The notes beneath the pieces were generated by a model. It was not told the origin of the DNA, did not search any database, and saw only the letters and a list, made by a program, of their open reading frames with translations. A stretch of 64,000 nt of DNA from Geosiphon pyriformis uo1 (taxonomy: Eukaryota > Fungi > Glomeromycota): positions 434,001 through 498,000 of the forward strand of contig JAAOMT010000441.1 of the NCBI GenBank assembly GCA_016748015.1. The letters run 5' to 3'. The stretch's first letter is position 1, and each line of letters starts with the position of its first letter. This document shows positions 1 to 64,000 of this stretch, in pieces. The translations under genes were made by a program, and so were the position numbers.

Positions 1-754
1 AGCGTTATTTATAGTTAACTCATTTTTTTAGAATATTTAATATTATAATTTATCTAGCGAAAATTAACTATAGATATTACAAAATATATCGATGCTATCA
101 AATTGACTCGTCAAGAAATCAAAAGGACCCTACTATTGGTTATTTTCCGATCGGCGATAAGTCAAGAAAATTATCTTTTATATTTATCAAGTGGAGTTTC
201 TCCTTGAGGGTTTTGAGTGAATTATACCCACAGCTTAAAAGGCGAACTTTAGACTAGTTGGAATCTATGCAGCATCCGAGAATATCCTAATTTCTTAAAA
301 AAATCCTCTTACCTATTCTGGCTACCTCGGTTTCTCACGAAAATCCCTGATTTGCGAGCAAAATTTTACACCTCAAGTTTCCGAGATGGAGTAGTTTGCC
401 ACCGTTTACCACACTTACGCATTGACCTTCTCTAAAGCCGATGAATTGGCTTTTTATTCGCACCTGTCCAATAGAGTTACATAACTCGTTATTTCGACAT
501 AGATAATTCAATCTAATGCTAATGGATCACTTATCAAAATCTCTAGATTATTCGAATGGTTCAAACAAATCATTCAAAAATAATACTGATGGGCTTAAAC
601 AATCGTCGTGCATATGCCAGCTTTTCACGGACTTGCTGTTTTTGACATAAATTTCTATTGGTTTGTTCTTTACTCGTTGGTTTCCTTGAGCATATAATAC
701 AACTTTTGCTTAAGAATTACCTGAGAATTCCCAAAACAGTTTGTTTCTTTGGCC

Positions 755-3700
755 ATGAGTGACGGGCGTTCAGTGTCGCTGCAATCTTCAGGTACCATGA
801 TACTTAAATTTAGAGATTGAACGTACGTATTTGGAGGGCGACCTTTGAGTTTTCCAATTTAGTAGGGACAACTTCAGCAGAAGAGTTGGCCGAAAAGTAT
901 CAGAAGCTTTTTCAAGATTTTTCAAAGTAAATTTTCCAAATTTTCTGTCAAGTTCAGTTGCCTCCGTGTCTAAATTTAACATCGTTATCCTTTATTTTGT
1001 CCCCTCAACATATCAATGCGAGCAGGATAAAGGCACAGCAAACTGTCTTGAAGAAAGCGGTCATCAAGGTGAGAGGGGAGCTGAACCTCAGTTTCGTCGG
1101 GCGAGTCACGCGTTTCAAACTATTTCTCACATTTAGAAATTGATATATCTCAACAGGAACAAGCCACTAATTCATCGCTACAGGAAGAATTGAAAACAAA
1201 AGAACACGAGTTACGAACGGTAATTTTTGATAACTGGTAGTTCAACATGTCACATTTTAACCTTAATATTAAATTATTGACTCGAATAAATCTTTTGATT
1301 ACATAATTAGTCTTTGCAGCAACTTGATCTCTTAACTTTTCACAATCAACGACTCACCAAACGTATTGAAAGCCTTCAAGATTCGGGAAATGCAGTAAAT
1401 TCAAATTTTGGATCAATTTTTTATTACCTCAATAAATTCAATGATTTGATTTGATTTGCTTCTCTTAAATATAGCGCTTGGCTCCCGGTTGGTTGTTGGG
1501 CTCAACGAAAAAAGAACTTGAAAAGTCAAAATCTATTCTAGAAGCTAATACTAAAGAATTACAAAGCAAAATCGAAGAGAATGGTAAATGGCAGTTAATT
1601 TAATATTTTTTGATGATTAAAAATCTCTAATTTAGACCTCCCTTCTTCAGAACAGCTGCATAAAGATATATACGAGGCCAAAGGTCTCTACAATAACCAT
1701 GTGAACATGTTGCAAACAAAATTGTCAGAATTAGAGAAAAAAACAGAAGACCTCCAGGTATTATTTTATCGAGTACAACTTTTTTTCTATCTTAATTTAC
1801 GATTTTTGGCTATAGGTAGAATTAACAAGGTCACATCTTGCTGGGGAAGAGGCATTAAATATTGTTCGAGATGAAAAGCGTCGCTTTGAACTTGAACTTG
1901 AACAGACGAGAGCAGAGCTCCAACAGTAAGTTCTCAACTCTATATAACAGATTTCTATTGTGCTACATTCCTTAACTTTCACATCTTCCTTAGAACTAAA
2001 GCCCTCTTAGAAGAAAATGAAAACAAAATGAGGGATGGGGAAGACTCTTTAAGGATTGAAATAGCTGCACTCAGGGACACCCTATCAATCAACCTTGGCT
2101 TATCAGAAGATCCTCATTTTGACAAATTCAATGTATGCAGGATTTGATTTTCGCCTTAATGAAGTAATCTATCCGAACATATTTATCATTTTTATTCTTG
2201 ATTGAATTTAGACACTATACAACAAAATTGATTCAGAGGCAAATGAAATCATTAGCGGTTTCAGACAATTACAAGCCAGTGCTCGCGAGTATCTAAAAGC
2301 ACTCAAAGAAAATGTAAGTGTTTTAGTAAACAAAATTGATTGAAAATCGCATTTATTTATTTCTAGGTTACTATTTATTTTTTAGTCACATTCCTCACAC
2401 TCGCTTGGTTTGCAAATGAAGAGTGCCAGCCAAGCATGGCACCAAAATCTTCAAAATCTAGCGGTCAAATTGGCATCCTCTCAAAGTATGTCTTACGCTT
2501 TGTTGCAGGCAAGGTCAAAATTCTAAAAATCTGATAATTTCTTTTCTTGTTTGTGAAAGACCAAATACAAGAGCTTGCAGCAGAAAAAGAAAAACTTGCG
2601 CACGAGAATGAAACGAACGCTCGAAAAGTTTCTATTTTGAATACTGAAATTCTTCGGCTAAAAGAATTGGAGAAACAATATGTGAGTGTTTTCTCCCTGA
2701 TGTTTTCTCGATAAAACTGATAATAAACAAAGTGCCCAAGTTAATTTACCACACGGCCTTTTAATTGCAAATATTTTCGTTATGCCTCTTATATACATTT
2801 ATTCCTTTTCCTACCATTTTTATCTTTATCAATTTTCTACGCCTTATTAACTGGTTTATCCTATTTGATTTTCCCTAATAGTCCGTTGCTTCAATACAAG
2901 AAACAAACGGTGCTAAAATTGTGACAACAGATGTGAAACCAGCTATAATTACTGTAAAAAAAGTTTCTTTCGAGGACAATTCAGTCGTTTCGGAAAAAGT
3001 ATTCAATCCTCAAAGTGAAATAGCAGAGAATAGTTTAGAAAAACATCAACAAAATGAAGAATCTGAAATTACTGACCATATTTTCAAGGCCAATGAAGTT
3101 AATGGTGAACTCTCTCATGTTGACCTTAACTCAAATCAGATCCTTTTGTCATCAAAAGAAACTGATGATTCCTTAGGCATGAATTCGCAAAAAGTGGGGT
3201 ATTTGACTCATGTGCTTCAAACTGATGAAAAGGAAGAGGCCTTAGAGAAAGAAATTGTTGAATCACCTCCAATTAAAATTAGCACTATATACCCAGCTGA
3301 TGAAGTACTTAATGAAAGCGATGAGGAGGAGGAGGAGGAGGAGGAGGAGGTAGCTATAGCCAATGTATACACGCAAAATGTTTCATTTGGCGAACATCCC
3401 ATAAAAGGCATTTTGTTTCAACATAGTCAGCAATTATTTATCCAGCGGAAGGAACAACACATGACTTTTCAAGTCAATTAATAGAAACGAACGGTTTAAA
3501 TTCAACCCATCAAGTTGCGAAGCACGCGTTGTCTCAAGCAAAACACAACATTATTAGAATTAAAAATCCCGTTGACGATACATTGTCAATAGTCACATTG
3601 GAGAGAGACACAGGGGTAAGTGGTGATGCCTCGCCGAATTTTGTCATCTTTTTGAATTATTAATTCAGCTCGAGTATTTTTTCGTGAATACGCTTTTTCA

Positions 3701-4224
3701 AGTGCGTCCCAATGTCTGAGGGTGATGTAAACCGTGAAGCACTTATTAAAAACCATTATGAGAGTAAAATTCATCAATTGAGAGAAAAGGTAGTTGAGGA
3801 TTTCTAATTATTGCTCCTAATTTGCTGTTTAATTGGCTAACAATTATTAATTACAGTTGGAATTAGTCGACAGTAAAACCGTTCGCATTTATAAAGCATT
3901 AAAAGTGATGCAAGACAAACTAAGGGAGGCCAACAATGAGAAAGAATCTTTTCAACAAGAAATCGCTAGACTGAAAACCGAAAAAATGCAAATGAGTGTA
4001 AGAGCTTATTATTCTGTTGAGTTAATTCTTGTCTTCGGTTTTTGTTGATCAACTCATGATTTGTGGGTGTGGCACAATAGTTCGAGTTTGAAGAAGAGAA
4101 AAACAATTATCAAAAACAAGTAGATATGATGACGGATTTCATGAATACGTTGCAACTGCAATCTGCAAAAGAGGGCCAAGTGGATGAAGAGGCAATGGGT
4201 GGTACTTCACGGTCGGTTGCATAG
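755..4224 (+). CDS. Multi-exon PPP1R21/KLRAQ1-like coiled-coil protein (FERRY complex Fy-2 homologue)
   Basis: Spliced GT-AG exons give ELAEKYQKLFQDFS / IKAQQTVLKKAVIK-EQ (KLRAQ-type motif) and LDLLTFHNQRLTKRIESLQ at the N-terminus. The C-terminus reads YESKIHQLREKLELVDSK...EEEKNNYQKQVDMMTDFM (TTKRSYEDQ-domain-like). ATG 755, TAG 4222-4224. Internal exon borders are approximate. Confidence 0.8.
3323..3349 (+). repeat. (GAG)9 coding microsatellite (poly-Glu)
   Basis: Nine consecutive GAG codons at the end of the large exon. Confidence 0.9.
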
Positions 4225-4493
4225 GGAACAGATTTTCTTGAAGTAGCCTAGGGACCACTTGGGTCTGATTTTTTGAAGTCATTCTTGTATATTAAATTTT
4301 GTATTTAAATGGTTCATCTATGTAAAAGTATAAATACTACCATTTCTGATTATTCTTCAGTCACTATTGAAGAGCTGTACCATAAGAAAATTAAAGTACA
4401 ATTCCTAGAGTTTGTTATCAAATTTGGTCATTTAAACCAACTATCAAATAAATAAATTTTTATTCAAAAATGAGTTTTTAAACTAATATCCAC

Positions 4494-6109
4494 TTATTGT
4501 GGACTAATAGCGAAAGGAATCTTTTCTTTTGGATACGTAGGGCCAACACGTCTTATGCTGATGTTAGCAAGCCAGTGTCCACCTGCAATAGATTCATCCA
4601 CATTCTTCCCCTGTGTATATTGGCTCAAAAAACCGCCAACAAATGCGTCCCCTGCTCCATTAGTATCGACGATATCTTTATCAGCAATCGGAATAACTGG
4701 ATATTCTTTAGTGTTCCCATCTTGATGAGCGACGATTGTCGGCTGGGAACCATGAGTTATTACTGCGATCCGCTGTCTTTTATTGTTGATTTTCGGTAGT
4801 TGGGCAATTAGGGTGGCAATCTGCTTCAAATCTGTTGTCTTAAATAAGAGAAACGAAGACACATGTATTTTTATTAGATATTTTTGAATTTGAAAGTTGA
4901 CTCTGTATTAGTCAGAAAAATAAATAAATGATTGACGGAAATACCTCCCAATTATGTGCCGTCGCAAATGATTCGGCCTCGGTTTCATTTCCAAATATAA
5001 TGTCCCAATATGGAGATACCTCGTCCATTGGTTTTTTGAAGAATTGAGCCAAAAAAGGCGCTGAAAGGTTCATGCTGAATACCTAATAGCAAATAATCAT
5101 GAACTTTTCAATAAGAGCTGCAGCAAAAAAGGAATTGATATGAGGTGAATTTGTACTTTGTTTTGGTGGGCAGCATGTTTTGCAATCTCGAGTATTGTAG
5201 GGGGAGATACGGTTAAAAAGAATCCGCCAACATAAAAATAATGTGCGTGTTCGACAAATTTCCATTTCTCGGGGGATTTTAGATCGCTCAATTGATACTT
5301 TTCAGCGGCTGAAAGATTGGCTACCAACGATCTTGTTTAATGTAAAAAAGAATTTTATTCGTTTATCAGGAAAAAATAAAACTATCAAGAGTGCTTGCTG
5401 TTTACCTGTTGTGATCGGTGAGTATTACAGCACAAGTTCCAGTAGGAGCCTCATCCGTGATCATATATTCAACCCTTAACCCTTCTTGCTCAGCCGCTTC
5501 GCGAAGTTTGTCCCCGAAATGATCATTACCGACACAACCGATGTAGACTGTAGAATTTGGTGGAAGCAGGTACTTTTTATAGGGAAGAGAATATATCAAG
5601 TGTTTTTACGGGAGAACACTGATAAGAATGACATGAACTCAAGTAAATATACCTGAGCCCCACGCGCTGCATTTTGAGCTGCACCACCAGCAACATACAA
5701 TGGCTCATAAATTTTCACAATCTCTTCGTATCTAATTGAGATGAAGTCTATTTAGTTCGTTCGATACACTTTTAATTGATTTTTTAAAAATCTGCTGAAG
5801 CTTATAAGTGCGCATCTTACAGTGTTTTATGTTTTTCTTCAGCTAAGATCGAATCGTTTGGTTTAAGATTATACCTTCACAGTTTGTATTAATAAAACTA
5901 ATTAATTTATGAACGGCTTCTTTAATCTTCAATAAACACTCAGCAAAATTGAATGCTCAAAGAATTTAGGAAAATTTTTTTCTCTGTTGTACTTCAACTC
6001 TGCTTTATTATTATTACTTTTTGAGCAAGTCTTGGTTCCCGTTGATCTGAATATCCAACAACGGGTTGCCTATGCATAATAGGATGTACTCTTCTAAAGC
6101 TGTAGACAT
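4494..6109 (-). CDS. ADO1: Adenosine kinase (PfkB family), multi-exon
   Basis: Exons encode LLCIGNPLLDI, YVAGGAAQNAARGAQ, YIGCVGND, PTGTCAVILT, LVANLSAAEKY, YVGGFFLTVSP, NLSAPFLAQFF, WDIIFGNETEA and DTNGAGDAFVGGFL (PfkB signature). ATG 6109, stop 4494-4496. Confidence 0.95.
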
Positions 6110-6227
6110 GTTTTCTTTGCTAGTTTTTTTGATGGTGCTTATGTCGTTTAAATAATTAGATTATCGACTTATAATTTTGGTATTCCTGGCCTAATTTAGC
6201 AGCCTATCGGACTTTAACCCACTGAAT

Positions 6228-6251
6228 TCACGTGAGCATTGCTTCACGTGA
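6228..6251. promoter_or_regulatory. Tandem TCACGTGA E-boxes upstream of adenosine kinase
   Basis: Perfect TCACGTGA at 6228-6235 and 6244-6251, 120-140 bp upstream of the ADO1 ATG. bHLH (Cbf1/Tye7-type) consensus. Confidence 0.55.
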
Positions 6252-6407
6252 AATCTGTTGGTTGCCGCGTTCATCATCTATATACAATAATTGAGATTGA
6301 AAAGTTTATGGTCCCGTGATTATTTCAAAAAAAACTAAATATTTATTAATGCTGAAGATGTTGAAACTAAACTATACAACTCTCAACTCAACACTACCAC
6401 TATCTCC

Positions 6408-8247
6408 TCAATCCTCAATCTCCTCAAACTCCATGTCGTCCAATTCATCGAAGTCTTCAAATTCCTCAACATCCTTTAGACCTCGACGAACTGGAGACAC
6501 CTCTTTAACCACCTCCTTCCCTTTCCCTTTATCTAGTCTCTTTAAAACTTCCTCTTCCTCCACCTTCTTAACTGCTCTTACAAAAATTCGGGTCTCATCA
6601 TTACTCAACTCTTGCTGTACTTCAGTTTTCTGCCCTTTCCAAGCAATAGTTGGAGCAATTATGGGAACCGACAAAGTGAATTCGTCATCACCATCTTCAG
6701 CCGTGCGCTTCCGCATCAATTTAGGTCCATAAATCGGTACACGATTGTTGGCTACAAAGAACTTGTACCTGTTAATCTCAAAATTAATTATCGGAATCCC
6801 ATATGGAATGTTGATTATTCCATCACTATCAGGAGGATGGGTTGCCGTAGTAGGATAATAAAGTATTTGACCATCAACTTGCATTAATCGTTGGAGATTT
6901 CGCTCCATCATTCTGATTTCATTAATTTTCCGTTCTTGTTGGGTGACTGGATCCTCCTCTACTTTGACCTCAACTACCATCTGTGTTCGAAAAATTTTAA
7001 ATAATAAAGCTTAGAAACCTCAAAATGATAAAAATAATTATATTTCTAATTTCGGACTTTCAATTTGATACTAGACAAAAGGCAAAAAGCTGAATTCCAA
7101 AAAAACCTTACTGGGACTGATTTGTAAGAGCTTTCACTTGGAAGAGGAGGCAGATGAGGTGGGATATGGGAAGGTCGAATATCACTAGTCTTGTGATCAT
7201 TGCGATTTTTTATTTTTCCATCGACTCTATTCGTTTTAGCTGTTTTTGTTTTCCCGATTTTACTCGTTTTGTCTTTGCTATACTCCCCAAATTCATTTTT
7301 GCTGTCGGTTACTTCCTCTTCGCGACTTTCATTTTGATCATTGTTAGCGAGATCACCAGAATTTTCATCCATAGAAATTTGCGATGATGATGGGATCAAG
7401 AAAGTGGGAGCCGGAAGAAATGATGCTCTCAACTTTGAGCCAAATATGCGATAAGAAGCTTAGAAAGACGAATCAAAATTCGAATAGTCAGAGAGCTAGC
7501 TTTGGTTTAAATATGATTTGAAAGTTATCCAATTAAACAGATTACCTCTATTACAATTCCCTTGACAATTAACCGTTTTACACATTGCATCACATTTGGA
7601 ATTGAAGCTCTCGATATAGCCCTCAAGGGCACCAGTCGTGATCCCCATCTCGGTCATCGCTTTATCAACATCGTTCAGATTAGGCTTTGATCTTCGGCCG
7701 CTTTCTGCAAAAGTGTGGGTTGCACGTGCCAACTGATCAAAATCTGTGAAAAATAAGAAAATGGGATGAATTTAATAGGTAGAATGTGGCTAGTAACCGA
7801 ATAATATCAATTGATGCCTTAAAAGATTAAGAATATATAAAAGCTTTAAGTCACAATATAAATAAAGATCCAAAGGAGAAAATCTAATCACTTTAAATTC
7901 CATCTTACGATCGAAAAAGACCCATCCAATTAAATATACTCACAATTAGAAACTATATCGCCAAGAACATCGTATGCCTGCATTGAGATGCCATCAAAGC
8001 CAATATCTCGGGTGATAAAAGCTCCCACACGACGGCAAGCTTCGTTGGCGACGACCGAATTTATTTGCATGGAATTCTCTGGTTGTTTTAAAGCCATATT
8101 TTCTTGCTGTCGGAACCGATAAGTCTCGTCTATTTTAGGTGATGAATCCAACTGAGAAAACGGTTCTTCAATTTTCACATTCTGTCGACGTCTCTTTGGA
8201 GATGATCTGGCGTGAGCCACAGCTGGTTCGATGAATCTGGTGCTCAT
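6408..8247 (-). CDS. TAF8: TFIID subunit TAF8-like (Bromo_TP histone fold + TAF8 C-terminal motif), multi-exon
   Basis: Histone fold ACRRVGAFITRDIGFDGISMQAYDVLGDIV / LARATHTFAESGRRSKPNLNDVDKAMTEMGI. Pro-rich RPSHIPPHLPPLPSESSYKSVP and MMERNLQRLM match the TAF8 C domain. Confidence 0.75.
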
Positions 8248-9007
8248 TTTAAAAGTAGAGGTCTAATCAAAACATAAAACAGATAAATTTTTATAATATC
8301 TTATATTAGTAATCAGAACAATCATGTGAACACTAATAAATAGTTATCAACTAAAGACTGATTGATTACAATTATTAATTTATAAAATTTTTATTAAAGT
8401 AATTAATAATTTGATTATTTAAAAAATATTTATATTTATATTTATTAAAATAGTGTAATTGCAAAATAATAATGATAAAAATTATAATAAATTAAACTAT
8501 TTTAATAAGTAATTTTAACAAAAATAATTAAATAATAAATATTAATTTTTTATTTAAACATATATTCTATTTATTTGTTATTTTAAATTGAAAAACAAAA
8601 TTCACTAAATGTGTAAATTATTAATATTTATACAATATAAATTTTAATAATTTAAAAAACAGCAAATTAAATGAATTTAAAAAATTCAATATTTTATATT
8701 TTGATTAAAATAATATTTTTGAATTTAAAATTTTTTAGTTGGTTACAATTTAAGAAGAAAATTTTAAGTTTTAATAAAAAAATAGTTGCATCTTATTACA
8801 GTATTAAGTATAATTTCAGTTAGCAAATCTTAAATTTACAAAATATAAAAAATAAAAATAGGTGAAATTAATAAATAAATTGTAATTCCTTAAATTTTAT
8901 TAGTATTGTAAAATCTACCCATCAAAGATTATCAGATTGGTATTACTGTCAATATTTTTGTTCACAAAGAAATCCTTTTGATATTAAACTATTTGAAGGC
9001 TCGAGGA

Positions 9008-10357
9008 ATGTCTGTCCCAAACGAGTCTTTAGCGGAGTCACTCACAAGTGTACCAACGAGCACGGAAGCTTTAGCAAGTTTTGAAAATTCTCACTCAAAC
9101 GATCAGATCCTCGTAAATGAGTTATCCGAAAGTGCCGTCAAGGGTAACTCAAATGAGGAAGCCCACAATACTCCTTCAGGGTCTGAAACTGAAGACTCCA
9201 AAGTTCCTACAATAGAGAATAAAAAATCCCAAAAAGATAAGGAATCGATACTCAAACATGCAGACGCATACTTTTGCGATGAAAACTTAAGGAAATTGAG
9301 GGCAGAAGCGGGGGAAGAGAAATGGGTCAACATAGAAGATCTTATGAAGTTCGAACCGATTGAGAAAAATTCCGTGGATCGAGATATGATTATCCAGGCC
9401 TTTCAAGGATCAGAAAATTTATTCGAAATAAGTGAGGATGGGAAACAAGTCTGCCGTAACGCCAACGCAAAACTAACCGCCCCAAACGAAGTTCCCTTTG
9501 GGAACGATCATTTAATCCATTCCATTTACGTCAAAGGATTTGCTTCATCTATAACTGAAAAGCAATTGACAGAATACTTTTCAACTAAATTTCAATCATT
9601 TACCAGACTTAAAATGAGACTTGACGATGAAGGAAAATTCAAGGGATCTGTTTTCGTAAGATTCAAGAATAAGGAAAGTGCCATGGAAGCTCTTGAGAAT
9701 CCTCTTGAATTTGATGACCAGCCCTTGCTTACCATGTTAAAATGGAATTATTGTGTCAAGAAAAATATTGAAAAAAATCGGCCATTTGACGCAATGTATC
9801 ACTTTCAACAACTTAAAAATCACAAAAAACCCAAATTGTCTAAGAAAGAAAAAAAGCGCTTGAGCAAGCGCGAAAATAATAAGCAAAGCAATACTGCTTT
9901 TGCTCCTCGCTCAGTAACAAAAAAGCAACAACTCACAGAAAAGCTAATCAAAAGTGAAGTTTTGAAAAAAGATACTGTAGATTCTCAATCCCCAAATGAG
10001 GGAGAAAATCAAAATACCGAAGACGCCGTGCCAATCCTGATCAAAGATGAAAATGAATCTGTCTCGGTAACTTCTTTGAAAAGGAAAATAGAAGACGATA
10101 ATGTTGAGAATGGTAGCGATCAAAACATTAAAATTACCAAACTTACGCATCAGGGGGAAACATCTTTTACTACAACAGCGAGCTCTAATCAGACAATGGT
10201 CGAAAATGATCATGCATCAGCAAGCCCCTCGAAAAGGAAATTAGATGAAGATAGTTGTGAAGAGAACCATACAGAGAAAAAAACCCGATCCTCTAAAATA
10301 GCAAATGAAGAAACACCACTCAATAAAGAAGAATCGGAGGAGATAATTGTCGAATAG
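9008..10357 (+). CDS. La-motif + RRM RNA-binding protein (La/LARP-like), intronless
   Basis: La motif ILKHADAYFCDENL...WVNIEDLMKF...LFEISEDGKQVCR; RRM RNP2 SIYVKGF and RNP1 KFKGSVFVRF; basic/low-complexity tail. First ATG at 9008. Confidence 0.85.
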   Translation: MSVPNESLAESLTSVPTSTEALASFENSHSNDQILVNELSESAVKGNSNEEAHNTPSGSETEDSKVPTIENKKSQKDKESILKHADAYFCDENLRKLRAEAGEEKWVNIEDLMKFEPIEKNSVDRDMIIQAFQGSENLFEISEDGKQVCRNANAKLTAPNEVPFGNDHLIHSIYVKGFASSITEKQLTEYFSTKFQSFTRLKMRLDDEGKFKGSVFVRFKNKESAMEALENPLEFDDQPLLTMLKWNYCVKKNIEKNRPFDAMYHFQQLKNHKKPKLSKKEKKRLSKRENNKQSNTAFAPRSVTKKQQLTEKLIKSEVLKKDTVDSQSPNEGENQNTEDAVPILIKDENESVSVTSLKRKIEDDNVENGSDQNIKITKLTHQGETSFTTTASSNQTMVENDHASASPSKRKLDEDSCEENHTEKKTRSSKIANEETPLNKEESEEIIVE

Positions 10358-11912
10358 TCTCCTCTTATTTCAGGAAATCACCAAGACGATGAGGGGTATA
10401 GAAAATATTTAGGTTCATTCAAATAGAAAAGGGAATTTGTGGTATTGGAATAAAACTATTTAAATATGTTAGATATTAGCGAAAAATTAATCTTAGAATC
10501 ATATTTATATTTTATTCCTTTTAATTTCAAAAAACGCTTTTTAAACTTGATTGTTTTTAGCTCTTGGTCAATAATATCTCATATTGCAAAATAAGTTTGT
10601 GCCTCACGAGTTCTACCCAACATCGCGTCGACTGCGATTACTCGTGTGTTCAGAAAGACCCTTAATTAGACATCTTGTCAAGTTGTATGTCATTTTGGAA
10701 CTTGTGCTTCATTTAAAATACGATGAAAGGATCAAAGGGAGTTGACCCAATTTTTCTGTTGAAATCATTCGCCAGAGTTATAAATTGTTAAAAAATTTTG
10801 TCAATTCGAAAATTTTAATTTATCAATTATATAAATAATGTATGGTATTAATTAAAGTAAATACAATTGAATTTTAAATTTAAAATAATAAAATTTGGTT
10901 AAAATATAAAAAGATTTAATGAGATTTATTATTTTACATACCGCAACAAAGTGAACTTTGTGACGTCAGATGGGATTAGAGGTAATGATTCTTTAGCCAA
11001 AATACTTTATCGTATCAAATTGGACCTCGAGACAATTGTTAAACATGACTTTAGTGTAAATTATGAAAATGCAAAGCACAGTCAATTATTGACAACATAT
11101 CAAGCTGGAACATGGAAAGTTAACTGGTCTTTGGCAGCAACCTGGAACACAGAAAGCCGACTGGTCATGAACAGAAAATTTGACACTCCCCTCTTATTCA
11201 AATATTAATTCACAATTCTGTTATGGTTTTTGATTCTTTCTGAAAAAAAAAATTTGGGGAGATCTTTTAATTTTTCCAGCGGTATAATCTTGTACCGCAT
11301 TATTGCTGGGGCCAAGAATATGAGCCCTAAATATGATAACAAGCTAAAGACTTAATCAAAACCATGAAGAACTTACAAGATATATTGCTTTTAATATATA
11401 AAAAGTTGCCAACAACCAGAATTTTCTTAATTCTAAACAAATTGTACAAATTACTGGTATTGTTGGGATTAATTATTTTATTTTGAGAATACCAAGTTTT
11501 TAACAAAGTTTTTACTTTTACTATAATTTAGAAGCTTTCACAATATTTGAAGTACTTTTATGTGTCGTGGTTGTTTTTATTAATCTTTTAATAATATTTA
11601 GTTTTAATATGTGTATTGTTTTAATGTTATTAAAAGCTTTTAAAAAAAACATTAAAATTATAAAATTAATAAATAAAAAAAATGTGTTAATTAAAAATAT
11701 AAAAAAAAAACAAATACAAAATGTCAACTAAGCAATATATAAAATATATTTATCTAATATTTTACAAAATTTAATTTTTTATTTATTTATTTATTTATTA
11801 ATGAGTGCAGCCCAACCAAAGTCTAGAATAAGTTACAAAGAAAAGTAGCCAACTAAACATGATTCACACATTTGTTATATGTGACTGGTCACTCGAGCCA
11901 ATCAAGACAACA

Positions 11913-14900
11913 CTATACACTTATAGAAACACTAATCCTATAAACAGCACCAGACAAAAACAAGAACCTATCCTTAAAACTAAAACCGACATCAAGAGAA
12001 TCCAACATATTAGTAAGACAGACCATGCCAGCTGAGAGAGGCAAAGCACCCACACTAAGAGCACCAGCCATAACAACATCATCACCAATCAAACCACTCC
12101 TTTCCATGTCAGACCTGAACTTAGTTCTAAAAAGCCAGAAGTTCATTCTATGACTCTCAACTAAATGACAGACAAAATCCACTACCACAAAGACCGCTTT
12201 CTTTTTGTCACTAAAAGAAGCAATGGTCTTATCCATCCAACTCTTGAGAACAAATTTCTTACAAAAAACCGAATACAAACCAACATCAGACATTCTTAGA
12301 GAGAGATCTTTGTAACACAAAAGATGGCAACAGTAGATCAGAACCCATCAGAGTTTTTTACAAACCACCAAAGTCACCCAAAATATTCGACTGCACAGAA
12401 GCATTCTTAATACAAGTAAAGCCATGATCGGAGAGTTCCATATTACCACAAAATATACATGACACACCAGAGTAATTCTTATTATACAGCCTCTTTCAAA
12501 CAGCAACAGGCAACTTGAAATGAACAGCTTTCATAAAGTACGTACAAAAAGCAGCAGTGGCTCGACACATATTCCCAGAAAGCATATGAGAGTCAGGATG
12601 CCAAATTAGAGCAGTACTATTCCAATTGACAATCAGACCAAACAAACAAAACAAAACTTCTTGGCCAGGACCCACTTCCCATTAAAACTTGCAAATGGAA
12701 TGAAAAATGTCATGTACAAAATGGCGGGCATTACCAGAAACTGGCCTGCCATCAGCAACCACATATCTACAATTAATCCTGACAGAGAGAGAGACCCTAG
12801 AGTGTGCAGTTTGTTCAGCAAAAGCATCAGCCATAACATTATCAGCAATGCCAGCATGACTTTTGACTTTGATCCAGCAGACAGTCAGATTTTTGGATTT
12901 AATCAAATCAATCACATGGCGCCTTTCCATCCAGCAACTATTGTGACAATCCGGCTACAAGAGACCCAATTTGGCCACACATGCATTGATAGCTGCTTGA
13001 CTATCTGTGTGCAAAGCCACTGAAACAGAGGCAGGAATGCACTCCAGAGCCAGGACAACAGCCTGTAATTCAGCCAGGGTCAAAAACAACACACTATGTA
13101 CCTCCACCCCTAAACCTTTGTTCAAGCTAAAAAAATAAGTGGCAGCACCACATGCCACCTGAAACGTACTCAAGTCTCTAAGAGAACTGTCAGTATAAAT
13201 ATCAATCTCATCAGCCCACAATCCATAGATTTCCTCACAAATATCAGCAAAAAACGTCGAATCTAAAACACTAGCACAGACAGAAGCTAAACTCACAGGA
13301 GAGGAAGCATGCAAACAACTATTCAAGTAAGTGGAGGCTTTCAAAAACCATAAAGGCACAAGGTCTCTAGAACCAAGTCTTCTTCATCGGCGAAACGTAT
13401 GCCAACTAACAACAGAACCCTTCTTGTCCAGAAGTTGGTTACTATATGCCACACCAGCAATTTTCAAGGAGTGAACCACATTAAAATACAAAAGATCACC
13501 TAATACCAATGACATAGAGAAATGGCCAGGAAAGCAAAAAGCACAGAGAAGCCTGTTATTTAAAGACAGCTTGTTGTCAAGAAATATACAAACCACACCT
13601 GCTAGAAAATTGTTTGAAGTGTTCACTCTCAGCTTAACAAGATATTGAAGAGGATTCAGTGGAGTCTAGCACAAAACCTGTAAATCCAAAATTCAATGTT
13701 CAAACAGATGGCCAAGAATTCCAGAAGAATTTGCAAATTGCACAATGAAAGCTATCTTGCATTCAGTTTGCAACTGTTCAAAAGATTTCAGTTCATAAAG
13801 AGAGGGGTGGTGCAACGCCTCATTGGGAAAGTCTCTCGGCAAATTGGCTTTCAACCTAAGACTCTTTTTAATTAGAACGTCCCATTTTAGACAAACAGCT
13901 TTGGAAACAAAACTAAACTGTGTTCGATAACTGACTATGGACTGCAAAACAGCTGAAACCAGATAAGAGAATTGTTTATTAGAGACAGCCTTCTGGAGAA
14001 CCATATTTGAGAAGAACCTAATATCTGAATTGGCTTTGGCAAGACTTGGCTTAGACAAACCATCGGTGGACAAGAAAATACCCAAATATCGATAACTCAC
14101 ATCAGGATTGGCAATAGTGATAGCCTGGCTGTTGATGGATAAAACAGGAACCCTCACTCTTTTGTTGATAGGAATGGCAACCATCTTCTTGTTGTTTATG
14201 TTAATGTTATTAATGAGAAAAAACTTACTGGCCACATTAAAAATGTGCTGTGTAGAGGCTTGCTCATTTCTCACCCAAATAGTGTCATTAACAAAGGCAC
14301 CAGCCACAAAAAACAAAGTCATACTCCCACTAGTCTCAATCCTTCCAGTTTTTGCTACAAAGTTTGAATTGATCCAATAACCACACAAATGATTTTGTCT
14401 TGCAACTTCACATAACAAAGGGTCATAAAAAATTCTCCATAGGAGAGGTGAGAAAACTTCACCCTAATCCAAACCATCAAGAACTTTGTATCCATCAGAA
14501 AGGCCAAAATCTGTCATGACTCTGTTAAAGCAATTGTTGTGAATGTTGCCAAAAAACTTGATAAACCTGCCACACATTTTGATACAGCATAAACTAGCTT
14601 CCAAATGAGGCCAATCAACAGAGTCATATGCTTTGTGCATGTCTTAAAGAACCAGCCAAAGTTCATGGCCTTTCTCCAAAGCATCCTTCACAATTAAACC
14701 TACAGCTGAAATTGGTGACTGAGTAGACATGCCTTTGAGGACAGAAAAGTTGTTATCTCGGAGAACATCAAACTTACTATAAGCAAGAGAGATTCTGTCT
14801 GAAAGAACTTTTGACAAAATCTTTCTGGCCATCTCAATCAATGCAATAGGCCGGGTATTTGACAAAACGCCATCCCAATCATAAGGCTTAGGAATCATGA

Positions 14901-15875
14901 ACATTCAGGCCTCTTTCCAATGGACCGGAACATCACCAAAACGCAAACAAGAGTTCAGCAAAGACAACAAACACTCCAAAACCAAACAGCCAGCATGTTT
15001 CCAAAGCTTATTGGTGATACCAGACAAACCAGCAGCTTTGCCATCAAGAAAATTGCTTATAACTGAAGACATCTTACACATGGTAATATCACACATGATC
15101 AGACTAAAGGCACCATCATTAACATAGGCAAAAAGAGCATATTGTTGCACCCAGAGACCAGACAAGACAAGAAGAGCATTCCACTTTCTGGTCCAATTAA
15201 CCATGATGTCATCCACTTTGAGCTTCACTTTATTAGGTTCCAAAATAAGAGAATTACCAACAACCAAATAGTCTAGAACAACTTTGCAAAAGGGCTGCTC
15301 CAAGATGCTCTGAATCATCTCACTTTTGTCTGTACTGAACTTCACCATACACTTATCAATTGTATCTCTGATAGCAGATCTTTTGGCCACTTCAGATTCA
15401 TAATATTTGGACTTTCTATATTGCTTTCTAACCTTCAAAAGATGACTTATCAAGCCAGCAGAACTCACACCATCCCCGACCATACCAAAAACTTTGGAAG
15501 CTTTGGAAGGGTCAACTTTAAACCAAGTGTCAGCTGGATGATTAAAGCCCAATGTATCATCCAGTCTCAGCACCTTTAATAACTTAACAACTAACAGCTC
15601 TAACCTGGAAAATTTAGAAGAAAGTTTATTCTTAACACAATCAAATTCACTATACCAATGTCTTGAAAAAATTTCTTCAGCAGAAGTAGTCATGGCTTCA
15701 GCTAGCACCCCCCATATTCCATCTAAGTTGCCATCATTTTCAGCTGTCTTGAACCCATCCAGAGAATCCAAAAGTGCACACTCAGAAAGTTCTTTGAAAT
15801 GTGCCCACTTTTTCTCATCAGCATCTTTAATCTTAAACTTCCAGTGATCCTTATTAGCATGTTTGCAGATGCTGT
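11913..15875 (-). pseudogene. LINE ORF2 3' part (RT, RNase H, Zn finger) with premature stops
   Basis: ORF fragments 14905-15888, 14644-14904, 13693-14418, 13384-13626, 12955-13359, 12682-12930 and 11913-12320 carry successive RT/RNase H motifs. Confidence 0.9.
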
Positions 15876-16872
15876 TATTACCAGACAAAATTAGAGATAT
15901 TATTTAGCATAAAATTATCTTATAATTCCTATCATTAATTAGCATATATTATCGTTTCAAATTATCACTTATTACATTAGCAAAAATGTCCGAAATTATC
16001 ATTTAATTAATAACCCAAATTGTACACAACACAAATGTAACCTAATTGCAATGATCAATCATGCAATACCCTGAACTATGTAATATTCAAAAGTTCGCCA
16101 AAATTTATAGAAATTTGCCGAAATAATTGATAGTTCACCGAAATATCTAATAGTTCACCGAAATATCTAATAGTTCACAGAAATAACTTGTAGTTTGCCG
16201 AAATTTATCTTTAGTTCAGCAAAATTGTAAAAAATAACAAAGTTCAAGTTCATAGAATAGTGTTATGACAAGTTGTATAAAAGAAGAGCTTCTCTCTTCG
16301 AGAAAATGTATCTTATTTTAGATTTAACAATTAGAATCATCCTTTACACACAAAACGAAATAAATATCAAATAATTTGAAAAATCAAATCCTGAATCATT
16401 TCACTTTTGAAATTAACTAATTTCTACAAAACAGTTTGAAATTGATTAGCTACCAATTTCAGTAAACTGTTAGTGACTTCAGGCCTGGATAGAAAATGTT
16501 TCTCTTAACAAAATTCTATTTCTTTTACATTTCTTTTATTTTTCTTTTCTTTTCTTTTTATAATCATTAGAGTAGCCTACAGACAAGATTTCTGTAGAAG
16601 AGTTGACTTTCACAGCAAAGTAGCTATACATTTTAGTGAGCTTCCAGATGAGCAATTTCTGGGAAAGAGTTGACGTTTACTACAACGTAACTATATAAAG
16701 TAACTGGCACAGAATTGGTCATTCCACTTATAAGCCCAGCAGTTCAAATTATAGAAGATAATTTGAAGATAAATTTAGTGATTGGAGGTTCAACCACATC
16801 CAGAAAACGGGAATTCACAGCAAACAAGCATTGACAACATTTAAGAAAAAAGACCAAAAACCTCCAGTAACA
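15876..16872 (+). repeat. 5' LTR of copy 1 (997 bp)
   Basis: Direct repeat of 25105-26081. Family termini TGTTACCAGA...TCTGGTAACA form a 10-bp inverted repeat (here TA... start and ...CCAGTAACA end). TATAAAA at 16276. One extra 20-bp unit relative to the 3' LTR. Confidence 0.97.
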
Positions 16873-16874
16873 TT

Positions 16875-16890
16875 TGGTGCTCTCCCATGG
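16875..16890 (+). promoter_or_regulatory. Primer-binding site (TGGTGCTCTCC...)
   Basis: TGG two bases after the LTR end, complementary to a tRNA 3' end ...GAGAGCACCA. Equivalent site in copy 2 at 30813. tRNA identity not determined. Confidence 0.75.
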
Positions 16891-16917
16891 AAACAACACA
16901 GCAAAAACAACTTCAAA

Positions 16918-19900
16918 GTGGTGACCACACCAGACACAACAACTCTAGAGTATTACCAATCAATTTATACCCACTGCAAGCAAAGATTCAACATTCCAGA
17001 CAGAATTAAAGTTGTCAAGAAATCAGTATACCAATACATTGAAAACTGCATCAACAATTATCTTTTTGGAAATTACAATATTTCAGAAGTTAGAAGCAAC
17101 CTTTACAATAATTTAACACACTATTCACAGTTGGGAACTGAAGACCTTAATAGTGAAACACTTGCCACTTACTTTCACAAACTTAATTTTAACATTATCA
17201 AATACTGTGAAAAAACATATCCAGTGCAGTCTTAATACACTATTGATTTTGAATTGGAAACAGAAACAAGCAACAAAGGCAAAAACAAATTAAAGCAATA
17301 TTCAAGAACCACCCCAAATACTCCAACACNNNNNNNNNNNNNNNNNNNNAAATCAGTATACCAATACATTGAAAACTGCATCAACAATTATCTTTTTGGA
17401 AATTACAATATTTCAGAAGTTAGAAGCAACCTTTACAATAATTTAACACACTATTCACAGTTGGGAACTGAAGACCTTAATAGTGAAACACTTGCCACTT
17501 ACTTTCACAAACTTAATTTTAACATTATCAAATACTGTGAAAAAACATATCCAGTGCAGTCTTAATACACTATTGATTTTGAATTGGAAACAGAAACAAG
17601 CAACAAAGGCAAAAACAAATTAAAGCAATATTCAAGAACCACCCCAAATACTCCAACACTACCAAAAACAACTGCCAAACATTTACAAACACCTGAACAA
17701 GGAACCAGCTCAAAACTTCTATTTACTATCACATCTTTTCTAGCTTCACTTGCACAAGCACAAACACCTAATTCACTCTTGAATCGATTTACAAGACCAG
17801 AAGATTTTACATCACTCAAAAGTCCCACCAGACAACAAGAATCCCTTCAAACTAGTTTCAATCTCCTTGATTTTCTAGCTGAAAATCAAAGTGAACACTC
17901 TGAGACAGCAGCAAATGAAAAAAACAACTCTGAAATAACTGAAAAAGAATCAATAGACAGTAAAAATAAAGAAGACGAAATAACAACATACATCGCAAAA
18001 ATCCCTGAATTCAATGGAGAAGATATTGAGACCAGTCCCCAAGAATGGCTTGACCAAGTTACTAAAGCTGGAGATGCAAATAGATGGAATGCTGCCAGAA
18101 TGTTAAGAACAATTCCCTACTTTCTCAAAGGAACAGCAGGAGAATAGTTTGAAAACTTGGCTGCCCCATTCAATGATTGAAACGCTTTCAAAGCAGCCTT
18201 TCTTGAACAGTTCACCGACAATAATACTTCCATCACCCTTTGCAATTGTTTTTGAAATATCAAACAAGAACCCTCTGAATCTGTTATGACTTATATTGGG
18301 AAATTCAACAAACTTCTCAGACAAATTCGCCAACTCGAAACAAACGATTATTATTCCAATGCTTAAATCTTGGATCAATTTATTGCTGGTCTAAAAGATA
18401 AACTAATTAAAAAGGTTCGCCCACATGTGCCAGAAGATTTAAACTCTGCCATACAGCATGCGAAAAGATACGAAATGGCCATGGAAGAGACCAACCACAC
18501 AAAACTTGTAAATTTGGCAATTGGAAAAACCAGCTTAGCAGCTGAGGAAAAAATTGACCAACTCACAAAGAAAGTTGAAAACTATTTCACCAATCAACAA
18601 CAACAGCAACCCCAAAGATATCAACCACCCCAAAGACGAAATCAAAATAACTTTGCACCACTTTCCAATATCCAGCCTTAGAATTGCCATTACTGTAGAA
18701 TCTCTGGCTACTGGAGAAGAGATTGCAAAAAGCTACAACAAGACCAACAAAATAGAAGTAATCAATGTTACCCTCCACTACAACAATCTTATTATCAACC
18801 GCCACCACCAGCTTACTATCCACCAAGACCCCAATACCAAAATAACTATTATCAGCCTGCCTCACAGCCAATCCAACAGCAATACCAACAACTGCTCATC
18901 CAACATTATCAAGTACCTGTTCAAAGACTGCTTACACAGAATCCATTCATACCACAAAACCAATACCAAGTAAACAACAATAGAATCAGTTCGAATAACC
19001 AATTGGTTTCTCGAAATACCACTCAACCAAGACCCAACCACTACCACACTCAATCCAGTTATTTAACAATGCCAGAAGAACAGGATTTTCACCATACTGT
19101 ACTCTCGGAAGGTAGAGCTGCAGCACAACAACAACAAAATCCTTCCTATACTCCCACTACAATTCCACCAGCCAGAATTGCTGAAAACACTAACCTTTCA
19201 AATATATTCCCTTTTAAGTTCAAAGCAAATAAGTCACCATTTCTGCTTAGCAATGCAGCCGCCAATGAACAAAAAGCAATCACGGCCATGTACACTAAAG
19301 CCGAAGTTGAAGGAAAAACAATTTACTTGATCCTAGACAGTGGATCCGCCGGAAGCATTATCACCTACCAGTTAATGCAACAGTTGAAAAGAAATGTCAA
19401 CCGACCAGCTCAAACAGTAATCGTCACTGCCGATGGCATGAAAAAGACCCCAGTAGGAGAAATTGACAATTTTCCATTCACTCTTGATGGAATCACCATT
19501 CCAGTCAAAGTTCTTGTAATGGACGCACCCTAGTACCAAGCTCTCATCAGAAATGATTGGCTTCAAAAAGCCAATGCTAATCTGAATTGGAAAACACAAG
19601 AATTAACAATTTCTTACCAAGGACAACATGCCCGGGTACCTGTCATTTGTGGTACATTCAACAAATGCTCTGAAAAAGCCCTGGCTTTTGAATTCGAACT
19701 GGAAGAGGAAAAACCCCTCATTAAAACATTCATGGCTCTGGGATTAACGTCCAATTGGGCTGATGAAACAGAACAAGAACATTTTACCCCACACACTAAA
19801 TCCGAAATCTCTGGATGGAATATATCTTACTCAAAACCCAAACCAAGGAAACAACGCCCCTATATTCCTCTTAAATATAAGAACTGTCACAAGAAACTAT

Positions 19901-22858
19901 TGTCAATGGGAGCCTGCATTTCACCTGAAGAAGAATATGAGAATCATACTTGTTATTACTGCAAGGCTTGCCACAGAGAATGATGGGGCCATCTAATAAA
20001 AAGAAGTGGAAAATAGGACAACACCCCTTGTTTGACTTGTGGAGATATGCTACCAGAAGAATGCAATTAGATTGATGTAGCCATGAGAGGAGGAGTCTGC
20101 AATCAGACCTGCCAATATGCTTTATCAATTTCAGAAAAAGTAAAAAGAGGAACACCCTTTAATGCAGCATACAACAGTGCTTTTAACAAACTTTATCACT
20201 ACCCCCATGATGCCAAAATGATTTTCGACCTAGCAATGGCATTAATTAATAGAGCTACCAAAGAAGATGTTCACCAAATGAAGGAAGCAGAATACATTGA
20301 ATACACCATGAAATTAGCTGGATTTGATTACGAAGACGAAGTAAAAATCTACCACCAAATTGCAAGTCACACCTACCCAACCCAAGAAGCTCAAATTCAA
20401 TGATTAGAGCAAATGAACATTAGGCTATGTGAAGAATGTATTATGCCTTGTGATGAACAGTGGTGTTCTGAATGCTATGCTCTTAGCATTCCCTTGTCCA
20501 GCAAAAATGATAAATATGAAATTGAATTTGGAGAACTTGAAGTGACAGAAGAAATTGAGACAACACCCATCTATCTCATCAATAATCAGCCTGCTTTACA
20601 ACTCAAATATTTCAACAACAATGGACAAGGAACAGAAAAAGCCCACAAGATCAATGTTGGATATGATCTAAGATATCCAGGAAAAGATACTCTTACTCTC
20701 AAACCCAAATCTCTCACAAAAATCAACCTCAAAATTGCCCTCAAAATCCCACCAGAAGCAATGGTTCAAATTGCTTCTCGATCATCCTTGGCAAGCAAAG
20801 GAATCAATGTTAGAGGAGGAATCATCAATGCTGGATACACAGGAGACATTACAGTCATGTTACAAAATAAAACTGATAAATCTTTCAAAATTGGATATGC
20901 TGAAAAAATTGCTTAAGCTATCTATTTACCCTTAATCAATATTTTGGGTTTACAATTAGTTAATCAAAGAGAACAGTTGGGAAAAAGCGAAAGAGGAATA
21001 CAAGGTTTTGGTTCAACTGGACGTTTCACAGTTCCAGTAAACATAGCTCTCAATGAACAGAAAGAATCTCACCAGATTTTACAACTTCCACAACCAATTA
21101 CCATTTCACCCTTTGGAGAACACCCTGAAATTTACATTTGTAAAAAGCCAACAACCACACAACAAATTTTTGAATCAAACAAACAAATCTACTTGAAACA
21201 TAATATCTTGATCCCAAACATTTATATTCCAGAAGGAACAAAGAAAGTCTGAGTTACTTTTTACAATCCCAACAATTATCCTATAGTTTTATTAAATAAC
21301 TTAGAAATTGGAATCATTCACAGTAATATCTTTCAACAAGAATTACCCCAAACAGTCCCCGATTTTTCTGAAATTATTGGACATTCACTACCAAAAATCA
21401 ACTCAAACCCCAGCTCTGAAAACTACCATATTGTTATGGAAAAACTATCTCGAATCAACATGGGACAACTTGAACCACAACAACAAAACCAGCTCAAAAA
21501 ACTAATTGCAGATTTTGCCGATATCTTTGCCAAAAACAACAATGACTTAGAAAGAACCGATTTGGTGCAACACTAATACAAGAGATGCCAAACCAAGGCG
21601 ACAACAAGCCTACCGAGTTGCTCCAGAAAGCCACCAATTTATCCAAAAAGAAGTACAACAGATGCTTAACAATGGGCTTATCCAACCATCAATGAGTCCA
21701 TGGGCCTCACCAGTGGTCCTGGTTAAAAAGAAAAATGGAAAGATACGATTTTGTGTTGATTATCGACAACTCAACAGTGTCACTATTGAGGATGCTTACC
21801 CTCTTCCGTGAATCGATGACATGTTAGATGCCCTTGGAAAATCTAAATACTTTTCAACATTAAACCTAGAAAGCGGATACTGGCAAGTTGCCATGGATCC
21901 CAAGGACTGCCCCAAAACAGCATTCACAACACAAGGAAGAAACTACAAATTCAATGTAATGCCCTTTGGATTATGCAATGCGCCAGCAACATTCCAAAGA
22001 CTCATGGATGTTGTATATGCTGGACTCCTTTGGAAATCAGTAGTTGTCTATCTTGATAACACTGATGTTTATTCTCCATCTTTCGAACTTTATTTAATTC
22101 ACCTGTGAGAAGTTTTTCAACAATTACGTAGAGCAGGATTAAAACTAAACATTGAAAAATGCCATTTTGGAAAAACAAGTTTGGTCTTTCTTGGTCACAT
22201 AGTTAATGAAGAAGGAGTCAAACCAGATCCAGGAAAAATCAGTGCTGTTAAGAACTTCAAAGTTCCACAAAATACTACAGAACTAAGAGGATTCATAGGA
22301 TTAGCATCCTACTATCGGAAGTTTATCAAAGAATTCTTGGAAATTGCAAAACCCCTCAACCAGCTCACCACCAAAAACGTTGAATACAAATGGACTACCA
22401 AACACCAAAAAGCTTTTGAAATCCTCAAGAAAAAACTAACAACAGCTCCAATCCTCGCCTACCCAGATTTCAACAACCGATTTCGACTAGCTACAGATGC
22501 TTCATATACTGCCTTTGGTGCCATCTTATCACAACTAAATGACAATGGAAATGAGCAAGTAATTGCCTATGCTAGCAGAACATTAAAACCAGCTGAGAAA
22601 AACTACTCTGCCACAGAACTAGAAACAGCAGCTGTAATTTGGGCCCTACACCACTTCAACCTTTATCTCAGGCCTAAAAAATTCGATATTATCACTGATA
22701 ATATTGGACTCAAATGGCTTCAGAACAAAAATACTCAGCTGAATGCAAAACAAACCCAATGGACAGGATTTCTAGCAAACTATTAATACATAGTACATCA
22801 CAAACCAGGAAAACTCCACACCAATGTTAACTGTCTCTCCAGAATGAGACAAGATTAG
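16918..22858 (+). pseudogene. gag-pol of copy 1: Gag (CA, CCHC knuckle), aspartic protease, Cys-rich insert, dUTPase, RT, RNase H
   Basis: IPEFNGED..PQEWL; degenerate CHYC..SGYWRRDC knuckle; LILDSGSAGS; GYDL/ASRSS/GGIINAGYTG/RGIQGFGSTG; [30 protein letters not shown][N]; LATDAS, NYSATELE, ITDN. Many in-frame stops and one decay frameshift near 21575. Confidence 0.93.
17330..17349. other. Assembly gap flanked by an identical 310-bp duplication
   Basis: 20 Ns; 17020-17329 is repeated base for base at 17350-17659. Confidence 0.9.
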
Positions 22859-22910
22859 AAAAACACAAAAACCAACACTCAACTTAACCAACCAAAAAAG
22901 CCAACAAACA

Positions 22911-24295
22911 ATAAATTCGAAAAACTACAATGATCTCAAACAATATTTGGAAACATTAACAATCCCAACAGATTGGTCTTCAGAGGAAAAACATCGACTA
23001 CAACAACAAGCCAAACAATATTTTCTACACAACAACATTATTTATTACCGAAATTTCAAAAACTCAGACAAACCACTCAGATTAATACAAGAACAGGAAA
23101 AAGAAACTATATTATACAACATGCACTCAGATCCTTCATCAGCCCACTTCAGAAAAGACAGCACCACCCAAAGAACACTAGAATACTACTTTTGGCCTCA
23201 AATAAGAAAAGACATTCACGAATATGTCGAATCTTGTGATAGTTGTCAAAAAAGAGGAGGAACTTGCCCTACAGAACCTTTAAATCCAATCAAAGTTGAA
23301 CAGTCTTTTGACAGAGTTGGTATCGATTTAGTCAGACCACTACCTATCACAAACCAAGGAAACCACTACATTACAGTAGCCGTAGACTATCTCACCAAAT
23401 AGCCTGAAGCCAGAGCCATTCAATGGGCAGATGCAAAATCAGTAGCAAACTTCATCTACAAAGACATCATTGTAGACATAGATGCCCAATAGAACTTTTA
23501 TCTGATCAAGGAACACATTTCATGAACAATTTAATCTAGGAAATTTGTGGACAATTTAATGTCAAGAGACCATTATCTTCATTCTACCATCCACAAACAA
23601 ATGGACTGGTAGAATGGTTCAACAGAACATTGTGTGAATCATTAGCCAAAGTTTCAACTGATTTTGAGCAAGAATGGAATCTCTTTATTCCATCAGTGTT
23701 ACTAGCATATAGGACACTAAAACAAGATATCACAAAACACACACCATTTGATTTAACTTACGGAAGGACGGCAACATTACCAATTAGTTTCACAGTGGAA
23801 ACATACCCAGTACAACCAATCAATGAAAACAATTTCCAAGAAACGCTTCAACAAAGAGCCTACACTCTGCTTAGCACATTGGAAGAAAAACGACAAATAG
23901 CAGCCACTCATATTGAACACTCCCAAGCTCAACAAAAAGAATGGCATGATGACAAATTGCCTCCAGTCACCAATGAATTTAAAATTGGAAACAAAGTTCT
24001 CTTACATAGAACTAAAGCCGAAAAACAATAAAATGGAAAATTTGAAAATAAATGGGATGGACCATTCTTTATCCATGAAGTTTTAGGCAACAGATCATAT
24101 AAGCTAAGACTTGATGACAAAATTCTAGCAAAAGTTGCACATGGAGATCGTTTGAAACACTATAATTCCAGAAACAATTCTGAACTATTAATTCCACAAA
24201 TTGGTACACATTTCCCTTTAATCAATTCCAAAGACATTCCCCAAAATTTAGAACCAATAGTTGTCATTGAACAGCCTCACAACTTGAATACTTAA
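22911..24295 (+). pseudogene. Integrase ORF of copy 1 (HHCC, DDE, GPF module), separate from pol
   Basis: H-SDPSSA-H...CDSC, GIDLV, VDYLTK, SDQGTHF, YHPQTNGLVE, WDGPF. The start codon is decayed to ATA (ATG in copy 2). Confidence 0.9.
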
Positions 24296-24416
24296 TTTAA
24301 ATTTATTATTATAGTTATCTTCTTATAATTTAGAAACAATCTCACAAAAACAAAACAAAAATAACATAAAAACCCATGCACCAAAAATAATTTTCTTTTA
24401 TTTCAAATTGCTTATA

Positions 24417-25136
24417 ATGACTATTCCTCAAAACATTCAACAATTATCCCAAAAACTAATGTTGGTTTTAAAAACAATACCCAAATTATCCATTACTGTT
24501 ACTGAAAACCACATTAATTATACCCAAACAGAAGTAGTTACAAATTTAGCCCCAAATTCACAAAAATATCACCCGTATAAGAAGAACACAAGAAGTTATA
24601 CTGGAATTTACCTGCCAGAACTTTTAAAACTTGCTTTAAGAGAAAACCTAATGCTCACTTTGATTAGTATTCCACCAAATGCTACAATTCAACAAAGACT
24701 TCAACTGTGTTTCAATGAGGAAAATACTGAATATCCTTCAATCTATAGATATTTTCACATTGGAAAAACACTCTACAAATGGAAACTGGAACTTACAACA
24801 GCAAACCTCACAAAAAAAGCTATTCAGAAACAACTTCACAACAAATTCAAGACAACAGCTGAATCAACAAACAGTCGCTACAGGCTTAGAGCTGCTCTTA
24901 GACTTTATGACTTATTCCACACCTGTGAAAACATACTACAAAACCCAAATTTTCAACCTTTGAAGATTCAATACATTGGAAAGCTCACAGAACTGAAATT
25001 TCAACAATTTTCAGACCAAATTTCTTCAATAATTTTGGATTATTATCTGGAAATGACAAACAGTACTTGGACTTTGACAGAGCTCAGTCTTGAAGAGGAG
25101 GTTATGTTACCAGACAAAATTAGAGATATTATTTAG
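24417..25136 (+). CDS. Accessory ORF3 of Gypsy copy 1 (239 aa, unknown function)
   Basis: Intact ORF between integrase and the 3' LTR, ending 32 nt inside U3. Homologous frame in copy 2 (37743-38462). Confidence 0.8.
   Translation: MTIPQNIQQLSQKLMLVLKTIPKLSITVTENHINYTQTEVVTNLAPNSQKYHPYKKNTRSYTGIYLPELLKLALRENLMLTLISIPPNATIQQRLQLCFNEENTEYPSIYRYFHIGKTLYKWKLELTTANLTKKAIQKQLHNKFKTTAESTNSRYRLRAALRLYDLFHTCENILQNPNFQPLKIQYIGKLTELKFQQFSDQISSIILDYYLEMTNSTWTLTELSLEEEVMLPDKIRDII
25092..25101 (+). promoter_or_regulatory. Polypurine tract
   Basis: GAAGAGGAGG three bases before the 3' LTR; GAGAAGGAAG in copy 2. Confidence 0.7.
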
Positions 25137-26081
25137 CATAAAATTATCTTATAATTCCTATTATTAATTAGCATATATTATCATTTCAAATTATCACTTA
25201 TTACATTAGCAAAAATGTCCGAAATTATCATTTAATTAATAACCCAAATTGTACATAACACAAATGTAACCTAATTGTGATGATCAATCATGCAATACCC
25301 CGAACTATGTAACATTCAAAAGTTTGCCAAAATTTATAGAAATTTGCTGAAATAATTGATAGTTCACTGAAATATCTAATAGTTCACAGAAATAACTTGT
25401 AGTTCGCCAAAATTTATCTTTAGTTCAGCAAAATTGTAAAAAATAACAAAATTCAAGTTCATAGAATAGTGTTACGACAAGTTGTATAAAAGAAGAGCTT
25501 TTCTCTTCGAAAAAATGTATCTTACTTTAGATTTAACAATTAGAATTATCCTTTACACACAAAACGAAATAAATATCAAATAATTTGAAAAATCAAATCC
25601 TGAATCATTTCACTTTTGAAATTAACTAATTCCTACAAAACAGTTTGAAATTGATTAGCTACCAATTTCAGTAAACTGTTAGTGACTCCAGGCCTGAATA
25701 GAAAATATTTTTCTTAACAAAATTCTATTTCTTTTACATTTCTTTTATTTTTCTTTTCTTTTCTTTTTATAATCATTAGGGTAGCCTACAGACAAGATTT
25801 TTGTAGAAGAGTTGACTTTTACAGCAAAGTAGCTATACATTTTAGTGAGCTTCCAGATGAGCAATTTCTGGGAAAGAGTTGACGTTTACTACAACATAAC
25901 TATATAAAGTAACTGGCATGGAATTGGCCATTCCACTTATAAGCCCAACAGTTCAAATTATAGGAGATAATTTGAAGATAAATTTAGTGATTGGAGGTTC
26001 AACCACATCCAGAAAACAGGAATTTACAGCAAACAAGCATCAACAACATTTAAGAAAAGAGACCAAAAACCTCTGGTAACA
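25105..26081 (+). repeat. 3' LTR of copy 1 (977 bp)
   Basis: TGTTACCAGA...TCTGGTAACA; direct repeat of the 5' LTR. Confidence 0.97.
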
Positions 26082-26809
26082 CTGTTCAAACAAGCATTCA
26101 GAAGACCATCCAGCCCAATAGACATCAAGACAGCCAAGTGATCTGTGTCAAAAAATTCTGAGACAAAACCAACATCATGATTTACAACAGCTGAAATCAA
26201 AGAGTCACTAACTAGAATATAGTCCAAAACCTTGCTAATGCCTCTTGAATTGCTCCAAGTAGGAATCCTAGCTAGAGAATGGCCACCAAAAACATTAACT
26301 AGACCCAAACCTAAGCATTTTCTAAGACTCACCCTCTTGACTGAATTGTCTTTATTAAAGTCCCCACCCAAAACAACAAAAATACTTTTGTTAACAGTAT
26401 CAGCAATGAATGAATTGATAACAAAAGCCTGAGCAAAATGGTCACCACCAGACACACAAGCATAAAGCCCAATGATAGACACAGAGAGCTTGTTCTTAAA
26501 CAAAAGACAAATTGAAAGAACTTTGCCCTTTACCTCCTCAACTTTGAAAACATGACAAGCCAGAGAATCATTCACAAAAATGGCCACACCAGCCCCACAA
26601 AACCCAACATCCAGACCAAACATAAAAACCCAAACACTCTCAAATTTTTTCATAATCCAAGGTTGTGAACTGGAACACAACTTGGTTTCTGTAACAATCA
26701 AGATTGAACTACCAGATTCCTTATACCAATGAAAAATGTTCTTCTGTTTTGCAGGATTGTTCATTCCCCTAATATTACACATGGCAATTTTCCAAATAAA
26801 ACTGGTCAT
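26082..26809 (-). pseudogene. LINE ORF2 5' part (APE endonuclease)
   Basis: MTSFIWKIAMCNIRGMN...VTETKL...GAGVAIFV...VLGGDFN...TWSNSRG..KVLDYILVS...FDTDH. Confidence 0.92.
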
Positions 26810-28633
26810 TGTGACAAAGAGATAACCAAAGAACCTGAGCCAGCACACAACTGATCCAACTTAGCCAAAATCAAACCAACAGAGATGTTGAGGGCAACCA
26901 ACTTCAACTCTAGACCACCAACTTTGGAAGTCAAGACTTTGGAACTACTCAGACCCAAGAGCAGATCAGTAACACCCAGAGAGAAAGAAGTAGGCTGAAC
27001 AAAAAGATCATCAACTGCCATGTCAAAATCCAAGTCGGAGTTTGTAACCACAAGAAAAACAGAGGTTGGAGACTGAGAAACAACCACAGAAGGAACCATT
27101 TGAGAGGAGGGTGCCAAGAGTGCCAAACCAATATTGTCAAGACGAGAAAGAATGTTCAAAATTTGATCAGACAGAAGCCCTACAGAGCATTCTAAAAGCG
27201 CTAAGCGAACACTCAAAGGAGAATTGACCACAGATATAGAGGGAGGTGCCTCACCTGAACTTAAAGTACTGGAAGGCGGGGAACCGGAACCAGAACCAGC
27301 ATGAAAACCATGAGAGACTAAAGCAACTGAGACCACTTGAGCCCAAGATTTGCCACCAAAGGCAACAGGACGAGAGATTAGTACATTTTTCTTTACATAC
27401 AATTTGGCCAGCTGGAAATAAGTATCTAGGTTGGCAGGTCTTATAAAAAACTTTGAAGATTTAAGAGCTGATGCAACCTCAGCATCACATTTCAAGGCAG
27501 AATGACCGAACTTCCCACACTATTCACAGTAAACCAAATTCAGCCTAGCCCATGAGAGTTTTACACCACCAAAAATTGGCTCCGTACGAAAAGCTAACTC
27601 CAAAACCTCATCAGAATCAAAACAAACAACAGCACAGCAGACCCTATTACCAGTCTCTAATAACCAATTTATGACACAAGTCTTTTCACCAGCCCCTTCA
27701 AGAAGATCCCCAAAATCATGAGCAGTAGTTCCTACTGGCAAAATAAACAAAAGCGCCCTGAACTGATTTCTAGATGCCCAAGTTTCATGATAGCCCACCG
27801 CCATAGCCACACGAACCAAATCTTTACCAATCAGGAAGGACCACCTAGCAGCCAAAAACACAGCCTGTTCCAGTTCAGCAAATTCCACCACAGCCTTTTG
27901 CCATAAACCAATTAACTGGATTTTAATCGACTTAATTTTTCCAAACTCGGATACTGTGGCGATAATCATTTCCTTGATTACTACGGCCTGATCTGAGTAA
28001 ATTCTTTGTCTTTTAAGATCACTGTTTACTATGATGTTATTTTCTCTGGCCAATAACACGGCCTTTTCCATGCTTTCTGACAAAGTAAACATTGATTTGA
28101 TGATCCCTTCAAATTTTAAGGAAGTAGTGGCCCCCCCAAAACCATTGATTTCTGAAAATAATTTCCTTATGACCTAAGTTTTAGCTGTTGCCGATTTCCC
28201 TTCTACAGCCAAAAGATTGATATTCAAAGCAAAAGATTTCTTCACAGCTACTTCCACCAGAGTTTTAACAATTTTGGGGTCCACTCACATCTTTTCTAAA
28301 GAGAAAGACAAATGGAAAGAAAGAGAAACTTCCTTCTCATCATCTATGTCATAATTAATAGAGCCAAAAAGGGAACTGATAGCCACACCAGTATTAAAAC
28401 ACTTTGCATTAGGTGTATTCATTTGGGAGTCAGAAGTGGCTCTACTATCAAAGTCTTCTCCATCCGTATCCATGCTAGTAAGTTGCCCATTCACACTAAC
28501 AGGCCCACTATCTTTAAGATTCTTATCCGCACTTGAAAGTTTAAGGCTTTTTGACTTTTTGAGTTAAACCACCACCAATTGAACTAGTGGTCAAGACTCT
28601 GGCAGACCTTCTCTTAGCACTAGGACCACTCAT
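26806..28633 (-). pseudogene. LINE ORF1 (RRM-like folds, degenerate CCHC knuckle, C-terminal coiled coil)
   Basis: Homologous to ORF1 at 60947-62917 (FGKIKSIKIQLIGLWQKAVVEF, LPVGTTAHD, FGGKSWAQV, SSSKVLTSKVGGLE). Confidence 0.88.
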
Positions 28634-29199
28634 AGTGGTAGCTGGTCTAACAACAAAAGGGTTTGATTCTTGTGAAATAGTGGAAGACAGTATGCAAAAA
28701 CAGAAAAAAACTTCTTTCAAAATTTGACTTTTTTTCAGAAATTTGGAATGAAGGAAAGAAAAAAGTTTTTTCTTTAATTTTATTATAAAAATTTAGTTTT
28801 ATTTTTTTATTTTTAAAGTAAACTTTTTAACTTGATTTTAATATAAAGTTTTTATTTTAAAAAAATATATAAAAATTTTTACTAATATAAAATTAATATA
28901 TATAATAAATAATTTATAAATTTTTTAGTTAGTATTAACTTTTGGCTTTATATATATAAAAAATAACAATAAAGCGAATATAAATACAAAATTTGTAAAC
29001 AATATTATAAAAAATTGTTTATTAAAAAAAATATTAATATATTAATTAAAATAATATAAACAATAAAACAAAAAAAATTGATCTACTATGATGTATATTA
29101 TCTTAACTTACACATTTTTTACAAAAGTGCCAATTTTTTTTAAGCTGTTTTATATAATCTAATAAAGTAATTTACAAGTAATATGTAGACATATATACA

Positions 29200-29828
29200 C
29201 ATATACAGCAATATTCTATTTGGTCAAAATTTGTTTTATAATATTCACTAAATATAGACATATACTAATATTATATCAATATTTACTTTTTATTTAAAGA
29301 TATTATAATTTGTTTAACTAATAGCTAATATATACATATATACATATATACACATATATACAGTTTAAGATATTGCTAATATTAATGATATTTTAAGTAA
29401 CAAATGATTATTATTTGGCCAAAATTTGTTCTATAATATCTGCTAAATATAAGCATGTACTAATATTATATTAATGTCTACTTTTTATTCAAAAATATTA
29501 TAATTTGTTTATCTAATAGCAAGAATACATACATATATATATACAGTTAAAGGTACTGCTGATATTAATAATATTTTAAATAACAAGTGGTTGTTGTTTG
29601 GTTAAAAGTTATTATATTATATTAATCAAACATAGATATATACTAATATTATATTAATGCATACATTTTATTCAAAAATATTATAACTTGTTTATCTAAT
29701 AGCAAGAATATACACACACATATATATATAGCCAAAAATGCTATTAATATTAGTAATATTTTAAATAACAAGTAGTTGCTATTTGGCTAAAATTTGTTAT
29801 ATTGTATTAATCAGATATAAGTATATGC
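29200..29828. repeat. Degenerate ~185-195 bp tandem repeat (about 4 units, continues at 39413-39472)
   Basis: Landmark TTTGGYYAAAA recurs at ~29219, 29414, 29597 and 29782. The last unit is split by the Gypsy insertion. Confidence 0.8.
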
Positions 29829-30810
29829 TGTTACCAGACAAAATTAGAGATATTATTTAGCATAAAATTATCTTATAATTCCTATCATTAATTAGCATAT
29901 ATTATCATTTCAAATGATCACTTATTATATTAGCAAAAATGTCTGAAATTATCATTTAATTAATAACCCAAATTGTATACAACACAAATATAACCTAATT
30001 GCGATGATCAATCATGCAATACCCCAAACTATGTAACATTCAAAAGTTTGCCGAAATTTATAGAAATTCACCGAAATAATTGATAGTTCACCGAAATATC
30101 TAATAGTTTGCAGAAATAACTTGTAGTTTGCCAAAATGTATCTTCAGTTCAGCAAAATTGTAGAAAATAGCAAAGTTCAAGTTTATAGAATAGTGTTATA
30201 ACAAGTTGTATAAAAGAAGAGCTTCTCTCTTCGAGAAAATGTATCTTACTTTAGATTTATCTCTTAAAACCGTTCTTATACACACAAAAAAAAATAAATA
30301 TCAAATAATTCGAAAAACCAAATTCTTTAATTATTGTACTTGGAAAATCCCCAAAACCCAACTAACATTTCGAAATTGATTAGCTACCAATTTCAGTAAA
30401 CTGTTAGTGACTCCAGGCCTAGATAGAAAACGTTTTCCTTGATAAAATCCTATTTCTTTTACACTTCTTTTATTTTTCTTTTCTTTTCTTATTACAATCA
30501 TTAGGGTAGCCTACAGATGAGATTCCTGTAGAAGAGTTGACTTTCACAGCAAAGTAACTACACATTTTTAGTGAGCTTCCAGATGAGCAATTCCTGGGAA
30601 AGAGTTGACATTTACTACAACATAACTACATAAAGTAACTGGCAAGGAATTGGCCATTCCACACATAAGCCCAGCAAATTCAAATTATAGGAGATAATTT
30701 GAAGATAAATTCAGTTACTGGAAGTTCAACCACATCCAAAAAACGTGAATTCACAGTAAATAAGTATTAACAACATTACAGAAAAGAGACCAAAAAAACC
30801 TCTGATAATA
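29829..30810 (+). repeat. 5' LTR of copy 2
   Basis: Direct repeat of 38431-39412, followed by the PBS TTTGGTGCTC. Confidence 0.96.
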
Positions 30811-30857
30811 TTTGGTGCTCTTCTACAGAAACAACACAGCAAAAAAACAACTTCAAA

Positions 30858-33800
30858 GTGGTGATCACACCAGACACAACAACTTTAGTGTATTACCAAT
30901 CAATTTACACCCACTGCAAGCAAAGATTCAACATTCCAGACAGAATTGAAGTTGTCAAGAAATCAGTATACCAATACATTGAAAACCACATTAACAATTA
31001 TCTTTTTGGAAATTACAATATCTCAGAAGTTAGAAGCAACCTTTACAATAATTTAGCACACTATTTACAGTTGGGAACTAAAGACCTTAATAGTGAAACA
31101 CTTGCCACTTACTTTCACAAACTTAAGTTTAACATTATCAAATACTGTGAAGAAACATATCCAATGCAGTCTCAATACACTATTGATTTTGAATCAGAAA
31201 CAGAAACAAGCAACAAAGGCAAAAACAAATTAAAGCAATATTCAAGAACCACCCCAAATACTTCAACACTACCAAAAACAACTGCCAAACATTTACAAAC
31301 ACCTGAACAAGGAACCAGCTCAAAACTTCTACTTACTATTACATCTTTTCCAGCTTCACTTGCACAAACACAAACACCTAATTCACTCTTAAATCGATTT
31401 GCAAGACCAGAAGATTTTACATCACTCAGAAGTCCCACCAGACAACAAGAATCCCTTCAAACTAGTTTCAATCTCCTTGATTTTCTAGCTGAAAATCAAA
31501 GTGAACACTCTGAGACAGCAGCAAATGAAGAAAACAACTCTGAAATAACTGAAGAAGAATCAATAAACAGTGAAAATGAAGAAGACGAAATGACAACATA
31601 CATCGTAAAAATTCCTGAATTCAATGGAGAAGATATTGAGACCAGTCCCCAAGAATGGCTCAACCAAGTTACTAAAGCTGGAGATGCAAATGGATGGAAT
31701 GCTGCCAGAATGTTAAGAACAATACCCTACTTTTTTAAAGGAACAGCAAGAAAATGGTTTGAAAATCTTGCTGCCCCATTCAATGATTGGAATGCTTTCA
31801 AAGCAGTCTTCCTTGAACAGTTCATTGACAATAATACTTCCATCACTTTTCGCAATCATTTTCGAAATATCAAACAAGAACCCTCCGAATCTGTTATGAC
31901 TTATATTGGAAAATTCAACAAACTTCTCAGATGGATTCGCCAACTCGAGACAAACAATTATTATTCTGATGCTCAAATTTTGGATCAATTTATCACTGAT
32001 CTAAAAGATAAACTAATTAAAAAGGTTCGCCCACACGCGCCAAAAGATTTAAACTCTGCCATACAGCATGCAAAAAGATATGAAATGGCCATGAAAAAAG
32101 CCAATCGTACAAAACTTGTAAATTTGGCAATTGGAGAAACCAGCTCAGCAGCTGAGAAAAAAATTGACCAACTCACAAAGAAGGTCGAAAACTATTTTAC
32201 CAACCAACAACAACAACAACCCCAAAGATATCAACCACCCCAAAGACAAAATCAAAATAACTTTGCACCACTTTCCAATAACCAGCCCCAGAATTGCCAT
32301 TACTGTGAAATCTCTGGCCACTGGAAAAGAGATTGCAGAAAGCTGCAATGAAACCAACAAAATAGAGATAATCAATATTACTCTCCACCACAGCAATCTT
32401 ATTATCAATCATTACCACCAGCTTACTATTCACCAAGACCCCAATACCAAAATAACTATTATCAGCCCATCCCACAACCAATCCAACAGCAATACCAATA
32501 ACCACCCACTCAACATTATCAAGTACCTACTCGAAGACTGATTACACAAAATCAATTTACACCACAAAACTGATACCAAGTAAACAACAGTAGAATCAGT
32601 TTGAACAACCAATTAGTTCCCCGAAATACCACTTAAACAAGACCCAACCATTACTACACTCAACCCAGTTATTTAACAATGCTGGAAAAACAGGATTTTC
32701 ACCATACTGCACTCTCGGAAGGTAGAGCTGCAGCACAACAACAATGAAACCTTTCTCATAACCACACCACTATTCTACCAGCCTGAATTGCTGAAAATGC
32801 CAATCTCTCTAATATCTTTTCTTTTGAATTTGAAGCAAATGAATCACCATTCTTGCTTAGCAATGCAGCGGCTAATGAGCAAAAAGTCATCACTGCAATG
32901 TACACAGAAGCTGAAATAAAAGAAAAGCCAATTCGCTTGATTCTAGACAGTGGATCTGCTGGAAGCATTATTACCTACCAGTTAATGCAACAGTTGAAAA
33001 AAAATGTTGACTGACCAGCTCAAACAGTAATTGTCACTGCCGATGGCATGAAAAAGACCCCAGTAGGAGAAATTGACAATTTTCTATTTACTTTTGATGG
33101 AATCACCATTCCAGTCAAAGTTCTTGTAATGAACACACTCCAGTACCAAGCTCTTGTCGGAAATGATTGGCTTCAAAAAGCCAATGCTAATCTGAATTGG
33201 GAAACACAAGAGTTAACAATCTCCTACCAAGGACAACACGCCTGGGTATCTGCCATTTGTGGTACATTCAACAAACGCTCTAAAAAAGCCCCAGCTTTTG
33301 AATTTGAACCAGAAAAAGAAAAACCAATAATCGAAACATTCATGGCTCTTGGATCAACGTCCAACTGGGCCGATGAAACAGAACAAGAATATTTTACCCC
33401 ACACACTAAACCTGAAACCTCTGGATGGAATATACCTTACTCAAAACCCAAACCAAGGAAACAACGCCCCTATATTCCCCTTAAATGTAAGGACTGTCAC
33501 AAAAAACTATCATCAATGGGAGCCTGCATTTTGCCTGAAGAAGAATATGAGAATCATATTTGTTATTACTGCAAGGCTTGCCACAGAGAGCGATGGGGCC
33601 ATCTAATAAAAAGGAGCGGAAAATGGGACAACACCCTTTGTTTGACTTGTGAAGATATGCTACCAGAAGAATGCAATTGGATTAATGTAGCAATGAGAGG
33701 AGGCGTCTGTGATCAGACTTGCCAATATGCTTTATCAATTTCAGAAAAAGTAAAAAGAGGAACACCCTTTAATATAGCATATAATAGTGCTCTCAACAAA

Positions 33801-36193
33801 CTTTATCACTACCCTCATGATGCCGAGATGATTTTCGACTTAGCAATGGCATTAATTAATGGAGCTACCAAAAAAGATGTTCATCAAATGAAGGAAGCAG
33901 AATACATTGAATACACTATGGAATTAGCTGGATTCAATTACGAAGATGAAGTAGAAGTCTACCACCAAATTGCAAGTCACACCTACCCAACTCAAGAAGC
34001 TCAAATTCAATGATTAGAGCAAATGAACATTAGGCTATGTGAAGAATGCATTATGCCTTGCAATAAACAATGGTGTTCTGAATGCTATGCTCTTAGTATC
34101 CCTTTGCCCAGCGAAAATGATGAGAATGAAATTGAATTCAGAGAACCTGAAGAAATGGAAGAAATTGAAACAACACCCATCTACCTTATTGAAAATCAGC
34201 CTGCCTTACAACTTAAATACTTCAACAACAACGGACAAGGAATAAAACCTGAAAAAACACACGAAATTGATGCTGAATATGACCTAAGATATTCAGGCAA
34301 GGATACTCTTGTTCTCAAACCCAAATCTCTCACAAAAATTAACCTCAAAATTGCATTCGAAATCCTGCCAGGAGCAATGATTCAAATTGCCTCCCAGTCC
34401 TCTCTGGCAAGCAAAGAAATCAATGTTAGAGGAGGAATAATTGATGCTGGATATACTGGAGACATAACAGTGATGCTTCAAAATGAAACTGACAAACCAT
34501 TCAAGATCAAACATGCTGAGAAAATTGCCCAAGCTATTTACCTATCCTTAATCAACATTTCGGGTTTGCAACTAGTCAATCAAAGAGAACAATTAGGAAA
34601 AAGCGATAGAGGAACCCAAGATTTTGGTTCAACTGGACGATTCACAGTTCCAGTTAATATAGCTCTTAACACACAGAACAAATCCCACCAGATTCTCAGA
34701 CTTTCACAACCAATTACCATCTCACCCTTTGGAGAACATCCGGAAATCTACACTTGCACAAAGCCAACAACCACACAACAAATTTTTGAGTCCAATGAAC
34801 AAGTCTGCTTGGAACATAATATTTTGATCCCAAACATTTATATTCCAGAAGGAACAAAGAAAGTCCAAGTTACTTTTTACAACCCCAATAATTACCCCAT
34901 AATTTTATTAAATAATTTAGANNNNNNNNNNNNNNNNNNNNNNNNNNNNNNNNNNNNNNNNNNNNNNNNNNNNNNNNNNNNNNNNNNNNNNNNNNNNNNN
35001 NNNNNNNNNNNNNNNNNNNNNNNNNNNNNNNNNNNNNNNNNNNNNNNNNNNNNNNNNNNNNNNNNNNNNNNNNNNNNNNNNNNNNNNNNNNNNNNNNNNN
35101 NNNNNNNNNNNNNNNNNNNNNNNNNNNNNNNNNNNNNNNNNNNNNNNNNNNNNNNNNNNNNNNNNNNNNNNNNNNNNNNNNNNNNNNNNNNNNNNNNNNN
35201 NNNNNNNNNNNNNNNNNNNNNNNNNNNNNNNNNNNNNNNNNNNNNNNNNNNNNNNNNNNNNNNNNNNNNNNNNNNNNNNNNNNNNNNNNNNNNNNNNNNN
35301 NNNNNNNNNNNNNNNNNNNNNNNNNNNNNNNNNNNNNNNNNNNNNNNNNNNNNNNNNNNNNNNNNNNNNNNNNNNNNNNNNNNNNNNNNNNNNNNNNNNN
35401 NNNNNNNNNNNNNNNNNNNNNNNNNNNNNNNNNNNNNNNNNNNNNNNNNNNNNNNNNNNNNNNNNNNNNNNNNNNNNNNNNNNNNNNNNNNNNNNGCTAC
35501 TTCAGAAAAACAAGTTTAGCTTTTCTTGGTCACATTGTTAGCAAAGATGGAATTAAACCAGACCCCGGAAAAATCAGTACTGTCAAGAACTTCAAGACTT
35601 CACAAAATACCACAGAATTAAGAAGATTTATTGGATTAGCATCCTATTACCGAAAATTCATCAAAAGATTCTCAGAAATTGCAAAACCCCTCAACCAGCT
35701 CACTACTAAAAATGTCGAATACAAATGGACAGAAGAACACCAAAATGCCTTCGAGATACTTAAGGAAAAACTCACAACAGCTCCAATTCTTGCCTATCCA
35801 GATTTCAGCAACTGATTCCAGTTAGCAACTGACACCTTTTATACTGCATTTGGTGTCATTCTATTATAGTTAGATGACAATGGAAATGAGCGAATAATTG
35901 CTTATGCTAGTAGAACATTAAAGTCAGCCGAAAAGAACTACCCCGCAACAGAATTAGAAACCACAACAGTAATTTGGGCCCTACATCACTTCAACCTTTA
36001 CCTCAGACCCAAAGAATTTGATATTATCACTGATAATATTGGACTTAAATGGCTTCAAAACAAAAACACCCAGCTAAATACAAAACAAACCTGATGAACA
36101 GGATTTTTAGCTAATTACCAATACATCATACACTACAAACCAGGAAAACTCCACACCAACGTTGATTGTCTCTCAAGGATGAGGCAAGATTAA
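30858..36193 (+). pseudogene. gag-pol of copy 2 (gag to dUTPase in one frame; RT partly in the N gap)
   Basis: ORFs 30858, 33048 and 34023 share a frame. CHYCEISGHWKRDC, LILDSGSAGS, GGIIDAGYTG. RNase H ends RMRQD-TAA at 36191-36193. Confidence 0.92.
34922..35496. other. Assembly gap (575 N) within RT of copy 2
   Basis: Run of N; the corresponding stretch of copy 1 is ~855 bp. Confidence 0.95.
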
Positions 36194-36242
36194 AAAACAA
36201 AACCAACACCCATTTGAATTAACAGCATCAAAACAACAAACA

Positions 36243-37628
36243 ATGAACCCCGAAAACTACAACAATTTCAAACAATATTTGAAGACATTAACAATCCCAA
36301 CAGATTGGTTCCCAGATAAAAAACATTGGTTACAACAACAAGCCAAACAATATTTTCTACACAACAACATTATCTATCATCGAAATTTCAAAAACCCAAC
36401 CAAACCACTCAGATTAATACAAAAACAAAAAAAAGAGACCATTTTATACAATATGCACTCAGATCCTTCATCAGCACACTTCGAAAAAGATAGCACTACC
36501 CAAAGAACACTAGAATACTACTTTTGGCCTTGAATGAAAAAAGACATTCACAAATATGTCGAATCTTGTGATAGTTGTCAAAGAAGAAAAGGAACTCGCC
36601 CTACAGAATCTTTAAATCCAATCAAAGTTGGACAGCCTTTTAACAGAGTTGGTATCAATTTAGTTGGACCACTATCTATTACCACTCAAGGAAACCGTTA
36701 TATTGCAGTAGCTATAGATTATCTTACTAAATGGCCTGAAGCCAGAGCCATTCAACGAGCAGATGCAAAATCAGTAGTAAATTTCATCTACGAAGACATC
36801 ATTTGTAGACATAGATGTCCAATTGAACTTTTATCTGATCAGGGAACACACTTTGTGAACAACCTGATACAAGAAATTTGTGAACAATTCAATGTCAAAA
36901 GACCTTTGTCTTCGCCCTACCATCCACAAACAAATGGACTTGTAGAACATTTTAACAGAACATTGTGTGAGTCATTAGCCAAAGTCTCAACCGATTTTGA
37001 GCAAGAATGGGATCTCTTTATTCCATCAGTGTTACTAGCATATAGGACATTAAAACAAAATACCACGAAACACACACCATTTGATTTAACTTATGGAAGG
37101 ATGGCAACATTACCAATTAGTTTCACAGTGGAAACATACCCAGCACAACCGATCGATAAAAACAATTTCCAAGAAATGCTTCAGCGAAGAGCCTATACTC
37201 TGCTTAGCACATTGAAAGGAAAACAACAAATAGCAGCCACTCATATTGAACACTCTCAAGCTCAACAAAAAGAATGGCATGATGACAAATTGCTTTCAGT
37301 CACCAATAAATTCAAAATTAGAAACAAAGTTCTCTTATACAGAACTAAAGCTGAAAAACAATGGAGTGGAAAATTTGAAAATAAATGGGATGGACCATTC
37401 TTTATCCATGAAGTCCTAGGCAATGGATCATATAAGCTAAGACTTGATGACAAAATCCTAGCAAAAGTTGCACATGGAGATCGTTTGAAACACTATCATT
37501 CCAGAAACAATCCTAAACCATTAATTCCACAAATTGGTACACATTCCTTTTTGATCAGTCCCGAAGATATTCCCTGAAACTTAGAACCAATAGTTGTCAT
37601 TGAACAACCTTCCAATCTGAACACTTAA
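36243..37628 (+). pseudogene. Integrase ORF of copy 2 with its own ATG
   Basis: MNPENYNNFKQYL..., HHCC, DDE core, WSGKFENKWDGPF; two internal TGA stops. Confidence 0.92.
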
Positions 37629-37742
37629 TTTAATTTTACTAGTTATTCTCTTATAATTTAGAACAATCTCACAAAAACAAAACAAAAATAACATAAAAAC
37701 CCATAAACCAAAAATAAATTTTTATTTTTTCAAGTGCTTATA

Positions 37743-38462
37743 ATGACTATTTCTTAAAACATTCAACAATTATCCCAAAAACTAATGTTAGCTTTAAAAA
37801 CAATACACAAATTATTCATTACTGTTACTGGAAACCACATAAATTATACCTAAACAGAAGTAGTTACAAATTTAGCCCCAAATTCATGAAAATATCACCC
37901 GTATAAAAAGAACACAAGAAGTTATACTGGAATTCACCTGCCAGAACTTTTAAAGCTTGCTTTAAGAGAAAACCTAATGCTCACTCCGATTAGTATCCCA
38001 CCAAATGCTACAAGTCAACAAAAACTTCAACTGTGTCTCAATGAAGAAAACACTGAATATCCTTCAATCTATAGATATTTTCACATTGGAAAAACACTCT
38101 ACGAACGGAAACTGGAACTTACAACAGCAAACCTCACAAAAGAAGCTATTCAGAAACAACTCCACAACAAATTCAAGACAACAGCTGGATCAACAAACAG
38201 TCACTATAGGCTTAGAACTGCTCTTAGACTTTATGACCTATTCCACACCTGTGAAAACGTACTACAAAACCCAATTTTTCAACCTTTGAAGATCCAATAC
38301 ATTGGAAAGCTTACAGAACTGAAATTTCAACAATTTTCAGACCAAATTTCTTCAATAATTTTGGATTATTATCTGGAAATAACAGACAGTACTTGGACTT
38401 CGACAGAGCTTAGTCTTGAGAAGGAAGTTATGTTACCAGACAAAATTAGAGATATTATTTAG
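37743..38462 (+). pseudogene. Accessory ORF3 of copy 2
   Basis: Colinear with 24417-25136; three C>T nonsense changes in the 5' third. Confidence 0.8.
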
Positions 38463-39412
38463 CATGAAATTATCTTATAATTCCTATTATTAATTAGCAT
38501 ATATTATCATTTCAAATGATCACTTATTACATTAGCAAAAATGTCCGAAATTATCATTTAATTAATAACCCAAATTGTACACAACACAAATGTAATCTAA
38601 TTGTGATGATCAATCATGCAATACCCCAAACTATGTAACATTCAAAAGTTCGCTGAAATTTATAGAAATTTGCCAAAATAATTGATAGTTCACCGAAATA
38701 TCTAATAGTTTGCAGAAATAACTTGTAGTTTACCGAAATGTATCTTTAGTTCAGTGAAATTGTAGAAAATAGCAAAGTTCAAGTTTATAGAATAGTGTTA
38801 TGACAAGTTGTATAAAAGAAGAGCTTCTCTTTTCGAGAAAATGTATCTTACTTTAGATTTATCTTTTAAAACCATTCCTATACACACAAAAAAAAATAAA
38901 TATCAAATAATTCAAAAAACTAAATTCTTTAATTATTGTACTTGGAAAATTCCCAAAACCCAACTAACATTTCGAAATTGATTAGCTACCAATTTCAGTA
39001 AACTGTTAGTGATTCCAGGCCTGGATAGAAAACGTTTTCCTTGATAAAATTCTATTTCTTTTACACTTCTTTTATTTTTCTTTTTTTTTCTTATTACAAT
39101 TATTAGGGTAGCCTACAGACGAGATTTCTGTAGAAGAGTTGACTTTCATAGCAAAGTAACTACACATTTTTAGTAAGCTTCCAGACAAACAATTCCTGGG
39201 AAAGAGTTGACATTTACTACAACGTAACTACATAAAGTAACTGGCAAGGAATTGGCCATTCTACATATAAGCCCAGCAAGTTCAAATTATAGAAGATAAT
39301 TTGAAGATAAATTCAGTTACTGGAGGTTCAACCACATCCAGAAAACGTGAATTCACAGCAAATAAGTATTAACAACATTACAGAAAAGAGACCAAAAAAA
39401 CCTCTGGTAACA
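38431..39412 (+). repeat. 3' LTR of copy 2
   Basis: TGTTACCAGA...TCTGGTAACA. Confidence 0.96.
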
Positions 39413-42400
39413 ATGCTAATATTATATTAATATCTACTTTTTATTTAAAAATACTACAACTTGTTTATCTAACAAAGCAGAAACATGTCTATAAGATTTA
39501 TACTTCTTAACAATTTTAAATGTATTAGATTTATTGTAGCCAAAACTATATGCAGAAATATAATGAAAAGTCTTTTATAAATAGGCTCAAACATACTTAA
39601 TAGAAATATTATTCAGAATTTTTAAAACTCTTTTTTCTAATAAGACAAATTTGTAGTCATAACTTGTTCAAGCTTCTTATTTTATCTTTCTTCAAATTTG
39701 CTCAATAAAATTACATTCACAATAGAACTTAAAATATAACAAAAACCCATGTTTACTAATTGTTTTTATGATTTGTTGCAATTGTATTTTCTCAGCCAAA
39801 AAGTCTGGTTGACTTGTAATATAATATTGAGTACAGCATACTAAAAAAATATTAATTTCAGATAAAATAAGTAGTGTTTCAGTTTTATTATAATCATAAT
39901 TGTTATCTGAATTCTTATCTTTTTTGGATTGTTTTTTTGTATATATAAGACACAGACTATTAATTTACAAATTTCATTTTTGTAAGATATGACACAATTT
40001 TTTTGGCTTATTATTTTTATTTTGCATATTTTGGCTAATCTTTATTTTATCTTGAATAAATTATGTTATATAGTATTTTTGTTGTTTGTTTTTTCTTTTA
40101 AAATTCAGTTTTGTTAAAATTAAAGCATTATTTACATAGATATTATGATTGAATAATTAATTAAAGCAAAATATTTTTTTACAGTTAAGATAAAAATATT
40201 TAAAAAGGCAAATTACTTTTTATACTAATTAGTTAATTATATTATTACTTTTCTATTAGCTATCTCAGAATATTCTTAACTTGATAATAACTCTAGTTTT
40301 TGTTGGAAGATTTAGTTTTTTGCTATTATTATTACTAATATGTAATGCTTTATAACAAAAACACATAAAATTAAAGACTATTAAATTTTAACTCTTACTT
40401 TTTTTCTTAATGCATGTTTTTTTTTTATAAGCCATATATTGGGTTGATTATTAAAAGCATAAAAATATGTTTTATTATAAGTAACTAGAATATGTTCTAT
40501 AAAGTCAAAAAATATATTTAAAATTGGTAATATTATTAATTTTTCATTTTCTGGTTCAAATAATTTCATAAAATAAGTATATTATATTATTTTTGTTGTA
40601 AATATTTGGTAATATATTATAACATTCTCTTATTTATATTCATCATAATAAATGTTTTGTCTATCTTTACAAAATATATAATTTTATTTTACATATATCA
40701 AATTATAGTAAATTCTAAAACATAATAATTATTAATATTAAAGTATTGTGAAATAACCTTATTATAAAGAAAGATTTATAACAATAATACTTTTTAGTTC
40801 TTAAATTTTGTATTGTGAAGTTATTTTAAGCATGTTTTTTTAATATTTTTATTTATAAGCAATAAAATATGCTTGTTTTAAAATCTTGAAAAAAGTTAAT
40901 TATAAAAAAAAAAGTAGTTTGCTTATTTATATAAACAATGAGCAGTCTATTTATTTTCCAGATTTTTTTGTTTTTCAAAAACAGAAAGTACAATATAACT
41001 GCTACTTTTAACTTTGGTTTTTCCATTTAATATATATATAAAGTATAAAATTAAGTACTGCATACAAAAATAATCAAAAGTGCTTAAGAATAAAACTTAA
41101 CATTTTTATTCATTATATAAAATACTAAGTTTTTTTTGCAAAAAACAAAGCTTTTTTTTTATATTACAGTTAGCTTCATTTTTTTTCTTTATAATTGCTA
41201 TTTAATTCTGGTTTTTTGTTTTGATAGCAGATTATAAGAGCAAAAAAAGTGGTAATTGACTTGCATGTTTTTGCAATTTATATATGTTTCTTTTCTATTC
41301 TTTTTTTGCACTTTAAACTGCTTTGAAATTTACTTATATATATCTTTCTTAGATAATATCCAGCTGAATTTTTTTATTTTAAGAGTTTTTGTTTATTCTT
41401 ATAAATTAAAAAATCAAGTTTTGTATTTGAAATTATATTTTTATTTTCACCTAGTTGTAATATTGCTTTTACTTTTAATTTTTTTTGTCTTTTTTTCATA
41501 TTTTGATCTTTTTTATTTTTAATCAAATAAATAAAAATAATTAGCACATAAATATAAAATTATACAAAAAGAAATGTTAATATATACATACAAATAAGAC
41601 ATTTTGTATTTAAAAAGCTATTGATATGAAAAAAAAATAAAACTATTATATTACTTAAAGTATGTACAGTATACATCTATATTTTTGAGCAATTACACAA
41701 GATAATATACACATGACCTTCTCATATAATTTGTAGTAAGAGGTCCAATTTGTTTATAAGCTATATAAAAGAAAATAATTTTAAAATACTATAATTCTAT
41801 CAATACTTGTTCAATTATTAAAAGGGAAAACAAGTTTTAATCCTTAAAAGCAGCTTAAAAAAACTTGTTTTATAGTTTTTGTCTTCTTATACTGTATAAA
41901 ATGTTTTAGTATTTTGAATTCAGATCTTAAAATATGTGAGTTAAGATAATATGTACCATATATATTATAGAAATTTTTAACCAAAAAATACTTAAAACTT
42001 TTTAAGCAAAAAAATATTTTATTACAAAAAACTTGTATTAATTATATTTAAAATAATAATAATAATAAAGTTAATTTGGTGATAAAATATAATATAAAGT
42101 TCAAAACAAATTTTTAAAAAATTTTTAAATAATATGTTTAGTTTGGTTTAGTTTTTCAATAAAATTAAGCAATTTGAATAAAATTAAAAGTATTTGTAAC
42201 AATACAAAAAAACAATATTATTATTTGTAAAAGTATTGAATTAAATTTTATGGTTCTTAATTTAAATTTAAATGTAATAATAATTTTGGTTTAATTAAAG
42301 ATTTTATTATAAAACTATGAGTAGTTGATTTTGACAATACAGAACAAGAAAAGGTTGCGGTCGAAAAGTTTGAAAAACAAAATTGAAGTATCTTCTCATG

Positions 42401-43678
42401 GCACATTTCATGGTTCATTTCAAAGGTTTCAATCATCTTTTCTTTCAATTTCTGAGGAACTCTTACACTGAAAAAAAACTTGATTAAAGAATTAATTATT
42501 ATAAGTTCATTAAGAGAACGTAAGAAAAATCATATTTCCTTTTGGAATAAAAGGTAAAAAAGAAAAGTTTTAAAAAAAGGTTTGGTCTATTTCCTCAAGC
42601 AAAGGTGTGAATTATATATGAAAAGAAAGGAAAAAGGAAAGAAAGAAGGAATATAAACCAAACTCGCGAGAACTAAATTAAAGAAAACCATCCTGACCTT
42701 GACCTTTTTATTGATGATAACCATCAAGAAATTTTAGGAACAAAAAGAAACTTTTACTAAACGTTTTAGACAAAATATATTTATTTTCCAGATTTTAAAT
42801 TTCAATCGCCATCTCCAAAATCCTAATATTTATCATGTCAAGACTTGTGTTAGTGATTTAAAGAATAAAGACTTTTACAAAAGCTACTCATGGATATCGA
42901 GACTAAGGTAAAAAGAAGAGATAATAGCAAAATATGAAAGCAAGGAATAGTGGGTTATGCTTTTAATTCGCTTACTCTAATTATTTTATATGTGAAATAA
43001 AATCTTCGAGCTTGATACTTCGGGTGACGTAAAATATTCACTTTGCCTGATTTTGTTACAGCACGTCCCATATTGTATATTTCAAGTGTTTTAAAATTTA
43101 TGTTAAGTCTAATTTTTATAACTTATTATTAACTAAAAATACATAATCTGTAAAATAAAATAACACTTCTTAAATTTGAAATTTTAACAATGAAATAAAA
43201 ATATTAATACCAAAAAACACGGTACATATATTCCAAAAATGATGGTCAGAAACAGATCAATTAAATGAAAAAATAAAAAGTTTTATTAAACTTTTATCAC
43301 TTTAAAATTCTATAACACCTTTCAGGTATCAAGAACTTTTAATAAATCATTGTTTCAGATTTTGTAGCTTAAAAAAAAGATTAATCAAGAAAATTCTTGC
43401 TGACTCTGTGACTATGTGCTAAATTTTGTCATCTTTAAGCGTTTTTCGCTTCTGATTGAAAACGTAATTGACAATTTCGCCTCGAGATTATTTATAAAAA
43501 GGCTATCGATCCTCCAAATCCTGCTATATATCAATCACCTTTTATCCTGCAAAATAAACGTCTAGCGGCGAATTTGCCATATATTTATCCAATTAGAGTG
43601 ATTCATTTTAAATGAATTTCTAGAAGCTTCCCACATACCATCCGGGGATGCTTTTTACCAATTCTCGCCCACTCACAC

Positions 43679-45554
43679 TTATTTCAGACCGGCAGCTTCA
43701 CCGATTTTGCGAAGTTCTGTGAGGGGATCGTCAGGAATATGAGTTTGGGGATTAGTATTTGCTAATTGGGGATGCCCTTTTTCGTGCTTTTCGATGTCTT
43801 TATCCTCATGTTTATTAGACTTTGGGGACTGAGCTGTGCTTTGTTGGTCAATTGACGCTGTAGTGTGAGCAGGCTCTTCTTCGGTTGACTGACCCAATTT
43901 CAAATTGGCATTTTGTGCGGCTTCACTGTTGTCCGAGACAAAGGATGACGCGAGTTTACGGATTTGTGAACGGCTTTCGTCAACTTCATTAGTGAGCGAA
44001 GAATGTTTATTGGTCTCTGGAGTAAAAGTATTTGGTGACTTTTGACCTGTTACTCTCTCGGTTTCTTCTTCTATTCCCCTAGCCTTATTGTTACCTTCGC
44101 TTTTAGGCTGCTAGAGAAAAATATTGTAATTTTTGAAGTTTTAATGAACTATGGTGAATAGGGTACTTGGTGTTTTTGAATTATAACTTAAATTTACCAA
44201 TTCACCAACTTGGTCTTGAAACCCCTTGTAGAAAAATGCCGAGCTTGAATAGTCATGAAAGAAAAATCAAACGAGAATGAAATATTTCACGACTTACAAT
44301 GCCGGCGTTAAGTTTTTCCCCAATGCTTTGTGCACTTTCTTTTACTCTCTCGCCTTTTTCTTGGACGTTTTCTCTTGCCTTGGAACCTTCTTTTTCGACA
44401 GTTTTCTTCATTTGATTTCCTGTGTTACTTGCTTTTTCTTTGATCTGATTGACATTTTCTTGAGCACTTTCTTTCAACTCGCTTCCTTTTTCTTTGAAAT
44501 TTTCCTTCATATTTTGCATTTCCTCTGTGGCGTTACCCGTTAAATTTCTCGTCTTTTCTTTTGCCTCTCTAGCTTCTTCTTGGGCGCTTTTTTTCACATT
44601 TTGCGCCTTCTCTTTTGTAGTATCCGCCAAATTTTCCGCTTTTTCTTTGGCCTTATCTTTTATTTGCTTTCCTTTTTCCATCATATCATTTACAATCTCC
44701 TTCGGACTATCTAATTTAGAGGAAACCTTTTCTTTGGCTTCATTTGATTTCTGTTGTAAATTTTCTCTCGCATTAACACCTATTATAGCATCTGCTGATT
44801 GTCGAACTTTCTCTTTCACATAATCCACAGCCTGCTTTCCTCTAGTAGGAATGTCCTCAAATTCAGTTTCACCTTTCTCATGTCCTTTTCGGGGAGTGTT
44901 TTCATTTACGTGATTACCTTGATTTTCATTTAAATGACTACCTCCTTGCATTGATTCTTTAATTTGTCCTGCTTTTTCTTTTGCCTCTTCTTTTACCTCA
45001 CCGCTTTTCTCTTTAAGATACTGTCCACGTCCTTTTATTGATTTTGCAGCAGAAACCGACTGTGTATCTAGTCCCTCTGGACGCATTACCCTTGCTGCTG
45101 CGTCATATACTTTATGCTTTACATTTTCTACAAAGTTTTTTGCAGCATTCGCAGCCTCCTCAACTGTTGCTGGTAAAGAAACACCCGAAGTATGGCTGTC
45201 GTCAGCATTATCCGGCTGATTATTTCGCTGGGTAGGTGGTATATCGTCTTTGGTCAGATGCTCATGCGCTTTATTGATAGCGTGACCTTCAGTGAATGGC
45301 TTATCACGAGTGTACCCGACACCGAGCGGATTTTCATCTTTTGGTCCAAGTAGGTGAGGTGGGTCACGTGATCCTTCAGTATCTTTAACCTGTTTTTTTT
45401 GACCGATTGTTGTATAGAGTCGATTTGTGTAAGAACGCGTCAGAACGGTAATAGTGTTAATACGCGGAATACGATGTGAAGATAATCGTATGTGTAAATT
45501 TGATTGGAAGTGACGAGTCTGTCGAAGTGATGATAATAATAGGCGACTTTTCAT
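43679..45554 (-). CDS. LEA (group 3)-like hydrophilic repeat protein with predicted mitochondrial presequence, about 3 exons
   Basis: MKSRLLLSSLRQTRHFQSNLHIRLSSHRIPR (Arg/Ser/Leu-rich, no acidic residues), then 11-mer repeats such as AKEKAENLADT, TKEKAQNVKKS, FKEKGSELKES. GTAAGT donor at 44297; last exon 44110-43679. Confidence 0.7.
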
Positions 45555-46550
45555 TGTGATTTCAAGATTATTTAGCCCAAGTGAATTCAATGTAAGAAAA
45601 AAAGAAAGCATATAGATTTTATATAAATTTTTTTGGTGTTGTAAAAGAAACTTGGAAGCTGTGGCATCAATAATAATAATAATAATCATCATCATCATCA
45701 TCATTACTCATAACTTCATCATTTTTACAAAGCGGCATGATAAACTAACATAATAATAAGGGGAAATGCGGTAATGCAGCAAGAGTTGTGTGTGAAAAAT
45801 TCGTCATTATCATTTCACACTTTTTGCGAATCAGCCACCTGTTAGCCCAAATTCCGATTAGCAAGGAAAATGATTGGCACTATTTTAAAAGTTTTTGTTT
45901 TTGATGTCTTTTTTTTTTTTTTTTAAATAAATTTCTTCGATTGTCATTTCATCAGGTTGATTATTAGTTCAAGAATTGAAATAGCTCATGGGGCAAGAAA
46001 TTTGTTATTTAAGATTGGTTTTAGTATGCCGAAAAAAACTTTAGGCTTAACATTAATCATTGGAAAAATGATTATTTATTTTCTGAGTCATGATGCCAAA
46101 ATATCTTATAGTAGGACAGCGAAAAGGAATTGAAAAAAAGAATGGGTTAAACATATATACGATATAAATTTTAGGTTGTCATACAAATAATTCACCTTTC
46201 ACAAATAAACATGAAATTCTTGTATGACACATAGGCAAATACGAATTATAAACCTTAAATTAGATTACTGGAAAAAAACACTTGAAATGATTAAATTTGT
46301 TAAAAAAGTATCAAGACTTTCAAATGAGTCCCAATACTAAAAAGCAAAACCTTATATTCATTGATTCTATTTTGGAATATACAATTCCACTAGATATTAA
46401 TAAAAAGTGATGAAATAAAATAAGATTATTTCATTTCATCGATCAGATTCCATTTAAATTCCTAATCATCATGTTCAAATTCCATCGGTGACTTTCTATG
46501 TAGCAGAGGCTGAATTATCATAAATTTGAAAAATCTTCCATGATGATCAT

Positions 46551-46595
46551 AATAACAATAACAATAACAACAATAATAATAATAATAATAATAAC

Positions 46596-46627
<32 letters not shown>
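46551..46627. repeat. (AAT/AAC)n microsatellite
   Basis: About 25 trinucleotide units. Confidence 0.95.
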
Positions 46628-46861
46628 GTTATCTAACCGTTAAAATTCTAAACAATCCTTTTCCTAAAATGTGGAAATTATCAAAAATGCCTCACCAGAA
46701 AAGGAATAATAAATAGGTTACATTATTGCCCTTACTTTAGAACTGCTTGAATCACATTCTATCAATCAGGAATCTTCGCGACCTTAAACAAATATAAAGA
46801 GACGGCAAATCATTTAATTACTAAGATTTTCGAGGCCGATCGGATTCATCTAGTAAAAAGG

Positions 46862-48214
46862 TTATACGGCTAAGCCAAATACATTCACTACAACATCCAT
46901 GTTTTTCAAATCGGGATTATGGTATTTGGCGTAACCTGAAATAAATTATAGTTTTTATAAAAAGAGATAAAGGCAAAGATGACCCATAAATGAAAGAATT
47001 TCTTTTCACTTACCATCACATCGAGCATCCCAAAAACAAAAACTCGTTGAATGAAGACCAGCGTCAGTTTTTTGAACTATTGTACAAGTAACTTTTATAG
47101 ACGAGAAATCAAGAATGGTTTGTCAAAGTTAGATCTAAAAAATCTAAAAATCGTACTCCAAATGACATGATAAGAGCCTTTAGAATTCATAAAAAATTGG
47201 CCAAATTGATATTTATCATAATACGTACCAATGTATTTGAAATCTTTGTTCAGACCACACAAACGTTTCACACAAGTGCTCACAATAGCGGTATTCCATG
47301 TAGAAACTCGCGTGTGTAAATAGGCAGAATCCTGTATAATGCTCTCAGTAACCTGTTTTGTTCCATTATAAAATTGTAGATTCAATTTATTTTAGGTTTA
47401 TTTAACAAAGTTTAAGATATAAGATAATCATGATTAAGAGAATAAATAATCAAGATTGAAATTTTCAGACCCTCTTAAAATGAATCTCCATGTATTTATG
47501 AGCTCTTCCCATAAATCTTGAAGTCCAGCCTTATTTATATGGGCATTAACCTACTTCTTTGATGACTTCCAGAACCTCATCCACATCAAAAATCTTTTTT
47601 GGATTGCGGGGGAAATCATCATAGGAAGGACGAGCAGAGTGTCCAGGTGTGAACGGTCTGCTAATACTATACTGTGATCCGGAACTTGGTCGAGTTTTGT
47701 ATCCAGTCTCTTCAGTGGAGGGATCCAGAGGCCTTTCTGCTGAATTATTCTCTCTTAAGACGGCTTCAACAGCATCATCCAATTTTTTATTCTCCGATAG
47801 TGGATTATCCGAAGGCTCATTTGTTGGGAAATATTCTAAAGGCCCGTTCAAGGTATATTGTTTTCCAACAGTGAAAGCGGCGGGAAAATTAGGAGTTGAT
47901 TCAGTACTCGGCTCGACGCTCTCAGGTTCCTAGTTGGGCGATCCCCATTTTGAGAAAAAGACTCCATCAAAATCAGTAAGGTATTTATAAGATGAAATAG
48001 CCAAGAAAAAACCCAAAGGAAAGTTTAAAGGAAAAAGTGCCTTTCAGGGCGAGTTTAAATCTAATCACAAGAGTTCTTCGAAGTGAACTAGAACCACTGT
48101 ATTAAATAGCTTTAATAAAATATAAAATAGAAGGCTTCAAAACCTCTCAAATACTTTATATGAGTTGCAATCAAGGGAATTTATACATACCTCAACAAAT
48201 TGCGTTTGGGACAT
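46862..48214 (-). CDS. Tctex-1 family dynein light chain with N-terminal extension, 5 exons
   Basis: FDVDEVLEVIKE-VTESII...WNTAIVSTCVKRLCGLNKDFKYI-VTCTIVQKTDAGLHSTSFCFWDARCDG...VVVNVFGLAV*. First exon MSQTQFVE with a GTATGT donor. Confidence 0.88.
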
Positions 48215-51200
48215 GTTTTAATTCCCTTGACACCACGATAGAATGTGTGTGTCGATCAAGATAATCTTGAATTTATATAATTTCAATTCTATATATTACA
48301 GAAACCTTGTATAATTTTTCATGGGCTTAAAATAAAAATAAGAATATCTCAAAATTTTCAAATAATCATAATTTTGTTAAGGTCTTTTGAAGCTAATAAT
48401 TTTTTTTTTTAAAATATTATCTGTTTATTAATAAATTGTGTAAATTTGTGAATTGTTTAATAATCATTTTTTCGTTTGAAAATATTTATTTGTCATTTTA
48501 AAAGCATATGGATTGTAAATATTGTAAAATTGTAACAAATATAGGTATATGTTACATTGTATAAATATTATTAAATTTTGTATTTAATGTTTTTTGATAA
48601 TAATATTTAATCTAATTCTAAATAATATTAATGTAAATTCTATTTTAATACAGTTGTAAACAATTTCTAATAAACTGTTAAAAATAAAAATAAAAAATAA
48701 ATAAAATCAAGATCATACTTTTAATTAAAATTGTAAATAAATTTTTTGTTTTTAAAATTTTTTAAAATGTAAAAATATTGTTATTCTAATAATATATTTT
48801 ATAACATAAATTGTAATTAAAATAAAATATATATACAAAAAAATGTTTTAATTAATTATAATTAATAAATAAAAATCATATAAAATATTTTCAAAATATA
48901 ATAATAATAATAATATAATATAATTAATAATACCAATTTTTAATAAAAATAATTATATTAATGTAATTTATAATAATATTATTATTAATTTTTGTTGTTA
49001 TTATTATTATTGGTATTATTTTATTTGTAATTTTAATTATATTAAAATTTATATTTTAAATTTAATATTTTTATGGTTTATTAAAATTATAATTTATTAT
49101 ATTATAATAATAAAATATAATTATATATATATTTCTATTTAAAAATTAAATTAAATTAAATTAACAACAATTAAATAAATTAAATTATACAATAATAAAC
49201 AACAATTAAATAAATTAAATTATACAATAATAAACAATATTACTATTATTAATTAACATAATCTATTATTTAACTAGTATTTTAAAAAATAATTTATTTA
49301 AAAAAATCTCAAAAAAAAATTTAAAATATTTATTTAGCTATATGTTTTAAATACTTATTAATTTTATTTTATATTATTATTATTATTATTAACTTTAATT
49401 ATATATATATTTTATAATAAAAACTATTATTATTCGAATAGAAAAGCCAATTCAAAAGCTATTAAAAAAATGTAATTAAAACATAATAACATAAAAAAAA
49501 CATGATAATACAAAATAACACAAAATAATATATAATAATTTAAGATAATATAAGATAATATACAATAACATAAAATAATACAGAATAACTAGCCATAATA
49601 TAGAATAACTAATTATAGTATAAAAAAACAAAGCAACAACAAAAATAGTAAGTAATAATTAGTAATAACAAATAATTAAAAATATTCTTATAAAATTAAA
49701 AAATATATATAAAAATAAATAGTTTTAATAAATAAAAAACCATTTTCTTAAAAATATATTTTAGCTTTAAAACTTGATAAATCTCTTTTATATTATTTTT
49801 TTTATATTTTTATATTTATAATTAAATAAAAATATTGTTAATCTACTTGTATATAATTTCAGAATTTGTGTTGTTAAAGTTAAATTAATTATGTTTTTTA
49901 TTCTTGTTTCAAATTAGATGTTCTTAATATAAATAGCTTTAAAACTTTAATAACTTAAACTAATTATTCTTAATTATAATAATTAATAATACTAATTTTT
50001 TTTTATTTTAATTTCAAATTTTTTATTCTTTTTTTTAGTAAAGTAGTAATATTAAGAAAATTAATTGTTTAAGAATAGATTTTATGATAATTTGGTAAAA
50101 AAAAGAAGCTTTTTCTAAGTTTGAATATTAATTTTATCTTGTTAACTTACCAGAAAAATAAAAAAACAATACTAAATTTTAGCAATTGTATTTAACTAAT
50201 TCAGAGAAGATAGCTTACATATATTTAATTATAAATAATTAAATTATATTTTTGTGTCTTATAACCAAAAAACTCTATAAGTAAATTCAGATATATTAAA
50301 AATCTTTAGATACTGATAATTTTGTTTTGTCTTTTATATTAAACAAAAAAAATTTTTTAAGTTTCTTTACTTAAATATAAAATACTAAATATTATTATTA
50401 TATCCTATTAAGTTTACTCATAATATTTAGTGCTTTTTGTAAAATTATAAAATTTACAAAGACAAACCATTTTAGAAATTCACAAAAATAGCAACTATTG
50501 AAACTATAAAAAAAGATCATTTATCATTCAAAAGAATATTATTTTAACACTTTAAAAAAAACTTGGAAATACCAACAGAAACTATTACTGCCAAAAGTAA
50601 TTTTTGTCATTATGTATATGTTAAAATCAACTATCTATTAGGCTAAACAACTAATATAAAAAAACTCAAAAAACAAATTCATTAACAATTATTAGCATAT
50701 TCAATTTCAACTACTATATAAATTATAACTGAAATCTTTGTCTTAATTGATAAAAAAACGAGATATATATCCAAAATTGGTACTCTCAATAGAAAAAAAA
50801 ACAAACATCAAAACTTAACTTCAAAAAATCTAAGTTTAAATCAAACAATAATACACAAATTACACAAAAAAAAACTTTATATACAGTTAATAAAAAATCA
50901 AAATTTTTTTTATTAACAATCTTTTTATATTATTAGACTTCAAAAAGCAAAATTTTGCTCAATTAATTTACCAAATCACAAACAAAAACTCTGAAAACTT
51001 CTAGAAATCTGTATTTTTAGGATTTTAACCAAAATTTTTGAACTAAATTTCTAAGAAATTACAGAGCTATATTTGAAAATTTTATTTTAGTACTCAATAA
51101 TTCAGTTAGAAACACTTCTTTTTAAACACAATTTTTAGCATTGTTTTTAACCAAATTAACAATTATCTTCTTAGAAACAGTATCTATATTACAAGTTATT

Positions 51201-52009
51201 ATTATTACCAACAAAAAAAAACAATTAGTATTAAGTTTAATAAAGTAATCAGACATATCTCTGTTAATATTCTTTTTGTTAACAATTAAACAAATCTCTA
51301 TTACTCAAATTATGGCTTACAGAAATATTGCTAAACTAAAAAAATTCTTTGGTAAAAAAAAAATACATATATTTAAATTGTAAAAGCCAAAAAAACAATT
51401 ACTGTTAACAATTGAGATAAAGCCAAAACAATATAAGCTTTACTCTTCTTTTTAATTAAAACTGCAGATTTATAATACCAAGTTTTAATAAAAAACCAAC
51501 TGATTTTGCTATCTTTAAACTCATCTTTTTATAGTATTTTTATAACTCAAATATATTTATTAGACTGCAAAATTAATTCAACATAATAAAACAAAAAGAT
51601 TATAAAACTATAATTATTTATTTTGAAAGATTTAATCAAATTTTCTACCAAATTCAGATAATTGAAAGAAATTATTACATCTTAAATCAAATTTTTAACT
51701 AATTTATTAAAAAACTAAGGAACAATATCTTTCAATCCATTAGACTTTAATATTCTAACAACTTACAAAAGACTATAATACTTGTTTGTAACTTTGAATT
51801 AGTAAAACAAAAAACCAACCATGTCTAAATCATTAACTTAATCATAAATAAAATTTCAAACATAGACACAAAGCTTACTTAATTAAATAAAAAATTAACT
51901 CAGAAAATTAAAAAATTCTTAACAAAAAATTATAGAACTTATTAGTTATTACAACAAAAAAACTTAAACAATAGATCTTAACAATAACAAAACTGTTAAC
52001 AATAGCAAT

Positions 52010-55000
52010 AAGATTTTAATGTTTGGTCTAGTTTGGTTTAAGTTCAATTAAACCACTGAATTAAACCAAATTTAAACTGAAGATTTGACAAAATTTTAAA
52101 CTTGAACTTAAAATTACTGAACTTAAACTGAATCTGAACACATACAATAAGTTTGGTTCAAGTTTGATTCGAAGTTCATAAATATGTTCAAGTTTAACTA
52201 TTAAAAACATTATATTATATTATATTGTATTATTATTTAATTTTTTTTTCAATAATTTCTGTATTTATAATTGAAAACACTGTGCTGCTTTTATAGTTTT
52301 AAGCACTAAGTGAAACTTTATATCTGTAATCATATTTTTACTTGCAAAAAAGACATGTTTAAAAGCAACAAATAATCTTTGGATTGCCAAATAATTACAA
52401 TTTATACATATAAGATAAAAAAATTATGTTTGATATGTCTAAATATTAAATTATTAATAAAATTTTAATTTAAATAAATATTTTTTATAATATATCTTCC
52501 ACTATGCTATTATATTTATTTCTTTATTGGCCATTTTTTCAGAAATATAATAATCAATTTTATCAAGTTTTTTTTCCTCATTATTGTTAAAATTTATTTT
52601 TAATATAAATTATATAACTTATACTATAATATTATTAAAATTGCCATTTAATAATAAACTGTTATTTAATGTTAGTATAATATCTAGTATGTATTTTGTT
52701 TTAAAAAATATATACATTCTAAAGATTTATTTATTATGTAAGAGTTGGAAATAAAACCATTTAAATAAATTAATAATTTATAATTTTTTTGTTTTATCAA
52801 TATTGTCATCCAAAAAATTTTTTTTGTGAAATAATAAAATTTTTTTTTTAAATTCAATGCAATGCAAAATATTACAGTTGTATTTGTTTTAAAGTAATAT
52901 TCAACTAATTTTTCTTTTATTGTTTTAGCTGTTATAACAAATAATAAATCTAATATTAAATGTGTTAAATAAATAAATAAATAAATACAATTAAGATTAT
53001 AATGTTTTATTAGATTTATTATTATCAACTGTGTTTTTGATGTAATTAAGAATGATATTAAAAATAATAATAATTAAAAAGACAGTATTATTTAAACTAG
53101 TTGACATTTTGATTATAATATTCTTAAATAGTTCAAGAAATTTAGCAATTTTATCAAAGACAGTTCACTAATTATGTAAAATAATATATTAATAAAGTTC
53201 AATATAAGTGTTAGTAAGGTATTTAATGCCTATAAATTTACAGTTAAAATTTTTGTATTTAAAATATATGGAATCAAAAATAAACAACTTGCTAATTTAA
53301 GAGATAATCTATTTCTGACTATGTCATAAGTAAAATTCTACCAGATAAAACAATTTAGAATAAATTTATGATATTTAATTTAACATACATTACAAATATG
53401 TTCAAGGAATTTAAAATATTAGAATAAGATATAGATTGCAGAGTTAAATTTTCTAATTTTTAATTTATACAAAGTTTACATTAGGAAAATTTCAAGTAAA
53501 TATATTTGGTTTGAATTTTTAACAAATATTTTAAAAACATTATTTTTTATTTCATCTAGAGCCACTACTATGTTTAGAATATAATTAGAGCATTAAAATT
53601 AAAGATCTTTTAAGCTCTATTAAATGTTTTTTTCTTCTAATTTTCTCACTAACTTTTTTAAAAAAGTACTATTATTTGTAGTATTATCAAGAGTAATAGC
53701 AAGAAACTATTAAAAAAAATTATATTATAATTAATAAAATTAATGATAAACTTATATAAAAAAAAAAAGTAAGTGTAATTTTTTCTTAATCTTTTTTTTA
53801 AAACTTTTTGACTGAAAATTCGACCTAAAACAATGATAAAAATTATTTAAGCTAATATTAAAAAAATGCAGTTTTTGATGATATGAACACTATGATAACT
53901 TTAAGTTTCAGATAATATTAATACCAAAAATTTAGTTCTGAAGCAATGATGAAAACCAATTTAAGTCAACATTGAAAAAATGTAATTTTTAATGATATGA
54001 ACATTATAATAACTTTGAGTCTTAAATAATACTAATATTAAAAATTCAGCTTTGGAGCAATGATAAAAACCAACTTAAATTAATATTGAAAAAATGTAAT
54101 TTCTGATGATATAGGCACTGTAATAACTTTGAATTTCAGATGATACTAATATGTTACATAGTATGCCAATCTTATTATTGGTTATTAACTAATTCAAATT
54201 TATATAAAAATATATGTATGTACTTTTAATATAATTTTATAATCTTTTAATACTTTTAAAAAATCTGTTTACAATGTTTATTCTATCATATTATTTACTT
54301 ATTAATTCAAAATTAATTATTGTTTATTAAAAGTCTCAATTGTCATTAATATAATAACCAGTAATAAAAACAAAGACTTTGTTATTGAAAAATGTTCAGA
54401 GATCTGATATAAAAAATTTTGGACTTGATAGTATCTAATTATACTTATTATATTATAAATATAAGTGAAAAAAAAGAGATATTTTATAATAAAAGCAGTG
54501 CTTACTTTTAATTCTTGTTTATCTAAAACATAGAGTTCTATAACTCTATTTTTAATTGTATTAGCACAAAAAAATTGAGAAATGAAATTCAAATATTGAA
54601 ATATTTTAATTAATTTAGGATTTTTTACTATAAAAAGTGGTTATTGACAATTAATAAGCCAAATAATAATTATGTTACAAAGTTTTTTATTATTAATATT
54701 AATAGCAGTTACTACAGAAAACTAAAACAGTTTTTTAATTAGATTGGTCAAAAATTATAAAAAAAAATAGCAATCTTACTTATCAAAATATATTTTTAAT
54801 TAACTTGCAATTTTTTTGGACATTTTGTTTTTTTTTATAATATTCTTCTATTATAATATATACTGTTTAGTGGAAAGTCTCTAAATAGTGCTATAAAGAT
54901 TTAATAGTGTTTATAGTTTTACAAAAAAATAGTTTATACACATATTTTGAAACTGTATATTTAGCTGTTTTTTTTTATTTACTTAAACTTATCAAAATAG

Positions 55001-55442
55001 TTTTATATTTTATTCTAAAAACTACATCTACCAAATATATTAATATTTAGATTATTTGGATTATTAAATTTTGTTTTTAAAATTTTAAATCTTTAATAAT
55101 ATTGAATGATATCAACAATAAATTTATTTTGGTAAGTTGAAGAGTAAAGTTGTTATATATGCATAGTTTTATATACTTTTTTAACTGATTATAATAATTA
55201 AACAAAGTAATAATTAATAAATAAATAATATAAATTATATTTTTTTTAATTCCATTAAACTTAAACAAGTTTGTAAACTTTGAACCAAACTTAAGCCAAA
55301 CTTAAACTTGTCAAAAAAGTTTAATACCAAACTTAAACTAAACTTACTTTGAAAAATTAGTTTAATTCAAGTTTGGTTTATAATTTTAACTGAACTTAAA
55401 CAACACCCAAAGTTTGGTTTGGTTTAATTTAATTAAAATTTT
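52010..55442 (-). mobile_element. hAT DNA transposon relic
   Basis: Minus-strand remnants: ITG.YINDN, FLAITLDNTTNN, KIAKFLELFK.I, IKEKLVEYY, and the dimerisation motif NYLAIQ...VAF..VF. Short TIR AAGATTTTAAT / ATTAAAATTTT, subterminal GTTTGG/CCAAAC-type repeats at both ends, degenerate TSD AATAGCAAT / AATAACAGT. Confidence 0.75.
53830..54150. repeat. 114-bp tandem repeat, about 3 units, inside the hAT relic
   Basis: CAATGAT(A/G)AAAA recurs at ~53831, 53944 and 54058 with colinear units. Confidence 0.8.
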
Positions 55443-55609
55443 AATAACAGTCAAAATTAAAAAAATAAAAAATAAAACAATTTTGAACACCAATCTGAAA
55501 AATTATTTTACTAATCTCAAACATAGTACAACCAAAAAGAAAGTAAACCAACTTAATCTTAAACTTATTACAAAACAAAATAGTTTTATTTTAATTTACT
55601 AAAAAAAAA

Positions 55610-56790
55610 TCCTAATATTATTTTTACTTATTAATACTAATTAATAATTTAAAGCAGACATAACAGTATCTAACTTTTTGAAATGAACAACAACATATTG
55701 TCAAACACCAATAGACTTTAATATAACATAGATAATTTTACCAAACTTACTAAATACTGTTTTAATATTAGTAACAAATATATTCAAAAACATATTATAC
55801 AGTATAACAGGAGTAAAAAAAAAAATATTTTTAGAAACTACTAAAGACTTGGCAATTTTAAAAGTAACAAATAAATAGAACTTATAAACTCAATCAGAAA
55901 AGCAGTTTCTAAAAACTTTTAAAAAGCAAACCCCATACAGAAAAGCTTTATATTGTTTTTTACAACTAATTTTGTATTTAAAAAACCATGTATAAACTGA
56001 AAAACAGTTTTAATATAAGCCAATTTAATTTTAAAAGTAGTATTAAACACCAAAATAAAGACTATTTACTCAATAAATCTTTGATAACCAGTTATAGTTT
56101 TCCAAGTACTATTAGTGACAGCATTAAAAACCAGAGAAAATAATGATAAATTAGTTTTTATTTGGTCAATTCAGTTCTTAAAAACAAGTAATTCAATAAA
56201 AAACTATTGCTTTGCTTTTAAAATCGGCAAAAATTTGCTAAAAAACACCATATTTAACAATATAGCTAGTAATTAATCTTGGTTTATTTTATATAACATA
56301 TTAAATAATACAATAAAAATTTTATTTGAAATTTTATTTGAAATTACAAAAAAATTTAGTGTAACAATAGCAAAAGCAAACAACAATTCTTATTTTTTAA
56401 AATTCTTGGCTTTTTTGGCCATTTTTAAAAAAGTGGTAATAGTATTAAATATAGCAGCAATAATTAAAAAAACCAGTTTGTTAACTAGTTTACTATTAAA
56501 AACTTTTGGGCTTTTAGTAAAAATAAAGATAATATTAGAACTAATTCAAGTATGTCTCTTTGAAGGAATTTTGACTAATAAAAAACTAGCCAAAAATAAA
56601 AAAAAAATGCTTTAATAATCATTAAAAACAATTACAATTTAGAAAAAAAATCTTTAAGATGTTTTGCTTAGTAGTTTTTACAACAGAAAAAACTTTTTTA
56701 GTTAAAACTTTATCAAATATCTTAAAAAAGATATTAAGTGCAGTTTTTTATTTTTTGCTTTAGTTATAGTTATAAAATTAAGAAAATAAA
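55610..56790 (-). mobile_element. Decayed LINE ORF1 5' relic
   Basis: Minus-strand remnant NIKTVFSKFGKII.VILKSIGV*QYVVVHF resembles the ORF1 RRM of the younger LINEs. Homologous, in inverted orientation, to 57365-58500. Confidence 0.6.
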
Positions 56791-57364
56791 AAGTAATTTT
56801 ATTAATAAAAAATTATATAAATTACTACCTAATATAATATACTTTACTAATTATTATCTTTTTTTTCTTATTATTTAAATTAAATGTTTTTATACTAAAT
56901 TTAATGTTTTTTATATATATTTTTTATTTCAATCTATTTTATTTTTTTAATAGCATTTTTTATTTATAAAATAAAATTAAAAAAAATAAGAAAAAACAAT
57001 CAAAAAATAAATATTAGAAGTAATAAATAAGAATAAAATCAATTTAATATATTCTAACTCTTTTTTTAATTACTAATTTACATCTAGTATATAATATTTA
57101 TTCTTATATAAAAATCAATTTTGAAAAAATATTTGATAAATTATGTTCTTATTTTTTTATAGATTATTTTTATATATAAAAAATTGTTAATTAATCAATT
57201 AATTTTATAAAAAAATGTTTTTTGTAAGAAATTATTCTTTTATAGAAGGTTTTTTTTATACAAGTCTAACTGTAGTTTAAAATATTACATAATTTAATTA
57301 TTATATTTAATTATACTTATATATTATATAAATTAATTTATATTTTTAATTTGTTTAATAAAAG

Positions 57365-59400
57365 TATTTTTTTTTCTATTTTTATGATTATGATTAAAGT
57401 AAAAAGTAAAAAAGTTTCAAATATTACTTTTTTTATAGTAACTAATAAAGTTTTAACAAAAAAAAATCTTTTTATTATCAAAACAATTAAGCAAAATATT
57501 CTAACAATTTTTTTTTTAAATATTAATAATAAAAAGCTGTTTTTAATAATTTTTAAAGTATTTTTTTTATCATTGATTAATAGTTTTTCTTTAGTTAAAG
57601 TTTTTTTAAGAGACATATTTAAGTTAATCCCAATATTATTTTTATTTTCTTTAAAGATTTTAAAGTTTTTAACAACAAACTAATTAAAAAGTTAATCTTT
57701 TTTGTTTTTATTACTAATACTATTATTACTATTATTATCACTTTACAAATAACAAAAAAACCAAAAGTTAAAAAAACAGCAACAGTTACTTATATTGCTA
57801 TTATTATATCAATTTTTTTGTGATTTTAGATAAAATTTTAAATAAAGTTTTTCTAATAATAATTAGTTTTTTCTTAATATAAGCAACAATAATAATAGCA
57901 TATTTTTTAAAATATGTTAAGATTAATTACTAATTGTATTGTTAAATATGGTGTTTTTTACCAAATTATTGCTAATTTTGAAAACAAAACAACTTATTAG
58001 ATTATTTAATCTTAAAAATTGGATTGATTAAATAGAAACTAAATTAATTTTTGCTTTTTTGTTTTTTGATACTATTTTTAATAGTGTTTAAAAAACAATT
58101 TTTAATTATTAAAAGTTTTTTAAATAAATAATTTCTATTTTAATGTTTAGTTTTATTTTTAAGATTAAATTGGTTTTTTGTTTATTTTTTGTTTTATCTG
58201 TTACTTGGTTTTGTTAAGTTTAAATTAGTTTTTAAAAACAATATCAAATTGTGTTATGTGAATTTTGCTTTTAAGGCTTTTTTGGTTATTGTTATCAATA
58301 TTATTATTAATGATTTTTTTTATAACTATATTTAAGATGGTAAAATTTTCTGTAATAGCTTTTGGTTTCTTTTTTCTTATATTTTTTAATAATATTAAAA
58401 ATGCTTTTGGTATTTTTGATGTTATCTTTATTAAATTAAAATCTGCTAATTTGTGATAATATGCTGTTGTTAATTTAAAGACTTTTTTTTTGCTGTTATT
58501 ATTTTTAATAACTAATTTATATTAATAAAAAAACAGTATTTAAATTCTTTTTTTCTTAATTAAAGAGTGATTATTATTTTTAAAGACTTATTTAAAAAAC
58601 CAAATTGAATAATTGTTTTTTAGTTATGTTTTTGAAATCAATAATATGATTTTTTAGATTAATAGCCATATTTGCTTTATTTTTTATTCTTTTTATTCTT
58701 ATTATTATTATATTTTATTGTTATTATTTTTGAATCTTATAAAATATTAAAACTTATTGTAATAAAAACTAGGACTTTGTACAAATATTATATTTGGTAG
58801 GAAACTTTTAAGTATTATCACTATTATAAATATCAAAGTTTAAACTATTTATTTGCTAAATACAAAGTATTTTTTTTTTTTTTTTAAGTTGTCTTTCAAA
58901 CTTGTTGTTAGCTTTAAGTTTTTTATGTCTTTTTTTGTAAATAAAAAGTTTTATATTAAGACTTTTGCTTTTTTGGCTTTTTTTTTTGTTGTTTTTTTGG
59001 TTATTTTTGTTGTTAATCTTGTTGTTAAATTTAAATTGAATTTTTTGAAAACTCAAATCTTAAGCTTGGTTGTTATAATAAAATTTGTTATTAAGTCTAT
59101 TAGTTTTTTGGTTATTTTAATTACCAATTTTTTAAATAATAATACTAATAAGACTTTTTAGATAAAAAAAATCTGTTTTTTATAAAATATATATTTAATA
59201 ATTTTGTTAATTTTTTGATAAATGTTTCTAAGAACATTGTCTGTTTTAAGTCTAAAATTGATTTTAGTAAAATAAATTATAATAAAATATTAGCTATTAA
59301 ATTTTTTTTGAGTAAAAACATTATTAATATATATTATAGTTTTGTGGTATATGTTAAATTTTAATATTAAAAGTAATATTAAGTCAATTAAATTGTTTTT
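57365..59400 (+). mobile_element. Decayed LINE ORF1 relic
   Basis: MIKVKSKKV...NKVLTKK...KQNIL and NIKNAFGIFDVIFIKLKSANL**YAVV; aligns with the reverse complement of 55610-56790. Confidence 0.6.
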
Positions 59401-60841
59401 TAGTAAGTTTATTTTTAATTTTAGAAATTTAAAAGAATTAGTAAGCTAAATATACTTTTTGTTTTTTTTGTTTTAATATAATATTATTATAATTAACTTA
59501 AATAACTAATTATATGTAAAAAACATATAAGTTATACTTAATTTAAATTACTTAATTTGATGTATTATACTAAGTAATAGTTAAATTTTATTTATTAAAT
59601 ATAATAAAAAAAAATCAATTTATTAATTAAATAATAATATTTAAATAATAAGTAATAATTTAAAATAATAATTAAAAAGATAATTTTATATTAATTAATA
59701 ATTCAATTTTTTATTTATAGTATTAAATAATAACAATTAAGTTATTAAATTAATTTTAAACAATAGTTTAATAAACAATATTATTATAAAACAATTTATA
59801 AACCAATTAAATTGCCAAGTTAATTATATTATAAATGTTTATATTATTACTATTAATAGAATTTTTAAAATATTAATTGGCAAAATTGACAATATTTTTG
59901 AAATTAACAAAATTATTATATTTATTAAAATTATTTATAAAAATTATATAATATTATATATTTATTAGAAATAATTTGTTATTAAAAACCAAAATTATTT
60001 TTTATTAAACTATATATAAAAACTGCAAATTTAGTTTAATAAACAATATATATAAGTATTAAAATTTGTAATTATTTTTAAACAACAATTATATAAGACT
60101 AACTGCTTATTAAATTTAAAAAATTAAAAAAACAATTAATGTTTATATTAATTTATTATTATTATTACTAATTTAAAAAATAATTTATATTATTAAAACA
60201 TTTACTTTTAAATATATAATTTTAATTATGTTAATATTCAAAATTAAAATATAAAAAACATAAAAAAAAACTGTTTTTTATAAAAATATTATTATAAATA
60301 AATTCATTAAATTATGTTTTATAATTTAGTGTTAATAATTTTCAATATTATTTGAAAATTTTAATAAATTTAAAGATTTTTAACTTTGAGTTTTTTGTAT
60401 AAAAGACAAATATTCAATAATTTAATAGTTTTTAATACTTGATATTTTATTTTTTTAGCAAAATAGCCAATTTATTTTGGTGTTTTTTATTTTTTTAATA
60501 AATATTTAATTTTTAATAAATTAATTTTACATTTATGTTTTGTATTTTTTATCAAGCAATTCTTAATATTATAATTTTAGTGCTTATTTTTTCATTAATT
60601 AGTTTAATAAAAAAACACAACAAAAACAAAAAACAATAAAAATTAGTATTTTGTTAATAGTTATAATTAAAAAATATTGGTTTAATATAATAGAATTTGT
60701 TAAATTATGTTTTTGACATTTGTTGCTTTATAAAATAATATAAATTATTGATATAATTATCAATTCAGTTGTTAATTTAGTTGTTAATTAATAATTGATT
60801 TAATTTATTTATTTTAAATATATACTTATAAAAAAATTTTT

Positions 60842-63800
60842 TTGGTTGATTCCCTGATCATAACGAGAGCATAGAGTAGTCAAAGAAATATCTTCCTTTT
60901 CCCTTATTTTCTTCTGTTCTCTTTAGTTATTTCTTTACATACACCTTTGTTCGTGACCATAGATCCAGTAGGCTCTTCTGCTGGTGGGTCAGCATCTAGT
61001 TCAGCTGGTGTGAGAATCCATTCTGACACTAAAAAAAAGGCGCGCGTTGAGAGTGTTTATGCTCGTGGTCCATCTTACAAGAAAGCGAAGAAACCTGATT
61101 GTTTTGGTGTTGTTGTGGATTTGTTGGCTGGCTCTTTGCCTGTGGACATGCTACATGGTGGCATTGACGACCAGAAGAAATCTTGGGGTAGCGAAATGGA
61201 CAGTGAGGAATCAAGTGTTGGCAGAACTTCTGACATTGAGACCATGAAGAACACGATTGTGGAAGAAACAAGCTACATCGATTCTGACACTTCTGGGGAT
61301 AACGAACTAATGGGTAATGCTACACCAAAGGGTTTGAGAATAAGAATGTACATATTTGAATGCCCACTTAAGCAGCCTTCTTTCGTTGATGTGGGTGGTG
61401 CTGGCGATGTTTTGAAGCTCCCTCCTCACACGTTTAATAGATCCAATTAGTTGTTGCCAGTCGTGTCATGTGATCGGAAGATTCGGAGCTTTATTTTGGT
61501 GAAATTTTTTGCGTTGGATATTGAACTTTCTGCTGTTCCTAAGAAAACTGTTAGTGATAAGTTGATTTGTGTGAAAAAAATTTTTTATCAAGTTGATGGT
61601 TTTGGGGGGGCTTCGACTCCCTCAAAATTTCCTAGAATAATAAGGTTATCATTTACATCTGAAAAAAGTTTGATTAAGGCAAGGGATATGGCAATTTGTG
61701 AAAAAATTTTGGTAAATAATGATCTAAGAAAAGTAAACAGCCGTTCGGATCGGGAAGTGATTGTCAAGGAAATCCCAGTAGATCTTCCCAAATTGGCGAT
61801 TGAGGCAGTGTTTTCCAAGTTTGGCAAGATTATTTCAATCAAAGTGCAGCTTATTGGTCTTTGGCAAAAGACCCTAGTGGAATATAAATCATCTGAGATA
61901 GCTGATTTGGTCACGGCTAAATGGTCTGTGCTCATAGAAAAAGATTCTGTTTGCATGGCAAAGGCAAATGTTGATAAACAAACATAGATATCTAGGGATC
62001 AGCATCGGGTGTTGCTTTACACTCTTCCAGTTGGCACTACTGCTCATGATTTGTCTGCATTGGTGGAGGCCTATGGTAGAAAAACTTGTTTTATTGGCCG
62101 TAAACCATCTTCATATGTTCGTAATCGGTGTGCTGTAATTTGTTTTGAAAGTGAGGCATCCAAGCTGGCTGCTATTGGTTCAGTTCCAGTTTTCAAAGGT
62201 GTGGGCTTGCGTTGGGCTGGTCTTTCTTTGGCCAGTTGCACTCATTGCAAACTGTTTGGTCATACTGCTGTTGATTGCTCTGTGAGTAGGGGGTTTGGGG
62301 GTCGTGGGAAACGTGTGGTGACTTCTCAGGATAGGGTACGGTTGGCCAATATTTATAGGAAGAAGCAGGCACCAATTGTCTGTTCAGTTTCTTTTGGTGG
62401 AAAAACATGGGCCCAAGTGGCAGGCAGCTCTTCCTCTCGTGTTGTCTCTTCAGGTGCTCCTGGTGTTGGTTTGATCTCTGGTTCGAAGACTTTCTCAATG
62501 GATCTCTTCTTATCTGGTGCTGCTGATCTAGGTGGTCACCTAGCTGTGCTGAAACACTTCATGGAAATTCTTTTGGACCAAGTCTCGCTCATTTTAAAGA
62601 AATTAAGTTTCGTTGACTTGGTGTCATTGGCACCCTCTCTCTCAGCTCTTCCTTTGGTGTCTCCAACTGCCATTGTTTTAGATATGGACTCAGGTTTGGC
62701 TTTGGATAGTACGTTGTTATCATCTGCCTCTTCTCCTCCCAATATTGGTAAGTCGATTGTTGATTTCAGTCCGAGCAGTTCTAAGGTTTTGACTGCCAAG
62801 ATTGGTGGTTTGGAGTCGAACATAGTGGCTCTTGAGACTTCAGTTCACTCAGTTTTGGATAGATTGGATCATCTGTGTTCTGGATTGGGTTCGTTGGCTT
62901 TTCCTCCATCTCAATGAGTAGTTTGGTTTGGAAATTTGCTATGTGCAACGTTTAGGGTATCAATGTTCCTGCAAAGCAAGCAAATGTTGTTTGTTGGCAT
63001 GTAAACTCGGGGAATATGGTTTTTTTTATCACTGAGACTAAGTTAAGGTCCTCTTCTGGGCCATGAATAAAGGACAAATTTGATGGAGTGCGAATATTTT
63101 TTTCTGGCTTGGATAAGGGTTTTATGGGTGCTGAGGTTGCAATTGTTATGAACACTTCTTTGGCCCATCATGTATCTAAGGTGGAGGAAATTTCTGGTTG
63201 GGTTATTTCTGTTCGGCTCCTGTTTAAGGGCAAGCTCTCGGTTACTGTTTTGGGGTTGTATGCTGGTGCCTCCTCTGGGGCTAGATTTGGTCAGGCTTCT
63301 GAAGTTAACTTTCTCATTGCAAAGGCAGTCAACTTCAGCAATTTTGTTATCTTGGGTGGGGATTTTAATGAGAATGGATCTGGTAGAAGTGCTAGTTTCA
63401 AGTTTTGTTTGAGTTTGGGTTTGGTCAATTCATTTGTTGGTCATTATTTGGCTAATTTTTATACGTAGAACAATTCGAGAGGGGTTGGGAAAATGATTGA
63501 TTACATTTTTATTGGTAGTAATTTGTCTTCTGCTGTTGCTGGTCATCAAGTTGTCTCTGTTTCAGATTTCTTTAACACCAATCACAAGGCAGTTGTGGTT
63601 TCAGTCGGTTTGGGTGGGCTTTTAGATGTACAATTGAATAGTTTGCGCAAGCAGGCAAATAAAGATCATTGAAAGTTCAAAATCAAGAATGCTGACTGTG
63701 TTGGATGGGCTAAGTTTAAGGATCTCTCATCAGCTAAACTTTTGTCTTTGGGTGAAGTGTTCTCTGGTGCCGAAATACATGGTAATGTGGATGCTATGTG

Positions 63801-64000
63801 GGCAGTTTTGGTGAGAACTGTGATGGATTCTGCTGATGTGACATTTTCAAGACATTGGTTTAATGAATTCAAGTGTTCGAGAAACAAACATTCTTCTAGG
63901 TTTTTTGGTCTGGAATTGTTGATGGCCAAGATTGTCAAAAAATTTTGCTCTGGTGACTTGCTGGGTGCTAATTGTCTTGTGAGTAAATGGTCAACTCTAG
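60842..64000 (+). mobile_element. Second non-LTR retrotransposon (ORF1 + start of APE ORF2), truncated by the window edge
   Basis: Abrupt GC rise at ~60842. ORF1 60947-62917 with two stops and a CTHCKLFGHTAVDC knuckle. ORF2 from 62914: WKFAMCNV.G, ITETKL, LGGDFN, IDYIF, TNH. Confidence 0.92.

What the first reader, a model, noticed from the sequence alone, without database searches (positions are those of the whole stretch)
15876..26081. Complex-retrovirus-like Gypsy family with multiple accessory modules
Two independently inserted full-length copies share one unusual plan: LTR - PBS - AUG-less extension - Gag - PR - triple Cys4 insert - dUTPase - RT - RH - STOP - separate integrase ORF - non-env ORF3 overlapping PPT/U3 - LTR with enhancer-like array and structured U5. 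Each oddity is in both copies, so it is family architecture rather than decay. I know no described fungal Ty3/Gypsy element with this combination. The accessory parts may form a regulatory or counter-defence system (inference).
Basis: partly seen in the sequence, partly recalled or inferred. Interest (0 to 1): 0.85.

Follow-up and report, generated by a model that had tools for sequence, protein, structure and literature searches.

The report
Fungal retrotransposon with stand-alone integrase gene
Two dead copies of a fungal Ty3/Gypsy jumping gene belong to a widespread lineage in which integrase is a separate gene with its own start codon behind the stop of the main polyprotein, likely made by ribosomes that stop and restart, and followed by a conserved gene of unknown function.

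Summary
Two decayed LTR elements (A 15876-26081, B 29829-39412, 4-bp TSDs) are real; the closest database proteins are named Geosiphon pyriformis. Pfam gives Gag, protease, dUTPase, RT, RNase H and integrase. The layout is not peculiar to this family. In 52 of 52 metagenome loci that hold both the RNase H end and the integrase, a stop separates them. 96 of 120 integrase relatives start with Met exactly at copy B's ATG. 19 of 52 junctions lie within -20..+2 nt (9 AUGA/UAAUG); spacers avoid AUG (2 vs 17). Best reading: termination-reinitiation (0.55), untested. ORF3 belongs to a large unnamed helical family (699 clusters), found behind integrase in 33 of 47 loci, with no Pfam or fold match. The Cys insert and dUTPase show purifying selection. 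Not supported: structured U5, any counter-defence role. Copy A carries an assembly duplication; copy B lacks most of RT (N gap). Ten paper searches found no description; this scan noted the split-integrase lineage twice before on other DNA. New variant of a known kind.

The parts
15876..16872 (+). 5' LTR of copy A (first bases TA instead of TG; 10-bp terminal inverted repeat; TATA-like box at 16276)
   Evidence: TSD CTGT on both sides
16082..16204 (+). 20-bp tandem array in U3 (enhancer role untested); one more unit than in the other three LTRs
16875..16890 (+). Primer-binding-site-like tract starting TGG, 2 nt behind the LTR; contains the decaying CpG read as ATG in A; tRNA not identified
   Evidence: sequence, read variants, no tRNA gene in window
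16906..17979 (+). Open frame of about 245 codons in frame with Gag, no conserved AUG; includes assembly artefact 17330-17659
   Evidence: no Pfam or profile match
17980..19278 (+). Gag: capsid domain, CCHC knuckle at 18685-18726, Q/P/Y-rich tail; ATG at 31590 in B, ATA in A
   Evidence: Pfam Retrotrans_gag
19279..19650 (+). Aspartic protease (LILDSGS)
   Evidence: Pfam Asp_protease_2 E 1.8e-8
19852..20502 (+). Cys-rich insert, three clusters of 5-6 Cys, likely zinc-binding
   Evidence: pN/pS 0.39 between copies, p 0.0008; third cluster also before the dUTPase of metagenome protein P0229
20644..21021 (+). dUTPase
   Evidence: Pfam dUTPase E 3.4e-19; pN/pS 0.33
21034..21420 (+). Unassigned domain between dUTPase and RT
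   Evidence: pN/pS 0.40, p 0.004; no match to dUTPase profile
21575..22858 (+). Reverse transcriptase and RNase H, ending in TAG three codons after the LSR motif (TAA 36191-36193 in B)
22859..22910 (+). 52-nt A/C-rich, AUG-free spacer between pol stop and integrase start (49 nt in B)
22911..24295 (+). Separate integrase ORF (N-terminal extension, HHCC, core, SH3-type end); start reads ATA in A, ATG at 36243 in B
24417..25136 (+). ORF3, 239 aa, intact in A; member of an unnamed helical family; runs over the PPT into the 3' LTR
25092..25101 (+). Polypurine tract
   Evidence: sequence
25105..26081 (+). 3' LTR of copy A (40 transitions, no transversion against the 5' LTR)
29829..39412 (+). Copy B, same layout, TSD ATGC, inside a 183-bp tandem repeat; 574 N at 34922-35495

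Best explanation
This is a decayed Ty3/Gypsy LTR retrotransposon of a Glomeromycotina fungus whose integrase is a separate, AUG-started gene behind the stop codon of the Gag-PR-dUTPase-RT-RH polyprotein, likely translated from the full-length RNA by ribosomes that terminate and reinitiate. Shown: the split, the conserved start codon, the ORF order, their spread over many relatives. Inferred: reinitiation at a few percent would give little integrase per Gag in an element whose Gag and RT are one ORF; in this family (49-52 nt spacer) by short forward scanning, in relatives by AUGA/UAAUG overlaps. Inferred: the dUTPase cleans the dNTP pool for reverse transcription; relatives carry Nudix or thymidylate-kinase-like domains in other slots. 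ORF3 is a lineage-wide accessory protein; my best guess is a nucleic-acid-binding factor of the element's own cycle (0.4), since HTH proteins fill the same slot in two relatives; untested.
For: 52 of 52 loci (of 80 fetched) with both RNase H end and integrase have a stop between them, 0 fused; offsets -20..+2 in 19 (AUGA 5, UAAUG 4), 24-97 nt in 27, over 200 nt in 5, -55 in 1. 96 of 120 integrase relatives begin with Met in exact register with copy B's ATG. Of 68 long RT relatives at 49% identity or more, 48 end within 35 aa of the RNase H end and 9 have a non-integrase tail. Start context: purine at -3 in 42 of 48, G at +4 in 36 of 48. Spacers hold 2 AUG against 17.0 in dinucleotide shuffles (0 of 1000 as low; 24 spacers), while equal lengths of RNase H coding sequence just upstream hold 28. 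All three frames occur, against read-through or a fixed frameshift. No conserved splice donor or acceptor position (best 11 and 7 of 37); in 7 of 44 loci no AG lies between the last upstream AUG and the integrase AUG. The next junction (integrase to ORF3) is AUGA in L036 and L055 and UAAUG-type in L037. UAAUG coupling works in a fungus at 2.5-4.4% (PMC2699510, abstract).
Against: No RNA or protein data. The spacer in these two copies (49-52 nt) and in 32 of 52 loci is longer than the 20-30 nt over which TURBS-type reinitiation works (PMC10275272, passage). AUG-free spacers and good start context fit a short subgenomic RNA equally well; five loci have spacers of 201-1026 nt, and the four of them that were examined contain AUGs. 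No shared RNA structure or lineage-wide motif near the junction (mean z 0.07-0.7). Three Rhizophagus clarus gene models join RT to integrase by skipping the RNase H end. One origin of the split is only weakly supported (bootstrap 70, SH-aLRT 76, with a long plant branch inside; 0.966 in FastTree). How a free integrase enters the particle is unexplained.
Confidence: 0.55

Rival explanations
1. Integrase (and ORF3) are made from subgenomic RNAs started at an internal promoter in the RNase H end or spacer, as separate transcription units.
For: Strong start context and AUG-free spacers fit a short 5' UTR; spacers of 201-506 nt with AUGs in L048, L050, L052, L068; one subgroup shares spacer motifs (TAACGG in 8 of 26, 0.64 expected).
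Against: Exact AUGA/UAAUG overlaps in 9 of 52 loci and out-of-frame AUGs a few to 40 nt upstream of the start in overlap loci would leave almost no room for a transcript start.
Confidence: 0.25
2. A splice removes the stop and fuses RT to integrase, or puts integrase behind the 5' leader (foamy-virus-like).
For: R. clarus gene models P0200, P0209, P0220 show such a join; an intron-like polypyrimidine/AG tract lies in U5 (16520-16570) and a TTTTTTCAAG 10 nt before ORF3 in B; rotifer ORF3s are said to be typically expressed from spliced messages (PMC5408684, passage).
Against: The join deletes the RNase H C-terminal motif; its sister L026 has a plain UAAUG junction; no conserved donor or acceptor; a fusion would not need a conserved Met (96 of 120).
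Confidence: 0.12
3. The accessory parts (extension, Cys insert, dUTPase, ORF3) form one regulatory or counter-defence system.
For: Cys insert and dUTPase are under purifying selection; ORF3 is kept across the lineage.
Against: The parts do not travel together: PR-RT linkers of 55 relatives run 102-362 aa, 20 with a CxxC, few with dUTPase; relatives have a different, Met-started Gag N-terminus; no match to a known suppressor or regulator; both copies are heavily deaminated (CpG o/e 0.29-0.32).
Confidence: 0.08
4. The stop is decay or the integrase is made by read-through or frameshift.
For: Both copies carry many decay stops; one metagenome relative (P0198) is a natural fusion.
Against: 0 of 52 loci fused, three different frames, spacer lengths from -20 to over 200 nt.
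Confidence: 0.05

Closest known systems
Ty3/Gypsy (Metaviridae) LTR retrotransposons, e.g. Ty3-G
   Same: LTRs, PBS, PPT, TSD, Gag with CCHC knuckle, order PR-RT-RH-IN; best solved relative of the integrase profile is Ty3-G Gag-Pol (E 6e-51).
   Different: Integrase is outside the pol ORF with its own AUG; extra ORF3; 4-bp TSD (most LTR elements 5 bp, PMC6839031 passage).
dUTPase-bearing fungal Gypsy elements (PosPlaTy3-5 of Postia, Tmt1 of Tuber, Phanerochaete elements) and rotifer Juno/Vesta/TelKA
   Same: dUTPase between PR and RT; non-env ORF3 in rotifer families (PMC2864245, PMC5408684, PMC6431247; passages).
   Different: The passages seen describe pol as containing integrase; no chromodomain here; ORF3 does not match GDSL, DEDDy or env families in Pfam.
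Termination-reinitiation systems: hypovirus CHV1 (UAAUG), caliciviruses and influenza B (TURBS), non-LTR retrotransposon SART1
   Same: AUGA/UAAUG stop-start overlaps in relatives; downstream ORF needed in small amounts (PMC2699510 abstract, PMC10275272 passages).
   Different: Here in an LTR retrotransposon and for integrase; many spacers of 24-97 nt; no TURBS-like element found.
Foamy viruses and other complex retroviruses
   Same: A Pol-type enzyme made apart from Gag, and a 3' ORF reaching into U3 (recalled).
   Different: No env; RT groups with Gypsy-type elements; split lies between RNase H and integrase, not between Gag and Pol.
Ginger1 DNA transposons
   Same: Stand-alone Gypsy-like integrase, TG..CA ends, 4-bp TSD (PMC6839031, passage).
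   Different: This element has direct LTRs of about 980 bp, Gag and RT, and only a 10-bp terminal inverted repeat.

Membership tests
Ty3/Gypsy (Metaviridae) | Direct LTRs with TG..CA ends, TSD, PBS and PPT | tested here: met
   one terminal base changed in each copy's 5' LTR
Ty3/Gypsy (Metaviridae) | Gag, then PR-RT-RH-IN order | tested here: met
   Pfam
Ty3/Gypsy (Metaviridae) | Gypsy-type RT, RNase H and integrase | tested here: met
   RVT_1, RT_RNaseH, Integrase_H2C2; Ty3-G best PDB hit
Ty3/Gypsy (Metaviridae) | Integrase encoded within the pol polyprotein | tested here: not met
   Stop after RNase H in both copies and 52 of 52 loci; this is the variant feature
Chromoviruses | Chromodomain at the integrase C-terminus | tested here: not met
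   No chromodomain family at E 0.1 in either copy's integrase, none listed for the 120 relatives
Named Gypsy clades (GyDB, REXdb, Repbase) | RT groups with a named reference clade | not testable with these tools
   No reference set on hand; trees used only the search hits
Errantiviruses / complex retroviruses | env-like ORF or homologues of known accessory genes | tested here: inconclusive
   ORF3 has no Pfam hit above cut-off and no fold match; an unlisted family is not excluded
TURBS/UAAUG termination-reinitiation | Stop and start within about 20 nt | tested here: not met
   49-52 nt in the two window copies; met in 19 of 52 relatives
TURBS/UAAUG termination-reinitiation | Downstream translation depends on upstream termination; no subgenomic RNA | not testable with these tools
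   Needs reporter assay and RNA data
Ginger1 DNA transposons | Long TIRs and integrase only, no RT | tested here: not met
   LTRs, Gag and RT present

The most novel reading that the evidence does not exclude
An undescribed major lineage of Gypsy retrotransposons in mycorrhizal and related fungi runs as a eukaryotic operon: one RNA, three cistrons (Gag-PR-RT-RH, integrase, ORF3) chained by stop-restart translation, with a free integrase that must be packaged without Gag fusion, a new accessory protein family of about 700 clusters, and swappable nucleotide-pool enzymes (dUTPase, Nudix, thymidylate-kinase-like).
Probability: 0.4. Interest if true: 0.85.

Novelty: new variant of a known kind. Interest (0 to 1): 0.7.

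Why it matters
Retroviruses and LTR retrotransposons are taught to make integrase as the tail of a Gag-Pol or Pol polyprotein, which also brings it into the particle. A widespread lineage with a free, AUG-started integrase needs another way to dose and package it, and offers dozens of natural stop-start junctions to study reinitiation after long ORFs in fungi. It also bears on annotation: LTR sequences cover 41.2% of the G. pyriformis genome (PMC11952901, passage), and these integrases and ORF3 proteins are filed as stand-alone hypothetical genes.

Tried and rejected
No whole genome was held, so copy number and family-wide layout could not be counted. No RNA holder was listed; expression is open. 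Run X1 may be the source sample and is not independent; its contigs were used only to see variants. First ORF3 model from Geosiphon-only alignment was poor (pLDDT 46) and its fold search empty. The better model (pLDDT 80) gave no Foldseek hit at E 0.001 in PDB or viral libraries and best VIA Z 4.7. Atlas look-alikes of an ORF3 relative (closterovirus coat 0.94, 152 shared features; RegA-like 0.92) are leads only. The Cys insert has no solved relative (antibody-chain noise). The Gag extension matches neither the relatives' H-H-CxxC Gag N-terminus nor ORF3; its pN/pS is 1.73 on 30 differences and ORF3's 0.73 on 38, both uninformative. Post-dUTPase segment is not a second dUTPase by hhalign. U5 folding is unremarkable. 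Viral contigs gave only three weak integrase hits. Two rows (Gag, RT) were out of frame and were redone. A notebook entry places Nudix between PR and RT; one search shows it upstream of PR in P0186. Paper searches found no description of a separate integrase ORF in Gypsy elements; subscription journals, Repbase Reports and supplements were not seen and could hold one.
Full report
What is there. Self-comparison shows two copies of one LTR element: A at 15876-26081 and B at 29829-39412, 88-89% identical. Each has LTRs of about 980 bp that differ only by transitions (40 in A, 47 in B), a 4-bp TSD (CTGT, ATGC) and a PBS-like and PPT tract. A sits inside a minus-strand LINE-like ORF: the flanks read open for 199 codons across the site and the right flank has a weak endonuclease hit. 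B sits in a 183-bp tandem repeat. Both are dead; CpG o/e is about 0.3. A has an assembly artefact (20 N plus an exact 310-bp repeat) and B has 574 N over most of RT. A's frameshifts near 21575 and 23470 are copy lesions, since B or the run contigs read otherwise. All 120 listed of 199 ORF3 relatives other than the window's own protein are named Geosiphon pyriformis, up to 92% identical, so the host is that Glomeromycotina fungus or a close relative.

Domains. Pfam gives Retrotrans_gag, aspartic protease, dUTPase, RVT_1, RNase H, Integrase_H2C2, rve and a sub-threshold SH3_Tf2-1; no chromodomain. In B the frame from the extension through dUTPase is continuous, so Gag, PR and RT are one ORF. It ends three codons after the RNase H LSR motif. 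Integrase follows in the +1 frame after 52 nt (A) or 49 nt (B), with ATG in B and ATA in A.

The split integrase is lineage-wide. Among long RT relatives (120 listed of 7871), 68 are 49% identical or more: 48 end within 35 aa of the RNase H end (one of them before the motif), 9 have a non-integrase tail, 11 are fused (8 metagenome proteins, 3 R. clarus gene models). Integrase relatives are 400-440 aa proteins from R. irregularis and metagenomes; that search excluded fused forms by length, but 96 of 120 start with Met in exact register with B's ATG. DNA settles it: of 80 metagenome loci (best 80 of 353), 52 hold both the RNase H end and the integrase start, and all 52 have a stop between them. 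Offsets are -20..+2 nt in 19 (AUGA 5, UAAUG 4, -8 four times, -11 three times), 24-97 nt in 27, over 200 in 5, -55 in 1. In FastTree on 142 RT-RH rows the split elements, P0198 and the three R. clarus models form one 92-tip group at 0.966, with L063 outside. In the careful tree on 62 of these rows, all split rows lie on one side at only 70/76, with a long plant branch among them and the natural fusion P0198 outside. One origin is likely but not shown; no named reference clades were available. Hosts of the metagenome loci are unknown; named relatives are Glomeromycotina.

How integrase is likely made. After dropping four loci with unclear starts, the AUG has a purine at -3 in 42 of 48 and G at +4 in 36 of 48. 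After dropping four more near-duplicates, 24 spacers of 20-110 nt hold 2 AUGs, both in L079, against 17.0 in dinucleotide shuffles, while the same lengths of RNase H coding sequence hold 28. No donor or acceptor position is conserved. AUGA and UAAUG are the known marks of termination-reinitiation (PMC10275272, passages), which works in a fungus at 2.5-4.4% (PMC2699510, abstract). I put reinitiation at 0.55, an internal promoter at 0.25, splicing at 0.12. Against: the window's own spacer exceeds the 20-30 nt TURBS range, no common structure was found, and no RNA could be examined. The inferred purpose is a low integrase-to-Gag ratio in an element with a single Gag-RT ORF; packaging of the free enzyme is unexplained.

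ORF3. It is intact in A (239 aa) and ends 32 nt inside the 3' LTR. A profile of Geosiphon copies matches an independent set of 28 proteins from the same slot in metagenome loci (hhalign 89%, E 2e-6); L001 has a 30% identical copy. 33 of 47 loci with 500 nt or more behind integrase carry the family; most of these were in the training alignment, three were not, and four shorter untrained loci also hit. The joint profile finds 699 clusters at E 0.001, 356 at 1e-10, with named members from R. irregularis (one gene model joins integrase and this domain), Glomus cerebriforme, Gigaspora margarita and Cetraspora pellucida; a repeat-rich bacterial protein among the hits is noise. The model is a helical bundle (pLDDT 80) without a database match. 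In L036, L055 and L037 ORF3 is itself coupled to the integrase stop; in the window the gap is 114-121 nt. L031 and L049 have HTH proteins and L030 a Nudix protein in this slot.

Other modules. Between the copies, the Cys clusters (pN/pS 0.39, p 0.0008), dUTPase (0.33), post-dUTPase segment (0.40), RT/RH end (0.24) and integrase (0.61) show purifying selection; the count is crude (transition sites only, CpG not modelled). The PR-RT linker is a variable slot: 102-362 aa in 55 relatives, 20 with a CxxC, about 640 aa here. dUTPase occurs in five listed relatives and Nudix in three, a thymidylate-kinase-like tail below Pfam cut-off in L056. The five dUTPase motifs (recalled) are all seen in at least one copy. 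The 1350-nt leader to the Gag ATG is AUG-poor (5-6 against about 15, 0 of 300 shuffles), and about 245 codons upstream of Gag are open in frame; whether they are translated from a near-cognate start is unknown.

Known work. dUTPase between PR and RT is described for fungal Gypsy elements (PMC2864245, PMC6431247; passages), non-env ORF3s for rotifer families (PMC5408684; abstract and passages). Passages of PMC3248453, PMC11952901, 10.1101/2021.03.30.436303, 10.64898/2026.05.21.726589 and PMC6839031 do not mention a separate Gypsy integrase ORF. Ten searches found none; Repbase and closed journals were not searched. Two earlier notes of this scan report the same split on other DNA; my counts were made before I saw them.

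Verdict. Observation mostly right, interpretation partly. The notable thing is the stand-alone integrase and the unnamed ORF3 family, shared by a wide lineage, more than this family's list of modules. New variant of a known kind; interest 0.7.

Noticed in passing
window 12000-15875 and 26082-28200, minus strand: LINE-like element interrupted by copy A; frame is open across the empty site; a second related stretch lies at 62769-63621 (64% identity).
   Followed up: partly
window 29217-29828 and 39413-39472: 183-bp tandem repeat that copy B has inserted into.
   Followed up: no
window 55436-58716: Large inverted self-match (3.4 kb, 66%) in very AT-rich DNA; could be a decayed foldback element or low-complexity noise.
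   Followed up: no
window copies A and B: Divergence is patchy: about 4-5% in the Gag extension and ORF3, about 16-17% in dUTPase and RT/RH, and a diverged block in R/U5; suggests mosaic elements from template switching.
   Followed up: partly
window 16462-16570: Intron-like tract in U5 (GTAAAC, polypyrimidine run, TTAG), present in all four LTRs.
   Followed up: no
L005, L007, L037, L038, L048, L049, L056, L073, L076: Relatives' Gag starts with a Met-initiated domain with invariant H, H, D and CxxC (alignment A6), likely zinc-binding and unrelated to the window's extension.
   Followed up: partly
L056:2357-3013; L030:1945-2886; P0186, P0207, P0210: Nucleotide-pool enzymes in other slots: thymidylate-kinase-like tail after RNase H, Nudix ORF after integrase, Nudix upstream of the protease (P0186).
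   Followed up: partly
L012, L037, L005, L006: Gag or RT lies downstream of integrase and ORF3 in the contig, as expected from circularly permuted assembly through a collapsed LTR (or tandem copies).
   Followed up: no
window 8912-10357 (+) and 44253-45707 (-): Probable host genes: an RRM-containing ORF and a repetitive YtxH/apolipoprotein-like ORF.
   Followed up: no
P0369, P0504: The ORF3 domain occurs in larger Gigaspora and Cetraspora proteins, twice in P0369; possibly host-recruited or on other elements.
   Followed up: no

What the first reader, a model, noticed from the sequence alone, without database searches (positions are those of the whole stretch)
16572..16820. Duplicated, covarying double-hairpin RNA module in U5
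Consensus unit 1: CTACAG-AYGAGATTC-CTGTAG-AAG-AGTT(G)ACTTT-cacagc-AAAGTAACT. Unit 2: TTCCAG-ATGAGCAATTC-CTGGGA-AAG-AGTT(G)ACGTT-tactac-AACGTAACT. Stem sequences differ between units yet still pair, while the loop AYGAG..ATTC, the AAG linker and the bulged G are kept. That is compensatory change visible directly in the sequence. Three more stems follow: GGAAT/ATTCC inside CTGG/CCAG, a perfect TTCAAATTAT/ATAATTTGAA, and AATT..TGGA-GGTT/AACC-TCCA..GAATT. This is a candidate new structured RNA: packaging/dimerisation signal, IRES for the AUG-less Gag, or ribozyme.
Basis: seen in the sequence. Interest (0 to 1): 0.75.

Follow-up and report, generated by a model that had tools for sequence, protein, structure and literature searches.

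The report
Duplicated hairpins in fungal retrotransposon leader
A fungal jumping gene carries two old, still-pairing copies of a double-hairpin motif near the likely start of its RNA; they probably help two RNA copies pair and get packaged, while ribosomes likely read straight through them to a predicted GUG start codon.

Summary
The duplication is real. Units at 16577-16625 and 16642-16692 sit in all four LTRs of two Ty3/Gypsy elements, whose Gag matches Geosiphon pyriformis proteins. Between the units, 7 stem letters differ and none breaks a pair (3 double changes, 2 of them double transversions; neutral chance 8e-5 to 8e-4). That is one duplication event, not covariation across families: sibling copies differ mainly by C>T/G>A decay, no outside homologue was found, and folding is weak (z -1.0 to -1.8). 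There is no Rfam match and no hammerhead core. An IRES is not needed: the 1341 nt from just behind the TATA box to the capsid ATG hold 2 ATGs shared by both elements (18.5 expected), and Gag homology in three diverged families starts at a Val, a GTG in strong context. This points to cap-dependent leaky scanning. Only about 30 nt separate the primer site from Gag, and two hairpins with palindromic loops flank the units, so a packaging/dimerisation signal placed in an enlarged U5 is the best reading (0.45, untested). No RNA data were available; U5 itself is inferred.

The parts
15876..16872 (+). 5' LTR of element A (Ty3/Gypsy with dUTPase; whole element 15876-26081, 4-bp target duplication CTGT)
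   Evidence: 95.8% identical to the 3' LTR
16276..16283 (+). TATA-box-like motif; the last ATG fixed in all four LTRs follows at 16306-16308, and AATAAA at 16359-16364. These mark the inferred U3/R/U5 limits
   Evidence: transcription start and poly(A) site not measured
16438..16460 (+).
   Evidence: identical in 4 of 4 LTRs, right after the most diverged A/B block; loop-loop duplex -6.5 kcal/mol
16515..16570 (+). Pyrimidine tract (41 of 45 nt) ending in TTAG; looks like a splice acceptor, untested
16577..16625 (+). Unit 1: 6-bp hairpin, AAG linker, 9-bp bulged hairpin
16642..16692 (+). Unit 2: diverged duplicate of unit 1 with compensatory stem changes
16704..16739 (+). Stem 3: inner helix 16711-16725 around the palindrome TGGCCA (16716-16721; intact in 3 of 4 LTRs, mutated in this copy); an alternative pairing with 16705-16708 would hide the palindrome
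16743..16767 (+). Perfect 10-bp A/U-rich hairpin
   Evidence: (pair probability 0.94-0.96)
16772..16815 (+). Last, irregular stem; supported in B-type copies, weak in A-type copies
16875..16885 (+). Primer-binding-site-like sequence starting TGG, 2 nt after the LTR; the tRNA was not identified
   Evidence: sequence; no tRNA gene in the window
16918..16920 (+). GTG in frame with Gag, A at -3 and G at +4; inferred start of a long Gag form
17980..17982 (+). Position of the capsid-proximal ATG (decayed in element A; intact at 31590 in element B); inferred start of a short Gag form
25786..25901 (+). Units 1 and 2 in the 3' LTR of element A (25105-26081)
30511..30627 (+). Units 1 and 2 in the 5' LTR of element B (29829-30810)
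39113..39229 (+). Units 1 and 2 in the 3' LTR of element B (38431-39412, target duplication ATGC)

Best explanation
The two units are an old tandem duplicate of a double hairpin in the LTR of a fungal Ty3/Gypsy retrotransposon, and they are likely the core of its packaging/dimerisation signal in the 5' leader of the genomic RNA. Shown: the duplicate, its pair-keeping stem changes, two flanking hairpins with self-complementary loops, a gap of only about 30 nt between primer site and Gag, and an AUG-poor stretch of 1.3 kb. Inferred steps: (1) transcription starts near 16310, so the module lies in the 5' leader only; (2) ribosomes load at the cap and scan through the weak hairpins; some start at the GUG (long Gag with a helical N-terminal domain), the rest at the capsid AUG (short Gag); (3) Gag's single zinc-knuckle nucleocapsid binds the two matching units, probably at their conserved unpaired purines, while the palindromic loops pair two genomes; (4) bound Gag would block scanning and move that RNA from translation to packaging.
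For: Structure under selection: 7 of 30 stem letters differ between units and all pairs are kept, 3 by double change; neutral simulation gives 8e-5 to 8e-4 (stems chosen post hoc). Two of the doubles are double transversions, whereas 71 of 71 single-copy LTR changes are transitions. A U-G pair in 4 of 4 unit-2 copies and the kept bulge point to + strand RNA. Two palindromic-loop hairpins occur in the B leader; 5 of 1000 shuffles reach two (criterion set after seeing them); duplex energies -6.5 and -9.5 kcal/mol. Gag has a zf-CCHC match (E 0.0033, below Pfam's cut-off). Scanning: 2 shared ATG in 1341 nt against 18.5 expected (P 1.8e-6), the antisense control is not depleted (13 vs 15.1), and 0 of 1000 shuffles are as low in either element. 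No ATG is fixed in all copies of the 609-nt leader, against 5 in the 433 nt upstream (Fisher P 0.012). The best 60-nt fold is only -11 to -14 kcal/mol. Start residue: Val 73, Met 7, Ile 2, Leu 2 of 84 proteins in this family; Val 33, Met 10, Leu 2 of 45 true matches in a family about 20% identical (60 examined, 3 false matches dropped, 12 without the motif); Val 4 of 4 in a third family. Precedent: palindromes plus a duplicated hairpin pair in MuLV (PMC5874298, passages read); 5' UTR palindromes in Ty1 (PMC6844567, abstract).
Against: No experiment and no RNA-level data bear on function. All covariation comes from one duplication; CM R1 finds only the 8 window units and nothing in 32 distant Gypsy loci. 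Folding z-scores are weak, and several alternative pairings compete, one of which hides the TGGCCA loop. The module is not visibly more conserved between elements A and B than the U3 part (2 of 33 fixed transversions/indels in U3). Family copies break unit-2 stem b freely at CpG sites. The lentiviral dimer signal and the main MMTV one lie downstream of the primer site (PMC5874298); this one lies upstream. AUG depletion upstream of the module alone is not significant (251 and 170 of 1000 shuffles), and synonymous shuffling shows no extra avoidance of out-of-frame ATG in the extension (1731 of 2000). Against the antisense control the leader alone gives Fisher P 0.12.
Confidence: 0.45

Rival explanations
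1. A cap-dependent translation or export enhancer like the retroviral PCE: redundant stem-loops in R-U5 recruit a host RNA helicase that helps ribosomes scan the very long leader.
For: Position in the inferred U5 and redundancy match the PCE description (PMC2657110, passages read). Up to 1.3 kb must be scanned.
Against: Does not explain the palindromic loops. The hairpins are weak enough to need little help. PCEs are described from animal retroviruses only in the passages read.
Confidence: 0.18
2. No present function: a slippage duplication by reverse transcriptase, whose stems were kept complementary by template-switch correction of hairpins.
For: Weak folding; a single event; no homologue elsewhere; no extra conservation over U3; the LTR has other tandem repeats.
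Against: Copy-correction should erase the bulge and the U-G pair, yet both are kept. Loop a and the linker stay nearly fixed while loop b drifts (3 of 6 letters), and two double transversions pair up.
Confidence: 0.17
3. Splicing control: each unit follows a TTAG acceptor-like site and holds a donor-like GTAACT in the 3' arm of stem b, so the hairpins would mask donors and set the ratio of unspliced genome to a spliced Gag mRNA lacking the primer site.
For: Pyrimidine tract plus TTAG at 16515-16570, TTAG at 16633, donor-like motifs at 16620, 16687 and 16700. Several ab initio gene models use unit 1 as an exon.
Against: The donors are weak matches to the recalled fungal consensus; gene models are predictions, not evidence; splicing is not needed to reach the GUG.
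Confidence: 0.12
4. IRES for an AUG-less Gag.
For: Structured stretch after a pyrimidine tract and before a non-AUG start. The 263 nt upstream of the module are not significantly AUG-depleted on their own, so entry at the module followed by scanning is not excluded.
Against: No ATG is fixed anywhere in the leader, the module included. The hairpins are weak. The module ends about 100 nt before the GUG, with the primer site in between. No Rfam IRES match.
Confidence: 0.05
5. Self-cleaving ribozyme.
For: Unit 2 has a one-mismatch likeness to the hammerhead core followed by GAAA. Hammerheads occur in other retroelements (PMC4209133, search listing only).
Against: No stem II can form between the two core halves in any of the 10 candidates. 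No Rfam ribozyme match at E <= 10 in two copies. Cleavage in U5 would cut off the template for minus strong-stop DNA (inference).
Confidence: 0.03

Closest known systems
MuLV (gammaretrovirus) dimer/packaging region SL-A to SL-D (PMC5874298, passages read)
   Same: Palindrome-bearing hairpins next to a duplicated pair of hairpins in the 5' leader of a retroelement whose Gag has one zinc knuckle; the letters GACG occur in both inferred ancestral loops.
   Different: Here GACG straddles stem and loop and is not a tetraloop; each unit is a double hairpin; the module lies in the LTR, upstream of the primer site; no sequence homology was shown.
Ty1 5' UTR PAL1/PAL2 dimer signal (PMC6844567, abstract; PMC4974528, section 7 and passages read)
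   Same: LTR retrotransposon of a fungus with self-complementary sequences in the LTR-derived 5' UTR; packaging signals near the 5' end.
   Different: Ty1 is a copia-type element, and per the abstract kissing loops were not confirmed there; no duplicated double hairpin is described in what I read.
Retroviral post-transcriptional control element, PCE (PMC2657110, passages read)
   Same: Redundant stem-loops in R-U5 that aid cap-dependent translation and are not an IRES.
   Different: Defined by RNA helicase A binding and a reporter effect, untested here; known from animal retroviruses.
Rice tungro bacilliform virus leaky scanning and MuLV CUG-initiated Gag extension (PMC3542737, PMC5902531, passages read)
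   Same: Non-AUG start followed by several hundred AUG-free nucleotides up to a downstream AUG; an N-terminally extended Gag from a non-AUG codon.
   Different: Here the AUG-poor stretch is about 1.3 kb and includes the leader; no large shunt stem-loop or conserved short uORF is present; the extension is a predicted four-helix domain with no clear match.

Membership tests
Ty3/Gypsy LTR retrotransposon (host element) | LTRs with terminal inverted repeat, target-site duplication, primer site and purine tract | tested here: met
Ty3/Gypsy LTR retrotransposon (host element) | Gag, protease, RNase H, then integrase in that order | tested here: met
   Pfam matches in order, dUTPase between protease and RNase H; the RT core itself was not among the ORFs matched
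Known Rfam family | Score at or above the gathering threshold | tested here: not met
   5 weak matches in each of two copies, all far below threshold
Hammerhead ribozyme | Core CUGANGA and GAAA (recalled motif) joined by stem II | tested here: not met
   10 one-mismatch candidates in 4 LTRs, none with a closing stem II pair
Hammerhead ribozyme | Self-cleavage | not testable with these tools
   needs in vitro assay
Gammaretroviral psi (SL-C/SL-D) | Two GACG tetraloop hairpins | tested here: not met
   loops are 9 and 11 nt; definition from PMC5874298
Retroelement dimer-initiation site | Short palindrome in a hairpin loop in the 5' leader | tested here: met
   two such hairpins, 5 of 1000 shuffles reach two; leader position inferred; one loop may be hidden by alternative pairing
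Retroelement dimer-initiation site | RNA dimer formation that depends on the palindrome | not testable with these tools
   needs native gels with mutants
Packaging signal (psi) | Gag/NC binding and selective encapsidation | not testable with these tools
   needs binding and packaging assays
PCE | Redundant stem-loops in R-U5 | tested here: inconclusive
   redundant hairpins shown; R-U5 limits only inferred
PCE | RNA helicase A binding and cap-dependent enhancement | not testable with these tools
   needs reporter and pull-down
IRES | Cap-independent initiation | not testable with these tools
   sequence signs favour scanning instead
Non-AUG start with leaky scanning | Conserved near-cognate codon in strong context at the onset of coding conservation | tested here: met
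   GTG with A at -3 and G at +4; Val at this place in three families, preceded by Lys or Asn in 37 of 40 family-3 proteins that have a preceding residue; the codon is seen as DNA only in this family
Non-AUG start with leaky scanning | AUG depletion up to the downstream start | tested here: met
   2 vs 18.5 expected; Met 0.04% in the extension vs 1.46% in the capsid, 70 proteins

The most novel reading that the evidence does not exclude
A clade of glomeromycete Gypsy elements has moved its packaging and dimer signals into an enlarged U5 and couples them to translation: ribosomes scan about 1.3 kb without AUG, through a new double-hairpin motif, to make two Gag forms from a conserved GUG and a downstream AUG, and Gag binding to the duplicated motif switches the RNA from translation to packaging.
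Probability: 0.2. Interest if true: 0.7.

Novelty: new variant of a known kind. Interest (0 to 1): 0.43.

Why it matters
Packaging sequences of LTR retrotransposons 'have not been precisely defined' even for Ty1 and Ty3 (PMC4974528, section 7). A 49-nt motif present twice, with built-in compensatory changes, is a compact test object. LTR elements cover 41.2% of the Geosiphon genome (PMC11952901, passage read), so signals of this family bear on how that expansion happened. The side result may matter more: a GUG-initiated Gag kept across families only about 20% identical. Two searches for non-AUG Gag starts in LTR retrotransposons (listings only, 2 of 2 and 20 of 113 papers shown) returned no such case. 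It would also mean that gene models of these elements have wrong N-termini.

Tried and rejected
No whole genome was available, so sister-family LTRs could not be read. No RNA holder listed; this says nothing on expression. The strict unit pattern found 0 matches in metagenome contigs and 0 in prokaryote genomes. A capsid alignment found 32 soil-metagenome loci at 21-28% identity. They encode a short Gag of another clade and hold no unit match (best 11.7 bits). The same query found no relative in viral contigs. P0221, the one non-Geosiphon relative looked up, had no further homologue. Family-wide variant tables (one DNA run, possibly the window's own source): none of the 8 transversion rows falls in the units, and no variant of 3% or more is listed over 30359-30399, which covers the palindromic hairpin. 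The tables omit variants near contig ends, so I did not count this as evidence. RNAalifold on the four copies: covariation term -0.31, 1 of 107 pairs with a double change. The N-terminal Gag domain model (pLDDT 59.5, four helices) has no clear match: none at E <= 0.001 in PDB or BFVD, best Z 6.3 (rmsd 3.2, 85 aligned); Pfam gave nothing significant. The domain was not searched in the protein atlas. Shunting was rejected: the uORF from 16306 is 22 codons in A and 46 in B, and there is no large stem. A coding role for the units was rejected: reading frames upstream of the GTG differ between A and B. A search for conserved RNA structure in Gypsy LTRs of these fungi returned 4 papers, none on the subject by title (listing only). 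No supplements were read; TE libraries in supplements of PMC11952901 may hold these LTRs.

Full report
Setting. The region lies in the last third of a 997-nt LTR (15876-16872). The window holds two full Ty3/Gypsy elements, A (15876-26081) and B (29829-39412), each with a 4-bp target duplication, terminal inverted repeats, a primer-site-like TGG and a purine tract. Pfam finds Gag, protease, dUTPase, RNase H and integrase. All 120 listed Gag homologues (of 562) are annotated as Geosiphon pyriformis, so the host is very likely that glomeromycete or a close relative. The LTR pairs are 95.8% and 95.0% identical, A versus B about 89%. All 71 single-copy changes are transitions: these are decayed copies.

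Observation. Unit 1 (16577-16625) and unit 2 (16642-16692) each consist of a 6-bp hairpin, an AAG linker and a 9-bp bulged hairpin, in all four LTRs. On 8 unit copies, 96.7% of 120 cells pair against 33-50% for slid controls; three pairs change on both sides and one becomes U-G. Placing 7 random substitutions on the 30 stem letters keeps all pairs with three doubles in 8e-5 to 8e-4 of trials, and keeps all pairs at all in 2e-4 to 1e-2. The stems were chosen after the fact, so the true figure is weaker. One double change (C-G/T-A) could be plain deamination; the other two are double transversions. This is good evidence that the stems mattered after the duplication, but it is one event. Among sibling copies there is no covariation. 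In 5620 contigs of one DNA run, variation is mostly C>T and G>A, strongest at CpG, including sites in unit-2 stem b. Folding is weak: z -1.8 and -1.1 for single copies, -1.0 to -1.6 with decay corrected. Each hairpin is worth 0 to -11 kcal/mol. The perfect 10-bp hairpin holds; the last stem holds in B-type copies only, and its GGTT/AACC part cannot close a 1-nt loop.

Search for relatives. Rfam gives nothing near threshold in two copies. A strict pattern finds nothing in metagenome contigs or prokaryote genomes. A model built from the 8 units finds only those units in the window, and nothing in 32 distant Gypsy loci. Sister families exist in the same species (9 of 10 distant proteins looked up), but their DNA could not be fetched.

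Where the module sits in the RNA. A TATA-like motif at 16276 and AATAAA at 16359 suggest a start near 16310, a short R and a U5 of about 490 nt. This is inference. The primer site is followed by only about 30 nt before Gag homology begins, so the usual place for packaging signals is almost absent. Two hairpins with palindromic loops flank the units: TAGCTA at 16447 (4 of 4 copies) and TGGCCA at 16716 (3 of 4). Their loop-loop duplexes give -6.5 and -9.5 kcal/mol, and 5 of 1000 shuffles of the leader have two such hairpins (post hoc criterion). A competing helix can hide the second palindrome. Palindromic loops are the common mark of retroviral dimer-initiation sites, and MuLV combines them with a duplicated hairpin pair (PMC5874298, passages); Ty1 uses palindromes in its 5' UTR (PMC6844567, abstract).

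How Gag is translated. Homology among three Geosiphon Gag families begins at Lys/Asn-Val-Ala. In both elements the Val codon is GTG, in frame, with A at -3 and G at +4. The residue is Val in 73 of 84 proteins of this family (Met 7, Ile 2, Leu 2). In a family about 20% identical it is Val in 33 of 45 (Met 10, Leu 2; 60 examined, 12 lacked the motif, 3 false matches dropped), and in a third 4 of 4. Met rather than Ile as the decay product implies GTG. These are gene models from decayed copies of one assembly, so they count as three observations, not 133. A Met stands at the capsid start 244 codons downstream in most proteins. From 16309 to that ATG, 1341 aligned nt hold 2 ATGs shared by A and B, against 18.5 expected from the rest of the element (P 1.8e-6). 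The antisense triplet is not depleted, and per-copy counts (4 and 5) are below all 1000 shuffles. All five ATG sites in the leader vary between copies in the way CpG decay of ACG predicts. Weaker points: the leader alone gives 72 and 34 of 1000; the part upstream of the module is not significant; synonymous shuffling adds nothing. The pattern matches leaky scanning past a non-AUG start, as in rice tungro bacilliform virus and MuLV's CUG-initiated Gag (PMC3542737, PMC5902531, passages). An IRES is therefore unnecessary, though not strictly excluded.

Mechanism. Best reading (0.45): the duplicated motif is the Gag-binding core of a packaging/dimer signal in an enlarged U5, weak enough to be scanned through until Gag binds. 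Shown are the anatomy, the compensatory changes and the AUG depletion; transcription limits, GUG use, Gag binding, dimerisation and the switch are inferred. Rivals: a PCE-like enhancer (0.18; PMC2657110, passages), a neutral duplicate kept paired by copy-correction (0.17), splicing control (0.12), IRES (0.05), ribozyme (0.03; no hammerhead stem II). Earlier notes of this scan supplied the PCE, intron and slippage leads; they concern other genomes, I did not check their claims, and they are not support. Look-ups by sequence and by place returned nothing.

Verdict. A real, probably selected RNA motif with no database match, of a known kind (5' leader cis-signal of a retroelement), in a new arrangement. 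The evidence rests on one duplication and on sequence alone. Interest 0.43; the conserved GUG start is the most testable new lead.

Noticed in passing
window 16309-17982 (and 30242-31592): About 1.3 kb almost free of ATG, with a conserved GTG at the onset of Gag homology and a conserved Met at the capsid start (61 of 70, 21 of 26 and 1 of 2 proteins in three families): a likely two-form Gag made by leaky scanning.
   Followed up: yes
window 30858-31262: Gag N-terminal domain of about 100 residues, predicted four-helix, shared by three Geosiphon families at about 20% identity; no clear Pfam or fold match.
   Followed up: partly
window 16438-16460: Hairpin with a palindromic 9-nt loop, identical in all four LTRs right next to the most diverged block.
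   Followed up: partly
window 16300-16449: 21 of the 33 fixed transversions/indels between elements A and B fall in this 150-nt block, suggesting a recombined or fast-evolving R region.
   Followed up: no
window 17020-17349: About 310 nt repeated identically after a 20-N gap; most likely an assembly artefact in element A's gag.
   Followed up: partly
four LTR copies: All 71 single-copy changes are transitions; C>T falls mostly in CpA (25 of 54) and CpT (15), and CpG sites are mostly decayed family-wide. This looks like a RIP-like or methylation-driven process in a glomeromycete.
   Followed up: partly
window 14905-15903 and 26024-28173 (- strand): Element A interrupts a probable LINE-like element (weak endonuclease match); other LINE-like ORFs lie at 60875-62917.
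   Followed up: no
window 20404-20916 and 34014-35519: dUTPase between protease and RNase H in both elements.
   Followed up: no
L121, L141, L142: Soil-metagenome contigs of another Gypsy clade, 6-7 kb, with repeated ends (full elements or one-LTR circles).
   Followed up: no
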